Position numbers and translations under genes: made by a program | Notes under the pieces: generated by a model | The model's database searches: none | Told to the model about the DNA's origin: nothing | What the model saw: the letters and a program-made list of their open reading frames with translations, nothing else | Source: Blastocladiella emersonii ATCC 22665 | Lineage: Eukaryota > Fungi > Blastocladiomycota | NCBI GenBank assembly: GCA_025594325.1 | Contig: JANHCV010000001.1 | Coordinates: forward strand, 4,898,001-4,962,000 | Reading direction: 5' to 3' | DNA length: 64,000 bases | Shown here: positions 1 to 64,000 of the stretch, piece after piece | How positions within the stretch are numbered: position 1 is the first letter of the stretch | Layout of the letters: every line of letters starts with the position of its first letter

Positions 1-787
1 CCACGGCCGTGTCCTCGGTCTCGAGCTTGTCGAGCTGCTCGAGCAGCGAGCGCGCGGGAGTGCCGAAGAGCGACTTGGCCCAGCCGCGGCGGAACGCCGG
101 GTTGACAACCTTGCGCTGGCGCTTCCAGGTCGACGTCTGAGTAGGTGGAGAAAGAAATGTGTTAGTAGTCGCACGAAGGAAGTTCACCGACTGTGAAGCG
201 TACCCGCGTCATGGCGACGTTGTCGCCGAGGAAGGCGCGGCTGACGGGGTTGGGCATCTTGGACACGTCCATCTTCTCGAACTGCTCGTGGCCCGTCAGG
301 AGCATCTTCGCGTCCTCGGGGTTGGCCACCACGACGGTCCAGCGACCCATCCTACATCAAAAACATTGTGAGTATGAAGGTTTCGGCTTCAGTAAGAGCG
401 CGGGCGCGAAGGCACTTACATCCAGTTGAGCCACATGCGCGGCGTCTGCTCGGGCGACGTGATGGCGCCGCGGCGGAGCGCGTCCTCGCGGAGCAGCTTG
501 ATCAGCTCGGGGCGCCAGTTGAGGAAGCCCTCGCCCGAGGTCATGAACTTGATGGTTTTGCTGATGGGGACTCGCGGCAGGTGGCGGAGGTGCGGCGGGA
601 CGCGGAACATCTTCCACCACAGGCGACCCGTGAGGACGGCGATGACCGCGAGCGCGGCGAGGAGCGACGACTTGCCCGGGCCAAGCAGCTGGGCGAGCTG
701 CGTGAGCGGGGCCAGGCGCTGCTCGAGGTGCAGCGGCTCGAGGGCCTTGGTGACAGAGTTCAGGAGGGTGCTCGAAGTCGATGGCAT
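1..787 (-). CDS. Cytochrome P450, N-terminal part; the gene runs off the window start
   Basis: Exons 787-420, 351-204 and 136-<1 with GT..AG introns. N-terminal hydrophobic anchor (LLAALAVIAVLTGRLWW), Pro-rich hinge (VPPHLRHLP), and C-helix motif TWKRQRKVVNPAF typical of P450s. The heme-binding Cys lies outside the window. Confidence 0.8.
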
Positions 788-1748
788 GGTTTTGTGTGGT
801 TGAGTATCAGTTTGAAGGAAGGCAGTGCGAGCGGGCGCTGGCCGCTTCATATAGCCCTCAGCGGCCGGCATATGCGCCGCGCTTGGACTGACTGTCAGGT
901 CCTTTCGCTCCCGCCGCTTCCGACGGACCACGGATTCACACGCGTGCGCGGGAGGCATTGGGCGGCGGCGTTGAGTGCACGGAGCGCTTGATCGCGCATG
1001 CTGGCCCGGTCGGTCCGTCGGACGTGTGCGTGGCTGCGCCACCCTGAACGCGCTGAGCCACCGCCACTCCTGACCACCTCGCAAGTGCCCATTGACGAGG
1101 CTTACATGGCGACGCGAGTGGCAGCGGGAGCGGTCACAGTCATGTTGGTTCGTAAGATGGTCGATTTGTTGCTAGGGTCGGTAGGTCGATGGTTTTCATC
1201 GTCAACCGGCCAGAGCCGCGCTTTATAGGTCTGGCTCACAGCCTCGCTATCCGATGCGCTTGACGCTCGCGGGTAATGACGCGCTCAGGCATCCATTTTC
1301 CGTTGAGCGCGAAGTCAAGAAAGACGGGCTGCGCGTCGACGCGTCGTGCCGCGTTACCGCTCCCAAGGTGCTGAAAGCAGTCCGGTAGACTCCCTGTGTA
1401 CCGTGGACAGAGAACACACGGCTGCCGAGTGTGTGTGCCAGCGCGGCGGTGCGTCTCCGGAATCGGTGCCATCCGCACTGCGCGATCGGAGCGCTACTCC
1501 GAGCCACCGGGTACTTTGTACTTACGTCGGGCCGGGTACGCGGAAGACGCGTCGCGTCGCCTGGCGATGTATGTGGCTGTGATTTGAAACGGTGATCGGC
1601 CCCTAGCGACCGGCCACGTGGGCTGGAGTGATTTGATGTCGCAACTCGCCCCTCGCCACTGCTCGCGCTCATCGACGCGTCTTGCGCGTGCCTGTGCCGA
1701 GTGTGGGATCCCGAAACGAAGCAAATTAAACACACGTAGCAAATCGCC

Positions 1749-4700
1749 ATGGCCGAGGAGCTCACACGCGCGCTCAAGTCGAGCGCCGTCCCCGCGGCCG
1801 AGAAGCTCTCGCTCGCCGCGGCCGCGTTCCGCAACCCGCGCCTACGTCTGCCGCGCAAGGCCGAGTTCCTCGCCGACTGGCTCGTGAACCTGATCTTCAA
1901 GTCCCGCACCTGGGAGAATCTCGCCTTCGACACCACGCCGATCCTCGGCCCCGCCTACTGGTCGCTCCTCACCGAGCTGCTCGCGTCGCCCGCGCTGCAG
2001 GACCTCGGACGCAGCGGCACGCCGCTCAAGGCGCCCGTTTTCCCGCTCCTCGCTGCCGCCGTCACTGCGATCCCCGCGAACGTCACCGAGTCGGCCGATC
2101 GCGAGACGTTGTTCGGTCATGTCGACGCCTCGTTCCGCGTGCTCGCGCCTGCGCTGGCGACCATGCAGAAGATCACGGTTGACTCCTGGGCCGATCTCGT
2201 CCGGTCGCTCTGCACCGGCGCTGCGGCCGACGACGCCGCGCAGACGCCCTCGCTCGTCGCGCTGACGCATGCCGCGCTCGAGGCGTTTGCTAAGGTCCTT
2301 ACCGTCGCCACGCCCATCAAGAAGTATGTGGCGGTCGTCACGGCGCTGCTTCCTGCCCTCGTGAGTCTCCCCGTGGACATGCACGCTGCCGTCACGGGTG
2401 TGCTCGCGGCCGGCCTGTTCCCGCTCGAGGCGTCGCAGGACATGGTCAAGGCCATCTCCACCTACAACGACTCGCTCCGCTCCGCCAGTGGCCGCGTCGA
2501 GTCCTTCAGCAACAAGAAGGCGCGGTCCGCGCCCCGCCAGGCGTCGGCGACGGGCGCCACGTCGGCAATTCTTCCCGCCGACCTCACCAAGGCCCTCATG
2601 AAGCTCGGCTCCCGCGACGCTCTCCGCCGGGCACAGCGTTTGCTGCTCGAGGTCGCCATCGACCGCCTCTCGGTCGCCGATCCCGCCAACACGTCGTCGC
2701 TGACGTGGCTCGCCGTCTACGAGGCGCTGACCGAGATTGCCGCTGACGACTACGACCAGCACACGGCGCTGCTCGAGTTCCTCTCGTCGCAGGACCGGCT
2801 CCGGCTGACCGACGACCGCGACGACCGCCTTTCCACGGCGCTGCGGTTCGCCATCGACGTCGGTGCCGACACGCCCGAGGCCCTGCTCCAGCGGTTCCTC
2901 GTCATTGCCGAGATCGGGATCAAGCAGGCCGAGCTCGCCCTACCGCGTGCGATCGCCGCGCTCGCCAACCGTGTCGAGGAGGATCCCGCGTTTGCCGCCG
3001 CCACGGCCGAGCGCATGATCCGCGTGTACGGCCAGGCGCGCTCGCTCAACGTGCTCTTTGTCCAGCTCCAGCATGGGCTCCTTACGGCCTCGCCCGCTGC
3101 CGTCACCACGCTACTCGGCCATGCCTCGGTTCTCTCCACGTACGCGTCTCCTTCATCGGTTCGCACTGCGCTCAGCTTGAGCTAACCACCAAAACTTGCG
3201 TAGCTTTGCTGATGCCCTGCCGAGCGCCGTGTCGGCCATGTGGTTCGACGTCATGGACGTGTTCACGACGACGCTCGACCTCGCGGCCAGCGACGCCGTG
3301 ACCTCGATTCTCGCGACTTACGTTGCCCTCATGCTCGAGGCGGTTCCCGACCAGTCGTCGCTCGAGTCGGAGCGCACCCAGCTCGCCGCCACCCTCGCGG
3401 GCTACACGCGCGCGCACCGCGACTCGCCCGCGGCGCTGCACATTCACCTGTACGCCATGAACGCGCTCCCGCAGTACGCGGCAGCGTGGCCCGCTACCGA
3501 GCTCGCCTCGCTCGCCGAGTCTGCCGTCGCCAAGGTCCCGTGGGTCGGCGCCGGCGTCGCGCTCCAGGCCGCCCTCATGGCCGGGTGCACCGAGTCCGTG
3601 ACGGTCGCGCTCACGGCGTACGGTCCCGCCGACCTCGCCAAGGCCAAGGCGCCGTGGAACGGTCTGTTCTGGGAGCTGACCGCCGATAACCGCGTCACGT
3701 TCTGGTGGATGATCGTGGTGCAGTTCTTTGACGCCATCGAGTCGCTGGCGTCGCAGGCAGCGCTCGACAACCTCGCTGCCGTGTTCACCCGCTCGCTCGA
3801 GATGCCCATCGTCAAGAACGCCGACGGCGAGTCGTACTCGGTCGCGTCCGTGTCGACCGAGGCCCTCGGCGCCGCGTCCATGTACGAGCTCGCCTGGCTG
3901 CGCCCGCACCTCGCGCGCTTCTTCACCACGGGCGGCCCGCTGTCGCCGGCCAAGCAGTCGCTGCTCGCGAGCTTCCCGTCCGTCTACTTCACGCTCGCCG
4001 AGCGCAACCAGATCGTCGGCTCGCTGCTGAACCAGGCCGCAGCGAAGGGCGAGTGGACCGACGCGGCCAAGCGGCTGGTCCTGTCGCTCGACTCGACGAT
4101 CCTGCCCGACCAGGCGCTGCTCGAGCGCGTGATTGCTGCGGCGACGAGCGCCGAGGCCGCGCACGCCGACACGCTGATCGCCAACAAGCTGATCCGCCAG
4201 CGGCTCCAGCGCACGAGCACCGCCGCCGAAATCGTCGGCGCGCTCGTCGCACACCACGGCGACCGCGACCCGATCTTCACGTGGCGCCTGCTCCTCGACT
4301 GGGTGCACTTGTCCAAGTCGGCCGCGGCCGAGCGTGCGGCGGCCGTTGCCGCGGCGATCGGCGGTGCCCACGCGAGCGTCAACGAGGATGTGCACTCCGC
4401 GATGCTGATCCTCCTGCGCTCGGCCGCGGGCGATGCCGCCGACCAGGTGTGCAGCGCTCTCGACGTGGACGCGTGGATGGCACGGCTGCTCGAGCCCGGC
4501 GCCGCCATGGACCCGCTCGTCGTGCGCGCGCTCGAGGTCGTGGTCGCGCAGACGCCGGACGAGGCCGAGTTCACCGAGCGGTACCAGCGGATCGTCGACA
4601 CGCCCGTGGCGCAGACTGCGGGGTCCCTCGCCAACTGGATCGTACTGGTGCACGTGTTCTCGGCGTCGGCGCACCACGAGCACGCGGTGCGCAAGATGCT

Positions 4701-5556
4701 GCGGCACACGCTGTGCCGGATCGAGGCGGTCGCGGCGTCGGCCACGTCGCTCGCCGACATTCTCGCGGGGCTCGACCTCGTGCAGCGCCTGCTCGAGAAG
4801 ATTGGCCGCATGTCGCCGCGCACGCTGTCGCAGGTCCTGCTCCTCGTCGCGCACCTCGTCAGCGCGACCACGGCGGCACGCCTGTTCGAGCACGTGGCGC
4901 CCGAGTCCATTTCGGCGGCCGACCGTGAGGCGCTGTTCATGGGTGTTGTCGACGTGCTCGCGGCGATGCTGCACCACCAGCGCCGCGGGCTCATGGGCAC
5001 GCCCGTCATGTTCTGCGCCATGCTGCGCGACCTGATGCTGTGCTTCCTCGAGCCCGGCCGGTACGCGCGCGACGGCGGCGCCGCCGCCGCCGCTGCTGCG
5101 GGCAAGAAGTCGACCGCTGCCGCTTCCGTCCCCGCGGGCCTCCCGCTCGCGCTCCTCACCTCGCTCGCGCCGTACTCGCACGTGTGCGCGTGGGCGTGGC
5201 ACCGACTCGTGGCGGGCATCTCGACGCTGTCGGCGCCCGCGCTGCTGAGCCTCAAGGGCGCGTCGTCGGCGCGGCTGATCGCGCCGCTCGCGCGGCACGC
5301 CGGCCACGTGGTCGCCGAGTACGCGCTGTGGACGGCGTTCGCGGTGCCCGCGTCGCACCCGCGGTTCGGATGGGCCGTCGTCACGTCCGCCAAGTCGCGC
5401 GCCGCGCTCGTCCGCGGCGTGTATGCGGCGCTTGACCTCGTCGGTGACGATGGCCGCGCGGCGATCCTCGCGGCGGTGCCGGCCGGCGCCAAGGCGACGG
5501 TCAAGGAGCTCGTCGCGGACTACGAGAAGTACTTCAAGTTCCACGGCAAGGTCTAA
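1749..5556 (+). CDS. URB2: Nucleolar pre-ribosome factor Urb2/Npa2-like protein (~1247 aa)
   Basis: join(1749..3139,3204..5556); the intron (GTACGC..GCTAAC..TAG) restores the frame. N-terminus LPRKAEFLADWL and C-terminus GVYAALDLVGDDGRAAILAAVPAGAKATVKELVADYEKYFKFHGKV resemble the Urb2/Npa2 termini. Confidence 0.75.
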
Positions 5557-5837
5557 GGCGTGGGGTTGGTTGAGTAGTTCCATACATAGTCCGTTTGTTC
5601 TAGAAGCCTCATGTCTCCCGACATGAGATGCGAGACGCGTTGCGCCACAGCCACCCGCCGGCGCGTCTCTCACCATCGCGCTCCACCGCAGGGACCGAGT
5701 CGAGGAGACTTGATTTATCGGGGCGCTCCTCGCTACATGCATCGATCATCCATCCATACTGAATGAACAGTTGCTGAAACGAAACCGACGGATCGACACA
5801 CTCGAGGAACATCCACTCTCGCCGCGACAACGCCAAC

Positions 5838-7705
5838 ATGCCGAACGTCGACTTGATTAACCTGAAGCGCTACGAGACGCAGCAGTCGGACAAGGTCCGT
5901 GGGGAGTAGCCGCGCACTATAATAGCCACAGCCCCTCACCGCGACCGTGTGTAGGAGACGTCCAAGGCGTGGGACGACGGGTCGGTCGAGAAGCTGTTCG
6001 AGGCGCAGAACCTGGCCAAGACCAAGCTGAAGCAGATCGTGCGCCGCGGCGTGCCGGACGGGATTCGGAGCCTGGTGTGGCCCGAGTTCCTCAAGATGCA
6101 CAAGATGCCCGAGTACGACAAGAACTACACCAAGGCGCTGTTCCGCGTGCACGGCAGCAAGCCGCCCGAGTCGGTCGCGCTGTGCCCGCAGTTTGGCGGG
6201 TCGCTGTTCCCGGACTGGCTGTGCCTGACGCCCAAGGGGTTCCTGGTCGCCGGCCGGCTGCTGTCGATCCTGGCCTACGACTACCCGCACATCGAGTACT
6301 GCCCGTTCCTGCCCGTGATCGTGGTCCTGCTGCTGCACCACGTCGGGCCCGACGACACGCTCGGCAGCATCAACTGGATGATCAAGCGCACGCTCGTCAA
6401 CCACGACGTGTGGACCACCTTCCCGACGTACAAGCGCGACATCAAGGCGCTCAACCACGCGTTCGCCGAGCTCGTCAAGTCGACGCTGTCCAAGGTCTGG
6501 AAGCACATTGAGCTGCTCAACAACACGGACAAGCCGCTGTGGGCGCGGTGGTTCTGCGACTTTTTCATCGGCGTGCTTCCGCTCGACGTCATCTTCCATA
6601 TCATGGACTCGTTCCTCATCGAGGGCCACAAGGTGCTCCTGCGCTACGCCCTGGCCCTGCTCGAGTCACGGTCCGCCGCCGTCCTCGCCTGCGTTGCGTG
6701 GGACGACGTGCGCGCGTGCTTCCTCCTCGAGCCGCCAAAGCCCAAGGACCCGTCCGCGGCCGCCTCCGCCTCCGCTTCCTCAGGAAACAACGCGCAGAAG
6801 CTGCCGTCGCCCGTGTCGCCGACGGTCCCGACCAACGTGTGGACGGGCGCGCACACCGTGAACGCGGCGGCGCTGACCAAGTCGGCCTTCGCGTACAAGT
6901 TCAGCAAGAAGAAGCTGCTCGAGTGGCGCAACGCGTACCACGCGTCGAAGCCGGGCGCGGGCGGCCACCGCGAGGGTTCGCTGACGGACCTGATCCAGGG
7001 CCTGTCGGGCACCAACGTCGAGCTGCCGCGGCTGCTGCACAGCGAGGCGTCGGCGTTCATGACGACCGAGGACTGGGCCGCCGTGTGGAAGTGGGTCCCC
7101 GCGCGGCACAAGGTGGCGGCGCTCGAGCTCGCCTTCACCACGCGCAAGCACGGCCGCGCCCTCGCCACCTTCTACGACCTGTGCCGCGAGCGCGAGCCGA
7201 CGCTGCTGTTCATCGAGACCATGGATGGCAGCGTGTTCGGCGCCTTCTGCCCCGCCTCGTGGCCGCTGTCGAACCGCGACTTCCAAAAGTTTTTCGGGAC
7301 CGGCGAGACGTTTGTGTTCACGCTCAAGTCGGCGGGACACAACGCGGCCATCTGCTTCCCGTGGATCCACGCCACACCGACGGGTGGCTCGGCGGCGGCA
7401 ACCACGGCTGCGGGTCACGGGCTCGACCTCAACGTCGCCGACTCGACCAACAGCTTCATGTGGGCCGGGCCCAACGAGCTCATCATTGGCGGTGGCGGGT
7501 GCGTGTTTCTCTCAATCGGGACGACGCGCGTTCGATCTGACCCATCTTTTGCGAGTGTAGCAAGGGCCAGGCCATCTGGATCGACAAGGCCATGTCGAAC
7601 GGGTGGACGGCGACGTGCTCGACCTTCAACAACGCGCCGCTCGCGCCGACGCCCAAGTTCGAGATCAGCGTCATCGAGGTGTTCTCGTTCCGCATCACCA
7701 CGTGA
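5838..7705 (+). CDS. TBC + TLDc domain protein, TBC1D24/Skywalker-like (~581 aa)
   Basis: join(5838..5894,5955..7498,7561..7705). TBC motifs VRRGVPDGIRSLVW, IEYCPFLPVIVVLLLHH, DSFLIEGHKVLLRYALA. TLDc motifs FTTRKHGRALATFY, GSVFGAF, FFGTGETFVF, LIIGGGGKGQAIWID, CSTFNNAPL, IEVF. Confidence 0.85.
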
Positions 7706-7783
7706 TGCTCTTCTTGTTCCCGCGCGATGGAGCGCACGCAATACACGCACTAGAAGTTTGTTCGGAGCAAGCGCGGCAGTCTA

Positions 7784-9626
7784 TTACGGAGGGGTCTCGC
7801 CGACAGCAACAACGGGCGACAGGATAAGCGGGGATTCGAGCCGCGGACTCGCTGGCGGCGAGGATGACCGCGCGGCGCCGAGTTGGGACAGCGCGCGGAG
7901 CTGGTCTCGCAGCGTGGCGAGGTCGGACGGATCCTCGACGAGTTCGCGCGACAGGAGCTTGATGACGAGCTGGAGCAGCGGCGTAGATTCTGGCTCGGTC
8001 GGGTCCAGTAGCGACTAGACATGTCGTGAGGGTGAGTAGAGAGTCACGCTGCGGGGCGTAGCGAAGGAAGCCGTACAAGATGCACGCTGGTCAGGACCTC
8101 GACGGTGAGCGCACGAGCCGGGCCATAGATGCGCTCCGAGAGGAAGCCATCGGGTAGTGGGATGGACGGAATCGGCGGGCTCTACGGTCGGCACAAGTCA
8201 GTCACTCGCGAGAGCACCGTAAGGTGCGGCGAGAACGAACCTTGAGGAAGCTGAGGCACCACACGGAGAGCACGCCGAACAGCGCCGTCACGTCGGTACA
8301 CTGGAGCGCGGCCGTGCACTTGAACGTAGCCGCGAACTCGGCCTAGAGGGAGCGCAGTCAGTATCGGACCACTCGACGAGGAGGCGCGAACCAGCGTACC
8401 AGGATCTCTTCGCGCTCGCGCACGGCGTCCTCGGTCCCCGTCCCCTCGACCACGCTGCGCAGCGACGCGGTGACGGCGTCGACCGACAAACTCGCGGTGA
8501 GCCGGCGGATCTGGTTGAGCGTGGCGAGGACGAGCTTGTGGACGCTGAGCCTCGCCTCGACGCCGTGGAGGAGGGCGCGCTGGGCCTTCATGACCTCGAG
8601 GATATCAAACTGGCCGTGGAACCGCGGGTCGATGGAGACGCGCGAGCGGAGGCGGGCGACGACCGTGGCAAAGTCGGAGACGAAGCCGGCCTGTTTTGCG
8701 GTCTGGACGGACCCGGGCCGCTTGGTGCGGACGAGCTGCACGGCGTCGAACGCGGACATGTTTTGGTCGTAGACGAGGTAGCACGCGATGGCGAGCCCCG
8801 TGCGGCCGAGCCCCGCGTGGCAGTGCACGGCGACGCGGCGGCCGCTCGCAATCTCGTTGGCCATGACCTTGACGATGCTCAGGATCTGCTCGAAGGTCGG
8901 CACGTTCATGTCCTCCCACGAGAAGTTGTAGTAGAAAACTGTTCAGTTTCGAGGCGCAAGTCAGCAACCGGCGTGCAGCAGCGCGGCGAAAGGGAGACAC
9001 GTACACCCTTGACGGATCCACTCCTCGGGGTCGTAGGAGAACCCGGTCGCGGGGAGCACGCCGTACCCGCACGCCGGGTGCTCGTGCGGCTGCTGGAGGT
9101 TGAGGATACACTTGATGCCCTCGGCGAGCATGCACTTGGCGAGTGCGTGCTGCTCCATGTGGAACGCGGCGGGCCGCGCCATGGCGAGCACGTTGGGCGT
9201 GACCCACGACGAGTACAGGTGCGGGAGGACCGTGTGGCCGGGCCACGTCGCGGCGGCCGTCGACCCGCAGTACCGACACGTCTTGCCGCCGCAGAAGGCG
9301 CACGTGTGGGCGTTGAGGGCGCCGGCGCGGCTCGCGACCGTCGATGCGGCGGCCGCCGTTGCCGCGGCCACGTTGGACGCCGCAGCTACGACGGGGGTCA
9401 CAGGCCGCTTGATGAGCTGCAGCGCCGCGTTCGACACGTTGGTGGCAGCACCTGAGATGCGCGCGCCCGCGGCCACGAGCGGACTCGACGTGCCCGGCTT
9501 GCCCGGGGGCGAGGGTGCCGGGATCGGGCTGGGCGAGGGCGTCCGCCGGCCGCCGTTCACCGCGCGGGCGGGTTTCGCTGCAGCGTTTGCGGCGGCGGTC
9601 GCAGGCTCGATTGCGTTTGGTGGCAT
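7784..9626 (-). CDS. PTPDC1: Protein tyrosine phosphatase domain-containing protein 1 (PTPDC1)-like
   Basis: Exons 9626-9005, 8938-8400, 8342-8241, then about 8181-8077 and 8014-7784 (last two approximate). Contains CxxCGGxxC, SSWVTPNVLAMARP, FYYNFSWEDM and the catalytic loop HCHAGLGRTG, as in PTPDC1. Confidence 0.85.
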
Positions 9627-10039
9627 TGCATAGACTGGCGAGGATTCCGGTGCAGCGGGAGCAGTGATCCGCGGGTCGGCGCTTCGCCGCGAAACCGGCG
9701 CGTCGGCGCGCATCACGTGGGGCGCGCCGTGATGTGTGACGCGTCTCCCGGCCCGTCGCGCAGCGGCCGCGGCACCCCGACCTGGTGCGATATCTGCCCA
9801 TCGCAAATGCGGACAAGGCCTGACATCGCGGGAGACATCGGGTGCGGGACGGCGCGCGCTATGATGAGCTAAATCCGGCCGGGCGACGGCTGCCCGCATC
9901 GCGCTCCGTGCACGTGCAGCTGAGAGGTGGTGTGCGTGTGCGCTCCAGGTTTCCCTGATCAGGGTCCGGGGGTCGCATCCTGCAATCTCAACCGCTCCAT
10001 GAACCTCTTCCATGCATCGGACTTGCCGCCGCCGCCACC

Positions 10040-13000
10040 ATGTCGACGCCACGGATCCTCTATGAATCAAAGGGCAAGAACCCGTCCGTGGTCCTCGACG
10101 ACTCGAATGCCTCGCTCCCCGACGCCGTGGCCGGCGAGGTCGCCGCCGCCGCCCCGGCCAGTACTGGCGCGGCTGCCGGGGAGCCGAGCAGCCGCAAACC
10201 GCCGACGCTGATGCGCCGCACCACGAGCCTGCCGCACGCGCCATCCGGCACCGGCGACGCGCCGCCGCCCGCGCCGCGACCCGACGCCCGGCCCGTCGTC
10301 GTGCACCACGGCATCCTCGACGGGATCATACGCGCCAGCAGCGCGGCCCCGTCGCTCCCGCGCCAGCCGAGCCCGCTCGGTCTCCAGAGCGGGGACGAGA
10401 GCAGCGACAGCGACAGCAGCGCGTCGAGGCCGGGCTCGCTCGAGCAACGGGCCGCCATCGCATCGGCCGCGCCCACGATGCCACCACTACCGCACGGCGC
10501 CCCGCTCGACCGTCGCAAATCCAAGTCAGCCGCCGGGCTCATGGTCGGCGTCGCGGCCGCCATGGCCGCGGCCAATGCGCGCGAGGCCGGCGCAATCCCG
10601 AAGATGCACCCGCTCGCGGCGCCGTCCCCCGCGCCGTCTTCGCCCGTCTCGGCGTCCCGGAGGCGGCGGCGCGACCACGAGGAGGGCGTCGACGAGGAGG
10701 ACGAGGAGGCCGACTCGGTCCTCCCAACAACCCAGCGGGTCGGCATGAGCCGCAAGCCGTCCACGGCGAGCCGATCGTACCGGCCAGCAAGCCCGGCGTC
10801 CGCCTCGGCCGCCCCACCTCCACCACCCCCCCCACCACCCTCGGCCGCCGATTCGACGCGGGACCGAATCGCCGAAGACACGCACGGCGTGACGGACGCA
10901 ATCATCGAGCGGATCAACACGATGCGGGTTCGGCCGGTGCACCCGGACCTGTTAGGCCCCGTCTCGCAGATGCACTTCTTCAACCTGGTCTTCGCGTTCG
11001 GAGTCACCGTGTGCAACGTGTACACGACGGCGACGATCCTGTTCGCCTTCTTCCGCGGCGGCGAGGTGAGCGGGATCAAGGACGCGGGCACCGCGCAGTG
11101 GCAGTCGGTCGTGCACGTCATTTCCGCAATTCTGCTCCTCGCCAGTGTCGCCAAGGACGTGTCCCGCGTCCTCATGACAATCGGCGTGCTCGCGCGCGTG
11201 TCGCAGGCCAAGCAGGTCAACAAGTGGGTGTTTGGTACGCCTTCGCGTCGATACCCGCCTTCGGGGCGCTGACAACCGTACCACGTTTAGCGTTCGCCAG
11301 CCACTCGCTGACCATGCTGCCCGCGGTCGCCGCGTCGCGTCCCGTGCAGCGTGCCATCACCGAGAGCGCATTACTCATGAGCCACCCGAAAGTCGTCGTC
11401 TTCGACCTGGTCCTGACCGACTTCCCGCAGGGCATGGAAGCTTTGATCCGCGTGTACAACGCGCCGGACGTGCTCAATTGGCTGATCGCGACGGTGAACG
11501 CGCTGTCCATCTTCTTCCACCTGTCGCGCGTGTCGTGGGCGACGCTGCTCATGATCAACGAGTACGGCCAGCGCCGGCAGCGGATCCAGGCGCGCCGCCT
11601 CGCCGTGCGCCGCTGGCGCTACGACCTGCAGATCTCGGTCGCCGTCGTCGGGTCCGACAAAGCCAAGGCCGCGTTCCTTAAACAGATTGCGTCGCACAGC
11701 AGCCCCGCCGCGACCACCGGGCACGGGATCAAGAAGTCGACGACGGGCGCGACGATCGGCAGCGCCATCAACAAGACCGGGCATACAGCGGGTATCGGCG
11801 CCTCGGGATCCGCCCGCGGGTCGTCGTCGGCGCTCGTCCAGGACCTCGCCATGCGCTCGCGCCTCAACACGGTCAACGCCATGAACCGCGTGTGGCACTC
11901 GACCACGGGGCTCGCGCTCGGCGCGGCCGCTGTCACGGGCGGGGTGACTGCGAGCCCACCGTCGTCGACCGCGGGACTGTCGGCTACCAACGGCGCCACC
12001 GCGCCGACGGGCACCGCGAGCCGGCCGGGTTCCGGGCAACTCGCGCCCGCGTCAATCCCACTCCCCGCGAGTGCCGCGGGTTCAGGCCCGCCGAGCGTGC
12101 AGGGCTCGGACACGTCGCTGGAAAACCACGGGAGCACGGGCGCGCTGAGCGGGAGCGGCGGCGTGGGCCCGAGCAACCCGAGCTGGATGAAGCTGCTGGT
12201 GTCGCAGCACCCGTCGACGCTGTCGTTCTTCCTGCAGGTGTACGCGCTGGCGGCGTTCCGGTTCGCGTTCCAGCTGGCGCAGTCGGCCGCCGCAGACCTC
12301 CCACCAGGCGATGTCGCGGGGCTCGAGTTCAACCACGCGGTGCGGACGCACGCGCGCGCGCTGAAACTGCTGGACGCCAAGAGCGTGTGGGCGGTCGACA
12401 CGCGGTCGGGGTCGCGCGAGGGCGACTTGGTGCGTGGCGCGATGACGGCGATCGCGGGGACCGCGCTGGTTAAGTCGACCATGGCGAACCTCGTGGACGT
12501 GGTGCAGGCGCCGCGCGAGCGCGCGACCTACCTCGGGCGGTTCGCGCGGCTGCTCGACGGGACCATCGCCAAGCTGCGCGGCGGCGGGCACCAGCGGATC
12601 CACGCGGACGCGGTGCTCGCGCTGCTGCCCGTCAACCCGACGGTCATGGCTAAAGTGCTCGACGACCTAAGGCCGCTGCTCGTCCGCGAGCGCATCCCGC
12701 CGGCGTTGCTGGGCGCGTGCCCGCACTCGCTCGCCGAGATGCTGTTCTGCACGCTGTGGGGATGTCCCGCCGTCAAGGCCGACCTCAACAAGGCCAAGGT
12801 CGCGTGCTTCATCGACGTGGACGTGGCCGGGCTCAAATCGGGCGTGTACGGGACCGCGCACGCGAGGGCCATGGTACGTTCTCCTCGCTCTCGCACGACG
12901 ACGGGTTTCTCACCGAGCGTCGCGGCGTCGCGGCGTAGAACGAGCTGCTGGACCTGACCGTGGTCGTGCTGGACATGAACGCGTTCGACGAGTTCGACAG

Positions 13001-13694
13001 CCCGACGTCCCCGAAAACCACGGCGCTCAAGGACACCATCGACCGGACCTGCACCTTCCTCAAGCGCAGCACGCGCGTCTCCAAAGTCCTCGTCGTGTGG
13101 GCCAACTACGCCCAGTTCAAGGCCAAGATCCACAACAAGGCGCATATCGGGTCCATCGCGCGCAACCTGCTCAAGGTGTACCCATCCATGCACCGCGTCC
13201 TCAAGACGGCCCCGCCGTCGCACACGGCGGGCAGCGGCGACCTCCCTGACGTCCCGCACTCCGGGTCCGCGACCGCGCAGAGCAGCTCGGCCGTCGCGCT
13301 GCCGTTCCCGCACGGCGCGTCGGGCGCGAACCTGCCGGGCGGCGGCGGTCCGACAACCTCAACGTCGGGCGTCGGGATCAGCGAGTCCATGTCGTTCGCG
13401 GCGGGGGCGACGGTGGTCGGCGCGGGCGAGACGCTTCTGGGCGTGGCTGGCAGCGCGACGGCGTCGCGGCGGACGTCGGGCGACCCGGGGACCACGGTCA
13501 AGTACCTTTCGGGGAAGGCGATTCACCGGTATTTCGAGCACAAGCTGGCGAAGCTCGACCTGACGCTGCAGGTGAGCGAGGCCGCGTCGCTGTTCACGGA
13601 TGAGGCGGGCCCCGCGGCGTGTGTCGAGACGGTGTTGCACGCGGTCCAGGCGCGGTTTCTCGTGCACACGCTCGAGCAGGCGAATCTCGCGTAG
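10040..13694 (+). CDS. Multi-pass membrane protein fused to a degenerate heterotrimeric G-alpha-like domain (1177 aa)
   Basis: join(10040..11234,11291..12873,12939..13694) = 3534 nt. Both introns are GTACG..AG (56 and 65 bp) and keep the frame. Order: disordered N-terminus, 4-5 hydrophobic segments, then G-alpha-like elements: VAVVGSDKAKAAFLKQI (G1), [20 protein letters not shown] (G3), LTVVVLDMNAFDE, VVWANYAQFKAKI (G4 region), and a C-terminal alpha5-like helix. Confidence 0.8.
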
Positions 13695-13749
13695 TAACGG
13701 TGGGATAGTATGGGGAAACGGATATGCATGTTCATCATCGTGGGTGGAT

Positions 13750-15996
13750 TCACGGTTCGTAGATCTTCGAGTACGACTGGACGGTGCGGCGGCACGTCGG
13801 GCAGGTCGTGTACCGGTTGTGCGCGAGGTCCTCGCGGCAGTCGTCGCACACGACGAGGCAGTTACACGGCCGCAGGACGATCGACCGCGGCTGCGCCTGG
13901 CACACGACGCACGCCGGGGTCGAGGTCGTGAGATGGAGCGAGTCTTCGTCCCATGGCGCAGCGGGCGGAAGATGCGCACCTTGATCCATGGCGGCCTGCA
14001 GCGCAGCGCGGGGCGACGAGGTGAGGAGCGACGCGGAGCGGGTGAGCGGGCGGTTGGACGACGACGCGGCCGCCGCGGCCTGGGTCCCGCACATGGTCGG
14101 GACGGGCACCTGGTGGTCGGCCACGAGCATGACGACCTCGCGGCACAGGTCCTCGCCCTCCTCGTCGTCAAAGACCTCGGCGTCCTCGTCGGGATACTCG
14201 ACCTCGTCAAAGTCGCTGTCCTCGGCCGGGTCGAGCTCGCCCTGGAGGAGGTAGACGGCCGTGGTAGTGAGCGGACCGGGCGGCGTGTTGGCGGCAGCGG
14301 CCACGACGGCGGCGGCAGCAATCGCCTGGTCGTTGGACTCCTCGAAGATGAGGGCGTCGGAGGGCCGCACAGTCAGCTGCAGGGCGCCGTCGTCGTCGTC
14401 GAGCACGAGCGTGTCGTCGCCGCAGTTGCCGAGCACCTCCTCATCGTCCATGTCAATCGAGGCCACGGCGGTGTTAGGGGGCGCGAGCAGATGGGTATCG
14501 TTGACGTAGGCCGAGTCCGGGTTGGATGCCGCGGCAGCGGCAGCAGCATGTGACCAGTGCGGCTTAGTGGCGGCAGCATCGGCATCGGTGGTGGTATTGA
14601 CTGCGAGGGCAGCAGCTGGCACCGCCCGCGACGGGAACGCGCGAGCCCAGAGCCGCTGCAGGGCGCCGATGCGGCGGATGCGGTCGATGAGGCGGACGAC
14701 GAGGGTGTCGTAGGCGAGGTCCATGCGGAACAGGCGCGTGAGGGCGCGCAGCTTGCCGCGGATCGACGAGTCGACCTGGCGCGACGTGGCGTGGGCGCCG
14801 GCGCTCGCGTCGTAGCGGAGGAACGGGTTGACGTGCGCGGTCGCGGCGGCAGCAGCAGCGGGCGAGAGCGGGGAGAGCGGCGCCAGCTGGCCCGACGGCA
14901 GCGTCCGAGGCGGAAGGCGGGCGAGCAGGATGGGTGTGTCCTCGTTGCGCAGCGGTGCCGAGCCCGAGGCGTCGAGCATGGCGCCGGCGAGCTTGAAGAC
15001 GGCAAACGAGTAGGCGTCGGACAGGGCGGGGAGCATGGCGCGGGTCGGTGTGGCGGGCCGCTGGCGCATGCGGCCGCCCGTGATGACGACGGTGGCGGCG
15101 TAGATGGCGAGCACGACGGCGGTGATGAAGAGCGAGAAGAGCTCGGGCCACTTGGCGAGGGCGACCATGGACGGGTACAGGGGCGACTTGAAGCGCAGAA
15201 CAAAGTGGGCCATGCTGACGAGCCCCGTGACGGTGGTCGGGACGAGGCGGTACTTGCGCTCGAGGCCGAACAGGCCCATGGTCTGCAGCAAGACGATCTC
15301 GACGGTCTGGAGCAGCACGACGAGGCAAATGTCGGGCCCGCGCGGGTGGAGGTAGGTGACGAGCCCCCACTCGACGAGATTGTGCTGCTCCGAGGCGCGG
15401 CCGGTCTCGAGGCAGTCGACGTAGACGTCGACGCACGCCGCGACACAGAAGAGGCGGAAACAGTTGAACAGCACGTCCGAGATGGCGGCGGGCGACGTGG
15501 CAGTGGAGCCCGGGGCGATGGCGGCGCCGATCCACTTGGCGTGCAGCGGGGCGAGCCCCCAGGCGGCGCCGAGCGACGAGTCGACGACCATGGTCCACAG
15601 GGTGTAGGCGTTGGTGGCGAGCAGCACAATGAGCGGCAGGCGCATGGCGAGGTTGGCCCACACGGGCAGCTTGCGCGGCTGGCGCGGGGCGGCCACCTCG
15701 CGTATCCGGCCGGCGATGACGGACTGGATGGCGAGGAACACGACCGTCCGCGACGTGATGAATGACAGGAGCGACGGGTTGAAGCTGGACGCGGCGGCGG
15801 CGGCGGAGTGCATGGCGTGGGTCATGGGCGCGGTGGCAGCAGGGAGCGCGGCGGCAGCCGAGTCGGAAGCGACAAGCCCGGACGCGGATGCGGCCTCGGA
15901 GACGGCGGCGCCGACAGCGGCGGCCGTGTCGGCGGCCGACTCGGCAGCGTGGGGCAGCAGCGCCACCCTGGCTGCGGCGGACGCGAGTTCTTCCAT
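13750..15996 (-). CDS. Transmembrane RING E3 ubiquitin ligase, Asi1/Asi3-like (~748 aa)
   Basis: Single exon starting MEELASAAA at 15996. Several TM segments and a C-terminal RING: CVVCQAQPRSIVLRPCNCLVVCDDCREDLAHNRYTTCPTCRRTVQSYSKIYEP. Confidence 0.8.
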   Translation of the reverse strand: MEELASAAARVALLPHAAESAADTAAAVGAAVSEAASASGLVASDSAAAALPAATAPMTHAMHSAAAAASSFNPSLLSFITSRTVVFLAIQSVIAGRIREVAAPRQPRKLPVWANLAMRLPLIVLLATNAYTLWTMVVDSSLGAAWGLAPLHAKWIGAAIAPGSTATSPAAISDVLFNCFRLFCVAACVDVYVDCLETGRASEQHNLVEWGLVTYLHPRGPDICLVVLLQTVEIVLLQTMGLFGLERKYRLVPTTVTGLVSMAHFVLRFKSPLYPSMVALAKWPELFSLFITAVVLAIYAATVVITGGRMRQRPATPTRAMLPALSDAYSFAVFKLAGAMLDASGSAPLRNEDTPILLARLPPRTLPSGQLAPLSPLSPAAAAAATAHVNPFLRYDASAGAHATSRQVDSSIRGKLRALTRLFRMDLAYDTLVVRLIDRIRRIGALQRLWARAFPSRAVPAAALAVNTTTDADAAATKPHWSHAAAAAAASNPDSAYVNDTHLLAPPNTAVASIDMDDEEVLGNCGDDTLVLDDDDGALQLTVRPSDALIFEESNDQAIAAAAVVAAAANTPPGPLTTTAVYLLQGELDPAEDSDFDEVEYPDEDAEVFDDEEGEDLCREVVMLVADHQVPVPTMCGTQAAAAASSSNRPLTRSASLLTSSPRAALQAAMDQGAHLPPAAPWDEDSLHLTTSTPACVVCQAQPRSIVLRPCNCLVVCDDCREDLAHNRYTTCPTCRRTVQSYSKIYEP

Positions 15997-16492
15997 GGTT
16001 TGGGTGTGCGTGCGTGTGTGCGTTGCGGGAGGTGTGGTGGTGCGTGCAGCTTCGTGGCGGGCGCGTCGAGGATGATACGGGAGCGGTAACAAGCGCGGCG
16101 ATGGCGGTTCGCCGAGGGATGCGCAGCAAAGCCGATCAACGCGCGCGGCGCGCCCTGCTGTGGCGCTGTCGCAGCCCACGTGGCCGCACCTGCCCGCGCT
16201 GAGCCTCCCGTGGCATCACCGACGCGCCGCTCCCGGCCGAGCGGAACGGAACGGGCAGCAGGCGCCCACCGTGGCACCTTTCCTCCCCTCTCCCTCCCTC
16301 TTGTCAGAGAACGAATCAACCAGCGACTCGTCGCACCACGTAGCTTTGTGATCATCCCGCTGCACGCAGCCAACACCATCGCCATTGCCCCGTCGCCGCA
16401 CCCCTGCCCGCCGCCACGGTCCCCCTTCTGCCTGCTCGCCGCCTCCGCAGTAACAACAACAACAACCACCGCCACCTTCGGACACACAAACA

Positions 16493-18068
16493 ATGGGAAT
16501 CTTCTCGAGCCGCGAGTCGACGACCGAGTCGTTCGAAAAGGCGCTCGACGCGCTCGACGCGCAAATCCGCAAGGAGCAGGTCCGCTTCACGGACCTCAAG
16601 CCGCGCGAGTCGTATGCGCGCAGCTCGGCCACGCTGTACGCGCTGGCCTTCTGGGGGATCGTGGTGGCCGTGGCCTTCAACACGGCCCTGCACACCCCCG
16701 TCCTGCTCGACGTGGTCCACGACGCCGACGCCTCGCCCGACTCGTACGTCATGGTCGACGGCGCCGACCGCTGGAAGACGGACGCCCTGCGCATGTTCGC
16801 CGTCGCCATCGGGCCCTTTATCCTGTTCTGGATCCGCCGCCTCGTCGGCTGGTATTTCCGCCGCGCTCGCGAGTCGTCCATTGAGCGCCTCGACGCCCTC
16901 AAGGCCAAGCAGCGCGCCAAGATCGAGGAGCTCAAGAAGATCACGGCCTTCTACCGCGCCAAGGAGCTCATTGAGCGCTACGAGCACCTGCTCGACCCCA
17001 ACGTGCGTTCTCTCGTTCTGATCCGCGCGAAGGCCGTCGTCGCTCACTTTAGTACGACCGTAGGCCCCGCAGCAGCCCTCGCCCAACACGCCCTTCCCGC
17101 ACGGCCCGTTCGGCCCAGGAAACGTGTCGCGCGGCGGGCCCAACTTTGACCCCAACGCGCCGCCCGGCCAGCAGGTGCCGCCGCACCTCATGATCCCGCC
17201 GCACCAGCAGCAGCAGGGCGGCCCCGACGGCCCGCTCGACCGGTCGCCGTCGCGCCAGGGCCAGCGCAGCCGCGCCAGCTCCATGAACGAGCGCGTCTCG
17301 CCGCTCGCCATCGAGGCCCCGCCATCCACGGCGCTCCCGCAGGAGGAGCAGCAGAACCAGCAGAACCAGCAGCAGCAGGGCAGCGGGTGGTTCGGTCGCC
17401 TCGTCGAGCGCGTCGTGGTGGGCGGGTCCGGCAGCGAGGAGGAGGGGGCCGAGGCCAACGCCAAGTTTGCCCTCATCTGCGGCATGTGCCACCACCACAA
17501 CGGGCTCGCGTGGCCCGCCGAGTTCCCGACGCTGCGCTTCATCTGCCGCGTCTGCGCCACCCTCAACGACCGCGGCGCCCTCGCCACGGGCGGGCCCTGG
17601 CTGTTCCAGAAGATTGCCGAACCGGCACCGCTGCCCCCGCACCCGCTGCCGCAGCCGCCCGTCCCGGTCCCAACCATGACCCCGACGCCGCCCGAGTCGG
17701 AGCAGATCCTCCCGCCCGCCGTCCCCGCCGTCGTGCCGCGCGCCATCGTCGTGCCGCCGTCCGAGTCTGGCGAAGGCGGCGACGTGCACCCGATGAACAT
17801 CCCGCTCCCGCCATCGCCGTACCCGCAGTCGCCCGCGTCGCCCGCCGCGCCGTTCCGCGCCGCGGCCGACGAGCCCGTGCCGCCGATCCCCGCGACCGTG
17901 CTCGTCCCGCCGCCACGGCCCGAGGCCGGCTCGCCCACGAGCGAGGACGACTGGGAGCGCGTCGACAAGGACGCCGCGTCATCGTTGGCGAGCACGCCGT
18001 CCACGACCCGCACGGCGACGGCGCGGTCGCGGAGCCGCGGGCCGGCAGCGCCTGAAGCCTCCTCCTAA
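16493..18068 (+). CDS. LNP1: Lunapark ER three-way-junction protein (~504 aa)
   Basis: join(16493..17002,17064..18068). N-terminal MG myristoylation site, FEKALDAL, TM hairpin, coiled coil with KITAFYRAKELIERY, zinc ribbon ALICGMCHHHNGLA...FICRVCATLN, Pro-rich tail. Confidence 0.9.
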
Positions 18069-18487
18069 AGCAGCAACCTATCCCACACGTCCCACACCCT
18101 CTGAATGATTCCCCCCTCCACCCCGCACACGTAAACCCCCCAACCTGTCCGTCATGTCCGTCCTAGTCTGTCCCGCAATGAGAAACGAAACGAAAGAAGC
18201 AAGTCCATTTTTGCACACCTGCCGCTGCGAGATGCGCGAGACGCGAGACACGCGAGGCGAAACCCGAGCTTGTTCACGCGCACGTGTTTGGTTTTGTCCA
18301 CGTGGCGCGGCGTTTTTGTTTCTCGCGTCGGGTTTTGCGCCGCCCTTTCGACGGCGGTCGGCGGCCACGCGCTCATCAAAACGGGTCGCCCGCGCCGCCC
18401 CCTCTCCCTCTCCCCCCGCCTCTGCGCTGCTGCACCACCGTTCTGAGCCCCCCTACCCCACCCAACACCCCCACCTCCTCCATCACC

Positions 18488-18799
18488 ATGTCGTGGCAGA
18501 CCTACGTCGACTCCAACCTCGTTGGCACCAAGAAGATCACCAAGGGCGCCATCTTCGGCCACGACAAGTCGACCTGGGCCATCTCCCCCGACTTCGAGGT
18601 GCGCCACCCCGTCCTGCCCCGCCCCCGCTCACACTACGGCTCCCTCGCTCGGCGCACCGCGCTGTGCCGTGTCCGGTGGCGCGCGCGCGTGCGTGCGACG
18701 CGTCGCGAGATGGTTGGCGCGATCGCGCCACACGGTCGCGTTCGATACCGCGCGTCGGGGCAGCCCGAGCGAGACGATGCAGTAGCAGCAGGAGCAGCA

Positions 18800-18832
<33 letters not shown>

Positions 18833-19864
18833 TCACCGTGTACTCAACGGCTTCGGTGGCGACGGATGCGCGATCCGGCGCGCGCACGTGTGGCCGTGTG
18901 CGAGCCCGTGCTGGGCGTCCAGCCGCGCTCAGGCGATAACGACACGCTCACCTCGTACGCGGCGCGACGTGCCGTGGCAGCTGTACACGCCGTGCGGGCC
19001 TGTTCTTGCGCGTCGCGGTGGCGCGCAGCGTGCGGGCGGGCGGAACGCGTCCGGTCGGCGTCGACGCCACACTGCCCGTCCGCTCGCCCACCTCGCTGCC
19101 CGTCCGACTCGCTGTCTGCGGCGTCCCCGCCGTTCTCGACGCACGATCGGTGACACCTGCACGCGCCCCACACGCGCCGCGCCCGATGCCACCCGTGTTT
19201 CAACCTTTGTCGCCCTCGCTCCGCCGTGCAGCGAGGCTGGCCGCCGCGCTCAAGCTCATCCCGATGTGCCCCTGCTGCTGCTGCTGCTGCTCCTGCCGCT
19301 CCATGTTGCCCCGACCCGGGCTGCCCGTGTCGCCGATCGTTCGCCGGCCCCTGCACCTGCACCCGACCCCATCCTTCATCGCCTGCCCCCGACCCGTACC
19401 CGTACCCGTACCCGTACCCGTACCCGTACTCACGCAGCCCCTCGCTTGCCCTCCTCCAGGTCCAGTCCCCCGAGCTCGACGCTCTCCTCCAGGCCTTCAA
19501 GGACCCCACGGGCATCCGTGCCAACGGTCTCCGCATGGGCGGCCAGAAGTACATTGCCCTCAAGTGCGACGACCGCTCCATCTACGGCAAGCTCGTACGT
19601 TTTCCTCTCCTCGCGTCGTGCTCAGTCCGGCATCTCACGGTGTGAATCGTCGTAGGGCTCGGGCGGTATTGTCGCCGTCAAGACGAACCAGGCGCTGCTC
19701 ATTGGCCTGTACGGCGACGGCACGCAGCCCGGCGAGGCGACCAAGGTGGTGGAGGCGCTGGCCGACTACCTCATCTCGGTCAACTACGTACGTTTCCTGT
19801 CTCTCCTCTCCTCGACACGCGCCTCGGCCAGAAACTCACGCCGCCCGTGTCGTCCTTGTAGTGA
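18488..19864 (+). CDS. PFY1: Profilin (126 aa)
   Basis: join(18488..18598,19460..19594,19656..19787,19862..19864). MSWQTYVDSNLVGT, ANGLRMGGQKYIALKCDDRSIYGK, VKTNQALLIGLY, VEALADYLISVNY. The stop codon TGA is alone in the last exon. Confidence 0.95.
18781..18830 (+). repeat. (AGC)n microsatellite in profilin intron 1
   Basis: Directly visible imperfect AGC/AGG run. Confidence 0.9.
19392..19427 (+). repeat. (ACCCGT)6 perfect hexamer repeat near the 3' end of profilin intron 1
   Basis: Six exact copies of ACCCGT. Confidence 0.95.
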
Positions 19865-20295
19865 GCTCTTCCCCTAACGCATACCTCGGCCTGGCCGGCC
19901 AACTCTGCCGTGTCCTCGCCACCACCCACCTCCCTTGCGCTGTGCTCTCCCCTCCCTGCACGCTTCGTCCGTTTGATTGATCGACCGTAAAAAATGTCTC
20001 CATTCTGTTCGCCCACTCTCTTCTCTCTGGTCCTGCATGCGAGTACGAGATGTCTCGCGTTGGGAGCTCGCGCCGATCCGCTTTCATGTGTCGCGCCTCT
20101 CGAGCCAGAGTCGCGCTTCGGCGCACGCCTCGAGCGCGTTGGTCAAACGCCATGGCCACGGCCATCAAACGGCTCGCGCTCCCCGCTCCCCGCTCCCCTT
20201 CGAGCTCCCTCCCCCAGCACACGCGACGAGGACTAACATAAACTTGACTATTCAGGGTATCAATACGAACGATCTAAACTCACCCCCCTCGCACC

Positions 20296-22140
20296 TCACA
20301 CGCGCGCCGCGGCCTCGCGCGCGAACCGCGTCGCGTTCGGGCTCGCGGCCGCCGGGTGCCACGCGTACGGGCACGGCGCGTGCGCGGGGCCTTGCTGCCG
20401 CCGTGGTGGTTGCGTGAGCGCGAGCGGGACGGGCTCCGAGAGCATGGCCAGCACGTCGCGTAGCGGTGGGAGCTGGAGCTGCGGCAACCGGTGGTGGGGG
20501 TGGTGGTGCTGGTGGTGCTGCTGGTGCGCGAGCTGCGGCGGAATCGCGAACGAGCGCGGGGCCGTCGAGCACGCCGACAGCGGCGGGGTTGGCAGCGCGA
20601 GCGCGAGCGAGTGCGCTGGCGTGGGTGCGGAGCGGGCCTGGATCGAGAAGCGGAACCGGTCGCTCGACGCCGCGAGGGCCGAGGCCGGGGGCGAGAAGTC
20701 GACGGGCGCCGGCGGCGGCGGGAGCGCGATGGTGAACTCGAACGCGGACTTGGTCGCGGTCGCGGTCGCTGTCCTCGCGCGCGTCGTGGCGATGGTCAGC
20801 CGCTTGCGCTTGAGCCGCGCGGCGCGCGCGAGATGCAGCCCCGGGGGCGACGGGGAGCCGCCCGCCGATAGCGGCGAGGCGGGCGCGGACACGGACACGG
20901 ACACGGACGCGCGCGTCGGCAGGGTCGGCGACACGCCCGCGCGACCACCGGACAGCGGCGCGAGGGGCATGGGAAGCATGGTCAGGGGCGGCGAAACCGG
21001 CGCCGGATCGGCGGCCCGGTCGCCCGCGCGCGCGCCGCGCCTGCGAGGGTGATCAGCACGGCGCGCACGCTGGTCGTCGGGCAAAGCGCGAGTCTGATCG
21101 TGATCGCCGTCGCCCACCGCACTGTACGGTCCCAGCAGCAGCGCAGGTCGCGCCGCGCTGTTGCTTCTGCCGCGGTCGAGGTCGGCAGCGATGCGCAGGA
21201 CCTCGGTCGACGTGATGAGGTGAATGTGCCGGCCGGGGTACGCGGCGACGACCGCGGCCCACAGGGCGCACCGCGCGGCCGGCGTGGTCGCGCTGTCCTT
21301 GATGGCCTTGCTGACGCGCAGCCGCGTGGGCAGCGGGTGCAGCAGCGGGGCGCGCGCGGTCCCCGAGGCGACGGCCACGGCCAGGTCGTGCAGGACCAGG
21401 GCGCAGTCGTACATGCGGTACACCTGGGCGCGCGACAGGCTGAAGCGCGTGTCAAAGTAGGACTACAGGGGAGAGCGCGAGCGGGTGGGCGGATCAGCGA
21501 CGCGGATCGGATGCCGGTGGGAGGGGGCAGGGGAAGCGGGACGCGGTGCGCCACGGCGTGGGCCCGGAACGCGGTGCGCCCTTTGGATGGAGGCCGGCGG
21601 ATCCCCGATGCAGCAACGCCACCCACGCCATGTCTCGCCAAGCAGCCAACGCGAATGCCGCCCAACGCGCACGGTGGCGGCGTGCGCGCGCGTTGGCTGG
21701 CGAGCAGCCAATCATCACACATACACACACAGCGAAGAGAGAAGGAATGAGGAGAGAAGACGACGCACCTGCAGCGAGACGGCGCGCGGGTCGCCCGTGT
21801 GGCGGAACGGCTTGTCGGTGACGAGGCGGTGCAGGGCGAGGAGCCCGCGCTGGCGGGTGCCCTCGTCGTCGCTGTCGTCGGCGTCGAGACCGCTCGGATG
21901 AGGGCGGTGCGGGTGGTGGTGGTGGTCGGGCGAGCGCGGCGACGGCAGCAGCTGCGCCACCGCATCCGCATCCGCGGGGGGCGGCGAGGCCGACGCCGAC
22001 GCGCGGGTGAGGCGTAGGTAGGCGTCGACGGCGGCCTCGAGGCTCGCGAGGGCATCGGATGGCGCAGTGGCGGTGCTTGCCGGGGCGACGCCCGCTGTGG
22101 CCGGCGCGGAAACGAGGGCGGGGCGTGATTGGAGCGGCAT
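20296..22140 (-). CDS. Hypothetical protein, Pro/Ala-rich, basic motif RLKRKR
   Basis: Exons 22140-21769 and 21423-20296 joined by a 345-bp GT..AG intron in phase 0 (…AVSLQ|VYRMYDC…). Host-like codon use in the N-terminal half. No family recognised. Confidence 0.55.
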
Positions 22141-22267
22141 GGCGGTCGGTGGTGGCGGAGGGGTCGCCCTGGACGCCGACTATCGTGATGGAGCGAAGAC
22201 GTAGTCGATCGCGAGCGAGCGGCGCGGGCGGGATCGCCGATAGGGAGATCAAGCAGGCGTAGGAATT

Positions 22268-22300
22268 TCACCGCCCAGCGGTCCCCCAGCAGCTGCTGCC
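22268..22300 (+). repeat. Left terminal inverted repeat
   Basis: TCACCGCCCAGCGGTCCCCCAGCAGCTGCTGCC, the reverse complement of 30580-30612 with 2 mismatches. Confidence 0.9.
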
Positions 22301-22457
22301 GTGCCCTAAAAATTCATGCTGCCTGCGCCCCTGCGCCGCCGCCCGAACCGCACGGAACCGCACCGCGACCGCAATCCCGGTTTTGCCGCCTGGATCGCAC
22401 GCCCCCCTCCGCACGGGGGCCGCCTGTCGCGGCCCTCGAGCTCGCGTGACCTCGCTG

Positions 22458-24591
22458 ATGCAGCCGCGCCGCCGCCGCGCCGCCGCGGCCGCCCCCGCCG
22501 CCGCTTCCACGCCCCGAGACGACGACGGCGGCGACCGTGATGCAGCGCATAGAGCTCGACGCACGCGACTCGACGCAACGCAACGCTCCTCCTACCCGTA
22601 CCCGTACCCCACGTCCTGCTCCGCCCTCCCAGCGCCGCCGTCCCCGCCATGCCGCCTCGCCCGCTCCCCAAACCCGGTCCCAGCACCGGCAGGGCTCGAG
22701 ACCGTCCCGGCAACGCGGCTGCCTCTAGAAACCGCCGCAACGAGCCCGATACTGTACGATCCGGCCCCGTCCCACACGAATGCTTGGCTCTGCTCGTCAT
22801 GCTCACACTCGTCGCCGCACTCAGATCCCTCGGCTACCACCTCGTGCCCAAGATGTACTGGCTCTGCGGCGACTTTGGCACCGGTAAGCGCGGCACGGGT
22901 CCAGCGCCGTCGCTCCTCCAGCGCAACGACGCCATCCTGCAGCGGCGCGACCTGCACGCGAGCGCGCGGCGTGGTGACCTTCTCGCGGGCGTGTCTCCCG
23001 AGGAGCTCGCCAACCCGAACGACCCCGATTTCGTCCATGACCGCCGACTCCGTGTCCAAGGACGCGAGTATCTCGGGCTGGTGGGAGCAGTACGTCAAGG
23101 GTCTCGTGCCCGGCTACGTCCTCAAGCAGGCCGCCGCGGATCCGCCGCCGGCCAAGGTGTGGACGGTGCTCGAGCTGACGGAGCGCCTGCTCGGGCTGTC
23201 GTCCGACGTTGCGCGCGTGCTCACGGCGTTCCTGTCGCGCATCCACATCCCCGCCGACAACTTTTGCGTGTGCCCCGATCCGCCTGTCGCGCTGGACGGC
23301 GTGGTGCTTAGCACGCTCGATCGCCGTATCCCCAAGAACAAGGAGCCCTACACGGTCGTGACGGATCTCCCGTCCAAGTACACGCGCGCGTCGCGTGCGC
23401 CCGACCACTACCTGTCCACGCACCCCGAGTTCCACGCCATGTTCCAGGCGCTCGGCAAGCACGAGCTCGTGCTGTGGGAGCCGCTCGCCCAGCTCCAGGC
23501 CGAGGTCAAGCACCCGCTGCTCGACCTCCTCTTCCAGTTCCTGCACCACATCCCCGGCACCGGTCCCTTCTTCCTCGCTGAGCTTCCTCGAAGCATCCCG
23601 GCCCTCGCCCAGATCGCCTTCACGCTCGGCACGATCGTCAACCCGTGTCTGCAGCTGCTCCCGCGGGCGACGTGGTCCGAGGTGCGCAAGTTCGTTGACG
23701 ACAACGGCGGCCGCGCCCGTCCTGGCGGCGACGAGTTCGGCACCGAGTTCACCGCCGTGCTCGAGGAGCATGCGCCCATCATGCGTGACGTCGCGCTCCT
23801 GTCGCACGACCACGTCCCGCACCACGTCGCCGTCCAGTCGCTCTTCCGCACACCCGCCCGCTGCACCTCCGAGCAGTTCGACCAGCTGCGCCGCGACGTG
23901 TTCTGCAGCATCCTCGACGTCGCCGAGAAGACGGCCAGCACGGGCCAGGGGATCGACGGGCTCCCCTTGCCCGACGCTCCGCCCACCTCGAGCCAAGTCG
24001 ACGCCGCTGCCGCCGCCGCCGCCGCCGCCTCGCTCCGCGCCGACCTCGACAAGTTTTCGGCGGGTCCTCGCGCGTTCCACCCGAAGTGGTACGCCATCGC
24101 CCTGCACGAGATGCTCAGCGCCGCCGACGTGGAAGCCACCGCGCGGCTCGCACAGCCCGATGTGGGCAACCGCGACGCGCTCACCGAGACCGTCGCCATG
24201 CTGCGCCAGCTGCTCCCGCTCCTCCACCACGTCCTCGTCAACCTGCCGACCCCCGAGGAGGTCGTCGCCGCGTTCCAGCCGAACCGACCGCCGACCGAGC
24301 TGTCCGTCTCGCCGCTGGTCCTGCACGTCGTCAGCAAGCTCCACTCGATCCCGTACCGCTACGCCAACCTGCTCGACTCGCTCCCGAGCCTCGACGTGCG
24401 CACCAAGTTCCTGCCGCCCGCCGACCGGTACAACCCGCTGATCCAGCCCACGGCCGCGCGCCCCGAGCTCGAGATGAAGACGCTCGCCCGTGTCGTCGCC
24501 GCGAGTCGCGGCACCCGCGGGCCTGTCGTCAAGACGTGGACGTGGTACGGCGACAACGCGCAGCTCATGGACGCGCCGCCACCGCCACCGC

Positions 24592-24624
<33 letters not shown>

Positions 24625-25379
24625 CGCGCAACGGCCGCGCCGTCCGCATCGAGCCGTACACGCCGCCGCCCGGCCACGAGCACCACCCGCTCAAGGAGCT
24701 CGCGGCGAACGGCATGTGCTTCCCGAACCACGTGCCGATCCGCGTCACCCCCGTGCACGCCGGCGGCATGACCAAGGCCGACTCAGCGTGCTCCAAGGAG
24801 GCCAAGGACCCGGCCACGTGCGGCGCAGGCGTGCTCGCGTGGTGGTACCTCAGCTGCCGCCGGAGCATCGGGTTCTCCATCATGCGTCGCGCAGAAGCTC
24901 CGCACCAAGTGTACGCTACGCTGCTGAGCAGATTCCGCAAAATGCCGCCCATCCTCGTGTACGACAACGCGTGCAACGTCGCCGACTACTGCCTCGGCCG
25001 GTTCCCCGCGGCGTTCCGCGACACGCTGTTCCTCGTCGACGAGCTGCACATGCCCGGACACGTGAACTGCGCGCCGTCGTTCCGCGGCAAGCTGTACCGC
25101 GCGCTCGCTGACGTGCCGACCATCCTCCACGAGCAGAAGAACTCGCAGCTCGCTGGTCTCAAGTCGATCGCGCCCAAGGCCTCGTACCCGCTCTTCTCGA
25201 ACCTGCTTCTGCACCGCATCGCGATGCTGAACGAGCACGAGCTCGAGAAGGACCCCAAGTACTGGGACGCGTGCACCAGCTCGTTCACCGTCTCGCCCGT
25301 TGACGTGGAGTGGGAGGGAGGCGAGGGCGAGGTCGACGACGGTGATGATGATGAAATTGCCGATGTACATAGTGAATAA
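22458..25379 (+). CDS. KDZ/HMGXB3-like DDE transposase, possibly with a 1-nt frameshift near 23036
   Basis: Open frame 23037-25379 (780 aa). Motifs: CVCPDPPVALDGVVLS (candidate first D), CSKE…GAGVLAWWYLSCRRSIGFSIMRRAEAP, PILVYDNAC, FLVDELHMPGHVNC, LHEQKNSQL. The upstream part (probable intron 22754-22824, then a coding-like different frame 22825-23036) is uncertain, as is the 5' start. Confidence 0.8.
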
Positions 25380-25448
25380 GTCGTAGGCGTAGTAGTGGAA
25401 CTAGTATACAACTAGTTTTCCTCGTCAAACTTGAAGAATATGCTGGGT

Positions 25449-25484
25449 GAGCGGGCGAGCGGGCGAGCGGGCGAGCGAGCGAGC
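25449..25484 (+). repeat. (GAGCGGGC)3(GAGC)3 simple repeat downstream of the transposase
   Basis: Directly visible. Confidence 0.85.
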
Positions 25485-27170
25485 TGACCGAGGCTCGAGA
25501 CTTGGGCGTGAGCGGCTCGCGAAACTCGGCGGGTCGACCACCGTCTCGTCCCTCACGACTCGACGGTGAGAGCTACGACCCTGAAAGCCTGCACGAGCAT
25601 TTCAAGGCTATGCTTCAACATCCTCGTTGAGTCGAATCACAAAAATCACGAGTGGAACGGCGGCACGGGCCGTTCGAGTGAGATCGAGACGCGAGTCGCT
25701 GATCGCCACCTTCGTTTTCTCGCGCATCCTTGAGGCTCTGGCTCTCAACTCGGTGTTCAGTGAGAGCCACGGATGTGATCTAACTGGATTGATGGTTGGC
25801 GGTGGTACTATGCCCTTAATGAGCTGAGAGCACGCTTGGGAAGCCACCCGCACCAAGTTCTCGTCCGACAAGTTGTGCGCTTGCTTCGTCGCACGGCTAC
25901 GTGTTTCTGATGGTCAAATGACACTTTTTGTGCAACGACAGTGCTTTGCGATCTCTCACGCATTGTACGCGGTCGACCTGGGCCGCTAGTTGCCACCTGC
26001 GATTACTCAACGAGTTGACGTGATCCGTGAAGCTTCTCGGGCACTAATGAGTGACTGAAGGTTGTAGAAACTCGTGAAAGAGGTTGGCGCGGGCGCCCAG
26101 AGTACGGTGCACCTCAGGTACGCACGCGAGCGGAGGCGAGTGTAAGTTCACGCGTAGCTCACTGGGCGGCTCGAGCCCTGGTCTCTCCGCTCTGCATCAA
26201 GGTTTCTATGACCATATGACACTTTGGGTGCAGCGGCAGCGCTCCAACGCGTCTTGCGCGTCGGCGGGAGCGAGGCGAGCGAGCGACGTGTACCTTGCAC
26301 CACCTCCAGTACCCGCAGATTTCGTCACACGGAGCTCTTCTCTCGCATATAAGCTATTCAAACCTATAGTAGACGCTGTATGGGAAGCAGGAGGGCGTCT
26401 GGTGGGGGGTGTTGTCGCGGGTCGGACACGGTCCAGGAGCGAGCACTTGGGCCGCGCTGAACAGCTCGTCCGACCACCGACCCCACCCCGGCCCCGTTCC
26501 CCTCGGTCGATTGCTCCCAAACTTGGTACAGCGGCTATTGGGACCTATTGAAGCAACTTGGTGCCGTCGATGAGGGCCCCCGACCTCATAAATGTTCGTG
26601 GCCGGGTCGGTGCACCTGGGTCAGCACTTGCTGGTCGCTCAAGTGTCCGCCGACCACCATGGACTCGTCTTTCCGAATCTCGGCTCGTCCTCTTGGAAAA
26701 CTACGTTTGAGACCTGCCTGAACACGATGCCGCGCACAGTTTTCGCCCAAACCCGCCACCGTGCTCGGATCATGGTGAAGTCAGGTCAAGTTCGTTTAGC
26801 GTGGCCAAGACCGTTCCGGCCGCTCCCGCGTCCAGTTCTCCACCGATTTTGTCGACTCCGCCGCGCACAGTGGTGTAAGTGACCTGTCGAAATCGAATGG
26901 CAGTAGTCCCATGTCTACAGCTTGTCTGTAGCGGTAGATAGGGACGGAAAACCAAGTTTCCCGTATGAACGGTGTGAACGTCGCGTCCAGTTCTCGTCAG
27001 ATCCTCATCCAGGATCACTCGGGCTCTCGGAAACGCTCGGCCGCGCCTCAAACGGACATCTGTAGCACGCGCAAGAGCACATCGAGTGTCGCAGGTGCAC
27101 CCAAGTAGACTCATACGAGTGCTACAGGCTGCTGATCGTCAATCGGACGCGTCCATGGTGTCAAGACACC

Positions 27171-27178
27171 TATAAAAG
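27171..27178 (+). promoter_or_regulatory. Possible TATA box for the Q/H-rich cargo gene
   Basis: TATAAAAG about 340 bp upstream of the ATG at 27514. Motif match only. Confidence 0.3.
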
Positions 27179-27513
27179 ACATCCTGCGCGTCGAAACGTC
27201 CATTTTGAGCCGTTTGCAGCTACTACGCATCATGGACTTGGTTGACGAGCGACGCGTTGACAGCGCCAGGACCGTGCCAGAGCGAGATTACTGGTGTTTT
27301 ACGTCATTTAACATCATATAAATTACGTACCGTTAAGAGCGGAGCATCTGCAAGATCGTGGTCTCCATCTCGAAAGTGCGCGTGATCGTCAGCTGATGCG
27401 TTTCGTCAAGCTTCGAGTGTCTACGGACGGCGCCACCGTCGCTCCATCAAGTCGTTCGCACGACCTCGCCACCACCCTGACCCGATCCGACGACGGCCCA
27501 CACCATCACCATC

Positions 27514-28871
27514 ATGAACGAGCAACCTGCTGCACCGGGCGCCAACGGTCCTGCCCGTAACGGGGCCGAGCCCGTCGTCCCGCTCTCGCCCGAGGACGCC
27601 CGCCAGCTCACCGACGCGACCGCCGCTGACTGGTTTGAAGACCTCCTGCGCCGCCCGGCTGACTGGTTTGAAGACCTCCTGCGCCGCCCGACCCGCAACG
27701 CCAACAGCCGCAGCAGTCGATCCAGCACCAGGGCGCCGCGGGCAACAACCAGCAGCAGCAGGACCAGCAGCAGAACCAGTCGATCCAGCACCAGGGCGTC
27801 GCTGCGGGTGCCGCCGCCGCGGGTCCCGCGCCGCGCACGCGCCAGGGCGTCGCGGGCAACAACCACCAGCAGCAGAACCAGCAGCAGAACCAGCAGCAGA
27901 ACCAGTCGATCCCGCGCCAGGGCGCCGCGGGCAACAACCAGCAGCAGCAGCAGAACCAGCAGAAGCAGTCGATCCAGCCAGCACCAGGGCGTCGCTGCGG
28001 GCAACGCTGCCGCGGGTGCCGCTCCGCGCATGCATCAGGGCGTCGCGGGCAACAACCACCAGCAGCGGATCCAGCCGCAGCAGTCGAGCCAGCACCAGGG
28101 CGTCGCCGCGGGCCCGCAGCAGCGGCAGCAGCAGGAGATGGTCAACCACGCGGGCGCCGCGCCGCGCATGCCCCACGTCGCCGCGGGCGCCGGCTAGCAG
28201 CAGTACCCGCACCACACCACCGTGCAGCACCAGCAGCAGCAGCACCACCGTGCACCACCAGCAGCAGCAGCACCAGCAGCAGCACCAGCAGCAGCACCCG
28301 CACCAGCAGCAGCACCCGCACCACGCTGCCGCGGGCGCCGCCGCCGCCCAGCTCGCCAAACAGCAGCGTGCCATGGCGGAGGGCCAGATCATCGTGAGCC
28401 GCATGTCGGACGCGGAGAAGCGGGAGCTGATGGCCGTCTCCCCAAACGTGGTTCACCAATGGCGCTAGGTACGTTTCCACGAGACGGGCATGGATCCGCG
28501 TCGTCCCCTCACCAATCCTTCCGGGGTAGAAACACTATCATCTGATGCAGCACGGCTGCAGCGAGCAGGATCGCCAGACGCTCAACTCCCTCTACAACTC
28601 GGTGATCGCGTACGATTACCTTCAGAGCGTCTACCACGCGTGGCAGTCGCAGCAGCAGTCGCAGCTGCAGGCGCGGCAGCAGGCCCGGCAGCAGTCGCAC
28701 AGCGGCCACGGCGGCCATCCACAGCACCAGCAGCACCCCCATCAAGGCCACGGTGCTGGTCACGGCCTCGGCGGTTCAGCGCCGGCTGTCCAGCGATCCG
28801 GCTCGCACGACCGTCGTTCGCCGTCGTCCTTCAGCACCCGCACGGTTTCCTCGCCCTACTCGCGCAACTAG
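27514..28871 (+). pseudogene. Gln/His-rich, prion-like low-complexity cargo gene, disrupted
   Basis: ATG at 27514. The Q-rich frame is broken by frameshifts near 27705, 27977 and 28248 and by TAG codons at 28195 and 28466, which sit where CAG would fit. Probable intron 28469-28550 (GTACGT..CAG). Final stop at 28871. Confidence 0.65.
27625..27690 (+). repeat. Perfect 33-bp tandem duplication encoding ADWFEDLLRRP twice
   Basis: GCTGACTGGTTTGAAGACCTCCTGCGCCGCCCG at 27625-27657 and 27658-27690. Confidence 0.95.
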
Positions 28872-29157
28872 TCGTCGACATCACGTTGCGCCCCATCCCC
28901 TCCTAGTCTTCCTTTTTTCTCTTGTGGTCGAATGTAACGAGTTGAGTGTAAAGCGTTGGTCTGTGAGTTGTGGCGGTGGTCGGCGCCATCGATCTCAGCT
29001 CTCAAACAGCCTCAGCCCAGCTGGCGAGTCCACCCTCCCCGCCTGCCCATGTATCAAATCGAACATTTCTCGACCTGCACCTCGCTCGCCGTGACCTCCG
29101 CCGTCGCCGACATCGACTACTCGTCGCCGCCGCGCACTTATCCCGTCGCACGACTTA

Positions 29158-29537
29158 CTCGATCCTCGCGCAACGAACCCCGGCATCCACATGGCCGGCG
29201 TGCCGCGGCGGACACCGTCTTCCATCCGCCTGTGCAACGAGGCTTGCACGTTTGTGCGCCCCCGCTGCACCGCGGCCGACTCGACCCTCGCGCAGCGAAA
29301 CGCACCCCGGCATCCGCATGGCCGGTGAGCCGCGGCGTCTGCCGTCCTCCATCCGCCGGTGCATCGCTGCTGCCGCGTTCGTGCTTTCCCCGCTGCACCG
29401 TGGCGGACTCGTTCGTCAATTCGCAGCTGCACGCGGCGGACACGCCCGTCCATCCGCCGGCGTACTCGGTCGCCCACGAGCCGGTGCTTTGTGGCTGCCA
29501 CGGCAACACCACAACCTGCCACGTTTTTCCATCCGCC
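29158..29537 (+). repeat. Diverged ~125-bp direct repeats plus four CCATCCGCC motifs inside the transposon
   Basis: Units 29158-29279 and 29280-29407 share CTCGAyCCTCGCGCArCGAA, CCCCGGCATCCrCATGGCCGG and CCCCGCTGCACCG. CCATCCGCC occurs at 29222, 29349, 29450 and 29529. Confidence 0.8.
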
Positions 29538-30579
29538 GGCTGACCATCCCCACCGCCCGGGCGACCGCCTCGTGCGCACGGATCTACGGCCCGCACCGTG
29601 ACGTTCCGTTGCTGGACGCGTTGCCAGCAGCCCCTCTATCGTCCACGCGATGGTGGAGGCGGATCGGCAAGTCGCCCGCCATCTCTACGTTCGCGAGTCG
29701 TGGCGCTCTCCACACCGCGTACGCATGTTGCTACTCTATGTCGCGTCCACGGTCGTCCGAGCGCTGGTCTTGCTCTCAGTCCGTCGGCAGCGACCTGTCG
29801 TCACAGTGGGCTTATCCTGCATCTTCCCCTTGAACGCCGGCCACGAACGCTGGTCAACTCAGTCGCCGATGCACGTTCACGGACCAGCTCCTTTGCGCGC
29901 GCGGTGCGAGGCGACGTCGAGCGACGAGAACCTCGCCGACTTGCTTACACGACGGACGCCAGAGACTTGGTCGTCGTCTCTCATCAAGCTCGCCGAGCTG
30001 CGCGAGTTTTTCGCCGCTCATTGAACTTTGATGTGGTCGACGCGACAGCGACCATCACCTTGAGCCTGTCTCTCAATCATCAAGGAGCAAAGTTTCCGCA
30101 AGTTCGTTTCGCTGGCCGCTGCCCGATGTATCGCCCTCTCACGGCTTATGAACGAGGCCATCGTTGCGGACGTTCTCAGCGGACTTGCGAAGCAGAGTCG
30201 CTCGCAGCGGACTCCGCGGAGACGGCGTGGAACGGGTCGGCAGAGTCGCGCAGCACTCAACCCCCCTGACCATGATCGTGCGACCGCACAAACACTGTAA
30301 CGTCGAGGAACAGCAGTCGTCAGCGTCAAGTGCTGTGCGTGGAAGTTCACAAGTGGGGGTGTATGGAGTGGGCCTCGCGGGAGAGGACGTGAGCGACGCA
30401 GAGTCGCTGCGAAAAACGCTAAGTCAAGAGAACGCACACCCGTGCGTCACGATCCACGCCCACGTGCCTTCGATCGTGACGAACCATGATGCAATGTGGC
30501 GCGCGGCGTGGGCGGCGAGTCGGTTCCCAAAATGGCAACGGGTCAGGGGGGGCATGCTGAGTGCGTTTTTTTGGGGGCT

Positions 30580-30612
30580 GGCAGCAGCTGCTGAGGGACC
30601 ACTGGGCGGTGA
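30580..30612 (-). repeat. Right terminal inverted repeat
   Basis: GGCAGCAGCTGCTGAGGGACCACTGGGCGGTGA, followed by AATT. Confidence 0.9.
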
Positions 30613-30771
30613 AATTTGGGACGGCTGCTGGCGGACCGTCGGACGGTCTGATCTCGATGTAGGATCGCCAGCCGTGGGGGGGCCGGTTGAGTTTTGAGCG
30701 ATGCTGGGCGGGCGCGAGGTGGCCGTAACCGATCGTGAGCGGAGCCACTCGCCGCCGTCCCCTGCATTTGC

Positions 30772-30818
30772 GCCCGCTCGCCTGCCCGCTCGCCTGCCCG
30801 CTCGCCTGCCCGCTCGCC
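30772..30818 (+). repeat. (GCCCGCTCGCCT) x ~3.9 tandem repeat
   Basis: Directly visible 12-bp unit. Confidence 0.9.
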
Positions 30819-31922
30819 ACCGCGGGGCATCGAGACCCCCGTGCTGGCTCACGTCACGCTGCATGATGGGCGCACGCCCAGCTGCAGGGCAGCTGCAGGG
30901 CCCATGCGTGCGCAGAACTCACACGCTCGCCATGTCGCAATCTCGACGTCGGACGCGGCTGCCACGCCGCGTTGAGCCGGCAGCATGCGTGTCGAGGAGT
31001 GGAGGTGTCGCGGATTGGAGTGGCACGGCACCGTGTTCGGCAATCCCCATCTACTCGAGATCACCGGCTCGTCGCGATGACTGATCATGACTGACGTCGC
31101 CGCCTCGTGTGCGCAAATGGAGGGCTCTGTCCGCAGCCAAAACCAAAACGCGTCGGACAGCGCGCCGCGCCGTGTCGCACGACGGTTTGCATCGACGCGG
31201 CTCACCGTGCCCGAGATTTTGGGTGTCGGTGGCGCAGTGCGGACAGGGCCGGGCGAGTTGGGGGCATGGCGGTGCGGGCGCGGGCTGCAGGACGTGTCCG
31301 CACACGCTCTCTCGCGGTTTTCATCGTTCCCGAAGCATCCGAAGCGCGCACTCTACTCTCTCTCTTGAGGAGCTTTCGTTGCTGCAGCGGCGTTGCACCC
31401 GCGACGCGTCTCGCACATCCGCGCTCTCGCGCACGTGAGCCGGGTCGCGCACGTGACGCGGCGCGGCTCGCGTGTGGGTTTTTTTCTGGGCCGTTGCTCT
31501 TTCCTTTCCGGCAGTCGTCGGCCGCCACCGCCGTCCACGTCGCGCTCATCACCGCCCCCACGCTCCCTGGACGGCGGCCCTACATTGCCCCGACGCATCG
31601 ACACTGCATGCATTGCACTTGAGCCGACCCGCTCTCACCGAAAACCCCCACGGAACCCGGCGCGAACGAAGCAGCGACTCTGCGCGCGCACACACGCCAC
31701 ACGTCACGCCCGCGCACTGCCTGAAATAGGTCCGCACGCACGCTCTGGGGGCTCGGCGACGCGGCGGCACCGTGTGGTCCTGGTGCGGCCGCACCCGGCA
31801 GGCGCACGGACGGCTGCTGCTGCTGTGCCGCCGCTGCCTCGCCCTCATCCGGATCCGTGTCGCGGTCGCTGACGCGGCGCGCGCTGGCCAGCCGTAGTCT
31901 ACCCGTACCACATCACACCGCC

Positions 31923-33313
31923 ATGAGCTTCTTCTTCAAGTCCAGCAAGGCCAAGTCGCCCGCCGACACGGTGCGCGCCGCGCGCGAGGCCGTGCTGCGG
32001 CTCGACGGCGAGCGCAGGCCCGGCGACAAGGTACTACTGCGTACGCTTTCTGTGTGTCCCGCGAGTCGGAACTGACGCGGCACTCGCTTGTGTGTAGACG
32101 CCCGAGGAAATCTCCAAACTCATCCTGCAGATCAAAGTGTATCTGACGGGGGACGGCGGTGCGTGCGCTGCTGCTGCATCTACCGCCTGCACGCGCATGG
32201 GCGCTCACACACGCCCGGATCCGACCGCGTAGAGACGGAGCCGACGCCCGAGACCATCTCGGCGCTGGCGCAGGAGATCTACAACCAGGACCTGCTGGCG
32301 CTGTTCATCACGCACCTGCAGCGGTTCGAGTTCGAGGCGAAAAAGGACGTGGTGTTTGTCGTCAACACGCTGCTGCGGCGGCAGATCGGGTCGCGCCAGC
32401 CGACGGTCGAGTACTTTTCGGTGCGCGAGCCGCTGCTCGTGACGCTGATCCAGGGGTACGAGAGCCCCGAGATCGCGCTCAACTGCGGCATGATGGTCCG
32501 CGAGTGCGCGCGGTACGAGCCCCTGGCCAAGAGCGTGCTGCACCACGCCGTGTTCTGGAACTTTTTCAACTACGTCGAGTCGACCACGTTTGACACGGCG
32601 AGCGACGCGTTTGCCACGTTCAAGGACCTGCTCATCAAGCACAAGGAGATGGTCGCGCAGTTCCTCGACGCCAACTACGACGCCTTCTTCGCCCGGTACA
32701 CGAACCTGCTCAACTCCAACAACTACGTGACCAAGCGCCAGTCGCTCAAGCTGCTCGGCGAGCTGCTCCTCGACCGCGCCAACTTCTCGGTCATGACCCG
32801 GTACATTGCGTCGGCCGACAACCTCAAGCTCATGATGAACCTGCTGCGCGACAAGTCCCGCAATATCCAGTTCGAGGCGTTCCACGTCTTCAAGGTGTTT
32901 GTCGCCAACCCGAAAAAGGTCAAGCCCGTCGCCGACATCCTCATCAAGAACCGCGAGAAGCTGCTCAGCTACCTCGCGAGCTTCCACAACGACAAGACGG
33001 GTACGCTCTCTCTCTCTCTTTCGCGTTTGCCGTCGTGCTTGTCACTCACCGCGCGCGTGCGAGTGTAGACGACGACCTGTTCAACGACGAGAAGCAGTTC
33101 CTGATCCGGCAAATCAGCGACATGCCCGCCACCACGAGCTCGCCCGTCACGCCCGCCGCGGGATCCAGTCCAGCAGGAGGCACCGCCGGCACCCCACCGG
33201 GCGCCTCGGCCAGCACGCCCGCACTCAACGCCGACGCGTCGTCACTCGCTGCGGCAGCGGCCGCGGGCAGCAGTAGCGCAGACCAGGCGTTGCCAACCGC
33301 CGGGTCCGCGTAG
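31923..33313 (+). CDS. HYM1: Mo25/Hym1/CAB39 scaffold protein (~393 aa)
   Basis: join(31923..32030,32098..32158,32233..33000,33069..33313). [73 protein letters not shown]. Confidence 0.97.
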
Positions 33314-33536
33314 CAACCGCGAGCGGGCGATGTGTGATACCTGTGTCGATAGCAATGTGTGTGTGAGAACAGAGATGCATGCAAACTTGCGAAGACGCGG
33401 TCGTGAGCTGCGGTGGCGGTCGGCGAGCAAGCGAGACTTGAGCGGCTTGCGGGACGCGCCACTCAAAACGCGTGGTCCGACTGCCGCGCTTCCTCTCTCT
33501 CTCCGCGAGCAAACGAAACTCAACGCCATCAACACC

Positions 33537-34795
33537 ATGCCGATCGACACCACGACCCACGCCGACCGCGTCGTTGCCACGCTCGCGGCGCAGCCCAACA
33601 CGTCCGTTGCCGTGCACCTGTACGGCGCCACGGGTACGGTCAGCGCTCGTGCGAGATCCGACGCGGCGCTGACGGCGTGAACGCAACCGCAGTGACGAGC
33701 TGGAAGGCGCAGGGCCAGGAGCAGCTGTTCCTCAGCGACAAGGCGATCCTCAACGGGACCAAGGCGATTCGGTACGGAGGTTGGGCGGTGTGTGTGATGA
33801 GGCGGGTTGCTGACGACGCACTTGGCGCGCGCGCGCCTGGACGTGTAGTGGCGGGTACGTTCCCCTCGAGCGCAGTCTTCTCTCGCACCACCCTGCTTGA
33901 CTCTTCTGCCGTCGCTGCCGAAGCTGCACCGACGAGGTGTACGGCGGGTGAGCCTCCTCCCTTCCCCTCCCCTCCGCCGTACCTGCGCGGCGTACTAACC
34001 ACCACCACAGCATCCCGCTCGTCTTCCCGCAGTTCGGCACGGTCGCGGGCTCGTCCCTCCCGCAGCACGGGTTCGCGCGGTGCAGCAACTGGAAGCTGAC
34101 GCACACAACCGAGGAGGCGGACCACTTGCAGCTGCACTTCACGCTGACGCCGGCTGAGATCGCGACGCCCGCGCTGCGCGAGGCGTGGAACTACGCGTTC
34201 GTGCTCGAGTACAAGGTCGAGCTGCGCGCCGACGGGACGCTGGGGACCGCGCTCAAGGTCACCAACACGGACGACCGCGAGTTTGAGTTTACCTGGCTCC
34301 TGCACACGTACCTCCGCGTGCCCGTACGTTCACTGTGTCGTTACGAGGCCGCAAAGCTCACCATTGGGCGTGTAGGACGTGTCCGAGATCCACGTGCACG
34401 GGCTCGACGGCAAGGCGTACTCGGACAAGACGCGCGCGCTCGCGACCTTCACGCAGGCGGGCGGACTTACGTTCAGCGAGGAGGTGGACCGCGTGTTCGC
34501 CAAGGTCGAGCCCGTCACGGCGCCGCTCCGCATCGATTTTGGGGGAGACCACGCGCCGCTCGCGGCCGTCGAGCGCACCGTGTCCAAGAGCACGGGCCAC
34601 GCGTTCGCGGACGTGGTGGTGTGGAACCCGTGGGCCGACAAGGCCAAGGGCATGGCCGACTTTGGGGATGACGAGTACCACCACATGGTGTGCGTCGAGG
34701 TCGGCGACGTGGTTGACAACATCAAGCTCGCGCCCGGCGCGACGCGCGAGGCGGGGCAGGTGCTCCGCGCGCTCGGCGGCGGGGCCAAGCTGTAG
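33537..34795 (+). CDS. Glucose-6-phosphate 1-epimerase, aldose 1-epimerase family, YMR099C-like (~304 aa)
   Basis: join(33537..33633,33693..33771,33849..33854,34011..34323,34376..34795), including a 6-nt microexon. LYGATVTSW, KAIRGGIPLVFPQFG, QHGFAR, LHTYLRV, VVWNPW, MVCVE. Confidence 0.93.
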
Positions 34796-34856
34796 ATTGA
34801 TGGGAGAGAGATGATGAGCTAGTATATTCTGCAAGTTGGTTTTGGTAAAGTCGAGT

Positions 34857-35750
34857 CTAGGCGTGGCGCAGCTGGGCGAGCGAGGACACGACAAAGTCGG
34901 GCTTGACCGTGTTGTTGGGGTGCACGAGCTTGTCGTGCTTGGTGACGCCAGACATGACGAGCAGGGTCTTGGTGCCGCCGTTGATCCCAAACTGGATGTC
35001 CGTGTCGAGGCGGTCGCCGATCATGCAGGTGCGGGCGCGGTCGAGGTGGTGGGTGGCGAGGATCACCTCGAGCATGGTCGCGTGCGGCTTGCCGAGCACC
35101 GTCGGCTCGCGGCCCGTGGACGCGACGAGCGGCTTGAACAGCGACCCCGACCCGGGGAAGGTGCGCCCCGCGACCGGGTACGTCACGTCGGCGTTGGTCG
35201 ACAGGAACAGCACGTTCGGGTCCTGCAGGTACGTGTGGGCCTTGGCGAGCTTGACGTAGCTGATGTGGCCGTCGAAGCCGGTCAGGACGGCGCCGATCTC
35301 CGGGTCCGGCACGATGTGGGCAAGGTCCGGAATCCCCGAGAACTTGAGGTCCTTGTCGTCGAGGCCGCCGCACGTTTTGAACCCCTGGGCGCGCAGCTCG
35401 TCCTCCATGCCGTCCTGGCCCAGCATGTAGATCTTCTTGTCCTTGGGGAAGCCCGTATTGGTCAGGTAGCACGCGGCCGCGTACGCCGACCCGAAGATCT
35501 CCTCCTCGCAGCTGCCGTGCAGGCCGAGCTGCGCAAACTTCTTGACGTAGGCGGCGCGCGACTTGGACGAGTTGTTGGTCACGAACAGGAGGCGCTTGCC
35601 CAGCGCGCGCAGGCGCGCCAAGGCTTCGTCGACGCCCGGGATCAGCGTGTCGCCCTGCCACAGCACGCCGTCCATGTCGAGCAGGAACGTGTCGAACTGC
35701 GCGACGAAGGCCTGGATGGCGGCGGCGTCCGCGTCGGCGAGGAACTGCAT
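34857..35750 (-). CDS. PHO13: HAD-IIA phosphatase, 4-nitrophenylphosphatase/phosphoglycolate phosphatase Pho13-like (~297 aa)
   Basis: Single exon. FLLDMDGVLW, FVTNNSSKSR, LGKPH, MIGDRLDTDIQFG, LLVMSGVT. Confidence 0.93.
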   Translation of the reverse strand: MQFLADADAAAIQAFVAQFDTFLLDMDGVLWQGDTLIPGVDEALARLRALGKRLLFVTNNSSKSRAAYVKKFAQLGLHGSCEEEIFGSAYAAACYLTNTGFPKDKKIYMLGQDGMEDELRAQGFKTCGGLDDKDLKFSGIPDLAHIVPDPEIGAVLTGFDGHISYVKLAKAHTYLQDPNVLFLSTNADVTYPVAGRTFPGSGSLFKPLVASTGREPTVLGKPHATMLEVILATHHLDRARTCMIGDRLDTDIQFGINGGTKTLLVMSGVTKHDKLVHPNNTVKPDFVVSSLAQLRHA

Positions 35751-36097
35751 GGTGTGCATGGTAGCGTGGGATGATGCGTGAGTGCGGGTTGAGAGGGGAG
35801 AGAGAGGGAGGGAGAGAGCGGATGACCAAGCCGGCAGGGACCGCATCGACCGACTGATGGGCCAGCGATCGGCCGACGCCACACGCGTGCGCGCGGCGCG
35901 CCGGGGGAGACATCACGTGGCGCTGTTGACCGTGCCGCGGCCGATCCTTTTTGCGTCTCCTTCTCCGCGTTTGCTTCGCTCTTTGATCCGCCATCCCCCC
36001 TCAGTGCGCACTTCGTGCCACCCCATGCAACGCGCCCGCGCTCGTCCGGGCCTCCTCTCTGTCGCGCCTCGTCGTCGCTGATCCGCCGCTGCCCGCC

Positions 36098-37594
36098 ATG
36101 CTCCGGCTCGCCCGCCTCCGCTGCCGGCCCTCCGCGGCCCCGCTCGCGCAGGGTGCCGCCGCGCGCGCCTACTCCAATGACTTTTGGGCCGGCCTTGAGA
36201 ACCCCGGCTTTGCGAAGCCGCGGAACAACAACAATGGCGGTGGTGGTGCGGGGAACGGTGGACCGCGCCGCTTCACGCCCCGGAACAACAACTACAACGA
36301 TACCCGCGATCCCGCCGACCGGCTGCTGCAGGGCGACCCCGCGCGCGGCCCGCGGCCCAGCGGGTGGAACCGCCCGCCCGCGGCTGGCGCCGGCGACCGC
36401 TACAACTCGATGATGCAGCGCGCCGACCAGCTCGGCCGCGAGACCCGTCCGCCACCCCCGCAGGGTGGGTTTGCGCCACGCCAGGGTCAGTACCAGCAGG
36501 GTCAGTACCAGCAGGGCCAGCGTCCGCCATTCCAGCCGCGCGAGAACGGGCAGTGGAACAATAACAGTAACTGGGACCGCGCGCCGCGCCAAAACCAGTA
36601 CTCGCAGCCGCGGTCGCAGGTCGCGGCGCACCTCGCGCGCCCGCCACCGATGCCGACCACCACGCCCGCCGCTGCCGCCGAGGTGGTGCCACCAACACCC
36701 GGATCCGCAGCACCCGCTGCAGCAGGAGCGCCAGCAGCTGCCGACGACCTCGACCTCCTGCTCGACGCCGCCATCGACGTGGACCCGGCCGTCGACGACG
36801 CGCCGAGCGGGTTCCAGAAGCCCTCGCGCGCCGGCCGCAACCACAACCACCCGCACGAGACCTTCCACCACCAGCGCGCCGTCGACAAGAAGCACGTCGA
36901 CAAGGCCGCCGCCGACGCCGCGAAAGCCGCCGCCGATGCCGCCGAGGAGGCCGAGCGCAAGCGCAACGCGCACCGCGGCGAGTTCAAGGACAAGCTCAGC
37001 CAGTTCCGCAAGGCCGGCCCCGAGCTCGACACCCCGTCCGCCCGCGCCTTCAAGAAGCGCGCGCGCACCCTCGCCCGCGCCCCGCCCAAGGAGGTTTTGC
37101 TTCCTGAAGCTATCAGCATCGCCAACCTCGCCCAGCTCCTCGCCGTCGGCGTGCCCCAACTCCAGCGCCAGGCACAGCAGCTGCTCGACCTCGACTTCGC
37201 CATCACCCCCGACTACGTGCTCAACGCCGAGATCGCGACCCTCGTCGCCGCCGAAGTCGCGCCGCGCGTCACCCTGAAGTCGGCGGCGGGCACCCTCGAC
37301 CGCGACATTCTCCCGCCGAAACCTGCGCTGTCCCCCGAAGAGTACGCGGCGCTCCCGCTCCGCGCGCCCGTCGTCACCATCATGGGCCACGTCGACCACG
37401 GCAAGACCACTTTGCTCGACTCGCTGCGCAAGACGTCTGTCGCGGCGTCCGAGGCGGGCGGGATCACCCAGCACATTGGCGCGTTCGAGGTGGTCCTGCC
37501 CGGCGGCAAGATCACCTTCCTCGACACCCCCGGGCACGCGGCGTTCGAGACGATGCGCGCGCGCGGCGCCAACGTCACGGATATCGTCGTGCTC

Positions 37595-37629
<35 letters not shown>

Positions 37630-39025
37630 GCGCGAGGCCATCAAGCACGCGCAGGCCGCCGGCGTCCCCGTCATCGTCGCCGTCAACAAGTGCGACAAGC
37701 CCGGCGTCGTCACCGACAAGATCAAGACCCAGCTGCTCGACTACAACATCCACGTCGAGGACCTCGGCGGCGACACCATGTGCGTCGAGGTCTCGGCGCT
37801 CAAGGGCACCGGCCTCGATACCCTCGAGGAGTCGATCCTCACCCTCGCCGAGCTCCAGGAACTGCGCGCCGACCCGACGTGCCTCGCCGAGGGCGTCACC
37901 ATCGAGTCGCAGGTCAAGAAGGGCAAGGGTAACACGGCCACCGTCCTCATCAAGGACGGCACCCTGCGCGTCGGCGATATCCTCGTGGCGGGCACCGCGT
38001 GGTGCAAGGTCAAGTCCATGTGTAACGACCTGGGGGTGCCCGTCAAGGAGGCCCCGCCGTCGGCCCCCGTCGAGGTGCTCGGGTGGAAGGAGCTCCCCGC
38101 CGCCGGCGAGCGCGTCGTCCAGGTGCCCTCGGAAGACGCGGCCAAGCGCGCCGTCGACGCGCGCGCCCGTGCCCTCGACCGCGCCAAGGGGCTCGACGCC
38201 ATCGAGTCCATCAACCAGTCCCGCGCCGCCGCCGCGAGTGCCGCGGCCGCCACGGCGGCGGCGTCCCGCGGCAACCGCAACAACAAGCGCAACACGTGGC
38301 TCAACCAGGCGTCCGCGGCCGACGCGGCGGCCGACGACGGCACGCCCGCCATCATCCCCGTGTCCGTGATCATCAAGGGCGACGTGTCCGGGTCCGTCGA
38401 GGCCGTCGTCGACGCGGTCGCCAAGGTGCAGCACCCGGAGCTCCGCGTCAACGTGGTCGCGAGCGGCGTTGGCGCCGTCACCGAGTCCGACGTCGAGCGC
38501 GCGTACGCGGCCATGGGCGTCGCCGGCGCCAACGGCGCGGCGGCAACGACGAGTTCCGGGCTCGTCCTCGGGTTCAACGTCCGCCCCGACCGCAAGGCCG
38601 CCGCGCTCGCCAAACGCCACGGCGTGCCCGTCCTCGCCAACAACGTCATCTACCGGCTCATGGACAGCATGCGCGAGCACCTCGCGGGGCTCCTGCCGCC
38701 GTCCATCGTCGTCGACGAGGTCGGCGAGGCCACGGTCGCCCAGGTGTTCGAGATCAACGCCAAGGGCGGCGTCGTCGAGCGCGTCGCCGGGTGCAAGGTC
38801 GGGTCCGGCACCCTGTCGCGCGCGGGCCAGGTCAAGATCGTCCGCGGCGGAAAGGAGGTGTGGACCGGCACGCTCAAGCTCATCAAGCACTTCAAGCGCG
38901 AGGTGCACGAGATCAGCAAGGGCAACGAGTGCGGGCTCGCGTTTGACGGGTTCGAGGACTTCCAGGAGGGCGACGTTGTGGTGGCCCTGCGCAAGACCGA
39001 GGTCAAGCGGACGCTCGATTCGTAG
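36098..39025 (+). CDS. IFM1: Mitochondrial translation initiation factor IF-2 (975 aa)
   Basis: Single exon with an Arg-rich presequence-like N-terminus. [57 protein letters not shown]. Confidence 0.95.
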
Positions 39026-39389
39026 TTTATTTACTAGTCTTACTTATACACGTAGTAGTTCATTTTGTATGACGTGCTGCGCCACACCGCGGGTCTGCCG
39101 CACGAGTGACATCACATACGGGACCCCGCAGCCACCGTCACCGCCGTAGTCGGCTGCCGTCCGACCCTTCCAACTCGCTGCCCTCCCCCCTCTTTCTCTC
39201 TCGCCGAGGAGATCGCTCATTGCAATACGCCTGCCGCCAGCGGATCGCCGTAACCGTCGCCCACCCGCCCGCACCGCACTCGATACCCGCTGGGAGACGC
39301 CGGATCACGCCCTTCACCCTCGCCTCGCCCGTCCGACTCGTACCCGCCGCCGTCCCTCGTCCTTCCCCGATCGGAACACCGGATCAGCC

Positions 39390-39890
39390 ATGCCACCAAC
39401 AACGCTCGCACCACCACCAGTCCCGCCGCGCACCCCGTCCCCGTCGTCGTGGCTCGCCGGCCTGCCCGCCATGTACGCCATGGAGACGACGGCAGCCTCG
39501 CCCCCGCGCCCGGCCCTCGCCTCCGCGGCCGCCCCGACGCTGCTACGCCCCGTCCCGGGCTACAAGCGGCCACCAAACCCATCTTGTCGGCGGATCGAGT
39601 TCAACGACGACGTGTTCGAGGCGGCGCTCGTCCAGACCCTCGCGCCCGCGTTCGCCGCGACGGCGCGCGCCGCGGCCACGGCGATCCCCACAGCCAACCC
39701 GGCGCACGCCGTCGCCGTGCAGCGGATCGCGCTCGTCCACCGCCACCTGCAGCGGTACCCGAGCGCGGCCGCGGTCGGGCCCGTGGGGTATAGTCGGCAT
39801 GGCCCGGGGATCGTGGACCCGGTCATGGTCACGGCTGGGGTCGCGGCCATGCGGCCAAAGGTACCACAGCCGCCGATGCCGGCATGGTGA
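39390..39890 (+). CDS. Small hypothetical protein (166 aa)
   Basis: ATG-initiated ORF with G/C third-position bias, convergent with TRA1. No family recognised. Confidence 0.45.
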   Translation: MPPTTLAPPPVPPRTPSPSSWLAGLPAMYAMETTAASPPRPALASAAAPTLLRPVPGYKRPPNPSCRRIEFNDDVFEAALVQTLAPAFAATARAAATAIPTANPAHAVAVQRIALVHRHLQRYPSAAAVGPVGYSRHGPGIVDPVMVTAGVAAMRPKVPQPPMPAW

Positions 39891-39970
39891 GACTGAGAAC
39901 AAGAAGAAGAGAGGAGAATGGGAAGTGGGATCAAAGTACTTGCTTAAATATAACAGAACAAAGTGTGAAT

Positions 39971-42900
39971 CTACAGGAACGGCATCCACGCCACGCTCAT
40001 CTCGGCGAGGCTCTGCGGGTTGGTCGCGCGGGCCACGAGCTCGAGGAGGTGCCGGTTGACGGGCTCGACCTTGTCGGGGCTGCCCGGCCCCGCGCAGTCC
40101 TCGACGAGCTTCTGCATGCGGCCCACAATGTCGGTGCAGTTCTCGAGCACCTTGGCGCGCAGCGCCGCGGGCGTCGGGAACGGCTGCTGCACGCGGTTCG
40201 CCCAGTACAGGAGCTCGTCGCGCACCACGACCCGCAGGAAATCCTCGACCTGCGTCAGGTTGTTGCCGTCGAGGCACAGCGCCTTGGCGATGGCCAGCAT
40301 GCACGCCGAGAAGGGCCCGTCGAGCCCGTGCGGCGTCATGAAGTGCTGCAGGACCGGCGTCAGCCGGAACGGCACACTCTCGTAGTGGCAGAACTTGTGC
40401 TCGATGACCGACGGCAGCGCCTCGCTCATCCAGATGTTGCCCGTCGTCGTCGACAGGTGCAGCGACTGCGGGTACCGCAGCGCGATGGCCATGGTGAACG
40501 ACAGGAAGCACGTGGCCGCCATCTGCGCCGTGAACTGCTTGCGTAGCATCCACAGGTCCGTGAAGTGCGTCACCTGGTCCAGCGCGAACCGCTCCAGCAG
40601 GTCGACGGGCGCGAACATGCGCCGGATCTCGTCGAGCAGCGCGATCCGCGTCGGCACATCCGCCGACGCGCGCTCGTGCAGCTGCGTCACGTAGTACATG
40701 ATGGCGTGGTCGCGCGGCAGGCCCATGCGCTTGCAGTGCGCGGCCCACACCTGCTCGAGCGAGAAGGAGCTCGGCTCGTGCGAGATCATGCGCACGTTGG
40801 GCGCGAGCGGCACGATCACGGGGAAGTGGAACTGCAGGTCGCGCTTGCGCGACTCCTTGGCCGTGTCGAGGATCGTGTTGAAGTACCCGAACAGCTGCAC
40901 CACGCGCTCCTCGCGCCGGTACATGGACGGCGCGGGTTGTTGCACGAGGAACGCGTGCGTCGACCCGTCGTGCCCGACGATCCGGATCCGACGGTGTGAG
41001 TTGCCGTCCATGCGCACCCGCTCGATCTCGGGCCGGAACCGCGTGATCCGCACAAACGTCTGCGGGGAATCGACCAGCTTGAGGTACTGGCCCGGGATCT
41101 CGACCTCGTCGAACCGCTGGTGCTCGAACTCGATCAGGTAGTGCGACAGGTGCTCGGGCCCGCGGTACTGGTCCAGCTCGTGCTGCAGCCCGTCGCGCCA
41201 GATCCGGAACCGGTCAATGATCACCATCAGGTCGGGCTCGCCGTCAATGAAGTCGCGCTTGAACTTTTCCAGGTACTGCTTGAGCGACTCGGAGTGCGAA
41301 AAGTGCTCGAGCAGCTTGGTCAGCGACTTGGTCGGGAGCGACGACGACGATGACGATGGGGTTGCCGCGGCGGCGGCGTCCGTGTCGTTGGTCGTGGCGG
41401 GAGCGATGCCATTGCCGAGCGCGGGCGACGGCGCGCCGCCGTGCGAAGCCGCAGCAGCGGCAGCAGCAGCCGACGCGGCGGCCGCGGACGCCGCCGACTT
41501 GGCGATCGCCGTGGAGCACACGTGCTCGACCATCTCGTTGAGGCACACGACGACGAGGCGGTACATCTCCTCCTGCGGCAGCGGCTTGAGCCGCGTGATG
41601 AGCTGGTCGACCATGGTCTCCATGGACAGCGCGAGGAGCGGCGACCCGGTCTTGAGCGCGGCCATGATCTCGTTGACGGCCTCGTGGTGCACCTCCTCCT
41701 TGAGCGTGCGCAGCAAAAAGTGGAGCGACTGCGGGTACATCTTGGCGATGCGCACCAGAATGTACTTGGCGTGGCGCGACTGGAGCGGGTCGGCGAGCAT
41801 GTTGAGCAGCTGCGGGATGAACGTGAGCCAGTACCAGATGGCGAGGTCGTTCTTGTGCGACTCGAGCACCTCCGTGAGCTGGTTGTCGGCCATGTCCTGG
41901 TTCGCGAGCAGCCACAGCGCGCGCGCCACGTAGCGCCGCGCCTTGCCGTTCTTGACCAGCCCGATCGTGTGCAGGAAGCAGTTGAGCGCGTGTTTCCCGT
42001 TCCGGTTCGGGTCCGCTGGGTTGTTGGCCTGCGCGAGCAGCATCTCCTGGTGCTCGCCCCACACGGCCCACGGCTTGGCGAGGTTGTGCTCGGTCGTGAC
42101 GGCGGTGGCGAACGCCTGGTGCGCCTCGTTGATGTGGCCGAGCAGCGACAGGAACCGGCCCTTGAGCGAGTAGAACTCGGCCTTCTGCTGGTTGTTGAAG
42201 TAGACGAGGTTCGTGTTGTTGATCACGTCGAGCCCCGTCTTGTACTCGGCCGGGTTCGACAGGTAGCACTTGGCCTGCTCGCGCAGCTTGAGGAACGCCT
42301 CCTGGATCTCGATGTTGGGCAGCGTGTAGATCTTGGGCAGGTACTGGATGCACACGGACGCGAGCCCGTGCAGCCGCGCCACGTGCGCGAACCGGTTGAT
42401 GATCCACGCCGTCTCGTGGTACCCGCGGTACGCCGACGCGTTGGGCGCCGTGGCCGGTATCGTGGTCAGGATCGGGTAGTAGGCCTTGTTGATGGCGCCG
42501 AAAATGTGCTGCCGCCACGCCACGAGGTCGCTCCACACGTCAATGTCGTCCCACACGTTGGGCAGCCGCTCGCGCCACGTCGCGAGCATCGACTTCTGCT
42601 CGTTGGCCTTGGCCTCGTAGTTGCCCGGGCCCGTCTGGCTCAGCGACGTGTAGATCTGCAGCGCCTCGCCGAGCTCGACAAACTGCTGGAACGTGCCGAA
42701 CAGCGGGATGTGGCAGTCGCTGACGGCGTGCGGGAGCTGGTGCCACGTCCGCAGCGCCATCTGCACGCCCTCGTCGCAGATGGCCTGGAACTCCTGCACG
42801 CGCGCCTTGTCGCCGAGCTCCTTGCGCTCCGCGAGCTTGTTGAGTGCGACGAAGGCCTGGAACACCTTGGACCGCGGCGACTGGTTGATGCGCTGGAGCA

Positions 42901-45900
42901 TGGCCTCGGTCTCGCCCTTTTCTTTCCCGTTACCGGTCCAGTCGCCGAGCCGCCAGATGGCCTCGAGCGTCACCTCGCAGTTGTCCTCGTGCTTGCCCAC
43001 GTCCTCGAGCACGTCCCACTGCTGGAGCTTCTGGCAGCACCGGACCCACTGCTCCTCCCACAGCGAGTACTCGGACTCGGAGAAGCCGAGCGTGCCCGTG
43101 CGGCCCTTGGACTGCGCCTGCTCGTACATTTGCTGCGCGCGCTCCCACAGGCCGACCTGCTGGAACGACAGCGCCGCGTTGGTCTCGGGGTACTGGCACC
43201 GCCGCCGCCACAGGCCCGTGTACATGTCCGTCTCGTTGAGCTCGAGCATCAGCTCGGCGAGCCCGTCGAGCGTGCTCTCGCGCAGCCGGTCCTCGTCCTT
43301 GGTCCCGCCGAGCGTCGACTGCGCGACGCTGAGGAACTCGGCCGCCGCGTGCCACGCGTTGAACGTCTTGCCGAGGTACTTGATGACGTGCGGCGCGAGT
43401 TTCGGGAGCGGGCGGCACCGCACGATGCCCTCGAGGATCGTCGAGATCACGTTCGGGACCAGCGACGTCTGGTGGTGGTGGTAGTCGCGCGTCAGCAGCG
43501 TCATCATGAGCCGCGACAGGTCGTGCCGCTCCTTGGGCGACAGCACGCCCCACGCCGTCGTGAACAGCTTGATCCACAGCGCGTGCGCGATCTCGGGCTT
43601 GTCGTGGTGCAGCAGCCCAATCACGTCGTGCACGGGTTTCGGCATCTCGATGGACCCGAGCAGCACGTCGAGCGCCTGGTGGATGTAGTAGGTCGGCGCG
43701 AGCGGCTCCCAGTTCTGCATGCCGAAAATGTACTCGAGCCGCGTCACCACGTCGCCCGAGAGCGACGCGTTGAGGATGTCGAGGAACAGCTTGCGCGTCG
43801 ACGGCGACTCGGCGCGGAGCCCGAGGAGGAACGCCTGCTCGAGCCGCAAACTCAGGTCACCCTTCTGCGCGAGGATAGCGGCGACGAGGCGCAGGTACTC
43901 GTCCATGAGGTCGGTGCCGCCGTCCTTGTCCTTGCGCTCAAACGCCATCATCTTGACGAGGATGCCCGATTTCTCCTTGAGCGACGGGTACACGGCGTCG
44001 GTCGCGACCCAGTCGCGGCACACGCCGAGGATGTAGCGGCACACGGCAATGTCGGGCGACGACTCGATGAGCAGGACGAGGCTGCTGAGCATGGACCGGC
44101 GCTGGTCGACGGCGAGCAGGTGCATCTTGCCGTTGAGCAGGCCGATGCACTGGCACAGGCACTCGGACGTGTTGTCGGCGAGCGGCGAGTCCTTTTTCGC
44201 GAGGTTGGCCTGCGTCACGAGGTGCAGGCACTTGACGAGCGGGCCGAGGAACGAGTCGACGGCGGCCGCGTCGCGCTGCGCGAGCGTGTGGAGGAGCGAG
44301 ACCGCGAGCGGGAGCCGCGCGATGGCGGGCGCCGCGAGTTCGGGCACGGCGAACAGCGACAGGATGTGCGCCGTCAGGTCCTGCAGGATGGCGGCATCGA
44401 GCGGGTCGAGCTTGAACATCTGGCCAAAGTAGGTGCGCAGCGGGCGCAGGAACACGCCGGCCTCGTCGGACTTGAGCACGCGCTTGATGAGCCGGTACGA
44501 CTCGGACGCGTGCTGCGGCCGCCGCGCAAACTCGAGGTCGAGCGCGAGCAAGTCGATGGCCCGCTCCAGCAGCGCGTAGTTATCGGGGTGCAGCGGCGAC
44601 TGCAGCAGCGGCTTCTCGAGCAGCGTGTGCTTGAAGGTCGAGTCGGTCCAGATCTCGAGCAGCTCGCGCAAAAACTTCATGGCGCGCATGCCCTGGCTCT
44701 GCGGCGGCGAGGACGCGGCCGCGCCGCTGGCGCCGTTCTTGCCCTTGGACCCGTTGTCCGCAGTCGACGCGGTGCGGGACGCGCTGCTGCCGGCGGCCTG
44801 CGGCGCGAGGTCGAGCAGGCACGCGAGGCGGCCGAGGCAGGTGATGACCTGCTCCTTGAGCGAAGGCGGCGGCGCGTTGACCGACGAAAACGAGGGCGCG
44901 GCGGGTGCCGCGGGCGCGGTCGACGAAGACATGGACGCGGTGCGCTTACGCGGCGTGCGGTGGCTCTCGCCGACGGCGGGCGCGTCGTCCTGTTCGTCGT
45001 CGCCATCCACGTCCATTTCGTCGGCCGAGCGCTTGCGCGGGGTCGAGAACGACGCGATGCGGCGCTTCTCCCAGTGGAGCAGGACCTCGACGAGGTCGAC
45101 GGCGAGCAGCCGCGTCTCGTTGTTGCTGCTGTTGGCGATGTGGAGGCGCGGCAGCGCGACCTGGAGCTGCAGGTACAGGCCCTCGCGGACGGGATAGAAC
45201 ACGTCCTCGTGGTTGACGAGGATCTGGCACACGTGCACGGCCTGGTGGATCGAGCCCTCCTCGAACACGGACTTTTTCATGTGCCGCAGCACGCTGCGCA
45301 CGAAATCGGCGCCGAGCCGCACGGGGAGGACCGGGACGAGAATGTCGAGCGCCTGGCGGACGAGCGCGCGCGACTCCTGCTGGTGCGCCTTGACGAGCGA
45401 CCCGAACACCTGGTACGCGACGCGCGACGGCAAGTCGTAGGCAGCGAGCAGCGCGGACACGAGGACGTGTGCCGCGTGCTTGAGGCTCAGCTCGTGCGAC
45501 TTGATGAAGGTCCACGCCGCGCGCAGCAGGTCCTGGTGCACGCCGACGACCTGGGTGGGTATGTACTGGACGAGGCACGTCTGCAGCTGGAGCACCTCGA
45601 GGATGAGCTCGTCGGTCATGGGGCTGTGCGAGGCCTGCGCGACCTGCGCGAGCCGCTCGGGCGAGAGCGTGACGTCGCCGACCTTGTTGCGGTACCGGAT
45701 GAAGTGCAGCTGGCACGCGGGGAGCACCACGTGGCGGATCGCGAGCGCGCACTCGGGCGTGAGCGAGCCGAGCGTGCGGTCGAGCAGCGCGTCGACCTCG
45801 TCCCACGGCATCGCCATGGCGTGCTCGTGCAGCGCCTGCAGCGTGCGGACGCGGAGGTACGACGTCGGGTTCGCGTACAGCCACTCGACGAGCTTGAAGA

Positions 45901-48900
45901 TGACGTCGGCGCGGCGCGGCGCGGCCGAGACGCGGAGGAAGTGGAGGTAGATGTCGACGAGGTGCAGGTCGGTCGCGGCGAACGTGTGCGTGTCGGCGGC
46001 GGGGAGCGGCGGCAGGATCGCGAAATCCGCGTCCTCGAAGATGGTCAGGCCGAGCTGGCTGAGCGCGTAGAAGACCTCGCAGTGCGCCGTGGTGAGCGGC
46101 TGGCCGGGCACCGCAAACTTGGCGCGGTTCGCGACCACCTCGTTGCGCAGGCTGGCGGCCTCGTCGAGCGCGAGCACGCCAATGAACAGCTGCAGCGTGG
46201 GCGAGTCGGTGGGCGCGCGCTGGAAAAAGTAGTCGAGCGTGTCGGCGGGGTGCCGCGCGAGGTACTTGGCGAGTGGCTTGCGGAACGGCGACGAGCGGTT
46301 GCGGCGGAGGAGCATTTCGAGGCGCAGCACCTCGTCGACGACCTTGGGTAGGAACGTGTTGGCGGTGGCGGGGAGCTTCTGGTACACGGAGAGCAGCGCC
46401 GTCATGAGCTTGATGTCGGGCGAGTCGGCGAGCGACTGGCCGGCGCACATCTCGAGCCGCTCGGGCGTGGCGATCACCTTGAGGTGGTCGAGCAGCTTGA
46501 GCCCGATCTCGACCTTGAAGTAGTTGGTGAGCAGCTCGAGGAGGCGGCCGAGCCCCTCGAGGGCCTCGACCGAGAGTCGGGTCGGGTCGGCGAGCGTGCT
46601 GAGGATCGGCTTGAGCCCGTTCTGCAGGAGGTCCTTGGGCAGCTTCTGGCTGTGGCCGAGCACCTGCGACATGGCCTTGTAGGCGGCGTCGACGACGGCC
46701 TGCGACTTGTTGTAGAGCCCCTTGAAGAAGACGGAGATGATGCGGCTGCGCGTCGTGGTCTGCTTGGGCAGCTGGAACTCGTTGCACGCCATGGCCGCCG
46801 ACAGGAGCTGGATGCACACGATGCGCAGCTTGACGAGCGACGGGTTGCCCGTGGTCGACGACGTCTGGTCGGCGAGCGCCTGGTCCTCGGCGTCAGCGAG
46901 CGCGAGCGTCTCCGAGAGGAGGCGGAGCAGGTCGTTGTTGAACTCGAGCAGCGGCGGGCGCAGCGACAGGCAGTACGTGATGGCGTCCGTGTGGCCGATC
47001 TGCATGGCGAGCGGGAGCGACCGCAGCGGCTTGGAGAAGATGGGGTTGAGCAGGCGGTCGCGCGACGGCGACAGGAGCTCGGTCACGTCGTTGCCCGTGA
47101 GGTCGGCGAGGAGGCGGAGTGCGGCCTGGACCGTCTCGCGGACGAGCGCCGAGCTGCTGGCGAGCTCCGAGATGAGCAGCGAGATGAGCGACTGGAACCG
47201 CTGCTGCGACTCGGCGTCCGTGTCGGGGCGGTTGCAGATCTTGAGCAGCTGGTTGAGCGTGTCCTGGACGCGCGGCGCCTCCTGCGCCATGTCGGGCGAC
47301 TTGAGCAGGTACAGCAGCGCGCGGATGAAGTCGAGCTCGTGCTCGATGAGCCACTTGATCGGGATCGCGAGCCGCACGCACGTCGCGATGCCAAACAGCC
47401 CGCCGCCCTGCCCGTACCACCCGTCGCGGAAACAGCGCGAGCAGAACTTGAACGAGAGCAGGCGGAACGCCGCGGCCGCGCGGTCCGACGCCATGTCGGG
47501 CTTGAAGAACTCGATGATGGACGCGCGGCCGAGCTCGCGCAGCCCGTTGGTCTCGGACGTCATCACGTCGACGAGCGCGTCGAGGAAGTGGTCGACCTGC
47601 GTGCGCTCGCGGAACTGGCCGATGAGCGAGTTGAGGTACTCGCGCGCGCCCTCGACGTCGTAGTGCGCGGCCCGGATCGCGCCGCACAGGATCCGCTCGT
47701 CGACCTGCAGGTCGCTCTGGTCGATGACGTACTGCAGGAACTTGAAGACGTGCACGCGGGCCTCCGAGTCGGCCGTGGCCGCGGTGCCGGCGCTGGCGCC
47801 GTTCGAGTTACCGTTGCCGTTGCCTCCGTCGCTGCCGCCGCGCTGCTCGTCGAGCACGCTGAGACAATGGTGGACAAAGTCGGCGAGCTCGACGTCGGAC
47901 GCGACGTTGTTGAGGACGACGGGGACGCGGAGCTGGAGCCCGTCGAGGTGCTGGACGCCGGCGTGCGACCACTTGAGGCGGGACCGGTTCCGGCCGCCGA
48001 GCTTGCCGAGGATGCGCATGGTCGAGTGCGCGTGCTGCTGGTTGTAGGGGAGCGGGCGGAGGTGCCGCCACAGGGCGCGCATGAGGTCGTCGCTGACGGG
48101 GCCCATGACGGGGTCGAGGAACTCCTGCGTGAGGTTGTCGAGGCAGAGCTCGAGCGTGCGGAGGCCCTGCGAGACGAGGTCGGGCCCGAACTGGAGCGAC
48201 AGGACGAGCGGGCGCATGAGGTGCGCGAGGTACGGCAGCAGGACCGAGAGCCGCAGCGGGACCGTGAGGCACAGCTCGACGAGCATCTCGCGCAGCTGCG
48301 GCGTGTGCGCGGCCGCGAGCCGGTGGTTGAGGTCGATGAGCATGTTGGGGAGCAGCGGCAGCATCTCCTTGTACAGGTGCTCGAACCGGCCGCCGCCGAT
48401 GGACCGGAACAGCGCGCGGAGGAGGAGGAAGAAGTTCATGGGCTCCTGCGCCGTCGCGCTGAGCTTGATGCACTGCATGATCATGTTGGCGAGGTGCGGC
48501 TGCAGGACCACCTCGTTGAGCTCCGGGTAGTGCGTGACGGCCATGAAGACGAGCTTGAACAGGCGGATGAGGATGGTCGCGCGCAGGGCGTCGCCCGAGC
48601 CGAGGTCCGGGATGCGCTCGAGGAGGAATCCGAGCATGAGGCTGCACACGCGCTGCGTGATGTGCTCGATCCCCAGGAGGAACTGCGGGACGGCGAGCAG
48701 CGACGTGTCCTGGAGGATGCAGTCGAAGAGGTAGTCGAGCTGCGACGAGAACACCTCCTGGAACAGCGCCGGGTCGACGAGCACGAAGATGGCTGAGAGG
48801 TTGTCGAGGATCTCCTTCTCCTCCTTGGCGCTGGCGCCCATGCGCGTGAAGATCACGTCCTGCGTCGTCGCCGACATGTTGTTCTGCGGGATGTCCATCC

Positions 48901-51270
48901 AGTAGTACTCGAAGCACTCGAGCGACGACCGCAGGAGCGAGCGGAACAGCTCGACCTCGGCCGCGTCCTTGGCGCGGACGTACTGCGCCTTGTCAACGAG
49001 CGACGCCGGGATCGCGCACTGCCGAATGAAGGGTACGATTTGGCGGAGGTGGCCGAGGAGGAACCGCATCAGCGTGCGCACCTGCTCCTTCTCCTGCTGC
49101 AGGTCCTGCTCGCGCGCCGCGCCGACCGTCAGGCTCGCCGTGAGGTGCGTGCGCAGCGGCCGGCTCGCGTCGAGGTCGATCTCCCAGATCGAGTCGGGGA
49201 GGTACACGACGGCGTCGTCCTTGGCCGCGGCCGCAGTTTCGGCGGCAACAGCAGGCGTGCCGGCCACGGTCGCGGGCGAAGCGACCGCCGACGTCGCCGC
49301 CGCCGCCGCGCCGTCGTCGTCCTCGTCGTGCGGGTGGCGCGGGATCGGCGACCCGTACTCGTGGTCGTCGGCGGCCTTGGCGGGGCGGACGCGGACGGCG
49401 GGGGAGAGGGTGACGCGGTGCTGGTGACGGACCTGCTTGAGGGCGTGCGAGAGGCTGACGATTTTGGCGGTGAAGGCGGCGAGGACGCGCTTGAGCATGG
49501 CCTCGACGGCGGCGGGGTCGTGGTTCTTCTGCGCGCCGTAGTGGTGGCGGACGGCCTCCTCGAGGTGGATGATGCACTTGACGCACATGGTGGCGAGGAC
49601 GGCCGAGAGCGTAGGGTCGTGGAGGTACCCGCAGAAGAGGCCGAGTGCGTGCTCGACCTGCGCGGGCGGGATGCGCGCGCGCTCGGCGACGAGGAAGTCG
49701 GCCGTCATGTTGACGACCACGTGGCGGAGCGTCTCGCGGGCGGTGCGCCCGGTCCCGAGGATGATGTCCTCGTTGAGCAGCTGGTCCATGTACGGCACGA
49801 AATGCGACCGGAACGGCGTGGCCCAGATGTGGCGGGTCGCGACGAGGAGCTCCTTGCGGGCGCCCGTGGCGTCGGCGGGCACGTTGCGCATGAGCTGCAG
49901 CGTGACGACGGGGATCTGCTCGCCGTGCGTCGGGTTGGGCCCGTCGAGGAACCGCAGGATGAAGGCGAGGAACGACAGCGTCTTGACCTGGCACACGAGC
50001 AGGTCCTGGTACGCCTGGTGCTGCGGGGCGAGGGCGTCGGCCATGCCGACGTGCCACCGGCCCTGCTCGCGCGCGCGCGCCGACGCCTCGGCCTGCTGCA
50101 CGGGCTGGACCATGACGGCCTCGAGGAAGGTGGCGACGAGCCGGTTGACGTTGGCGGTCAGGTACTCGCGGTGGACCTGGATCGCCATGAGCACGATGAG
50201 CGGGCAGTCGGTGAGCACCTTGAACGACTGGTTGCACGGCAGGAGCTGGCGCTTCCCGCCGCTTCCGCCCGACACGCTGGGCGCGGCCGAGCCGCTGCGC
50301 GACGCGGCGCCCGACATGTGCGGCGACATGGGCGGGGTCTCCGAGTAGGGCGTGCCGGGGATTCCGCCGGCGTGGCCGGCCTGCTCGAGCGCGGGCTCAG
50401 CGTCGAGGTCCTGCGGCTGGTCGTCGCCGGGCTGGCCCGTGGCGAAGACCATGGCGACGGTGGCCGGCATGTTCGAGTAGAGGTGGAGGACGACGTCGAT
50501 GAAGGTTTGGACCTACACTCGCGCAAATCGATGGAGACGTGAGCTCGCGCGCGAGGTTGCGCGGATGGCGCAGATCAACGTACGAGAGGCTCGCACTCGG
50601 CCTTGAACCCGCGGTTCAGCTCGGTGACGATCTTGAGGGCGAGCTGGCCGTTGACCTCGTTGTCGGCCTCGAGGGTGCGGTACAGGAGGCGCAGGAGCTG
50701 CTGGGCGTAGGGGCGGAAGTTTTCGACGAGCGAGCTCTTCTGCACGATCTCGAGGCACGCCTGGCGCATTTTCTACAAGCGCACCACCACGTCGTCAGTG
50801 ATCTAGCCCAGAGTCCATGGCATCGCGCGGCCGTACCTGCTGCACGCTGTGCGACTCGAACGATGGCGGTGTCCGCTCGAGCACCGCGAGGACGGCGGGG
50901 AGCATCTTGGACACGAACTGCGGGTAGTTGAGCTGCTGGAACACGTCGATCTTGTCGCGGACCGCGTCGACGGCCGCGTACCGCTTCTTGTCTACCCATT
51001 ATATGGACAGCCTGTCAGCGCGCAACATCGCAGCAGCGATTCAGCGCGAGCGATCGCAAACGCACCGTCGCGCTCCTCAATGATGGTCGTGAACAAGATC
51101 TCGAACGGCAGCGGCGGCTCGGGCTTCTCAGCGCTCCCGCCGCCGCCGCCGCTGGTAGGTGGTGGCGGATCGACGTCCATGGCCGTCGCTGGCGCCGGCG
51201 TAGACGCCGCGAGCGCGGGCGCGGCCGTTGCCGGTGGTGGTGGCTGCGGAGCGGGTCCACCGGTGGACAT
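39971..51270 (-). CDS. TRA1: Tra1/TRRAP PIKK pseudokinase, SAGA/NuA4 scaffold (~3696 aa)
   Basis: Exons 51270-51066, 50991-50837, 50772-50584, 50512-39971. HEAT repeats, SFKVLTDCPLIV, VKTLSFLAF, FAT region (LWRRRCQYPETNAALS), VPFRLTP, FATC-like end NPQSLAEMSVAWMPFL. Confidence 0.97.
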
Positions 51271-51710
51271 GGCGAGGATGATAGAAGTCGCAGTTGTTGA
51301 TCGACTCGCAGCGATGAAACGGGTCGCGTCGTCGTCGTCGCTGGCAGCGTAGTCTCCCTCGCGCTGGGCCACGCAAGAGGTTTTCCGAGGTCCCAGGCCG
51401 CGTGGTGGGCGGGGTGAATCAATCGAGTCGCGTTGCAGTAGGTGAGGGTGCGTGAGTGCGACCGAATCCGCGGCGAGGGCAGCGACGAGAGCGCGGACCG
51501 CGGCGCGGCGCGGGGGGCCCGGCCAGACCCTGAACGGCCGCGCGTCACGTGTGCACCGCGATGCAGGCTATCCGGATGCTGCACGTGCGCGTATCGAGAC
51601 CATAATGATGGGGGAGGAATAAGGGATGATCTCGTTTCGGCTCTACGAAGGATGATGATGATGATGGGACACGCTAGAATGATAACACAACTCGGCTCGA
51701 GACAACTCGC

Positions 51711-54700
51711 TCAGAACAGCGACGCGGGGAGCCCGTTGCTCGACGCGGACCCGGCGCCCACGACCGCGGGCTCGTCGTCGCCGTGCTGCCACGCGAGCTC
51801 CATGTTGACGGCGTGCCGGCCGAGCGGCGACGGCGCCGCGGCAGCAGCTGACCCGTTGGTCGCTCGTGGCGGCATGGTCGGGTGTGCGAGCGCGGGCGAG
51901 CTGCCGAACAGGGGCGGCGAGTGGTCGTGCGCGTGCTGGTACTGCATGGCCTCGACGTCAAAGTCGGCCGCGAGCATCTGGCCCATTTCGCGCGCGTTGA
52001 GCGGTGGTGCTGCGCCGGCGCCAGCGCCGTAGTGCGGGGTGCCGGCCTCGCTGCTGGGCGCGAACGGCGAGTCGTGGTCGGCCATGAGCCCGCCGTCGCC
52101 ACACATCGGGTCGGTCCCATCGTCGTCGGCGAAGATGGGCGCCTCGAGGTCCATGTCGGGGTCCATGACCACGTCCTCGAGGAAGTTGACATCGGCGCGG
52201 GTGAGGATCAGGTTCTCGAACATTTCCTCGAGGTCCGTCTCCCCGATCAGCATGGCCCCGCGCAGCTGGTTGGTCGCCTTGTCCTTGACGAGCTTGACGT
52301 ACTCGCCCGGGTGCGTGCTGCGGACGAGCACCTCGTACGAGCCGGGCGCGAGGCCCTGCGCGTTGAACAGGCCGAGCAGGACCACCTTGAACCCGAAGAA
52401 CCGCGACACGTGCGCGAACAGGTCAAAGTGCACGTCGAGCGGCGCCGGGAGCGCGCGCCGCTCGCCCGTCGGCAGCGTCACGACGGTCGCGGGACCCGAG
52501 TGCGAGCCCATGACGAGTGGGTACGGGTACACGCCCGGCGGCGGCGCGAGTGCGGGGCCGCCAGCGGGACCGCTGCTGCTGCTGCCGTGCGGGTCGTGGG
52601 ACGGCGGCGGCGCCGTGCCCTCGTGGTCCTCGACGATCGGGAACAGCGGGGTGAAGCTCGGGTCGGATGCGGCGGCGGGCGAGGGCGCCGAGAGCGCGGG
52701 CGAGAAGGGCGTCGGCGGGGCGCCCGTCGCTGGTGCCGTGCCGGGTGCAGCTGCTGCCGCAGCAGTAGGAGGCGCAGCCGACGGCCCGACGGCCATGGCG
52801 AGGAGGCTGTCGCGGACCATACTCCGCGCGGCCTGGAGCCCCATAAGTCGCGCCTGGGACCAGAGTCGCATCTGGAACCAGTGGAGCGACTGGCCGGACC
52901 AGGTGCACGAGACGCAGTCGCCGGCGCCGTAGACGTCGGGGTCCGAGGTGCGCATGGCCTTGTCGACGGCGATGCCGCCGTTGGGCGTGAGGACGAGCCC
53001 CGCGGCGCGCGCGAGCTCCGAGTTGGGGAGCACACCGGTCGCCGAGACCATGAAGTCGACGCCGTACACCTTGTTGTTGGTGAGGCGGACGTACAGGGGC
53101 CACTTGTGGGCGGCGTCGTCGTCGGTCGCGAGCGAGGGCTCGGCGGTGATGGACGAGGTCGACGACTCGTTGCCCGCGGCGTCCCTTGGAAACTGCGACC
53201 CGGGGAACGAGACGAGCTGCTCGCCGTCGCGCACCTCGTCACGCGGGAGGAGCCCGAGGCGGCCCTCGCCGAACAGGCCCATGTGCGGGACAAACTCGAC
53301 GGGTTCGGGGACCTGCGCCGGGTGGAGCTCGATCCACTCGTCGGCTTCGGCAGCGGCCTTGGGCTCACCGTCGTGGCCAACCGCGGTACCCGCAACACGG
53401 CGCCGCTTCTTGGCGTGCGCGTACTCCTCGGCGGTCCACAGCTGCGCGACCTGCGACTCGGTCTCGATGATCAGGTCGCGGTCGCTCGCCTTGCTGGTGA
53501 GCGTGGGCGGGAGCACGAGCGAGGTGCGCCAGACGGGGCCGAGCGCGGCACCCGGCGCCTTGGCGCGCGTGATGCCGGGCGGGAACTCGGTCGTCTTGCG
53601 CTTGCGGTGCAGCGCGGCGGCCGAGTGTGCAGCGGCCGCGAGGGCACTGTTACGCGGTGACACGCCCGACGCGCCCGACGACGACGCCGAGGCGCCGTGG
53701 TGCGGGTGCGGGTGCAGGTGCTGGTGCGGGTGGAGGTGCGGGCGCGCGGCAATGTTCGGTGACGCGGCGGTTGGGAGCGACGCGGCGGCGGCGGCCGATG
53801 GCGACGCGGACGCGGACGCGGATCCAGGGCCCGCGAGGTGGCCGAGGACGGGGCTGGACCCCATGCCGGCGCCCGTGGACCCGGCGGCGGCGCCGTGCTG
53901 GGGCAGGATGCGCGAGTAGGTTGGCTCGTTGCGGGTGAAGAGGTGCGGCATGAAGAAGGCCGAGGCGCCGGCGTCCAGGAACGTGTTGCCGAGGTAGGCG
54001 TCCTTGATGGCCCAGATCATGGGGATGCGGCGGATCTCGTTGAGCAGCTCGAGGGCGATGCCGCCGTTGCCGACGACCATGATGCGGCGCGCGCGCGAGA
54101 GGCGGTCGCACAGCTCGTCGACCGACTCGATGTCGCGGATGCCGATGACGTGCTGGTTGTCGAAGAGCACGTTGGGCCGCGCGCCCGTGGCGAGGCACAG
54201 CTTGTCGTACGGGTACCGCGTGCCGCCGACCGTGACGAGGCACTTGGCGGCGCGGTCGATGTGCGCGATGGTGCCCTGCAGGACGTGAAAGTTGGACTTG
54301 ATGCGGTACTGCTCGAGGTCGGTCGGGATCAGGTCGAAGGTCTCGGTCGTCTTGGAGATGGCCTGCACGTTGGTGACGATCTGCGGGGGATTTGGGAGGG
54401 ATCACGGCGGGTCAGTTGTCTGCGCGCGTGGCATGAAATTCGCGCCAACGCGGACGATGGTCGGTCGGTGGCCCATGTGGTGGCGGCGGCTGCTTCGCGC
54501 GCACGGACACGGGCACGGCCGGCTGGTCGGCCACTGCACCACACAGCGAGCGCAGCGCGAACGAGAGAGGACACGCACCTTGAGGATCCGCGACTGCGAG
54601 ATGAGGTAGACCTGGTCGCCGTCGCCGACGAGGCGCGAGAGCTCCTCGGCGCACGTCACGCCTAGCGCAGACGGAGGGATGCGAGAGGTGAGCGATCGCC

Positions 54701-54770
54701 AGCGAACGCGCGTCGGCGTGGATGCGGGCGTACCTCCGACGCCACCGCCAAGGACGACGTAGCGGACCAT
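51711..54770 (-). CDS. PYROXD1: Pyridine nucleotide-disulfide oxidoreductase domain protein 1 (PYROXD1) with long low-complexity inserts (~929 aa)
   Basis: Exons 54770-54734, 54661-54579, 54380-51711. YVVLGGGVGG, KLCLATGARP, VVGNGGIALE, GAALGPVW, SATGVLPN, YGAGD, WFQMRLWSQARLMG, LFAHVSRFFGFKVVLLG, GAMLIGETDLEEMFENLIL. Confidence 0.9.
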
Positions 54771-55888
54771 GGTGGGAGCGAGACGGTCACGGTGACGGTG
54801 ACAGTGACGGGAGCGGTGAGGAGGAGGGGCGGCCCGTTACAGGTTGCTGGCGCGATGTGTGGAGGTGGCGGAGGTCTGCCGGGCACAGATTAACCGGGCC
54901 GCGTCGCAATCACAATGGCAGGGACCGGATGGCGGGGGAGCGGGAGCGGGTGGGCGGGATGCTGCGCAGAGCGGAGGGAGAGAGCGAGGGGAGGAAGAAG
55001 CAGTGGCGGTGGGAAATGGCAGGGCCAGCAAACCCGGGCGGTCGGCTGGGCGGGGGCGGGCGAGCGGGCGGGCGGCAAGCGGCCGACACGGCACGCAACC
55101 GTGCACCGGCGAGCGCGATAGCCCTACGTGCGATACGCTCCGATGCGCAGCGGGCAGCGATGAGCTGGGCGGCACTTGGCGCAACGCAACCCACGAGCCC
55201 GAGCGATGGCGGTCGCAGTACAGCGAGCGAGTGGCGCCGGACAACGGGAGCGAAGCGGGCGCGGTCGGGGACGGCGGGCGGCGGGCGGGCGGGCGGGCAG
55301 GGGCAATGCACCGAGTCCGTGAGGCGTGAGGCGGTCGGTTGGCGCGAATTCGGACAGGGGTCGCCGTGCCGCAGGTCGGCGCATCGAGGAGAGCCGCTAC
55401 GACGAGGCTCGCGGCGGGCCGGCGATGCCGCACCGATCCTCACGCATCACGTGCCCTCCCGAACTGCCGGCAAGCGCGCCCGTCCGTGTGGCGCAACGCG
55501 GACCGCTCGCCCCCTGCAGCATCACTCGCGCCTGAGCCTCTCCGACGCCGATCCGCGTGGAGCAGGACTCGGGGAGAGGCCTGCCGACCTCGATCTGGCG
55601 GCTCGCCGTGCCGCGGCGTTGAACAACGACGCCCATCGAGGCAAGGCCGCGGCAGCGTGGGAATCAGGCTGCTTGGCGCCCGAGCCCGGTGATCCCGGCC
55701 GAGCTGGACGCTTTGGGAAGCTGCTCGGTCGAGCGCGTCAGTGAGTCTGTGTCTGTGCTTGCGATCAGCTCTCCGACCGGTCGCCTCGTCGATGCGGCCG
55801 ACGCTCGACCGCTCTCCCCGCTCCTCGATCACCTCGGCCATCCATGAATCGCGCTTACATATAACTCCATGCACTCTGCCCCGTGACC

Positions 55889-56743
55889 ATGCATCTTCTC
55901 AAGCACAAGAGGTCCGCCTGCCCTCGCGATGACCGATTCCGGGCCCATCTCTGACCCGTCGCGCGCCCAGCTTCCACGTCCACTCGGCCGCCAACGTCGA
56001 GCGCGTCCGACGCGACGAGGTCGAGGCCCAGCGCGTCGCGGCCGAGAAACGCGCCGCTACGCTCGCTGCTGTACGCTCCGTCAATGCGTGTTATCCCGCC
56101 GTCGAGTCTCACACTTGTTCTGCGATAGGATCGCGAAGCCCGCGTCGAGACCCTCCGCGCCCGCATCCGCGGCGACCATCCACCACCACTCGCACCTCGC
56201 CCACCATCACCCACCGCCGACGCTCCCGCCAGCAGCACCTCGAGGGACCGCTTCCACCTGTTCCCCGAACCCACTTCCCGCCCGCGCGACCGCCGCGACC
56301 GTCGCGACCGCGACCGCCGCGACCGTCGCGACCGCGACCGCGACCGCGACCGCCTGGCCTCACGGAAACCCAGTGCCAACGACGAGTCGCACCGTCTCGG
56401 CGGCAGCCGCCATTCCACCGCGCGCGCGCCGTGGTACACGGCGCCGCAGGGGATCCCCAAGCTCGACGAGGACGCCCCGTCGAGCCGCGGCCGCTGCGAG
56501 TGGGACGACCCGATCTACGGCATGGGGATCAAGGGCGTGAAGCGGTCGCTCAAGGCCAAGCCGTACCGCGCGAGACCGCGGTCGCGTTCGAGGTCGCGGT
56601 CGCCGCCAGCGGTAGCGAAGCGTGAACTCATAAAGTCGGCCGAGCTTCCGAGCTTTGACGAGCTGCGCCAGCGCCGGCTGCAGCGCGAGCAGGCCGAGCG
56701 GGCGCGGATGCGCGACTTGTACAGTGTGACGAGACGAGATTGA
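55889..56743 (+). CDS. LENG1: LENG1-like protein with N-terminal Cir_N motif and RD repeat (~245 aa)
   Basis: join(55889..55911,55971..56070,56129..56743) gives MHLLKHKSFHVHSAANVERVRRDEVEAQ…DREARVETLRAR…DDPIYGM…SFDELRQRRLQREQAERAR, matching the LENG1 pattern as I recall it. Missed by the ORF track because of the short exons. Confidence 0.75.
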
Positions 56744-56812
56744 GTGATAACAAGAGAGACTAGATAGAATCTAACACAAAAAAACGCAACATCGCAACCC
56801 CACGCTACTTCC

Positions 56813-59227
56813 TTACTCGTCGTCCTTGGCCTCGGTCTCCTCGGTCGCTTCCGAGTCCTTGGCGGCGGCCGCGGCGGCGCGAGCGTCGCGGGCCTTCTGT
56901 CCGGGCTGGAACTCGGCGGGGATCGGGAGCTCGAACCGGGTGAGGAGGGAGACGCGCTCCTTCTTGTTGACGAGGAGGCCGGCCGAGACGGGCGCGCGCC
57001 ACAGGGAGAACCACATGGGCGGGCCGCCCGTCGGGTCGTCGGCGCGGGCCACGGCGCCGCCGACCGTCATGTCGGCGAGGGCCTTGCGCACGGGCTTGCT
57101 GGGGATGTCGGCCATGAGCGGGCGGTCCGTCGACAGGAGCACCTTGAGGGACTCGTAGTCGAGGTGCACGATGCGCTTGGTGAGGAACGGCGCCATGAGC
57201 GACATGCCGTCCGTGTTGAACCGGTGCGTGCACGTGTCCTTGGCCGCCTTGTCGTCGGTGGTGCGGGACATGAGCCGCACCCCCGTGTTGACGACGCGCA
57301 GCCGCGACGCGTTCTTGGCCAGCAGCTGCTCCTTGACCGCCTTGGAGCAGAAGTAGATGGCGCGGTGGTCGTCCTTGGTCGAACGGACCACGAGCTGGTC
57401 GCACGGGAACGTCGCGGGGAGGCCGAACGCCTCGACGATCTGCTTGACCTCGGCGTCGTCCTTGTTGAGGAAGATGAAGGGCTCCTCAAACGACTTGGCG
57501 TTGAAGTGCTGCTCGACGCCGGGCTTGGCCGACGCGCGCGACTCGAGCGCCTTGGCCTCCCCGGCGTCCTTGTCGGTCTTGGCCTGCTTGCGGGCAGCCG
57601 AGTCGTCACTGGACGGGAGGGCAGGGGAGCTGTCAGCCTGAGCGGTGGTGGTCGTCGAGTTGTCACGCGAAGAAACAACGTACAGCTCCTCCTCGGCCTT
57701 GCGCTTGAGCGTGGCGGCGAGGGTCGAGTCGTCCTCCTCGGCGTCAGCCGAAGCCATGTCGACGTCGGCCTCCTCCTCCTCGGCCTCCTCGGCGGCAGCG
57801 CCGGCGCGGTTCTTCTTGGGGGCCTTGATGGGGAAGTCCTCGGGGCACTCGCCGAACTGGGTCTTGCCGGGGAGCACGGGCTCGGCGTCCTTCTGGAGCA
57901 CGGCGACGAAGAAGGCGCCCGTGTTCTGGAGGTGCGGGTAGATGCGGAGGCAGTGCTCGAGGCCGAGCGACTCGGCGTCCTCGGGGGCGAACATGGACGG
58001 GATGAGGCGGACCTTCTCGTCGTCGCGCTCGGCAATCTCGTCGTACGAGTCGTAGAAGAACTTGCCGCGCTGCTTGAACGAGGGCACGCGCCACGACGAG
58101 AGGCCGGGGCGGCGCTTGAGCTCGGGCAGCATCGACGACGCGTCAACGAGCTTGACGGCGCCGCCGCACCGCTTGAGGGCGGTGGCGACGACGGCCTCGT
58201 TCTCGATGGGGTTCATGGTGCACGTCGAGTAGACGATGCGGCCGCCGGGCTTGGTCAGGGCAATGGCGCGCATGAGGATGCGCAGCTGGAGAATGTGCAG
58301 CGACAGCGACTGGCCGACGCCCCACTCGCGCCAGATGCCGGGGTTCTTGCGCAGGGTGCCGTCGCCCGAGCAGGGCACGTCGGCGAGGATGCGGTCGAAC
58401 TTGAACATGGCGTCGGTCTCGGGGTCAAAGGTGTTGGGGAGGTACTGGGCGTCGTGGTTGACGACGAGCAGGTTGGGCGACTGCAGGCGCTTGACCTGGC
58501 GGACGAGCATGTAGGCGCGCTTGTTGTCGGCGTCGTTGGCCATGACGAGGCCCGAGGGGAGGGTGCCCTCGGCCTCGGCGTCGGCGTGCAGGGCCTCGAC
58601 GAGCTGGGCCGTCTTGGAGCCGGGGGCGGCGCACATGTCGAGGACGCGGTGGTGCGGCTGCACGTCGAGGAGGAGGGGCGGGATCATGGACACGGCCTCC
58701 TGGCGCGAGATGTTGCCCGTCTCGGTCTCGGCGATGAGGAACTGGTGGAAGCGCTTGAAGCCCTCGACGCGGCGGATCGTGGCGCGGCCGACGTCGTACT
58801 GGTAGCCGAGCTGGTTCGGGTACCAGGGGAGCGGGCTCGGCGGCTCGACCTTGACGCCGTCCACCTCCACGTTCTGCATGGACGGGAAGTACTTGGTGCG
58901 GCAGTTCTCGGCCAGCGCCTTGGCGTAGGCGCTCGAGCCCGTGAAGCGGAAGGTGACGGGCAGCGGCGAGCGCATGGCGGTCATGAAGGCGTCCCACTCG
59001 GCCTCGGGGATCACCTTCTGCTCCTGGTAGTACTTTTCGAAGTTGGCGTTCTCCATGACAATGTTCTCGTAGGGACTGGGCTTGCGCTCCTGCTACACTC
59101 GTTGGGGGAGGTTCACCGTCGTGAGCTCGAGCGATTCGACTCTGAGCGGGCAGCGGAAGCGCACCTTGGCACCGCCCTTGCCGCCGCGACCACCGCCGCG
59201 ACCGCCACGCTTTCCACCGCGAGCCAT
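56813..59227 (-). CDS. TRM4: tRNA (cytosine-5)-methyltransferase Trm4/NSUN2 (~780 aa)
   Basis: Exons 59227-59165 and 59092-56813. ISRQEAVSMIPP, LDMCAAPGSKT, DVPCSGDGTLRKN, VYSTCTMNPIENEAVV, RIYPHLQNTGAFFVA. Confidence 0.96.
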
Positions 59228-59923
59228 TGTGGTAGGGATTCGAGTTGACGAGTAAGGGGTCGTGCAGCGACGACACCGAATGCGTGAGCTTCGTAGGGGC
59301 CGAGTGTACTTGGCGAACAACAGCGACGAGGATCACGTCTGCGAAGGGCCAGGCAACTCGACGACGGCGAGGGCAGCGGCCAGCGCGCGGCCGCGGCCAC
59401 GGCGTGGCGCATGCTCGCGAGGAGCAACAGGGACGTGCGTACTCGGCCAGGTGGGGTCACGGGATGCGTTGCGAGGGGAGCGCGAAACCGTCGGCTTCAG
59501 CGTCGGCTTGCTGCCAAAGCCGGCGGGCGATGACGTCGCTCTCTCACTCCTCACGCCCATGCTGACTCGGCGATCGAAAGCGCGCTGACGCGACGCGTCC
59601 GAGTCCAAGCAACCGATGACGCGCTCGCGACGGCTCCGCCGTTGGGAGAGGTCGTTGGCAGGAATTCGCGGCGTTCAGGCGTGAGCGTGGTGGCGGAGGC
59701 GGCGGCGGCGCGCTTCGTCAGCGCGGCCGATTTTCAGGTTTTGTCTCCTGCGTTCCCGCGGCGTCCCGCGGCGTCTCGCGGGTCGATCGCCTGCAGGCAG
59801 CCCGCTGGCCAGCCCCTCCCTCTCCCTCTCCCTCTCCCGGCCCATTTCATGCAAGAGTCCCACGCCTGCCCGCGCACATCAGCACCACACTCCTGCTACG
59901 CAATCAACGACCACGACTGAGCA

Positions 59924-61038
59924 ATGACCATGGCGCAATCCAACGGCAACCACCACGCGACCGCGGAAGCGACCAACGGCGCCGACATGGACGTGCACTT
60001 TGACTCGATCGAGTCGGCCCTGCTCGACATGCGTATGTTGCGTCCACCTTCGCGTCGTCGCGGTGTCGCGAGGGGCGTGCTGGCAGGGAGGGGGGTTGTT
60101 GAGCGTTGCTGCTGCTGGTCGGCCGGGTGAACCGCTCAGCTCCGCCGTGTCGCTCCGGGCCGGGCCGACCCGCGGCGGCCCCCGCCGTCCACGTCTACGA
60201 CTCGGACTCGAGCGCGATAACCACAACAACGAGCACAGCAACAACACGACCGACCGTGTGAGCAACACCTCCTGCCTGCCGTCCCCGCGCGCCCGCACCC
60301 GCACCCGCACCCGACCCACGTCGACACGCCGAATGCTGATCCGCTTACGCGGCCGCGTCGTGTAGAGGCGGGCAAGTTCGTGATCGTGGTCGACGACATG
60401 GGCCGCGAGAACGAGGGCGATCTGGTGATTGCGGCCGAGATGCTGGACGAGGCGCGCATGGCCTTCATGGTGCGGCACACGAGCGGCCTGATCTGCGCGC
60501 CCATCCTGCCCTCGACGTGCGACCGCCTGCAGCTGCCGCTCATGGTCCCCGACAGCGAGCACACCGAGTCGCACGGCACCAAGTACACCATCTCCATTGA
60601 CGCCCGCGCCAAGACCACCACGGGCATCTCGGCCCACGACCGCGCCCTCACCTCCAACCTGCTCGCCGACCCCAAGACCACCGCCGACGACTTTGTGCGC
60701 CCCGGACACCTCCTGCCCCTCCGCTACAAGCCCGGAGGCGTGCTGGTCCGCCGCGGCCACACCGAGGCGTCCGTCGGTGCGTTTGCGTCACTTCGTGCTA
60801 CCCCCGAAGCTCTTCCTCACCGTCACCATTCTCGCTACCAGACCTCTGCCGCCTCGCCGGCCTGCAGCCCGCCGCCGCCATCTGCGAGCTGGTGCTCGAC
60901 AACGGCAAGATGATGCGCCGCGACGACTGCGCCGCCTTCGCCAAGGAGCACAACCTCAAGCTCATCACCATCGACGACCTGGCCCTGTACATCAAGGCCA
61001 AGCTCGCGCGCGAGGGCGGCGACTGGACCCTCGCGTAA
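59924..61038 (+). CDS. RIB3: 3,4-dihydroxy-2-butanone 4-phosphate synthase (~238 aa)
   Basis: join(59924..60032,60366..60776,60842..61038). [53 protein letters not shown]. Confidence 0.95.
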
Positions 61039-61152
61039 AGTGCCTCCGTATCCCGTAGTCTCTCACTCACCCCAACTAGTTGCTCCCGTTTGATTTTCGA
61101 CCCAGTTTCGCTATATATAAAGATTCATCACTCTGCTCAACTCACGCGTCAC

Positions 61153-61922
61153 TCACTCGACCGCATCCGACACCCCGAGCCGCCCCCACAGCTTGCCCTT
61201 GACGCTCGGCCAGTCGTCGTCCGTCATGGCGAGGTAGATGGTCGTCCGCTTGAACCCGTGCCGCACCACCATGTGCTTGCGGAACGTGCCCTCGTACACG
61301 AACCCGAGCGACTCGGCGGCGCGCCGGCTGCCCTCGTTTGCCGAGTGGCACTTCCACTCGACGCGCGAGAAGCCCAGCCCCTCGAAGCACCACGCCAGCA
61401 CCGCGGCCACCGCCGCCTTGTTGACGAACGTCCCGCGGTACCGCGTGTCGTACCACACGTGCCCGACCTCGGTCCGCTGGTTCTCGACCGACGTCGCAAT
61501 CAGCCCGACCTTGCCCACCAGCGTGCGCGGGATCGCCGTCGTCCCGTCCGGCGCCCGCGTCGTGTACACGGCGAACATGATCGTGTCGCCGGCCTCGAAA
61601 AAAGTCCGGCGCACGAAGTCGACCCAGTCGTCGTACGCCGCGAACGGGCCGTACGGGAAACCGGCAAAGTACGGGTGCGTGTTGCCGTTGGTGCCCGTCC
61701 ACGAAGCGGGGTGCGCGACCGCGTACAGGTCGCGCAGGTGACGCTCCTGGACATGCACTCGGTGAGATTGTGGGGGTGACGGCGCGCTGGCAGATGACGT
61801 ACCTCGAGCGGCTCGAGCGTGACGCGGCCGCACGGGCTCGTCAGGGACTCGAGAGGGAACACTGTGACGCCCGCGTGCGAGTTCGGGGCTACGAAGGACG
61901 GCCACGGTGAGGTGACGGCCAT
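61153..61922 (-). CDS. GNAT N-acetyltransferase, RimJ/RimL-type (~237 aa)
   Basis: Exons 61922-61803 and 61746-61153. EVGHVWY, LGFSRVEWKCHSANEGSRRAAESLGFVYEGTFRKHM, YLAMTDDDWP. Confidence 0.85.
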
Positions 61923-62807
61923 GTGCACTCATGGATGCGTCGTACGCGGCTGGATACGCGGCTTGGCGGGGACCTTGATGTTCATTGCAAGATGGAGCGA
62001 TTGTTGGGCGGGGGAGAGCGAGGGAGCGCGCGGGACCGGTCCTTTCATAGGTTTGCTTCCGACCCTGACACCGTGGGAGCCGATCAACATGCGGTTTAGC
62101 CGGCTGGACTCGAGGGTCCTTGCGAGCACAAGACTCGAGGGTTCGCCGGTTCCCGGATGATGCGTCCTGTGATGCGACTCACGCAGTCAGTTACACCACA
62201 CTATCACCCCGAAAGCAGCGAGCGTTAATAGCCTCCTATGACGCAGTTACGGCCAGAGGGTCACGAAGCGATTCGGGCTCAGACTCGGACCGGAGGACGC
62301 CGGCTGATCCTCTTCGCCGGGAAATCGCGTCCTGACGCGGTCGCGTGACGCACGCGTCGCTGTCTCGCACCAATTGTCTCCGCTCGGCCCACGTGATACG
62401 TATTCGCGACGCGTTTCTCGACGTCCAACCCGATGCTGCACACGGACGATGCATGGCGGTCCATGGCGTGCATGAAAGACCGCTCAGGGATCCCCAACCG
62501 TTGAGTGTCGCGGAGCGACTCGCCGACGAACGTGCTGCGCCTCCAGTCACGCGGAAGAACATGCACCGAAAGTTGCTGGGACACGCTCGGAGATAGTCGC
62601 CACTTCACGCTCGCGTCCATCGCATCACTCTGCTCCGCACCCCACTTTTCATGAAGACAGACTGCAACAACTAGCAGCAACGTTTGCCGGCCAGTGTCGT
62701 CATCGACTCCGCCACCCAAACGCCCGCTCTTCTCCTCTCCGTCACCTCCGTCACCTCCGACGCACGCTCCCTCTCCCTCTATATCAACACTACATAGACC
62801 GACACCC

Positions 62808-64000
62808 ATGCATCGACCCCCAAAGCCGCACCACGCGCCGCTGGCCGCCGTTAGCCCGAGCCCGGCGTCGATCCCCAGCACCTCGGCGCCACCCGCCTGG
62901 GACGACTTCCTGACCCGCGGCGCCAACGGCAAGAACGGCGCAGCCGCCAACAACCGCCGCGGTCCGCGGCCTGGCCCGCGTCGCATCGACCCGAAGCGTA
63001 CGGTGACTTTTTGATGTCATGGCGCGGTGTGTGGCGTCGCTGACCCCGTGCGCGTGTAGACCACGTCGAGCCTCTCTCCGTCGTCGGAACCGGCGTCGGC
63101 CCGAACGCACATCCCCATGCGCTCAACGTCGGCATCGCGGTGACGGCTGCGCCCGCGGCTAACGGACACGGTGCGCCGGGCAAGCAGCACCTCGCGCCGC
63201 TCCCGACCATCGCCGGCGCGGTCACTCTCCCGCCGCTCGTCAAGAAGCCGCTGCTCATCGGCAACCGCAAGCTCATCTTCGTGGGCGGAGGACCTGGATC
63301 GGGCAAAGGCGAGGGCTGCCTTCGCCTCGCCGCCGAGTTCAACCTCACGCACCTGAGCGCTGGCGACCTGCTGCGCGCCGAGGTCGCCCGCGGGACGCCG
63401 ATCGGCGCCGAGCTGAGCCGCATGATGACTGAGGGCCAGCTCGTGCCCATGGTACTGTTCATTTGCGCTACATCCGGGGCAACGACAAGAACTGACGTGT
63501 CGCGTTTCGAGTGTAGAGCGTTACGATCCAGCTGCTGCGCAACGCCATGGAGGCTGCGCTCGCCAATGCGCCTGACCATCACGCCGGCTTCCTCATCGAT
63601 GGGTTCCCGCGCGAGCTCGACCAGGCCCTCGCCTTCGAGGACGCCCTGTCGCTGTCGCCCGACGCGTTCCTGTTCCTCGATTGCCCGCTCCCCGTCCTCG
63701 AGGCTCGCCTCCTCAAGCGCGGCGAAACAAGCGGTCGCGCCGACGACAACATGGAGACGATCCGCAAGCGCTTCAACACGTTCGTGACCCAGTCGATGCC
63801 GGTCGTCGACCACTACCGCGCGCAGGGCAAGGTCATCGAAATTTCCTCTGTGCATGCTCTCGACGTCGTGTACGCCATCATCCGCGGGTCAGTCATCGCT
63901 CGGTTCCCCGACTGGGCGCCGCCTTCTGCTCTCGCGCCTGTCCTCGCTGGCCGTCCGCTCATCTTCATCCTCGGGGGCCCTGGGAGCGGCAAACAGGTCA
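62808..64000 (+). CDS. Multi-domain short-LID adenylate/UMP-CMP kinase, partial; runs off the window end
   Basis: Exons 62808..62997, 63060..63451, 63517..>64000. First domain: GGPGSGKG, HLSAGDLLRAE, GQLVP, FLIDGFPRE, SGRADDN. A second P-loop IFILGGPGSGK begins near 63960. Confidence 0.88.

What the first reader, a model, noticed from the sequence alone, without database searches (positions are those of the whole stretch)
10040..13694. Candidate new signalling protein: membrane module fused to a catalytically dead G-alpha (pseudo-G-alpha)
Seen: two canonical introns (11235-11290, 12874-12938) join one 1177-codon frame. After the hydrophobic segments, G-alpha landmarks appear in the correct order. 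RRWRYDLQISVAVVGSDKAKAAFLKQI (~11610-11690) corresponds to [32 protein letters not shown] (~12525) corresponds to AAYYLNDLDRI. ADAVLALLPVNPT corresponds to [22 protein letters not shown] (12820-12837) corresponds to FKMFDVGGQR. LTVVVLDMNAFDE corresponds to AIIFCVALSDYD. VLVVWANYAQFKAKI (NYAQ at 13104-13115) corresponds to IILFLNKKDLFEEKI. The tail KAIHRYFEHKL…CVETVLHAVQARFLVHTLEQANLA corresponds to AAAYIQCQF…[24 protein letters not shown]. Established: G-alpha needs the GxxxxGKS/T P-loop, the switch II Gln and NKxD for GTP binding and hydrolysis; all three are substituted here. Inference: a nucleotide-independent G-alpha fold anchored by TM helices instead of lipidation, possibly a G-beta-gamma/effector scaffold or sink, or a receptor-G-alpha fusion. 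I am not aware of this architecture being described.
Basis: partly seen in the sequence, partly recalled or inferred. Interest (0 to 1): 0.88.

Follow-up and report, generated by a model that had tools for sequence, protein, structure and literature searches.

The report
Membrane-embedded dead G-alpha protein
This fungal gene joins a small membrane-spanning part directly to a complete G-alpha signalling-switch fold that has lost every site needed to hold GTP; the design is kept in all six zoosporic (blastoclad) fungal species with hits, and I found no description of it.

Summary
Exons 10040-11234, 11291-12873 and 12939-13694 give one 1177-codon frame. Proteins of related fungi read contiguously across both splice joints. 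Pfam and PDB sequence searches find nothing on the window's own pieces.

The G-alpha reading is supported by other evidence:
- HMMER over 1.84 billion proteins finds 16 clusters, all in Blastocladiomycota and all labelled 'hypothetical'.
- Five of 12 members give sub-threshold PF00503 hits (best 6.5e-8).

The last membrane helix appears to run straight into the G-alpha N-terminal helix, and exon 2 alone holds both. The fusion therefore does not depend on splicing.

No aligned member keeps GxxxxGK[S/T], DxxGQ or NKxD. My best reading is an integral-membrane, nucleotide-free pseudo-G-alpha that signals through protein contacts, as plant XLG proteins do. The fold is shown. The function is inferred.

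The membrane part is not 7TM and matches no known family. No RNA run was listed.

The scan had already noted this architecture at two other loci of this genome. I found no published description.

The parts
10040..11234 (+). Exon 1. Contains a disordered N-terminal region (residues 1-282), a conserved juxtamembrane helix (283-310, 10886-10969), hydrophobic helix a (311-338, 10970-11053), hydrophobic helix b with a conserved K-[DE] pair (352-385, 11093-11194), and the start of hydrophobic segment c.
   Evidence: ATG 10040 is the first start codon after an in-frame stop.
11235..11290 (+). Intron 1 (56 nt, GTACGC...TTTAG, with a CTGAC branch-like site).
   Evidence: If the intron is retained, the frame stops at 11272. 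The spliced joint restores the family motif W.YAF..HS...LP. No RNA evidence is available.
11291..12873 (+). Exon 2, one uninterrupted frame that links the membrane module to the G-alpha fold.
11389..11457 (+). Polar helix d with the conserved acidic motif DLxLTDxPxG (VVVFDLVLTDFPQGMEA).
11470..11625 (+). Last membrane helix e (459-487, with conserved SRxxW) followed by a basic N-terminal-helix equivalent (NEYGQRRQRIQARRLAVRRWRYD, 488-510). In the models of relatives this stretch is one unbroken helix.
   Evidence: The models show one long helix: H271-321 in P0008 and H58-108 in P0001. VIA aligns G-alpha residues 2-30 onto it.
11626..11700 (+). Strand beta1, a degenerate P-loop and helix alpha1 (LQISVAVVGSDKAKAAFLKQIAS). 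The loop reads G-S-D-K-A-K-A where canonical G-alpha has GxxxxGK[S/T]. It appears one residue shorter (by eye), and the second Gly and the Ser/Thr are absent.
11701..12177 (+). Low-complexity insert 1 (residues 536-694) between alpha1 and the helical domain. It is predicted disordered and is absent from the compact Sorochytrium paralogues.
   Evidence: pLDDT is below 50 at P0001 residues 137-281.
12178..12705 (+). All-helical domain, the G-alpha-specific insertion.
   Evidence: In relatives, PF00503 profile positions 40-171 match this region. VIA aligns 305-338 residues to G-alpha chains that include the helical domain.
12712..12873 (+). Switch I / beta2 equivalent (GACPHSLAEMLF) and beta3 / switch II equivalent ([14 protein letters not shown]...AHARAM). 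By my manual placement, the catalytic Arg, the Mg-binding Thr and the DxxGQ Gly-Gln are all replaced.
12874..12938 (+). Intron 2 (65 nt, GTACGT...GTAG).
   Evidence: The joint is contiguous in orthologue P0001.
12939..13694 (+). Exon 3. Contains beta4 (LTVVVLDMNAFDE, 12954-12992); beta5 with NYAQ in place of NKxD (KVLVVWANYAQFKAKI, 13083-13130); low-complexity insert 2 (13209-13496); and RYFEHKLAKLD, then LFTDEAG in place of TCAT, then helix alpha5 ending LEQANLA (13497-13691). The stop codon is at 13692-13694.

Best explanation
The gene encodes an integral-membrane pseudo-G-alpha found only in Blastocladiomycota. A long disordered cytosolic N-terminus leads into a small membrane module. That module has three clearly hydrophobic helices plus two weaker, polar segments, and it carries conserved buried charges: K-[DE] in helix b, D..D.P in helix d, and S-R in helix e. 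The last membrane helix continues without a break as the G-alpha N-terminal helix. It then leads into a complete G-alpha fold, meaning a Ras-like domain plus the all-helical domain and a C-terminal alpha5 helix that ends in a G-alpha-like hydrophobic tail (LEQANLA).

All five guanine-nucleotide boxes are degenerate in every aligned family member. The protein is therefore most likely nucleotide-free and cannot act as a GTP/GDP switch. It probably works through protein-protein contacts, as a permanently membrane-held G-alpha-shaped adaptor. Its partners could be G-beta-gamma, effectors or receptors. Binding may be modulated by whatever the polar membrane module senses, much as plant XLG proteins act without nucleotide exchange.

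What is shown: the gene structure, the fusion, the family and its taxonomic range, the predicted G-alpha fold in close relatives, and the loss of the motifs. What is inferred: absence of nucleotide binding, the topology (N-terminus and G-alpha domain both cytosolic, four spans plus a re-entrant segment), and the whole functional role.
For: - Gene model and splice joints.
- Orthologues: Catenaria anguillulae (E 6.8e-102) and Blastocladiella britannica (E 1.1e-88). Full-length Allomyces javanicus orthologue of 1150 aa with the same layout.
- Exhaustive HMMER search: 16 clusters, all at or below 1e-10, all from Blastocladiomycota.
- Tree: the window protein groups with the Catenaria and A. javanicus proteins (100/99). 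This group is sister to a second paralogue group containing Allomyces arbusculus and B. emersonii.
- AlphaFold models: P0008 has pLDDT 79.5 and pTM 0.69. P0001 reaches block-mean pLDDT above 90 in several core stretches.
- Foldseek against PDB: 186 hits at or below 1e-3, top 50 all G-alpha, best 3.6e-7.
- AFDB and ESM Atlas shape searches: the named AFDB hits are mostly G-alpha proteins, and the ESM Atlas top row is plant XLG3-like.
- ESM features: 100 of 100 nearest clusters carry PF00503.
- Pfam PF00503 hits are sub-threshold but recurrent and co-linear.
- phmmer aligns the start of the helical-domain region of a paralogue to residues 63-97 of an engineered G-alpha chain.
- Motif table.
- Plant XLGs are documented as nucleotide-independent G-alpha subunits (PMC8584482).
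Against: - The window's own pieces give no Pfam or PDB sequence hit.
- Family profiles do not reach G-alpha in PDB by hmmsearch.
- The structural evidence comes from models of relatives: a 54%-identical orthologue and a paralogue. The spliced window protein could not be submitted by reference.
- Model MSAs were shallow (18-19 rows).
- Foldseek on the orthologue model alone is weak (E 0.011), because about 280 residues are disordered.
- A Lys or Arg persists at the P-loop position in most members, so some non-canonical ligand binding is not excluded.
- The switch II Trp that contacts G-beta in canonical G-alpha does not appear to be conserved. This is a manual comparison from recalled positions.
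- No RNA run was available to confirm the splicing.
- The membrane module has no identified relatives.
Confidence: 0.85

Rival explanations
1. The G-alpha-like domain still binds a nucleotide or another phosphate ligand through a remodelled pocket, and it works as an unconventional switch rather than a dead scaffold.
For: A basic residue (K or R) is kept at the P-loop lysine position in about 8 of 11 members. The Asp of beta3 (DxxG) and the Asn of NKxD are mostly kept. Some proteins called pseudoGTPases do retain nucleotide binding (general knowledge).
Against: The P-loop lacks the second Gly and the Ser/Thr and appears one residue shorter (by eye). The switch I Thr, the Arg finger, the switch II Gly-Gln, the Lys and Asp of NKxD, and TCAT are missing in all aligned members. 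The models sit closest to nucleotide-free, open-state G-alpha.
Confidence: 0.1
2. The membrane part and the G-alpha-like part are two genes, or the whole thing is a decaying pseudogene, and gene prediction has merged them.
For: The Allomyces macrogynus annotation splits its orthologue into two neighbouring models, AMAG_04950 and AMAG_04949. No RNA-seq was available. The window's protein is not among the database proteins found.
Against: Exon 2 is a single 527-codon frame that contains helices c to e, the N-terminal helix, beta1 and the helical domain. At least ten models from five other species carry at least part of the membrane module and the G-alpha fold in one protein. In the models, the last membrane helix and the N-terminal helix form one helix. 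The 1177-codon frame is intact, with 50-54% identity to Catenaria.
Confidence: 0.02
3. The C-terminal region is a generic Ras/Arf-like P-loop fold with an unrelated helical insert. It would then only resemble G-alpha rather than descend from it.
For: Small GTPases (Arf, Rab) and other TRAFAC GTPases also appear in the shape searches, with high TM-scores over the Ras-like half. Sequence identity to G-alpha is only 8-15%.
Against: The helical insert lies at the G-alpha position, between alpha1 and beta2. In three members it matches PF00503 profile positions 40-171 or 53-227 by sequence. The start of that region aligns to an engineered G-alpha chain. VIA aligns 305-338 residues to chains that include the helical domain. 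G-alpha hits fill the top 50 in both model searches, except for a few Nog1-type GTPases for the poorer model.
Confidence: 0.04

Closest known systems
Canonical heterotrimeric G-protein alpha subunits (Pfam PF00503; for example G-alpha-i1, Gs, Gq, fungal GPA1)
   Same: The predicted fold matches from the N-terminal helix to alpha5, including the all-helical domain inserted between alpha1 and beta2. The order of all secondary-structure elements is the same. The C-terminal alpha5 has a hydrophobic tail. Sequence echoes remain at beta4 (DMNxFD against ALSxYD), beta5 (VVWxNYxxFKxKI against LFLNKxDLFxEKI) and alpha5.
   Different: No GxxxxGK[S/T], no switch I Arg or Thr, no DxxGQ, no NKxD and no TCAT. 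The protein scores below the Pfam gathering threshold. It is anchored by membrane helices fused to the N-terminal helix rather than by N-terminal lipidation (general knowledge for canonical G-alpha). This orthogroup carries large low-complexity inserts.
Plant extra-large G proteins (XLG1-3)
   Same: Both are G-alpha-derived proteins with degenerate nucleotide boxes and a long N-terminal extension. XLGs have very low GTP affinity and are thought to act without nucleotide while still binding G-beta-gamma (PMC8584482). An XLG3-like cluster is the top ESM Atlas shape match.
   Different: As I recall them, XLGs have a soluble Cys-rich, NLS-containing N-terminal region and no membrane helices. XLGs pass the Pfam G-alpha model (PF00503 in 100% of that cluster). 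They arose independently in plants. G-beta-gamma binding has not been tested for the fungal family.
Engineered GPCR-G-alpha fusion proteins, and receptor-bound nucleotide-free G-alpha in cryo-EM complexes
   Same: A membrane domain and a G-alpha sit on one polypeptide. The models resemble the open, empty-pocket state seen in receptor complexes (3sn6_A, 7l0q_A, 7eb2_A).
   Different: The engineered fusions are artificial and link a 7TM receptor's C-terminus to an active G-alpha (my own knowledge). Here the membrane module is natural, has about 4-5 helices, is not 7TM, matches no receptor family, and is fused to a dead G-alpha.
7TM-RGS proteins (AtRGS1 type, also present in chytrids; PMC3971589)
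   Same: Another case in which a G-protein-cycle component is made integral to the membrane by fusion to transmembrane helices. A scan note reports one near a paralogue in this genome (s1-077367; not tested).
   Different: The fused module there is an RGS GAP domain rather than G-alpha, and the membrane part is 7TM.

Membership tests
Heterotrimeric G-protein alpha subunit (PF00503 / G-alpha fold) | Ras-like domain with an all-helical domain inserted between alpha1 and beta2, plus an N-terminal helix and a C-terminal alpha5 | tested here: met
Heterotrimeric G-protein alpha subunit (PF00503 / G-alpha fold) | Sequence match to the Pfam G-alpha model above the gathering score (48.8 bits) | tested here: not met
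   The window pieces give no hit. The best family member scores 29.9 bits as a full-length protein, with E 6.5e-8 on the trimmed domain. Five of 12 members hit at E below 1.
Heterotrimeric G-protein alpha subunit (PF00503 / G-alpha fold) | G1 P-loop GxxxxGK[S/T] | tested here: not met
   The window reads GSDKAKAA. No aligned member has the motif.
Heterotrimeric G-protein alpha subunit (PF00503 / G-alpha fold) | Switch I Arg and Thr, and switch II DxxGQ | tested here: not met
   The window reads GACPHSLAE and FIDVDVAG. Only the Asp is widely kept across the family. Residue equivalences were placed by secondary structure and the family alignment, not by a residue-level structural superposition.
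Heterotrimeric G-protein alpha subunit (PF00503 / G-alpha fold) | G4 NKxD and G5 TCA[TV] | tested here: not met
   NYAQ and FTDEAG in the window. The family shows N[YFV]xx and TDxxG.
Heterotrimeric G-protein alpha subunit (PF00503 / G-alpha fold) | Binds GTP/GDP and G-beta-gamma | not testable with these tools
   Needs biochemistry.
PseudoGTPase (GTPase fold without catalytic competence) | GTPase fold retained, with conserved loss of the nucleotide-binding or hydrolysis motifs under purifying selection | tested here: met
   The fold is shown. The motifs are lost in all 11 aligned members from six species, while other blocks (DMNxFD, VVWxNYxxFK, RYFExKxxKLD, TDxxG) stay conserved. Actual loss of binding was not measured.
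G-protein-coupled receptor (7TM) | Seven membrane helices and a match to a GPCR family | tested here: not met
   There are three strong and two weak hydrophobic segments. There is no Pfam match. The Atlas gives only unnamed clusters and a weak XK-related lead at 0.85.

The most novel reading that the evidence does not exclude
The protein is a one-component, nucleotide-independent G-protein signalling unit. Its polar membrane module would act as the sensor. Because its last helix is the G-alpha N-terminal helix, the Ras-like domain would be held under the module in the same geometry as a receptor-bound, empty-pocket G-alpha. A stimulus sensed in the membrane would then move the N-terminal helix and alpha5, opening or closing the helical domain. 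This would capture or release G-beta-gamma or an effector without any GTP cycle. In effect it would be a natural, permanently 'precoupled' receptor-G-protein complex.
Probability: 0.15. Interest if true: 0.9.

Novelty: new variant of a known kind. Interest (0 to 1): 0.72.

Why it matters
As far as I know, canonical G-alpha subunits are peripheral, lipid-anchored GTP switches. A G-alpha fold built into the membrane by a direct helix fusion, stripped of every nucleotide box, and kept as several paralogues in every sampled genus of a fungal phylum would be a second, independent case after plant XLGs. It would show that the G-alpha shape has a useful function without the GTP cycle. It would also be the first natural case I know of in which membrane attachment is by transmembrane helices.

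Blastocladiella and Allomyces are models for zoospore phototaxis and chemotaxis, so the family is a candidate component of those sensory pathways. It also shows that Pfam-threshold surveys of G-protein repertoires (for example PMC3971589) would miss such proteins.

Tried and rejected
- Pfam on the three exon pieces: nothing.
- phmmer of the pieces against PDB sequences: nothing relevant.
- hmmsearch of family profiles A1, A3 and A4 against PDB sequences: only noise, with one G-alpha chimera at E 2. Sequence profiles against single sequences are therefore too weak here.
- Foldseek on the orthologue model as a whole: right family but E only 0.011, because about 280 residues are disordered. VIA with trimming rescued it.
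- RNA evidence: no RNA run listed and only four DNA runs of one sample. Read laying was not used because DNA reads cannot test splicing.
- Identity of the membrane module: no Pfam family. There were weak DUF1761 and PrsW hits at E 0.007-0.03, and an Atlas lead to XK-related at 0.85 in two queries. I treat all of these as unproven.
- An RGS domain in the long Sorochytrium member P0011, suspected from a motif by eye: no Pfam or PDB support.
- Spliced window protein: it could not be passed to structure or exact-match tools because it has no single reference, so the orthologue P0001 and paralogue P0008 were modelled instead.
- Anantharaman et al. 2011 (PMC3396428), the survey most likely to mention such proteins, is not held in the library. 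Six of the seven literature searches found no description of this architecture (plus the in-paper searches). The seventh only looked up that paper's title.
Full report
**1. Observation**

The region is about 70% G+C, so long open frames occur on several strands by chance. Joining 10040-11234, 11291-12873 and 12939-13694 gives 3534 nt, which is 1177 codons plus a stop with no internal stop. Both introns are GT..AG with a fungal-type GTACG 5' site.

Without splicing, the first frame ends at 11272. The spliced joints reproduce conserved protein sequence:
- KWVF|AFASHSLTMLP fits the family motif W.YAF..HS...LP.
- AHARAM|NELLDLTVVVLDMNAFDE is contiguous in the Catenaria orthologue.

**2. Is it a G-alpha?**

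Direct sequence searches on the window's pieces are blank, both in Pfam and against PDB sequences. The evidence comes from the family.

An exhaustive HMMER search of 1.84 billion representative proteins, using a profile of the window pieces and two orthologues, found 16 clusters, all at or below 1e-10. Every one is a 'hypothetical protein' from Blastocladiomycota. The species are Allomyces macrogynus, A. javanicus, A. arbusculus, Catenaria anguillulae, Blastocladiella britannica, B. emersonii and Sorochytrium milnesiophthora.

Scanned one at a time, 5 of 12 members hit Pfam G-alpha (PF00503). The best E-value is 6.5e-8, and the hits fall at co-linear profile positions 40-171, 53-227 and 111-302. 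No other family recurs. All of these are below the gathering score. phmmer aligns the start of the helical-domain region of a paralogue to residues 63-97 of an engineered G-alpha chain.

A language-model feature search with the Catenaria orthologue's C-terminal 489 residues returned 100 of 100 nearest clusters carrying PF00503 (score 0.89, 177 shared features). This is a lead rather than a test.

**3. Structure**

The spliced window protein has no single reference, so I modelled two relatives:
- Catenaria orthologue P0001, which is 54% identical to the window protein. The window pieces were included in its alignment.
- The compact Sorochytrium paralogue P0008.

P0008 gave mean pLDDT 79.5 and pTM 0.69. 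P0001 gave 62.6 overall, but block means of 84-95 across several core stretches. Its low-complexity inserts were disordered.

Foldseek against the PDB with P0008 returned 186 hits at or below 1e-3. The top 50 were all G-alpha chains, with best E 3.6e-7, probability 1.00 and about 400 aligned columns. For P0001 the top hits were again G-alpha, but at E 0.011.

The best long alignments are to receptor-bound complexes with an open helical domain (3sn6, 7l0q, 7eb2, 6pt0). This is consistent with an empty pocket, but it is only suggestive.

The named AFDB-cluster hits were mostly G-alpha proteins, and the ESM Atlas shape search returned a plant XLG3-like cluster first.

**4. The fusion**

In both models one long helix (P0008 271-321, P0001 58-108) begins as the last hydrophobic membrane helix. 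It continues as the basic helix that VIA aligns with the G-alpha N-terminal helix, and then enters beta1.

In the window the corresponding stretch is 11470-11625, and beta1 starts at 11626. All of this lies inside exon 2. The membrane/G-alpha junction therefore does not depend on any splice.

Full-length fused models exist in other species:
- A. javanicus, 1150 aa.
- Four Sorochytrium members, plus members from A. arbusculus, B. emersonii and B. britannica.

The split of the A. macrogynus orthologue into AMAG_04950 and AMAG_04949 is best read as an annotation error.

**5. Dead nucleotide site**

In the family alignment, the position after beta1 reads G-x-x-x-x-[KR]-x-x-[FL]. The window has GSDKAKAAF. 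The second Gly and the Ser/Thr are absent, and by eye the loop is one residue shorter than GxxxxGK[S/T].

The other boxes are also lost:

| Canonical element | Window | Family pattern |
|---|---|---|
| Switch I region | GACPHSLAE (no Arg finger, no Mg-binding Thr) | not conserved |
| DxxGQ | IDVDVAG | LDTSIV, LDVHQK, LNMPSQ and others |
| NKxD | NYAQ | N[YFV]xx |
| TCAT | FTDEAG | TDxxG |

No aligned member from six species keeps any complete box. Other blocks are strongly conserved: DMNxFD, VVWxNYxxFKxK, YPSL, RYFExKxxKLD, TDxxG and the alpha5 tail. This is the pattern of a pseudoenzyme under selection, not of decay.

The tree places the window protein with the Catenaria and A. javanicus proteins (support 100/99). 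That group is sister to a second paralogue group holding A. arbusculus and B. emersonii members. The family had therefore duplicated before these genera diverged.

**6. Membrane module**

Hydropathy and the P0008 model show three clear membrane helices (a, b, e), a hydrophobic helix-break-helix (c), and a polar helix d. The module is not 7TM.

Conserved buried polar residues argue for more than a passive anchor: K-[DE] in helix b, H-S in segment c, D..D.P in helix d, and S-R in helix e.

The topology is my inference. It is based on three points: the N-terminal helix must be cytosolic, the long disordered N-terminus shows no obvious signal-like hydrophobic start, and the b-c and c-d loops are basic. 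This suggests N-terminus in, four spans plus a re-entrant c, and the G-alpha domain in.

No relative of the module was found:
- Only family members appeared in the exhaustive search.
- There was no Pfam family.
- The Atlas gave only unnamed clusters and a weak XK-related lead.

**7. Mechanism**

The most likely reading is a nucleotide-free, membrane-integral G-alpha-shaped adaptor acting through protein contacts. The nearest functional precedent is plant XLG proteins, which have very low GTP affinity, are probably nucleotide-free in vivo, and still bind G-beta-gamma (PMC8584482).

G-beta-gamma binding here is untested. By a manual comparison from recalled positions, the switch II Trp that contacts G-beta in canonical subunits does not look conserved, so I hold the partner open.

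A bolder reading is a self-contained 'precoupled' sensor-G-alpha unit. The evidence does not exclude it, but it does not specifically support it either.

**8. Novelty**

Six literature searches (plus in-paper searches) found no description of a transmembrane-fused or blastoclad pseudo-G-alpha. Pfam-threshold surveys such as PMC3971589 would miss it. One likely relevant survey (PMC3396428) is not held, so prior mention there cannot be excluded.

Within this scan, the same architecture was already reported and followed up at two other loci of this genome (s1-076277 and s1-076253). Those follow-ups reached the same conclusion. This locus is a further paralogue, and its orthologues are the Catenaria P0001 and Allomyces P0017 group.

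The genome is probably B. emersonii ATCC 22665. It has 21 pieces and 538 windows, which matches the 21 contigs and 34.27 Mb reported in PMC9730499. This is an inference.

**9. Limits**

- No RNA run was listed.
- The structures are predictions from shallow alignments of relatives.
- Residue equivalences to canonical G-alpha rest on secondary-structure order and the family alignment, not on inspected coordinates.
- Nucleotide binding, partners, localisation and topology are all untested.

Noticed in passing
window 13750-16179 (-): An 809-codon minus-strand ORF ends tail-to-tail only 55 bp from the pseudo-G-alpha stop codon. It has a hydrophobic multi-helix middle part and a C-terminal RING-like CxxC...CPTC motif, so it may be a membrane E3 ligase.
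   Followed up: no
P0011 (Sorochytrium milnesiophthora KAL7750499, 1250 aa), residues 1-740: This family member carries about 700 extra N-terminal residues, with what looks by eye like a multi-helix membrane region and an RGS-looking stretch (FRQFVVKDLCIESILFVEEF). Pfam and PDB phmmer give no hit. It could be a 7TM-RGS fused to the TM-pseudo-G-alpha, or a merged gene model.
   Followed up: partly
P0007-P0009 (Sorochytrium KAL7750487-KAL7750489): Three family members have consecutive accession numbers on one 501-kb contig, which suggests a tandem array of paralogues.
   Followed up: no
P0004/P0005 (Allomyces macrogynus AMAG_04950/AMAG_04949) versus P0017 (A. javanicus, 1150 aa): The public A. 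macrogynus annotation splits the orthologue into a membrane half and a G-alpha half on neighbouring loci. The A. javanicus model is fused, so this is a likely annotation error.
   Followed up: partly
P0016 (Sorochytrium KAL7749310, 1139 aa), residues 1-420: This member has an Era/MMR_HSR1-type active GTPase plus a KH domain in front of the membrane module (Pfam E 4.2e-19). It is probably a merged gene model.
   Followed up: no
AFDB clusters A0A075APT9 (1105 aa), A0A2P6NEG8 (903 aa), A0A316VDC0 (690 aa): These are long G-alpha-annotated proteins from other organisms whose alignments to the P0008 model extend far into its N-terminal and membrane part, though with poor TM-scores. It is worth checking whether any is an active G-alpha with membrane helices.
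   Followed up: no
window 11701-12177 and 13209-13496: Two long Ser/Gly/Ala/Thr/Pro-rich low-complexity inserts sit inside the G-alpha fold, after alpha1 and before the RYFE block. They occur in this orthogroup and are absent from the Sorochytrium paralogues.
   Followed up: partly

Follow-up and report, generated by a model that had tools for sequence, protein, structure and literature searches.

The window, by which we mean the whole 64,000-nucleotide stretch of the genome of the water mould-like fungus Blastocladiella emersonii ATCC 22665 that was analysed, contains at positions 22239-30661 an element of 8423 bp bounded by terminal inverted repeats (TIRs). It carries a transposase gene and 5.2 kb of passenger DNA, which is mostly non-coding and includes one Gln/His-rich coding-like stretch with frame changes. 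These bounds were read from the alignment with a second copy on contig 21 (G000:C21:970960-979267, 99.6% identical), taking into account that 19 nt are deleted from the left end of the window copy. A previous sequence-only reading of this DNA had already proposed a complete TIR DNA transposon, and the element is indeed structurally complete, with a second copy that has its own target-site duplication (TSD). The ends had been placed at 22264 and 30616, and the contig-21 copy moves them outwards by 25 and 45 bases. The same reading had located the element between host genes, and such an intergenic position is plausible, as the joined flanks gave no convincing host reading frame spanning either insertion site. 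Right of the element, at a distance of about 1.4 kb, there is a Mo25 gene.

The 8-mer GGATCGCC stands at 22231-22238 and recurs at 30662-30669, and a different 8-mer, GTGAGCGG, occupies both equivalent flank positions of the contig-21 copy. At both loci the TSDs are perfect direct repeats located directly outside the shared sequence, and in the window the TSD is exactly 8 bp because the outer neighbouring base differs on each side. The flank alignment that had been recommended for fixing the TIR boundary and the TSD length gave, therefore, 22239-30661 and 8 bp.

The inverted repeats of 33 bp described earlier (22268-22300 and 30580-30612, 31/33 identical) are present, together with the adjoining AATT, and a repeat search gave 22264-22312/30568-30616 as the longest inverted repeat of the region (49 nt, 88% complementary). 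Alignment of the left ends with the reverse-complemented right ends of both copies indicates that the 33-bp repeats are the inner portion of a longer imperfect TIR of about 90 bp. The left TIR covers 22239-22312 (plus strand, 74 nt in the window copy) and the right TIR 30568-30661 (minus strand, 94 nt, with the same sequence in both copies). After position 22251 the window left TIR lacks 19 nt that are present in both the contig-21 copy and the right TIR; AGC stands on both sides of this deletion. The full left TIR of the contig-21 copy showed 83% identity over 87 nt to the right ends when the complete left end was used in a BLAST search, and the outermost 6 nt of the two ends (GATAGG and TACATC) pair poorly.

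A genome-wide search for further copies, as had been advised, returned one other copy sharing the ends, at a different locus and with a different TSD, the lack of any such copy having been named as evidence against a transposon. The copy number in the B. emersonii genome is two, searches of the whole genome with the element ends revealed no short derivatives sharing them, and the terminal 26-mer of the right TIR was found only at the two right ends even when up to 3 mismatches were allowed. The flanks of both insertions are single-copy. The two copies differ by 0.37% (31 substitutions and 7 indels across 8.4 kb), which points to a recent event, and from this single duplication event and the resulting pair of copies we infer transpositional activity.

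The transposase gene is distributed over two reading frames of the plus strand. The core frame (23034-25379, with an in-frame ATG at 23037) forms the 3' portion of the mechanically predicted ORF 22383-25379, and the putative N-terminal part (22649-23032) lies in another frame, which is open from 22553 and has ATG codons at 22649 and 22853. They are joined at a 1-nt frame break near position 23033, in a CCCC/TTT context on the plus strand, that is common to both copies and was recognized from the sequence letters together with a phase switch of codon-position GC. Between about 22734 and 23032 the GC values of the three codon positions (about 0.7/0.45/0.85) fit the N-terminal frame and not that of the long ORF. 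The NCBI model of the sister copy, H9P43_007270, has its first 60 residues in the same N-terminal frame and spans the break by a 28-nt "intron" (23033-23060), which is presumably too short for a genuine intron. Thus, 22649-23032 is probably the N-terminal part of the transposase gene, and the break may be either a true mutation or an assembly error. The N-terminal part gave no match in a Pfam search. A CxC4 cysteine cluster was not recognisable in it, and tblastn with the CxC4 segments of relatives was weak in every frame; by eye, in comparison with a Catenaria relative, the GC-supported frame keeps one cysteine of the CxxC pair of the relatives, and the second cysteine pair is absent.

The transposase core is uninterrupted as one open frame with strong coding periodicity and a GC3 of about 0.9. 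Conservation with relatives starts at residue 227 of the ORF (position 23061), and tblastn of 11 relatives placed every match in this single frame. Since the frame comprises about 780 codons with a host-like GC3, its preservation by chance is very unlikely at 68% GC. The earlier statement that frameshifts and stops cluster inside the element holds for the break near 23033 and for the Gln-rich stretch, where the frame changes three times or more, but does not extend to the transposase core.

Neither the 998-aa ORF nor, at E<=10, its C-terminal 299 aa matched a Pfam KDZ or CxC family, and a six-frame genome search with PF18758, whose control was uninformative, returned no match. As the window protein has no Pfam KDZ/CxC match of its own, its KDZ membership rests on transitive homology. 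A profile built from the window protein and its paralogue retrieved 2033 relatives at E<=1e-3, all with the same C-terminal domain; among 43 full-length relatives, 28 contain CxC4 (PF18717) and 10 contain KDZ (PF18758) at E<=1e-3, with a best E of 1.6e-8. In the ESM Atlas, the ten best matches among those bearing a Pfam family all fall into families or clans of the KDZ or CxC type. The homology to KDZ/CxC4 proteins thereby bears out the KDZ-type transposase proposed from the sequence. Domains of the SWIM, hAT, MULE and Transposase_mut types were found neither in the window protein nor in the 43 relatives scanned. The nearest named relatives come from Allomyces, Catenaria and Globomyces, and for blastocladiomycetes the papers that we found go no further than noting that KDZ cores occur in Allomyces (PMC5751038).

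The paralogue, H9P43_001428 (G000:C1:3785839-3789102), is 43% identical to the window protein over the C-terminal 195 residues and collinear with it from the CxC4 region onward. It scores 28.8 bits for CxC4, against a curated cut-off of 26.9, and matches PF18758 at E 0.019 in residues that align with window residues 838-902. Unlike the window element it is single-copy, with no TIRs detectable within 7-10 kb, and it keeps the core cysteine motif that is replaced in the window protein. The paralogue may be immobile or domesticated.

An AlphaFold model (pLDDT 82) and a structural search delimited an RNase H-like, DDE-type catalytic domain at 24594-25277 (plus strand, ORF residues ~738-965). The top 28 VIA-align matches were all DDE transposases or integrases, with Z scores of 4.8-7.3 that fall within the range flagged by the tool as possibly generic; they include ISCth4 (the best match), foamy virus integrase, TnsB, Mu, Tn5, Hermes, Transib and piggyBac. 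A Foldseek search gave no significant match. On the basis of the model, the predicted core matches a DDE-type fold. All residues invariant among the relatives are present in the window protein (C803, K805, E838, D861, C864, D886, H889, H893 and C896), as is the near-invariant E917 (41/43 relatives), so that the four acidic residues E838, D861, D886 and E917 are kept. Residue 822 is Y where 42/43 relatives have C, and residue 828 is S where 39/43 have C; these replacements, C822Y and C828S, affect a C-x2-H/C-x2-C motif that 39-42 of the 43 relatives retain.

Downstream of the transposase gene, a non-coding-looking segment of 1.6 kb with a lower GC content of 58% (25485-27080) has one further occurrence outside the element, at G000:C2:1213209-1214796, with 87.6% identity and sharp homology borders. 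It showed no coding periodicity and no Pfam match, and may represent either a remnant or captured DNA. It is followed by a candidate cargo gene (27514-28871, plus strand), Gln/His-rich, repeat-built and with coding-like GC periodicity. The phase of this periodicity shifts near 27690, 27985 and 28205, with a further shift across a candidate GT..AG intron of 103 nt (28448-28550). The stretch contains tandem repeats and shows a length difference of 102 nt between the copies, which share the same frame changes, at least three in number. No Pfam family scored above the cut-off for this candidate, a word search returned no protein, and the genome holds no paralogue of its 28545-28868 segment. Of the non-transposase cargo gene claimed before, what stands is several kilobases of non-transposase DNA; the case for the gene itself is weaker than claimed, as it has no domain, relatives or paralogue and changes frame repeatedly. 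The right arm (28872-30567) is apparently non-coding, with no coding periodicity and no Pfam match of its ORFs, and contains four TCCATCCGCC boxes about 80-130 nt apart (the 10-mer lies at 29221, 29348, 29449 and 29528). A search of 22000-31000 revealed no Rfam family.

Taken together, these results indicate that 22239-30661 is very probably a class II (cut-and-paste) KDZ-superfamily transposon present twice in the genome, apparently from the CxC4/Zisupton-like branch, Zisupton and Dileera being compared through their published descriptions. The sequence-only reading had instead ended the element at 22264 and 30616, where AATT would be either a 4-bp TSD or the outermost part of a 37-bp TIR, and had suggested a KDZ family other than Zisupton. 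AATT is indeed found next to both 33-bp repeats (22264-22267 and 30613-30616), and a palindromic 4-mer taken alone resembles a TSD. However, the copies remain identical over 12 nt outside the left AATT and 46 nt outside the right one, AATT is common to both loci, as element sequence would be, and the DNA beyond it is itself inverted-repeat, with the locus-specific 8-bp duplications farther out at the outer ends. AATT is therefore internal, and by this comparison of the two copies neither a TSD nor a TIR tip; the AATT-bounded element, refuted in this way, retains hardly any probability. It is just as improbable that the 8.4-kb block was copied by segmental duplication or gene conversion, with incidental inverted repeats. 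Although the presence of just two copies and the lack of short derivatives with the same ends would suit such an event, the edges of the block coincide precisely with the tips of the ~90-bp inverted repeats, a perfect 8-bp direct repeat, different at the two loci, flanks each copy, and the transposase homologue encoded in the block belongs to a family that is known to produce 8-bp TSDs. An origin from another superfamily with TSDs of 8-9 bp, namely hAT, with 8 bp, or the Mutator-like elements, with long TIRs and 9-11 bp, is also very unlikely. The 8-bp TSD is a hallmark of hAT too, long TIRs are typical of MULEs, and the best structural match is ISCth4, which we take to be a member of IS256, presumably the bacterial kin of Mutator; moreover, some Zisupton proteins bear a MuDR-type SWIM finger (PMC11343200). 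Nevertheless, the Pfam matches among the 43 relatives are to KDZ and CxC4 and none is to a hAT, MULE or Transposase_mut family, the Atlas neighbours all belong to KDZ or CxC families, and the match to Hermes (Z 5.2) lies below those to integrase and Mu-type proteins. For hAT, only the TSD length fits, and its Pfam domains are absent from the protein and its relatives; MULEs were rejected on the 8-bp TSD and the lack of a MULE/Transposase_mut match, the likeness being confined to the length of the TIRs and a generic structural resemblance to ISCth4.

A KDZ transposon that is no longer autonomous, with a defective transposase and a last move made before the damage or in trans, is a real if tentative possibility. 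The frame break near 23033 common to both copies, the unrecognisable CxC4 region, the replacements C822Y and C828S, the loss of 19 nt from the window left TIR and a copy number still at two would agree with it. Against it, the nine invariant core residues and E917 are intact, the long frame with host-like GC3 has been kept and offers an in-frame ATG (23037) after the break, the break lies within a homopolymer context and is possibly an assembly error, and there is no evident helper, the sole other family member in the genome having no similar TIRs nearby. The current autonomy of the KDZ-superfamily element is doubtful because of the 19 nt lost from the left TIR (window copy), and of the frame break, the unrecognisable CxC4 and the two replaced cysteines (both copies). 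As to its past mobility, we infer that the element was moved by its own protein. By analogy with DDE transposases, whose type of chemistry would apply here, the transposase, with its RNase H-like catalytic core, would bind the ~90-bp imperfect TIRs, excise the element and insert it at a staggered 8-bp cut, whose repair would leave the 8-bp direct repeats.

Among known KDZ elements, Zisupton and Dileera have 8-bp TSDs, Zisupton with TIRs (PMC12730594), and mobile Cryptococcus elements are 6-11 kb long, with 8-bp TSDs and additional genes (PMC11343200). Fish Zisupton, in the account of Bohne et al. (2012) given in PMC12730594, combines an 8-bp TSD with TIRs as the window element does. Zisupton transposases have about 800-1000 aa with the family CxC4 N-terminal to the KDZ core, as in the family of the window element, KDZ+CxC4(+SWIM) being the canonical Zisupton architecture (PMC11343200). 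Compared with Zisupton, the window copy has a CxC4 region and a KDZ core below Pfam detection, no SWIM and two replaced core cysteines, and its host is a blastocladiomycete. KDZx1 of Cryptococcus deneoformans (6.4 kb, two ORFs; PMC11343200) is likewise multi-kilobase with an extra ORF, but has no detectable TIRs, whereas those of the window element are about 90 bp. KDZ1, KDZ2 and KDZ3 of Cryptococcus neoformans (PMC11343200) and Dileera elements such as Zisupton-1_PGr (PMC12730594) share with it the 8-bp TSD and long TIRs (236 bp in KDZ1), and resemble it in their size (9-11 kb), cargo genes, non-coding DNA and low copy number. KDZ2 and KDZ3 carry CxC1, whereas the family of the window element carries CxC4, and Cryptococcus KDZ proteins cluster with Dileera. 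Rust Dileera elements carry TET/JBP genes; none were found in the window element, the control of one of the searches being uninformative. Kyakuja belongs to the same transposase superfamily, but its 7-bp TSDs, CA..TG termini and lack of TIRs (PMC12730594) differ from the 8-bp TSD, ~90-bp TIRs and GATAGG...ATGTA termini found here, which rule it out. The 8-bp TSD, long TIRs and family CxC4 reproduce the published Zisupton pattern, and TSD and TIRs agree also with Dileera (PMC12730594; PMC11343200); the proposed distinct family with an AATT target is therefore rejected. The B. emersonii element would thus represent a useful annotation of a known, Zisupton-like kind of KDZ transposon rather than a new family.

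The highest-ranked inverted repeat within 21.5-31.5 kb of the window was 49 nt long with 88% identity (22264-22312 and 30568-30616) and included the 33-bp repeats of the sequence-only reading (22268-22300 and 30580-30612), which are indeed inverted, match at 31 of 33 positions and are each adjoined by AATT. The 19-nt core of this inner repeat occurred twice in the window, both times at an element end. When either end was used as a query against the Blastocladiella emersonii assembly (32.65 Mb, 21 contigs and 68% GC, the window being positions 4898001-4962000 of contig 1), exactly one further copy was retrieved, on contig 21. BLAST aligned this region with window positions 22252-30662 at 99.1-99.6% identity, passing AATT on both sides. 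By base-by-base comparison, the two copies were identical up to ...GATCTCGATGTA on the right side and, after correction for 19 nt deleted from the window copy, from GATAGGGAGATC onward on the left side. Immediately outside these tips the two loci shared no similarity, except that each copy was bracketed by a perfect 8-bp direct repeat, which was GGATCGCC in the window (22231-22238 and 30662-30669) and GTGAGCGG on both sides of the contig-21 copy. Because the copies remain identical beyond AATT and are bounded by locus-specific 8-bp repeats, the element therefore extends from 22239 to 30661 (8423 bp), and its sister copy occupies positions 970960-979267 of contig 21 (8308 bp).

The ends at 22264 and 30616 proposed from sequence alone were accordingly misplaced, and the outer 25 and 45 nt that lie beyond them also form inverted repeats; the whole left end of the contig-21 copy aligned with the right ends over 87 nt at 83%. 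The suggestion that AATT is the target site does not hold either, since the same AATT is found at both loci inside the region shared by the copies. By the two-copy comparison, AATT is an internal position of the terminal inverted repeat (TIR) and no target duplication, and the target-site duplication (TSD) is fixed at 8 bp.

With boundaries at the TIR tips, an 8-bp TSD of its own at each locus and single-copy flanks, the pair bears the signature of cut-and-paste insertion, which argues for transposition rather than duplication. No second copy of either flank was present in the assembly, so that it holds neither an allelic contig nor an empty site, and when the flanks were joined in silico, neither insertion point was spanned by a convincing host reading frame. 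To the right, the nearest recognisable host gene is Mo25-like (32088-33065, plus strand; Pfam E 1e-118); on the left, the minus-strand ORFs at 20296-22271 had no Pfam match. The genome-wide TIR search that the sequence-only reading had advised yielded the one other copy with shared ends and no non-autonomous derivatives: at the sensitivity used, neither additional copies nor solo ends nor miniature derivatives were recovered by queries with the inner or outer TIR or by a 26-nt terminal pattern allowing up to 3 mismatches, leaving two copies only.

Between the copies there are 31 substitutions (0.37%) and 7 indels, and one of the indels is the 19-nt deletion, with AGC on either side, from the left TIR of the window copy. 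Two further length differences, one of 21 nt corresponding to seven proline codons in the transposase (24574-24594) and one of a 102-nt block in Gln-rich repeats (27763-27864), point to replication slippage since the copies parted. Only 4 substitutions fall in the 3.0-kb transposase ORF (22383-25379) versus 27 in the other 5.4 kb, counts too low to tell selection from mutational heterogeneity; three of these four alter an amino acid of the conserved core. A C-to-T bias such as that left by RIP was considered and rejected, the 19 transitions and 12 transversions showing no directional excess.

The mechanical transposase ORF (22383-25379, plus strand, 998 codons; residues are numbered along it) gave no relevant Pfam match when scanned whole and in three pieces, and a word-index protein search with it returned as sole match the annotated protein of the sister copy, H9P43_007270. 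The family assignment came from relatives. The one transposase paralogue in the genome, H9P43_001428 (contig 1, positions 3785839-3789102; positions 214-3477, minus strand, of locus L015), is 43% identical to the element protein over the last 195 residues and collinear with it from the cysteine-cluster region on. It exceeded the curated cut-off for the Pfam family CxC4 ("associated with KDZ transposases") and matched the KDZ domain with an E value of 0.019 at the aligned position. This distantly related paralogue is single-copy, with an intact 1087-codon frame and the core cysteine motif kept; no credible inverted repeats were detected within 7-10 kb around it, and it may be a transposase that has become immobile or domesticated.

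A profile built from the element protein and the paralogue was searched against 1.84 billion representatives, and 2033 proteins were obtained at E<=1e-3, the C-terminal ~190 residues being common to all. When 43 full-length relatives were scanned with Pfam, CxC4 was found in 28, KDZ in 10 (best E 1.6e-8) and CxC5 in one, and no other family was found among them; in the ESM Atlas, the best ten matches bearing a Pfam family all belonged to a KDZ or CxC family or clan. The named relatives are from Allomyces macrogynus, Catenaria anguillulae and the chytrid Globomyces, all others being metagenomic. CxC4 (PF18717) is, we presume, a cluster also present in the domesticated HMGXB3, and as a lead, such a link would fit the UniRef name "HMG domain-containing protein" carried by the Allomyces and Catenaria relatives. 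The original recognition of a KDZ transposon was correct.

An AlphaFold model covering residues 738-998 (pLDDT 82) had no significant Foldseek match against the PDB. In an exhaustive VIA-align search the top 28 rows were all DDE transposases or retroviral-type integrases with Z scores of 4.8-7.3, which are modest, yet their consistency supports a predicted RNase H-like core. The element transposase keeps every invariant residue (C803, K805, E838, D861, C864, D886, H889, H893 and C896) and also the near-invariant E917 (41 of 43 relatives).

The transposase also bears marks of wear. GC content by codon position is highly informative in the B. emersonii genome, where host genes have roughly 0.4-0.7, 0.35-0.65 and 0.95 at the three positions. 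A host-like pattern, with GC3 of ~0.9, was found at 23034-25379 in the frame of the long ORF, and that at ~22734-23032 fits another frame, which is the first-exon frame of the NCBI model. The long ORF 5' of 23031 is consequently a spurious extension, and its upstream CPRC...C stretch was rejected as a remnant of CxC4, coding being placed in another frame by codon-position GC. A single additional nucleotide near 23033, within a CCCC/TTT context, separates the two frames in both copies, and an ATG in the core frame follows this break at 23037. The NCBI model of the sister copy (H9P43_007270) spans this point by a GT..AG "intron" of 28 nt (window positions 23033-23060). Such an intron would be too short to be plausible, and the sequence points to a break of 1 nt in the CCCC/TTT run, which may be either a genuine frameshift or an error of the consensus. 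Read in the frame that codon-position GC supports, the stretch at the position of the relatives' CxC4 is shorter and retains few of their cysteines, and neither Pfam nor tblastn recognised CxC4 in it. Moreover, the core motif C-x2-H/C-x2-C reads Y-x2-C-x2-S in the element transposase, at positions (822 and 828) that are cysteine in 42 and 39 of 43 sequences, respectively.

This wear in the transposase, together with the 19-nt loss in the left TIR of the window copy, makes present-day autonomy uncertain, and it is possible, if somewhat doubtful, that the element is no longer autonomous. A broader, two-part reading would place the element in a Zisupton-like lineage of zoosporic fungi (Blastocladiomycota and Chytridiomycota) whose most recently mobile member moved without a recognisable CxC4 DNA-binding cluster and without two near-invariant cysteines of the C-x2-H-x2-C motif in the core; we consider it unlikely. 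If it were true, either the zinc-ligand positions would be dispensable for KDZ transposition or the 43%-identical resident paralogue would be able to move a foreign element in trans.

Within the remaining part of the element (25380-30567), a 1.6-kb segment of 58% GC that looks non-coding and lacks coding periodicity (25485-27080) is 87.6% identical, with sharp homology borders, to one segment of contig 2 (positions 1213209-1214796; 1501-3088 of locus L020) and may be either captured DNA or a remnant. A Ty3/Gypsy chromovirus-type LTR retrotransposon (contig 2, positions 1217991-1222963; 4992-9964, plus strand, of locus L029) has its gag ORF ~3 kb from the contig-2 counterpart, and its gag (zinc knuckle) and pol (protease, RT, RNase H, integrase and chromodomain) frames are apparently intact; because the segment is single there, it was rejected as an LTR of that retrotransposon. 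A candidate cargo stretch (27514-28871, plus strand) has coding-like periodicity and Gln/His-rich repeat modules, part of the periodicity merely reflecting CAG-type triplet repeats. Its coding phase shifts at ~27690, ~27985 and ~28205 with no non-periodic gap between, and again across a candidate 103-nt intron (28448-28550). Both copies have exactly these frame changes, which hence predate the last transposition. Pfam scans of ten cargo ORFs gave sub-threshold low-complexity matches only and no TET/JBP signal, and exons were queried one at a time: the last non-repetitive one retrieved no protein by word search, and a protein search found no paralogue in the B. emersonii genome; a search of the same genome for TET/JBP returned no match, with an uninformative control. 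The right arm (28872-30567) looks non-coding and contains four TCCATCCGCC boxes. No Rfam family was detected across the element.

Among KDZ groups, TIRs together with 8-bp TSDs have been documented for Zisupton; 8-bp TSDs are also made by the Dileera element Zisupton-1_PGr, and Kyakuja has 7-bp TSDs and CA..TG ends without TIRs (PMC12730594). Mobile KDZ elements of Cryptococcus are 6.4-10.9 kb long and carry extra genes; their TSDs are 8 bp and their TIRs reach 236 bp, and KDZ+CxC4+SWIM is named as the canonical Zisupton architecture (PMC11343200). With its corrected ends, the B. emersonii element agrees with Zisupton/Dileera in every structural criterion and has CxC4 in its family, whereas it does not fit Kyakuja, hAT or MULE. 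From its structure, the element fits the published Zisupton pattern and may belong to either Zisupton or Dileera, and the distinct family with an AATT target that had been envisaged is mistaken.

For Blastocladiomycota, the literature found reported only the presence of KDZ-type catalytic cores, in Allomyces (PMC5751038). Exact ends, TIRs and TSD are now given for a KDZ element in this phylum, and a tempting misreading of AATT as target site, which would have made a spurious new family, is removed; knowledge of the KDZ superfamily itself is unchanged. The "hypothetical protein" model H9P43_007270 of the sister copy and its equivalent in the window (22649-25379) can be relabelled transposase genes. 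Finally, the near-identical pair of copies shows recent movement of at least one class II element in the compact, 68% GC genome of B. emersonii.
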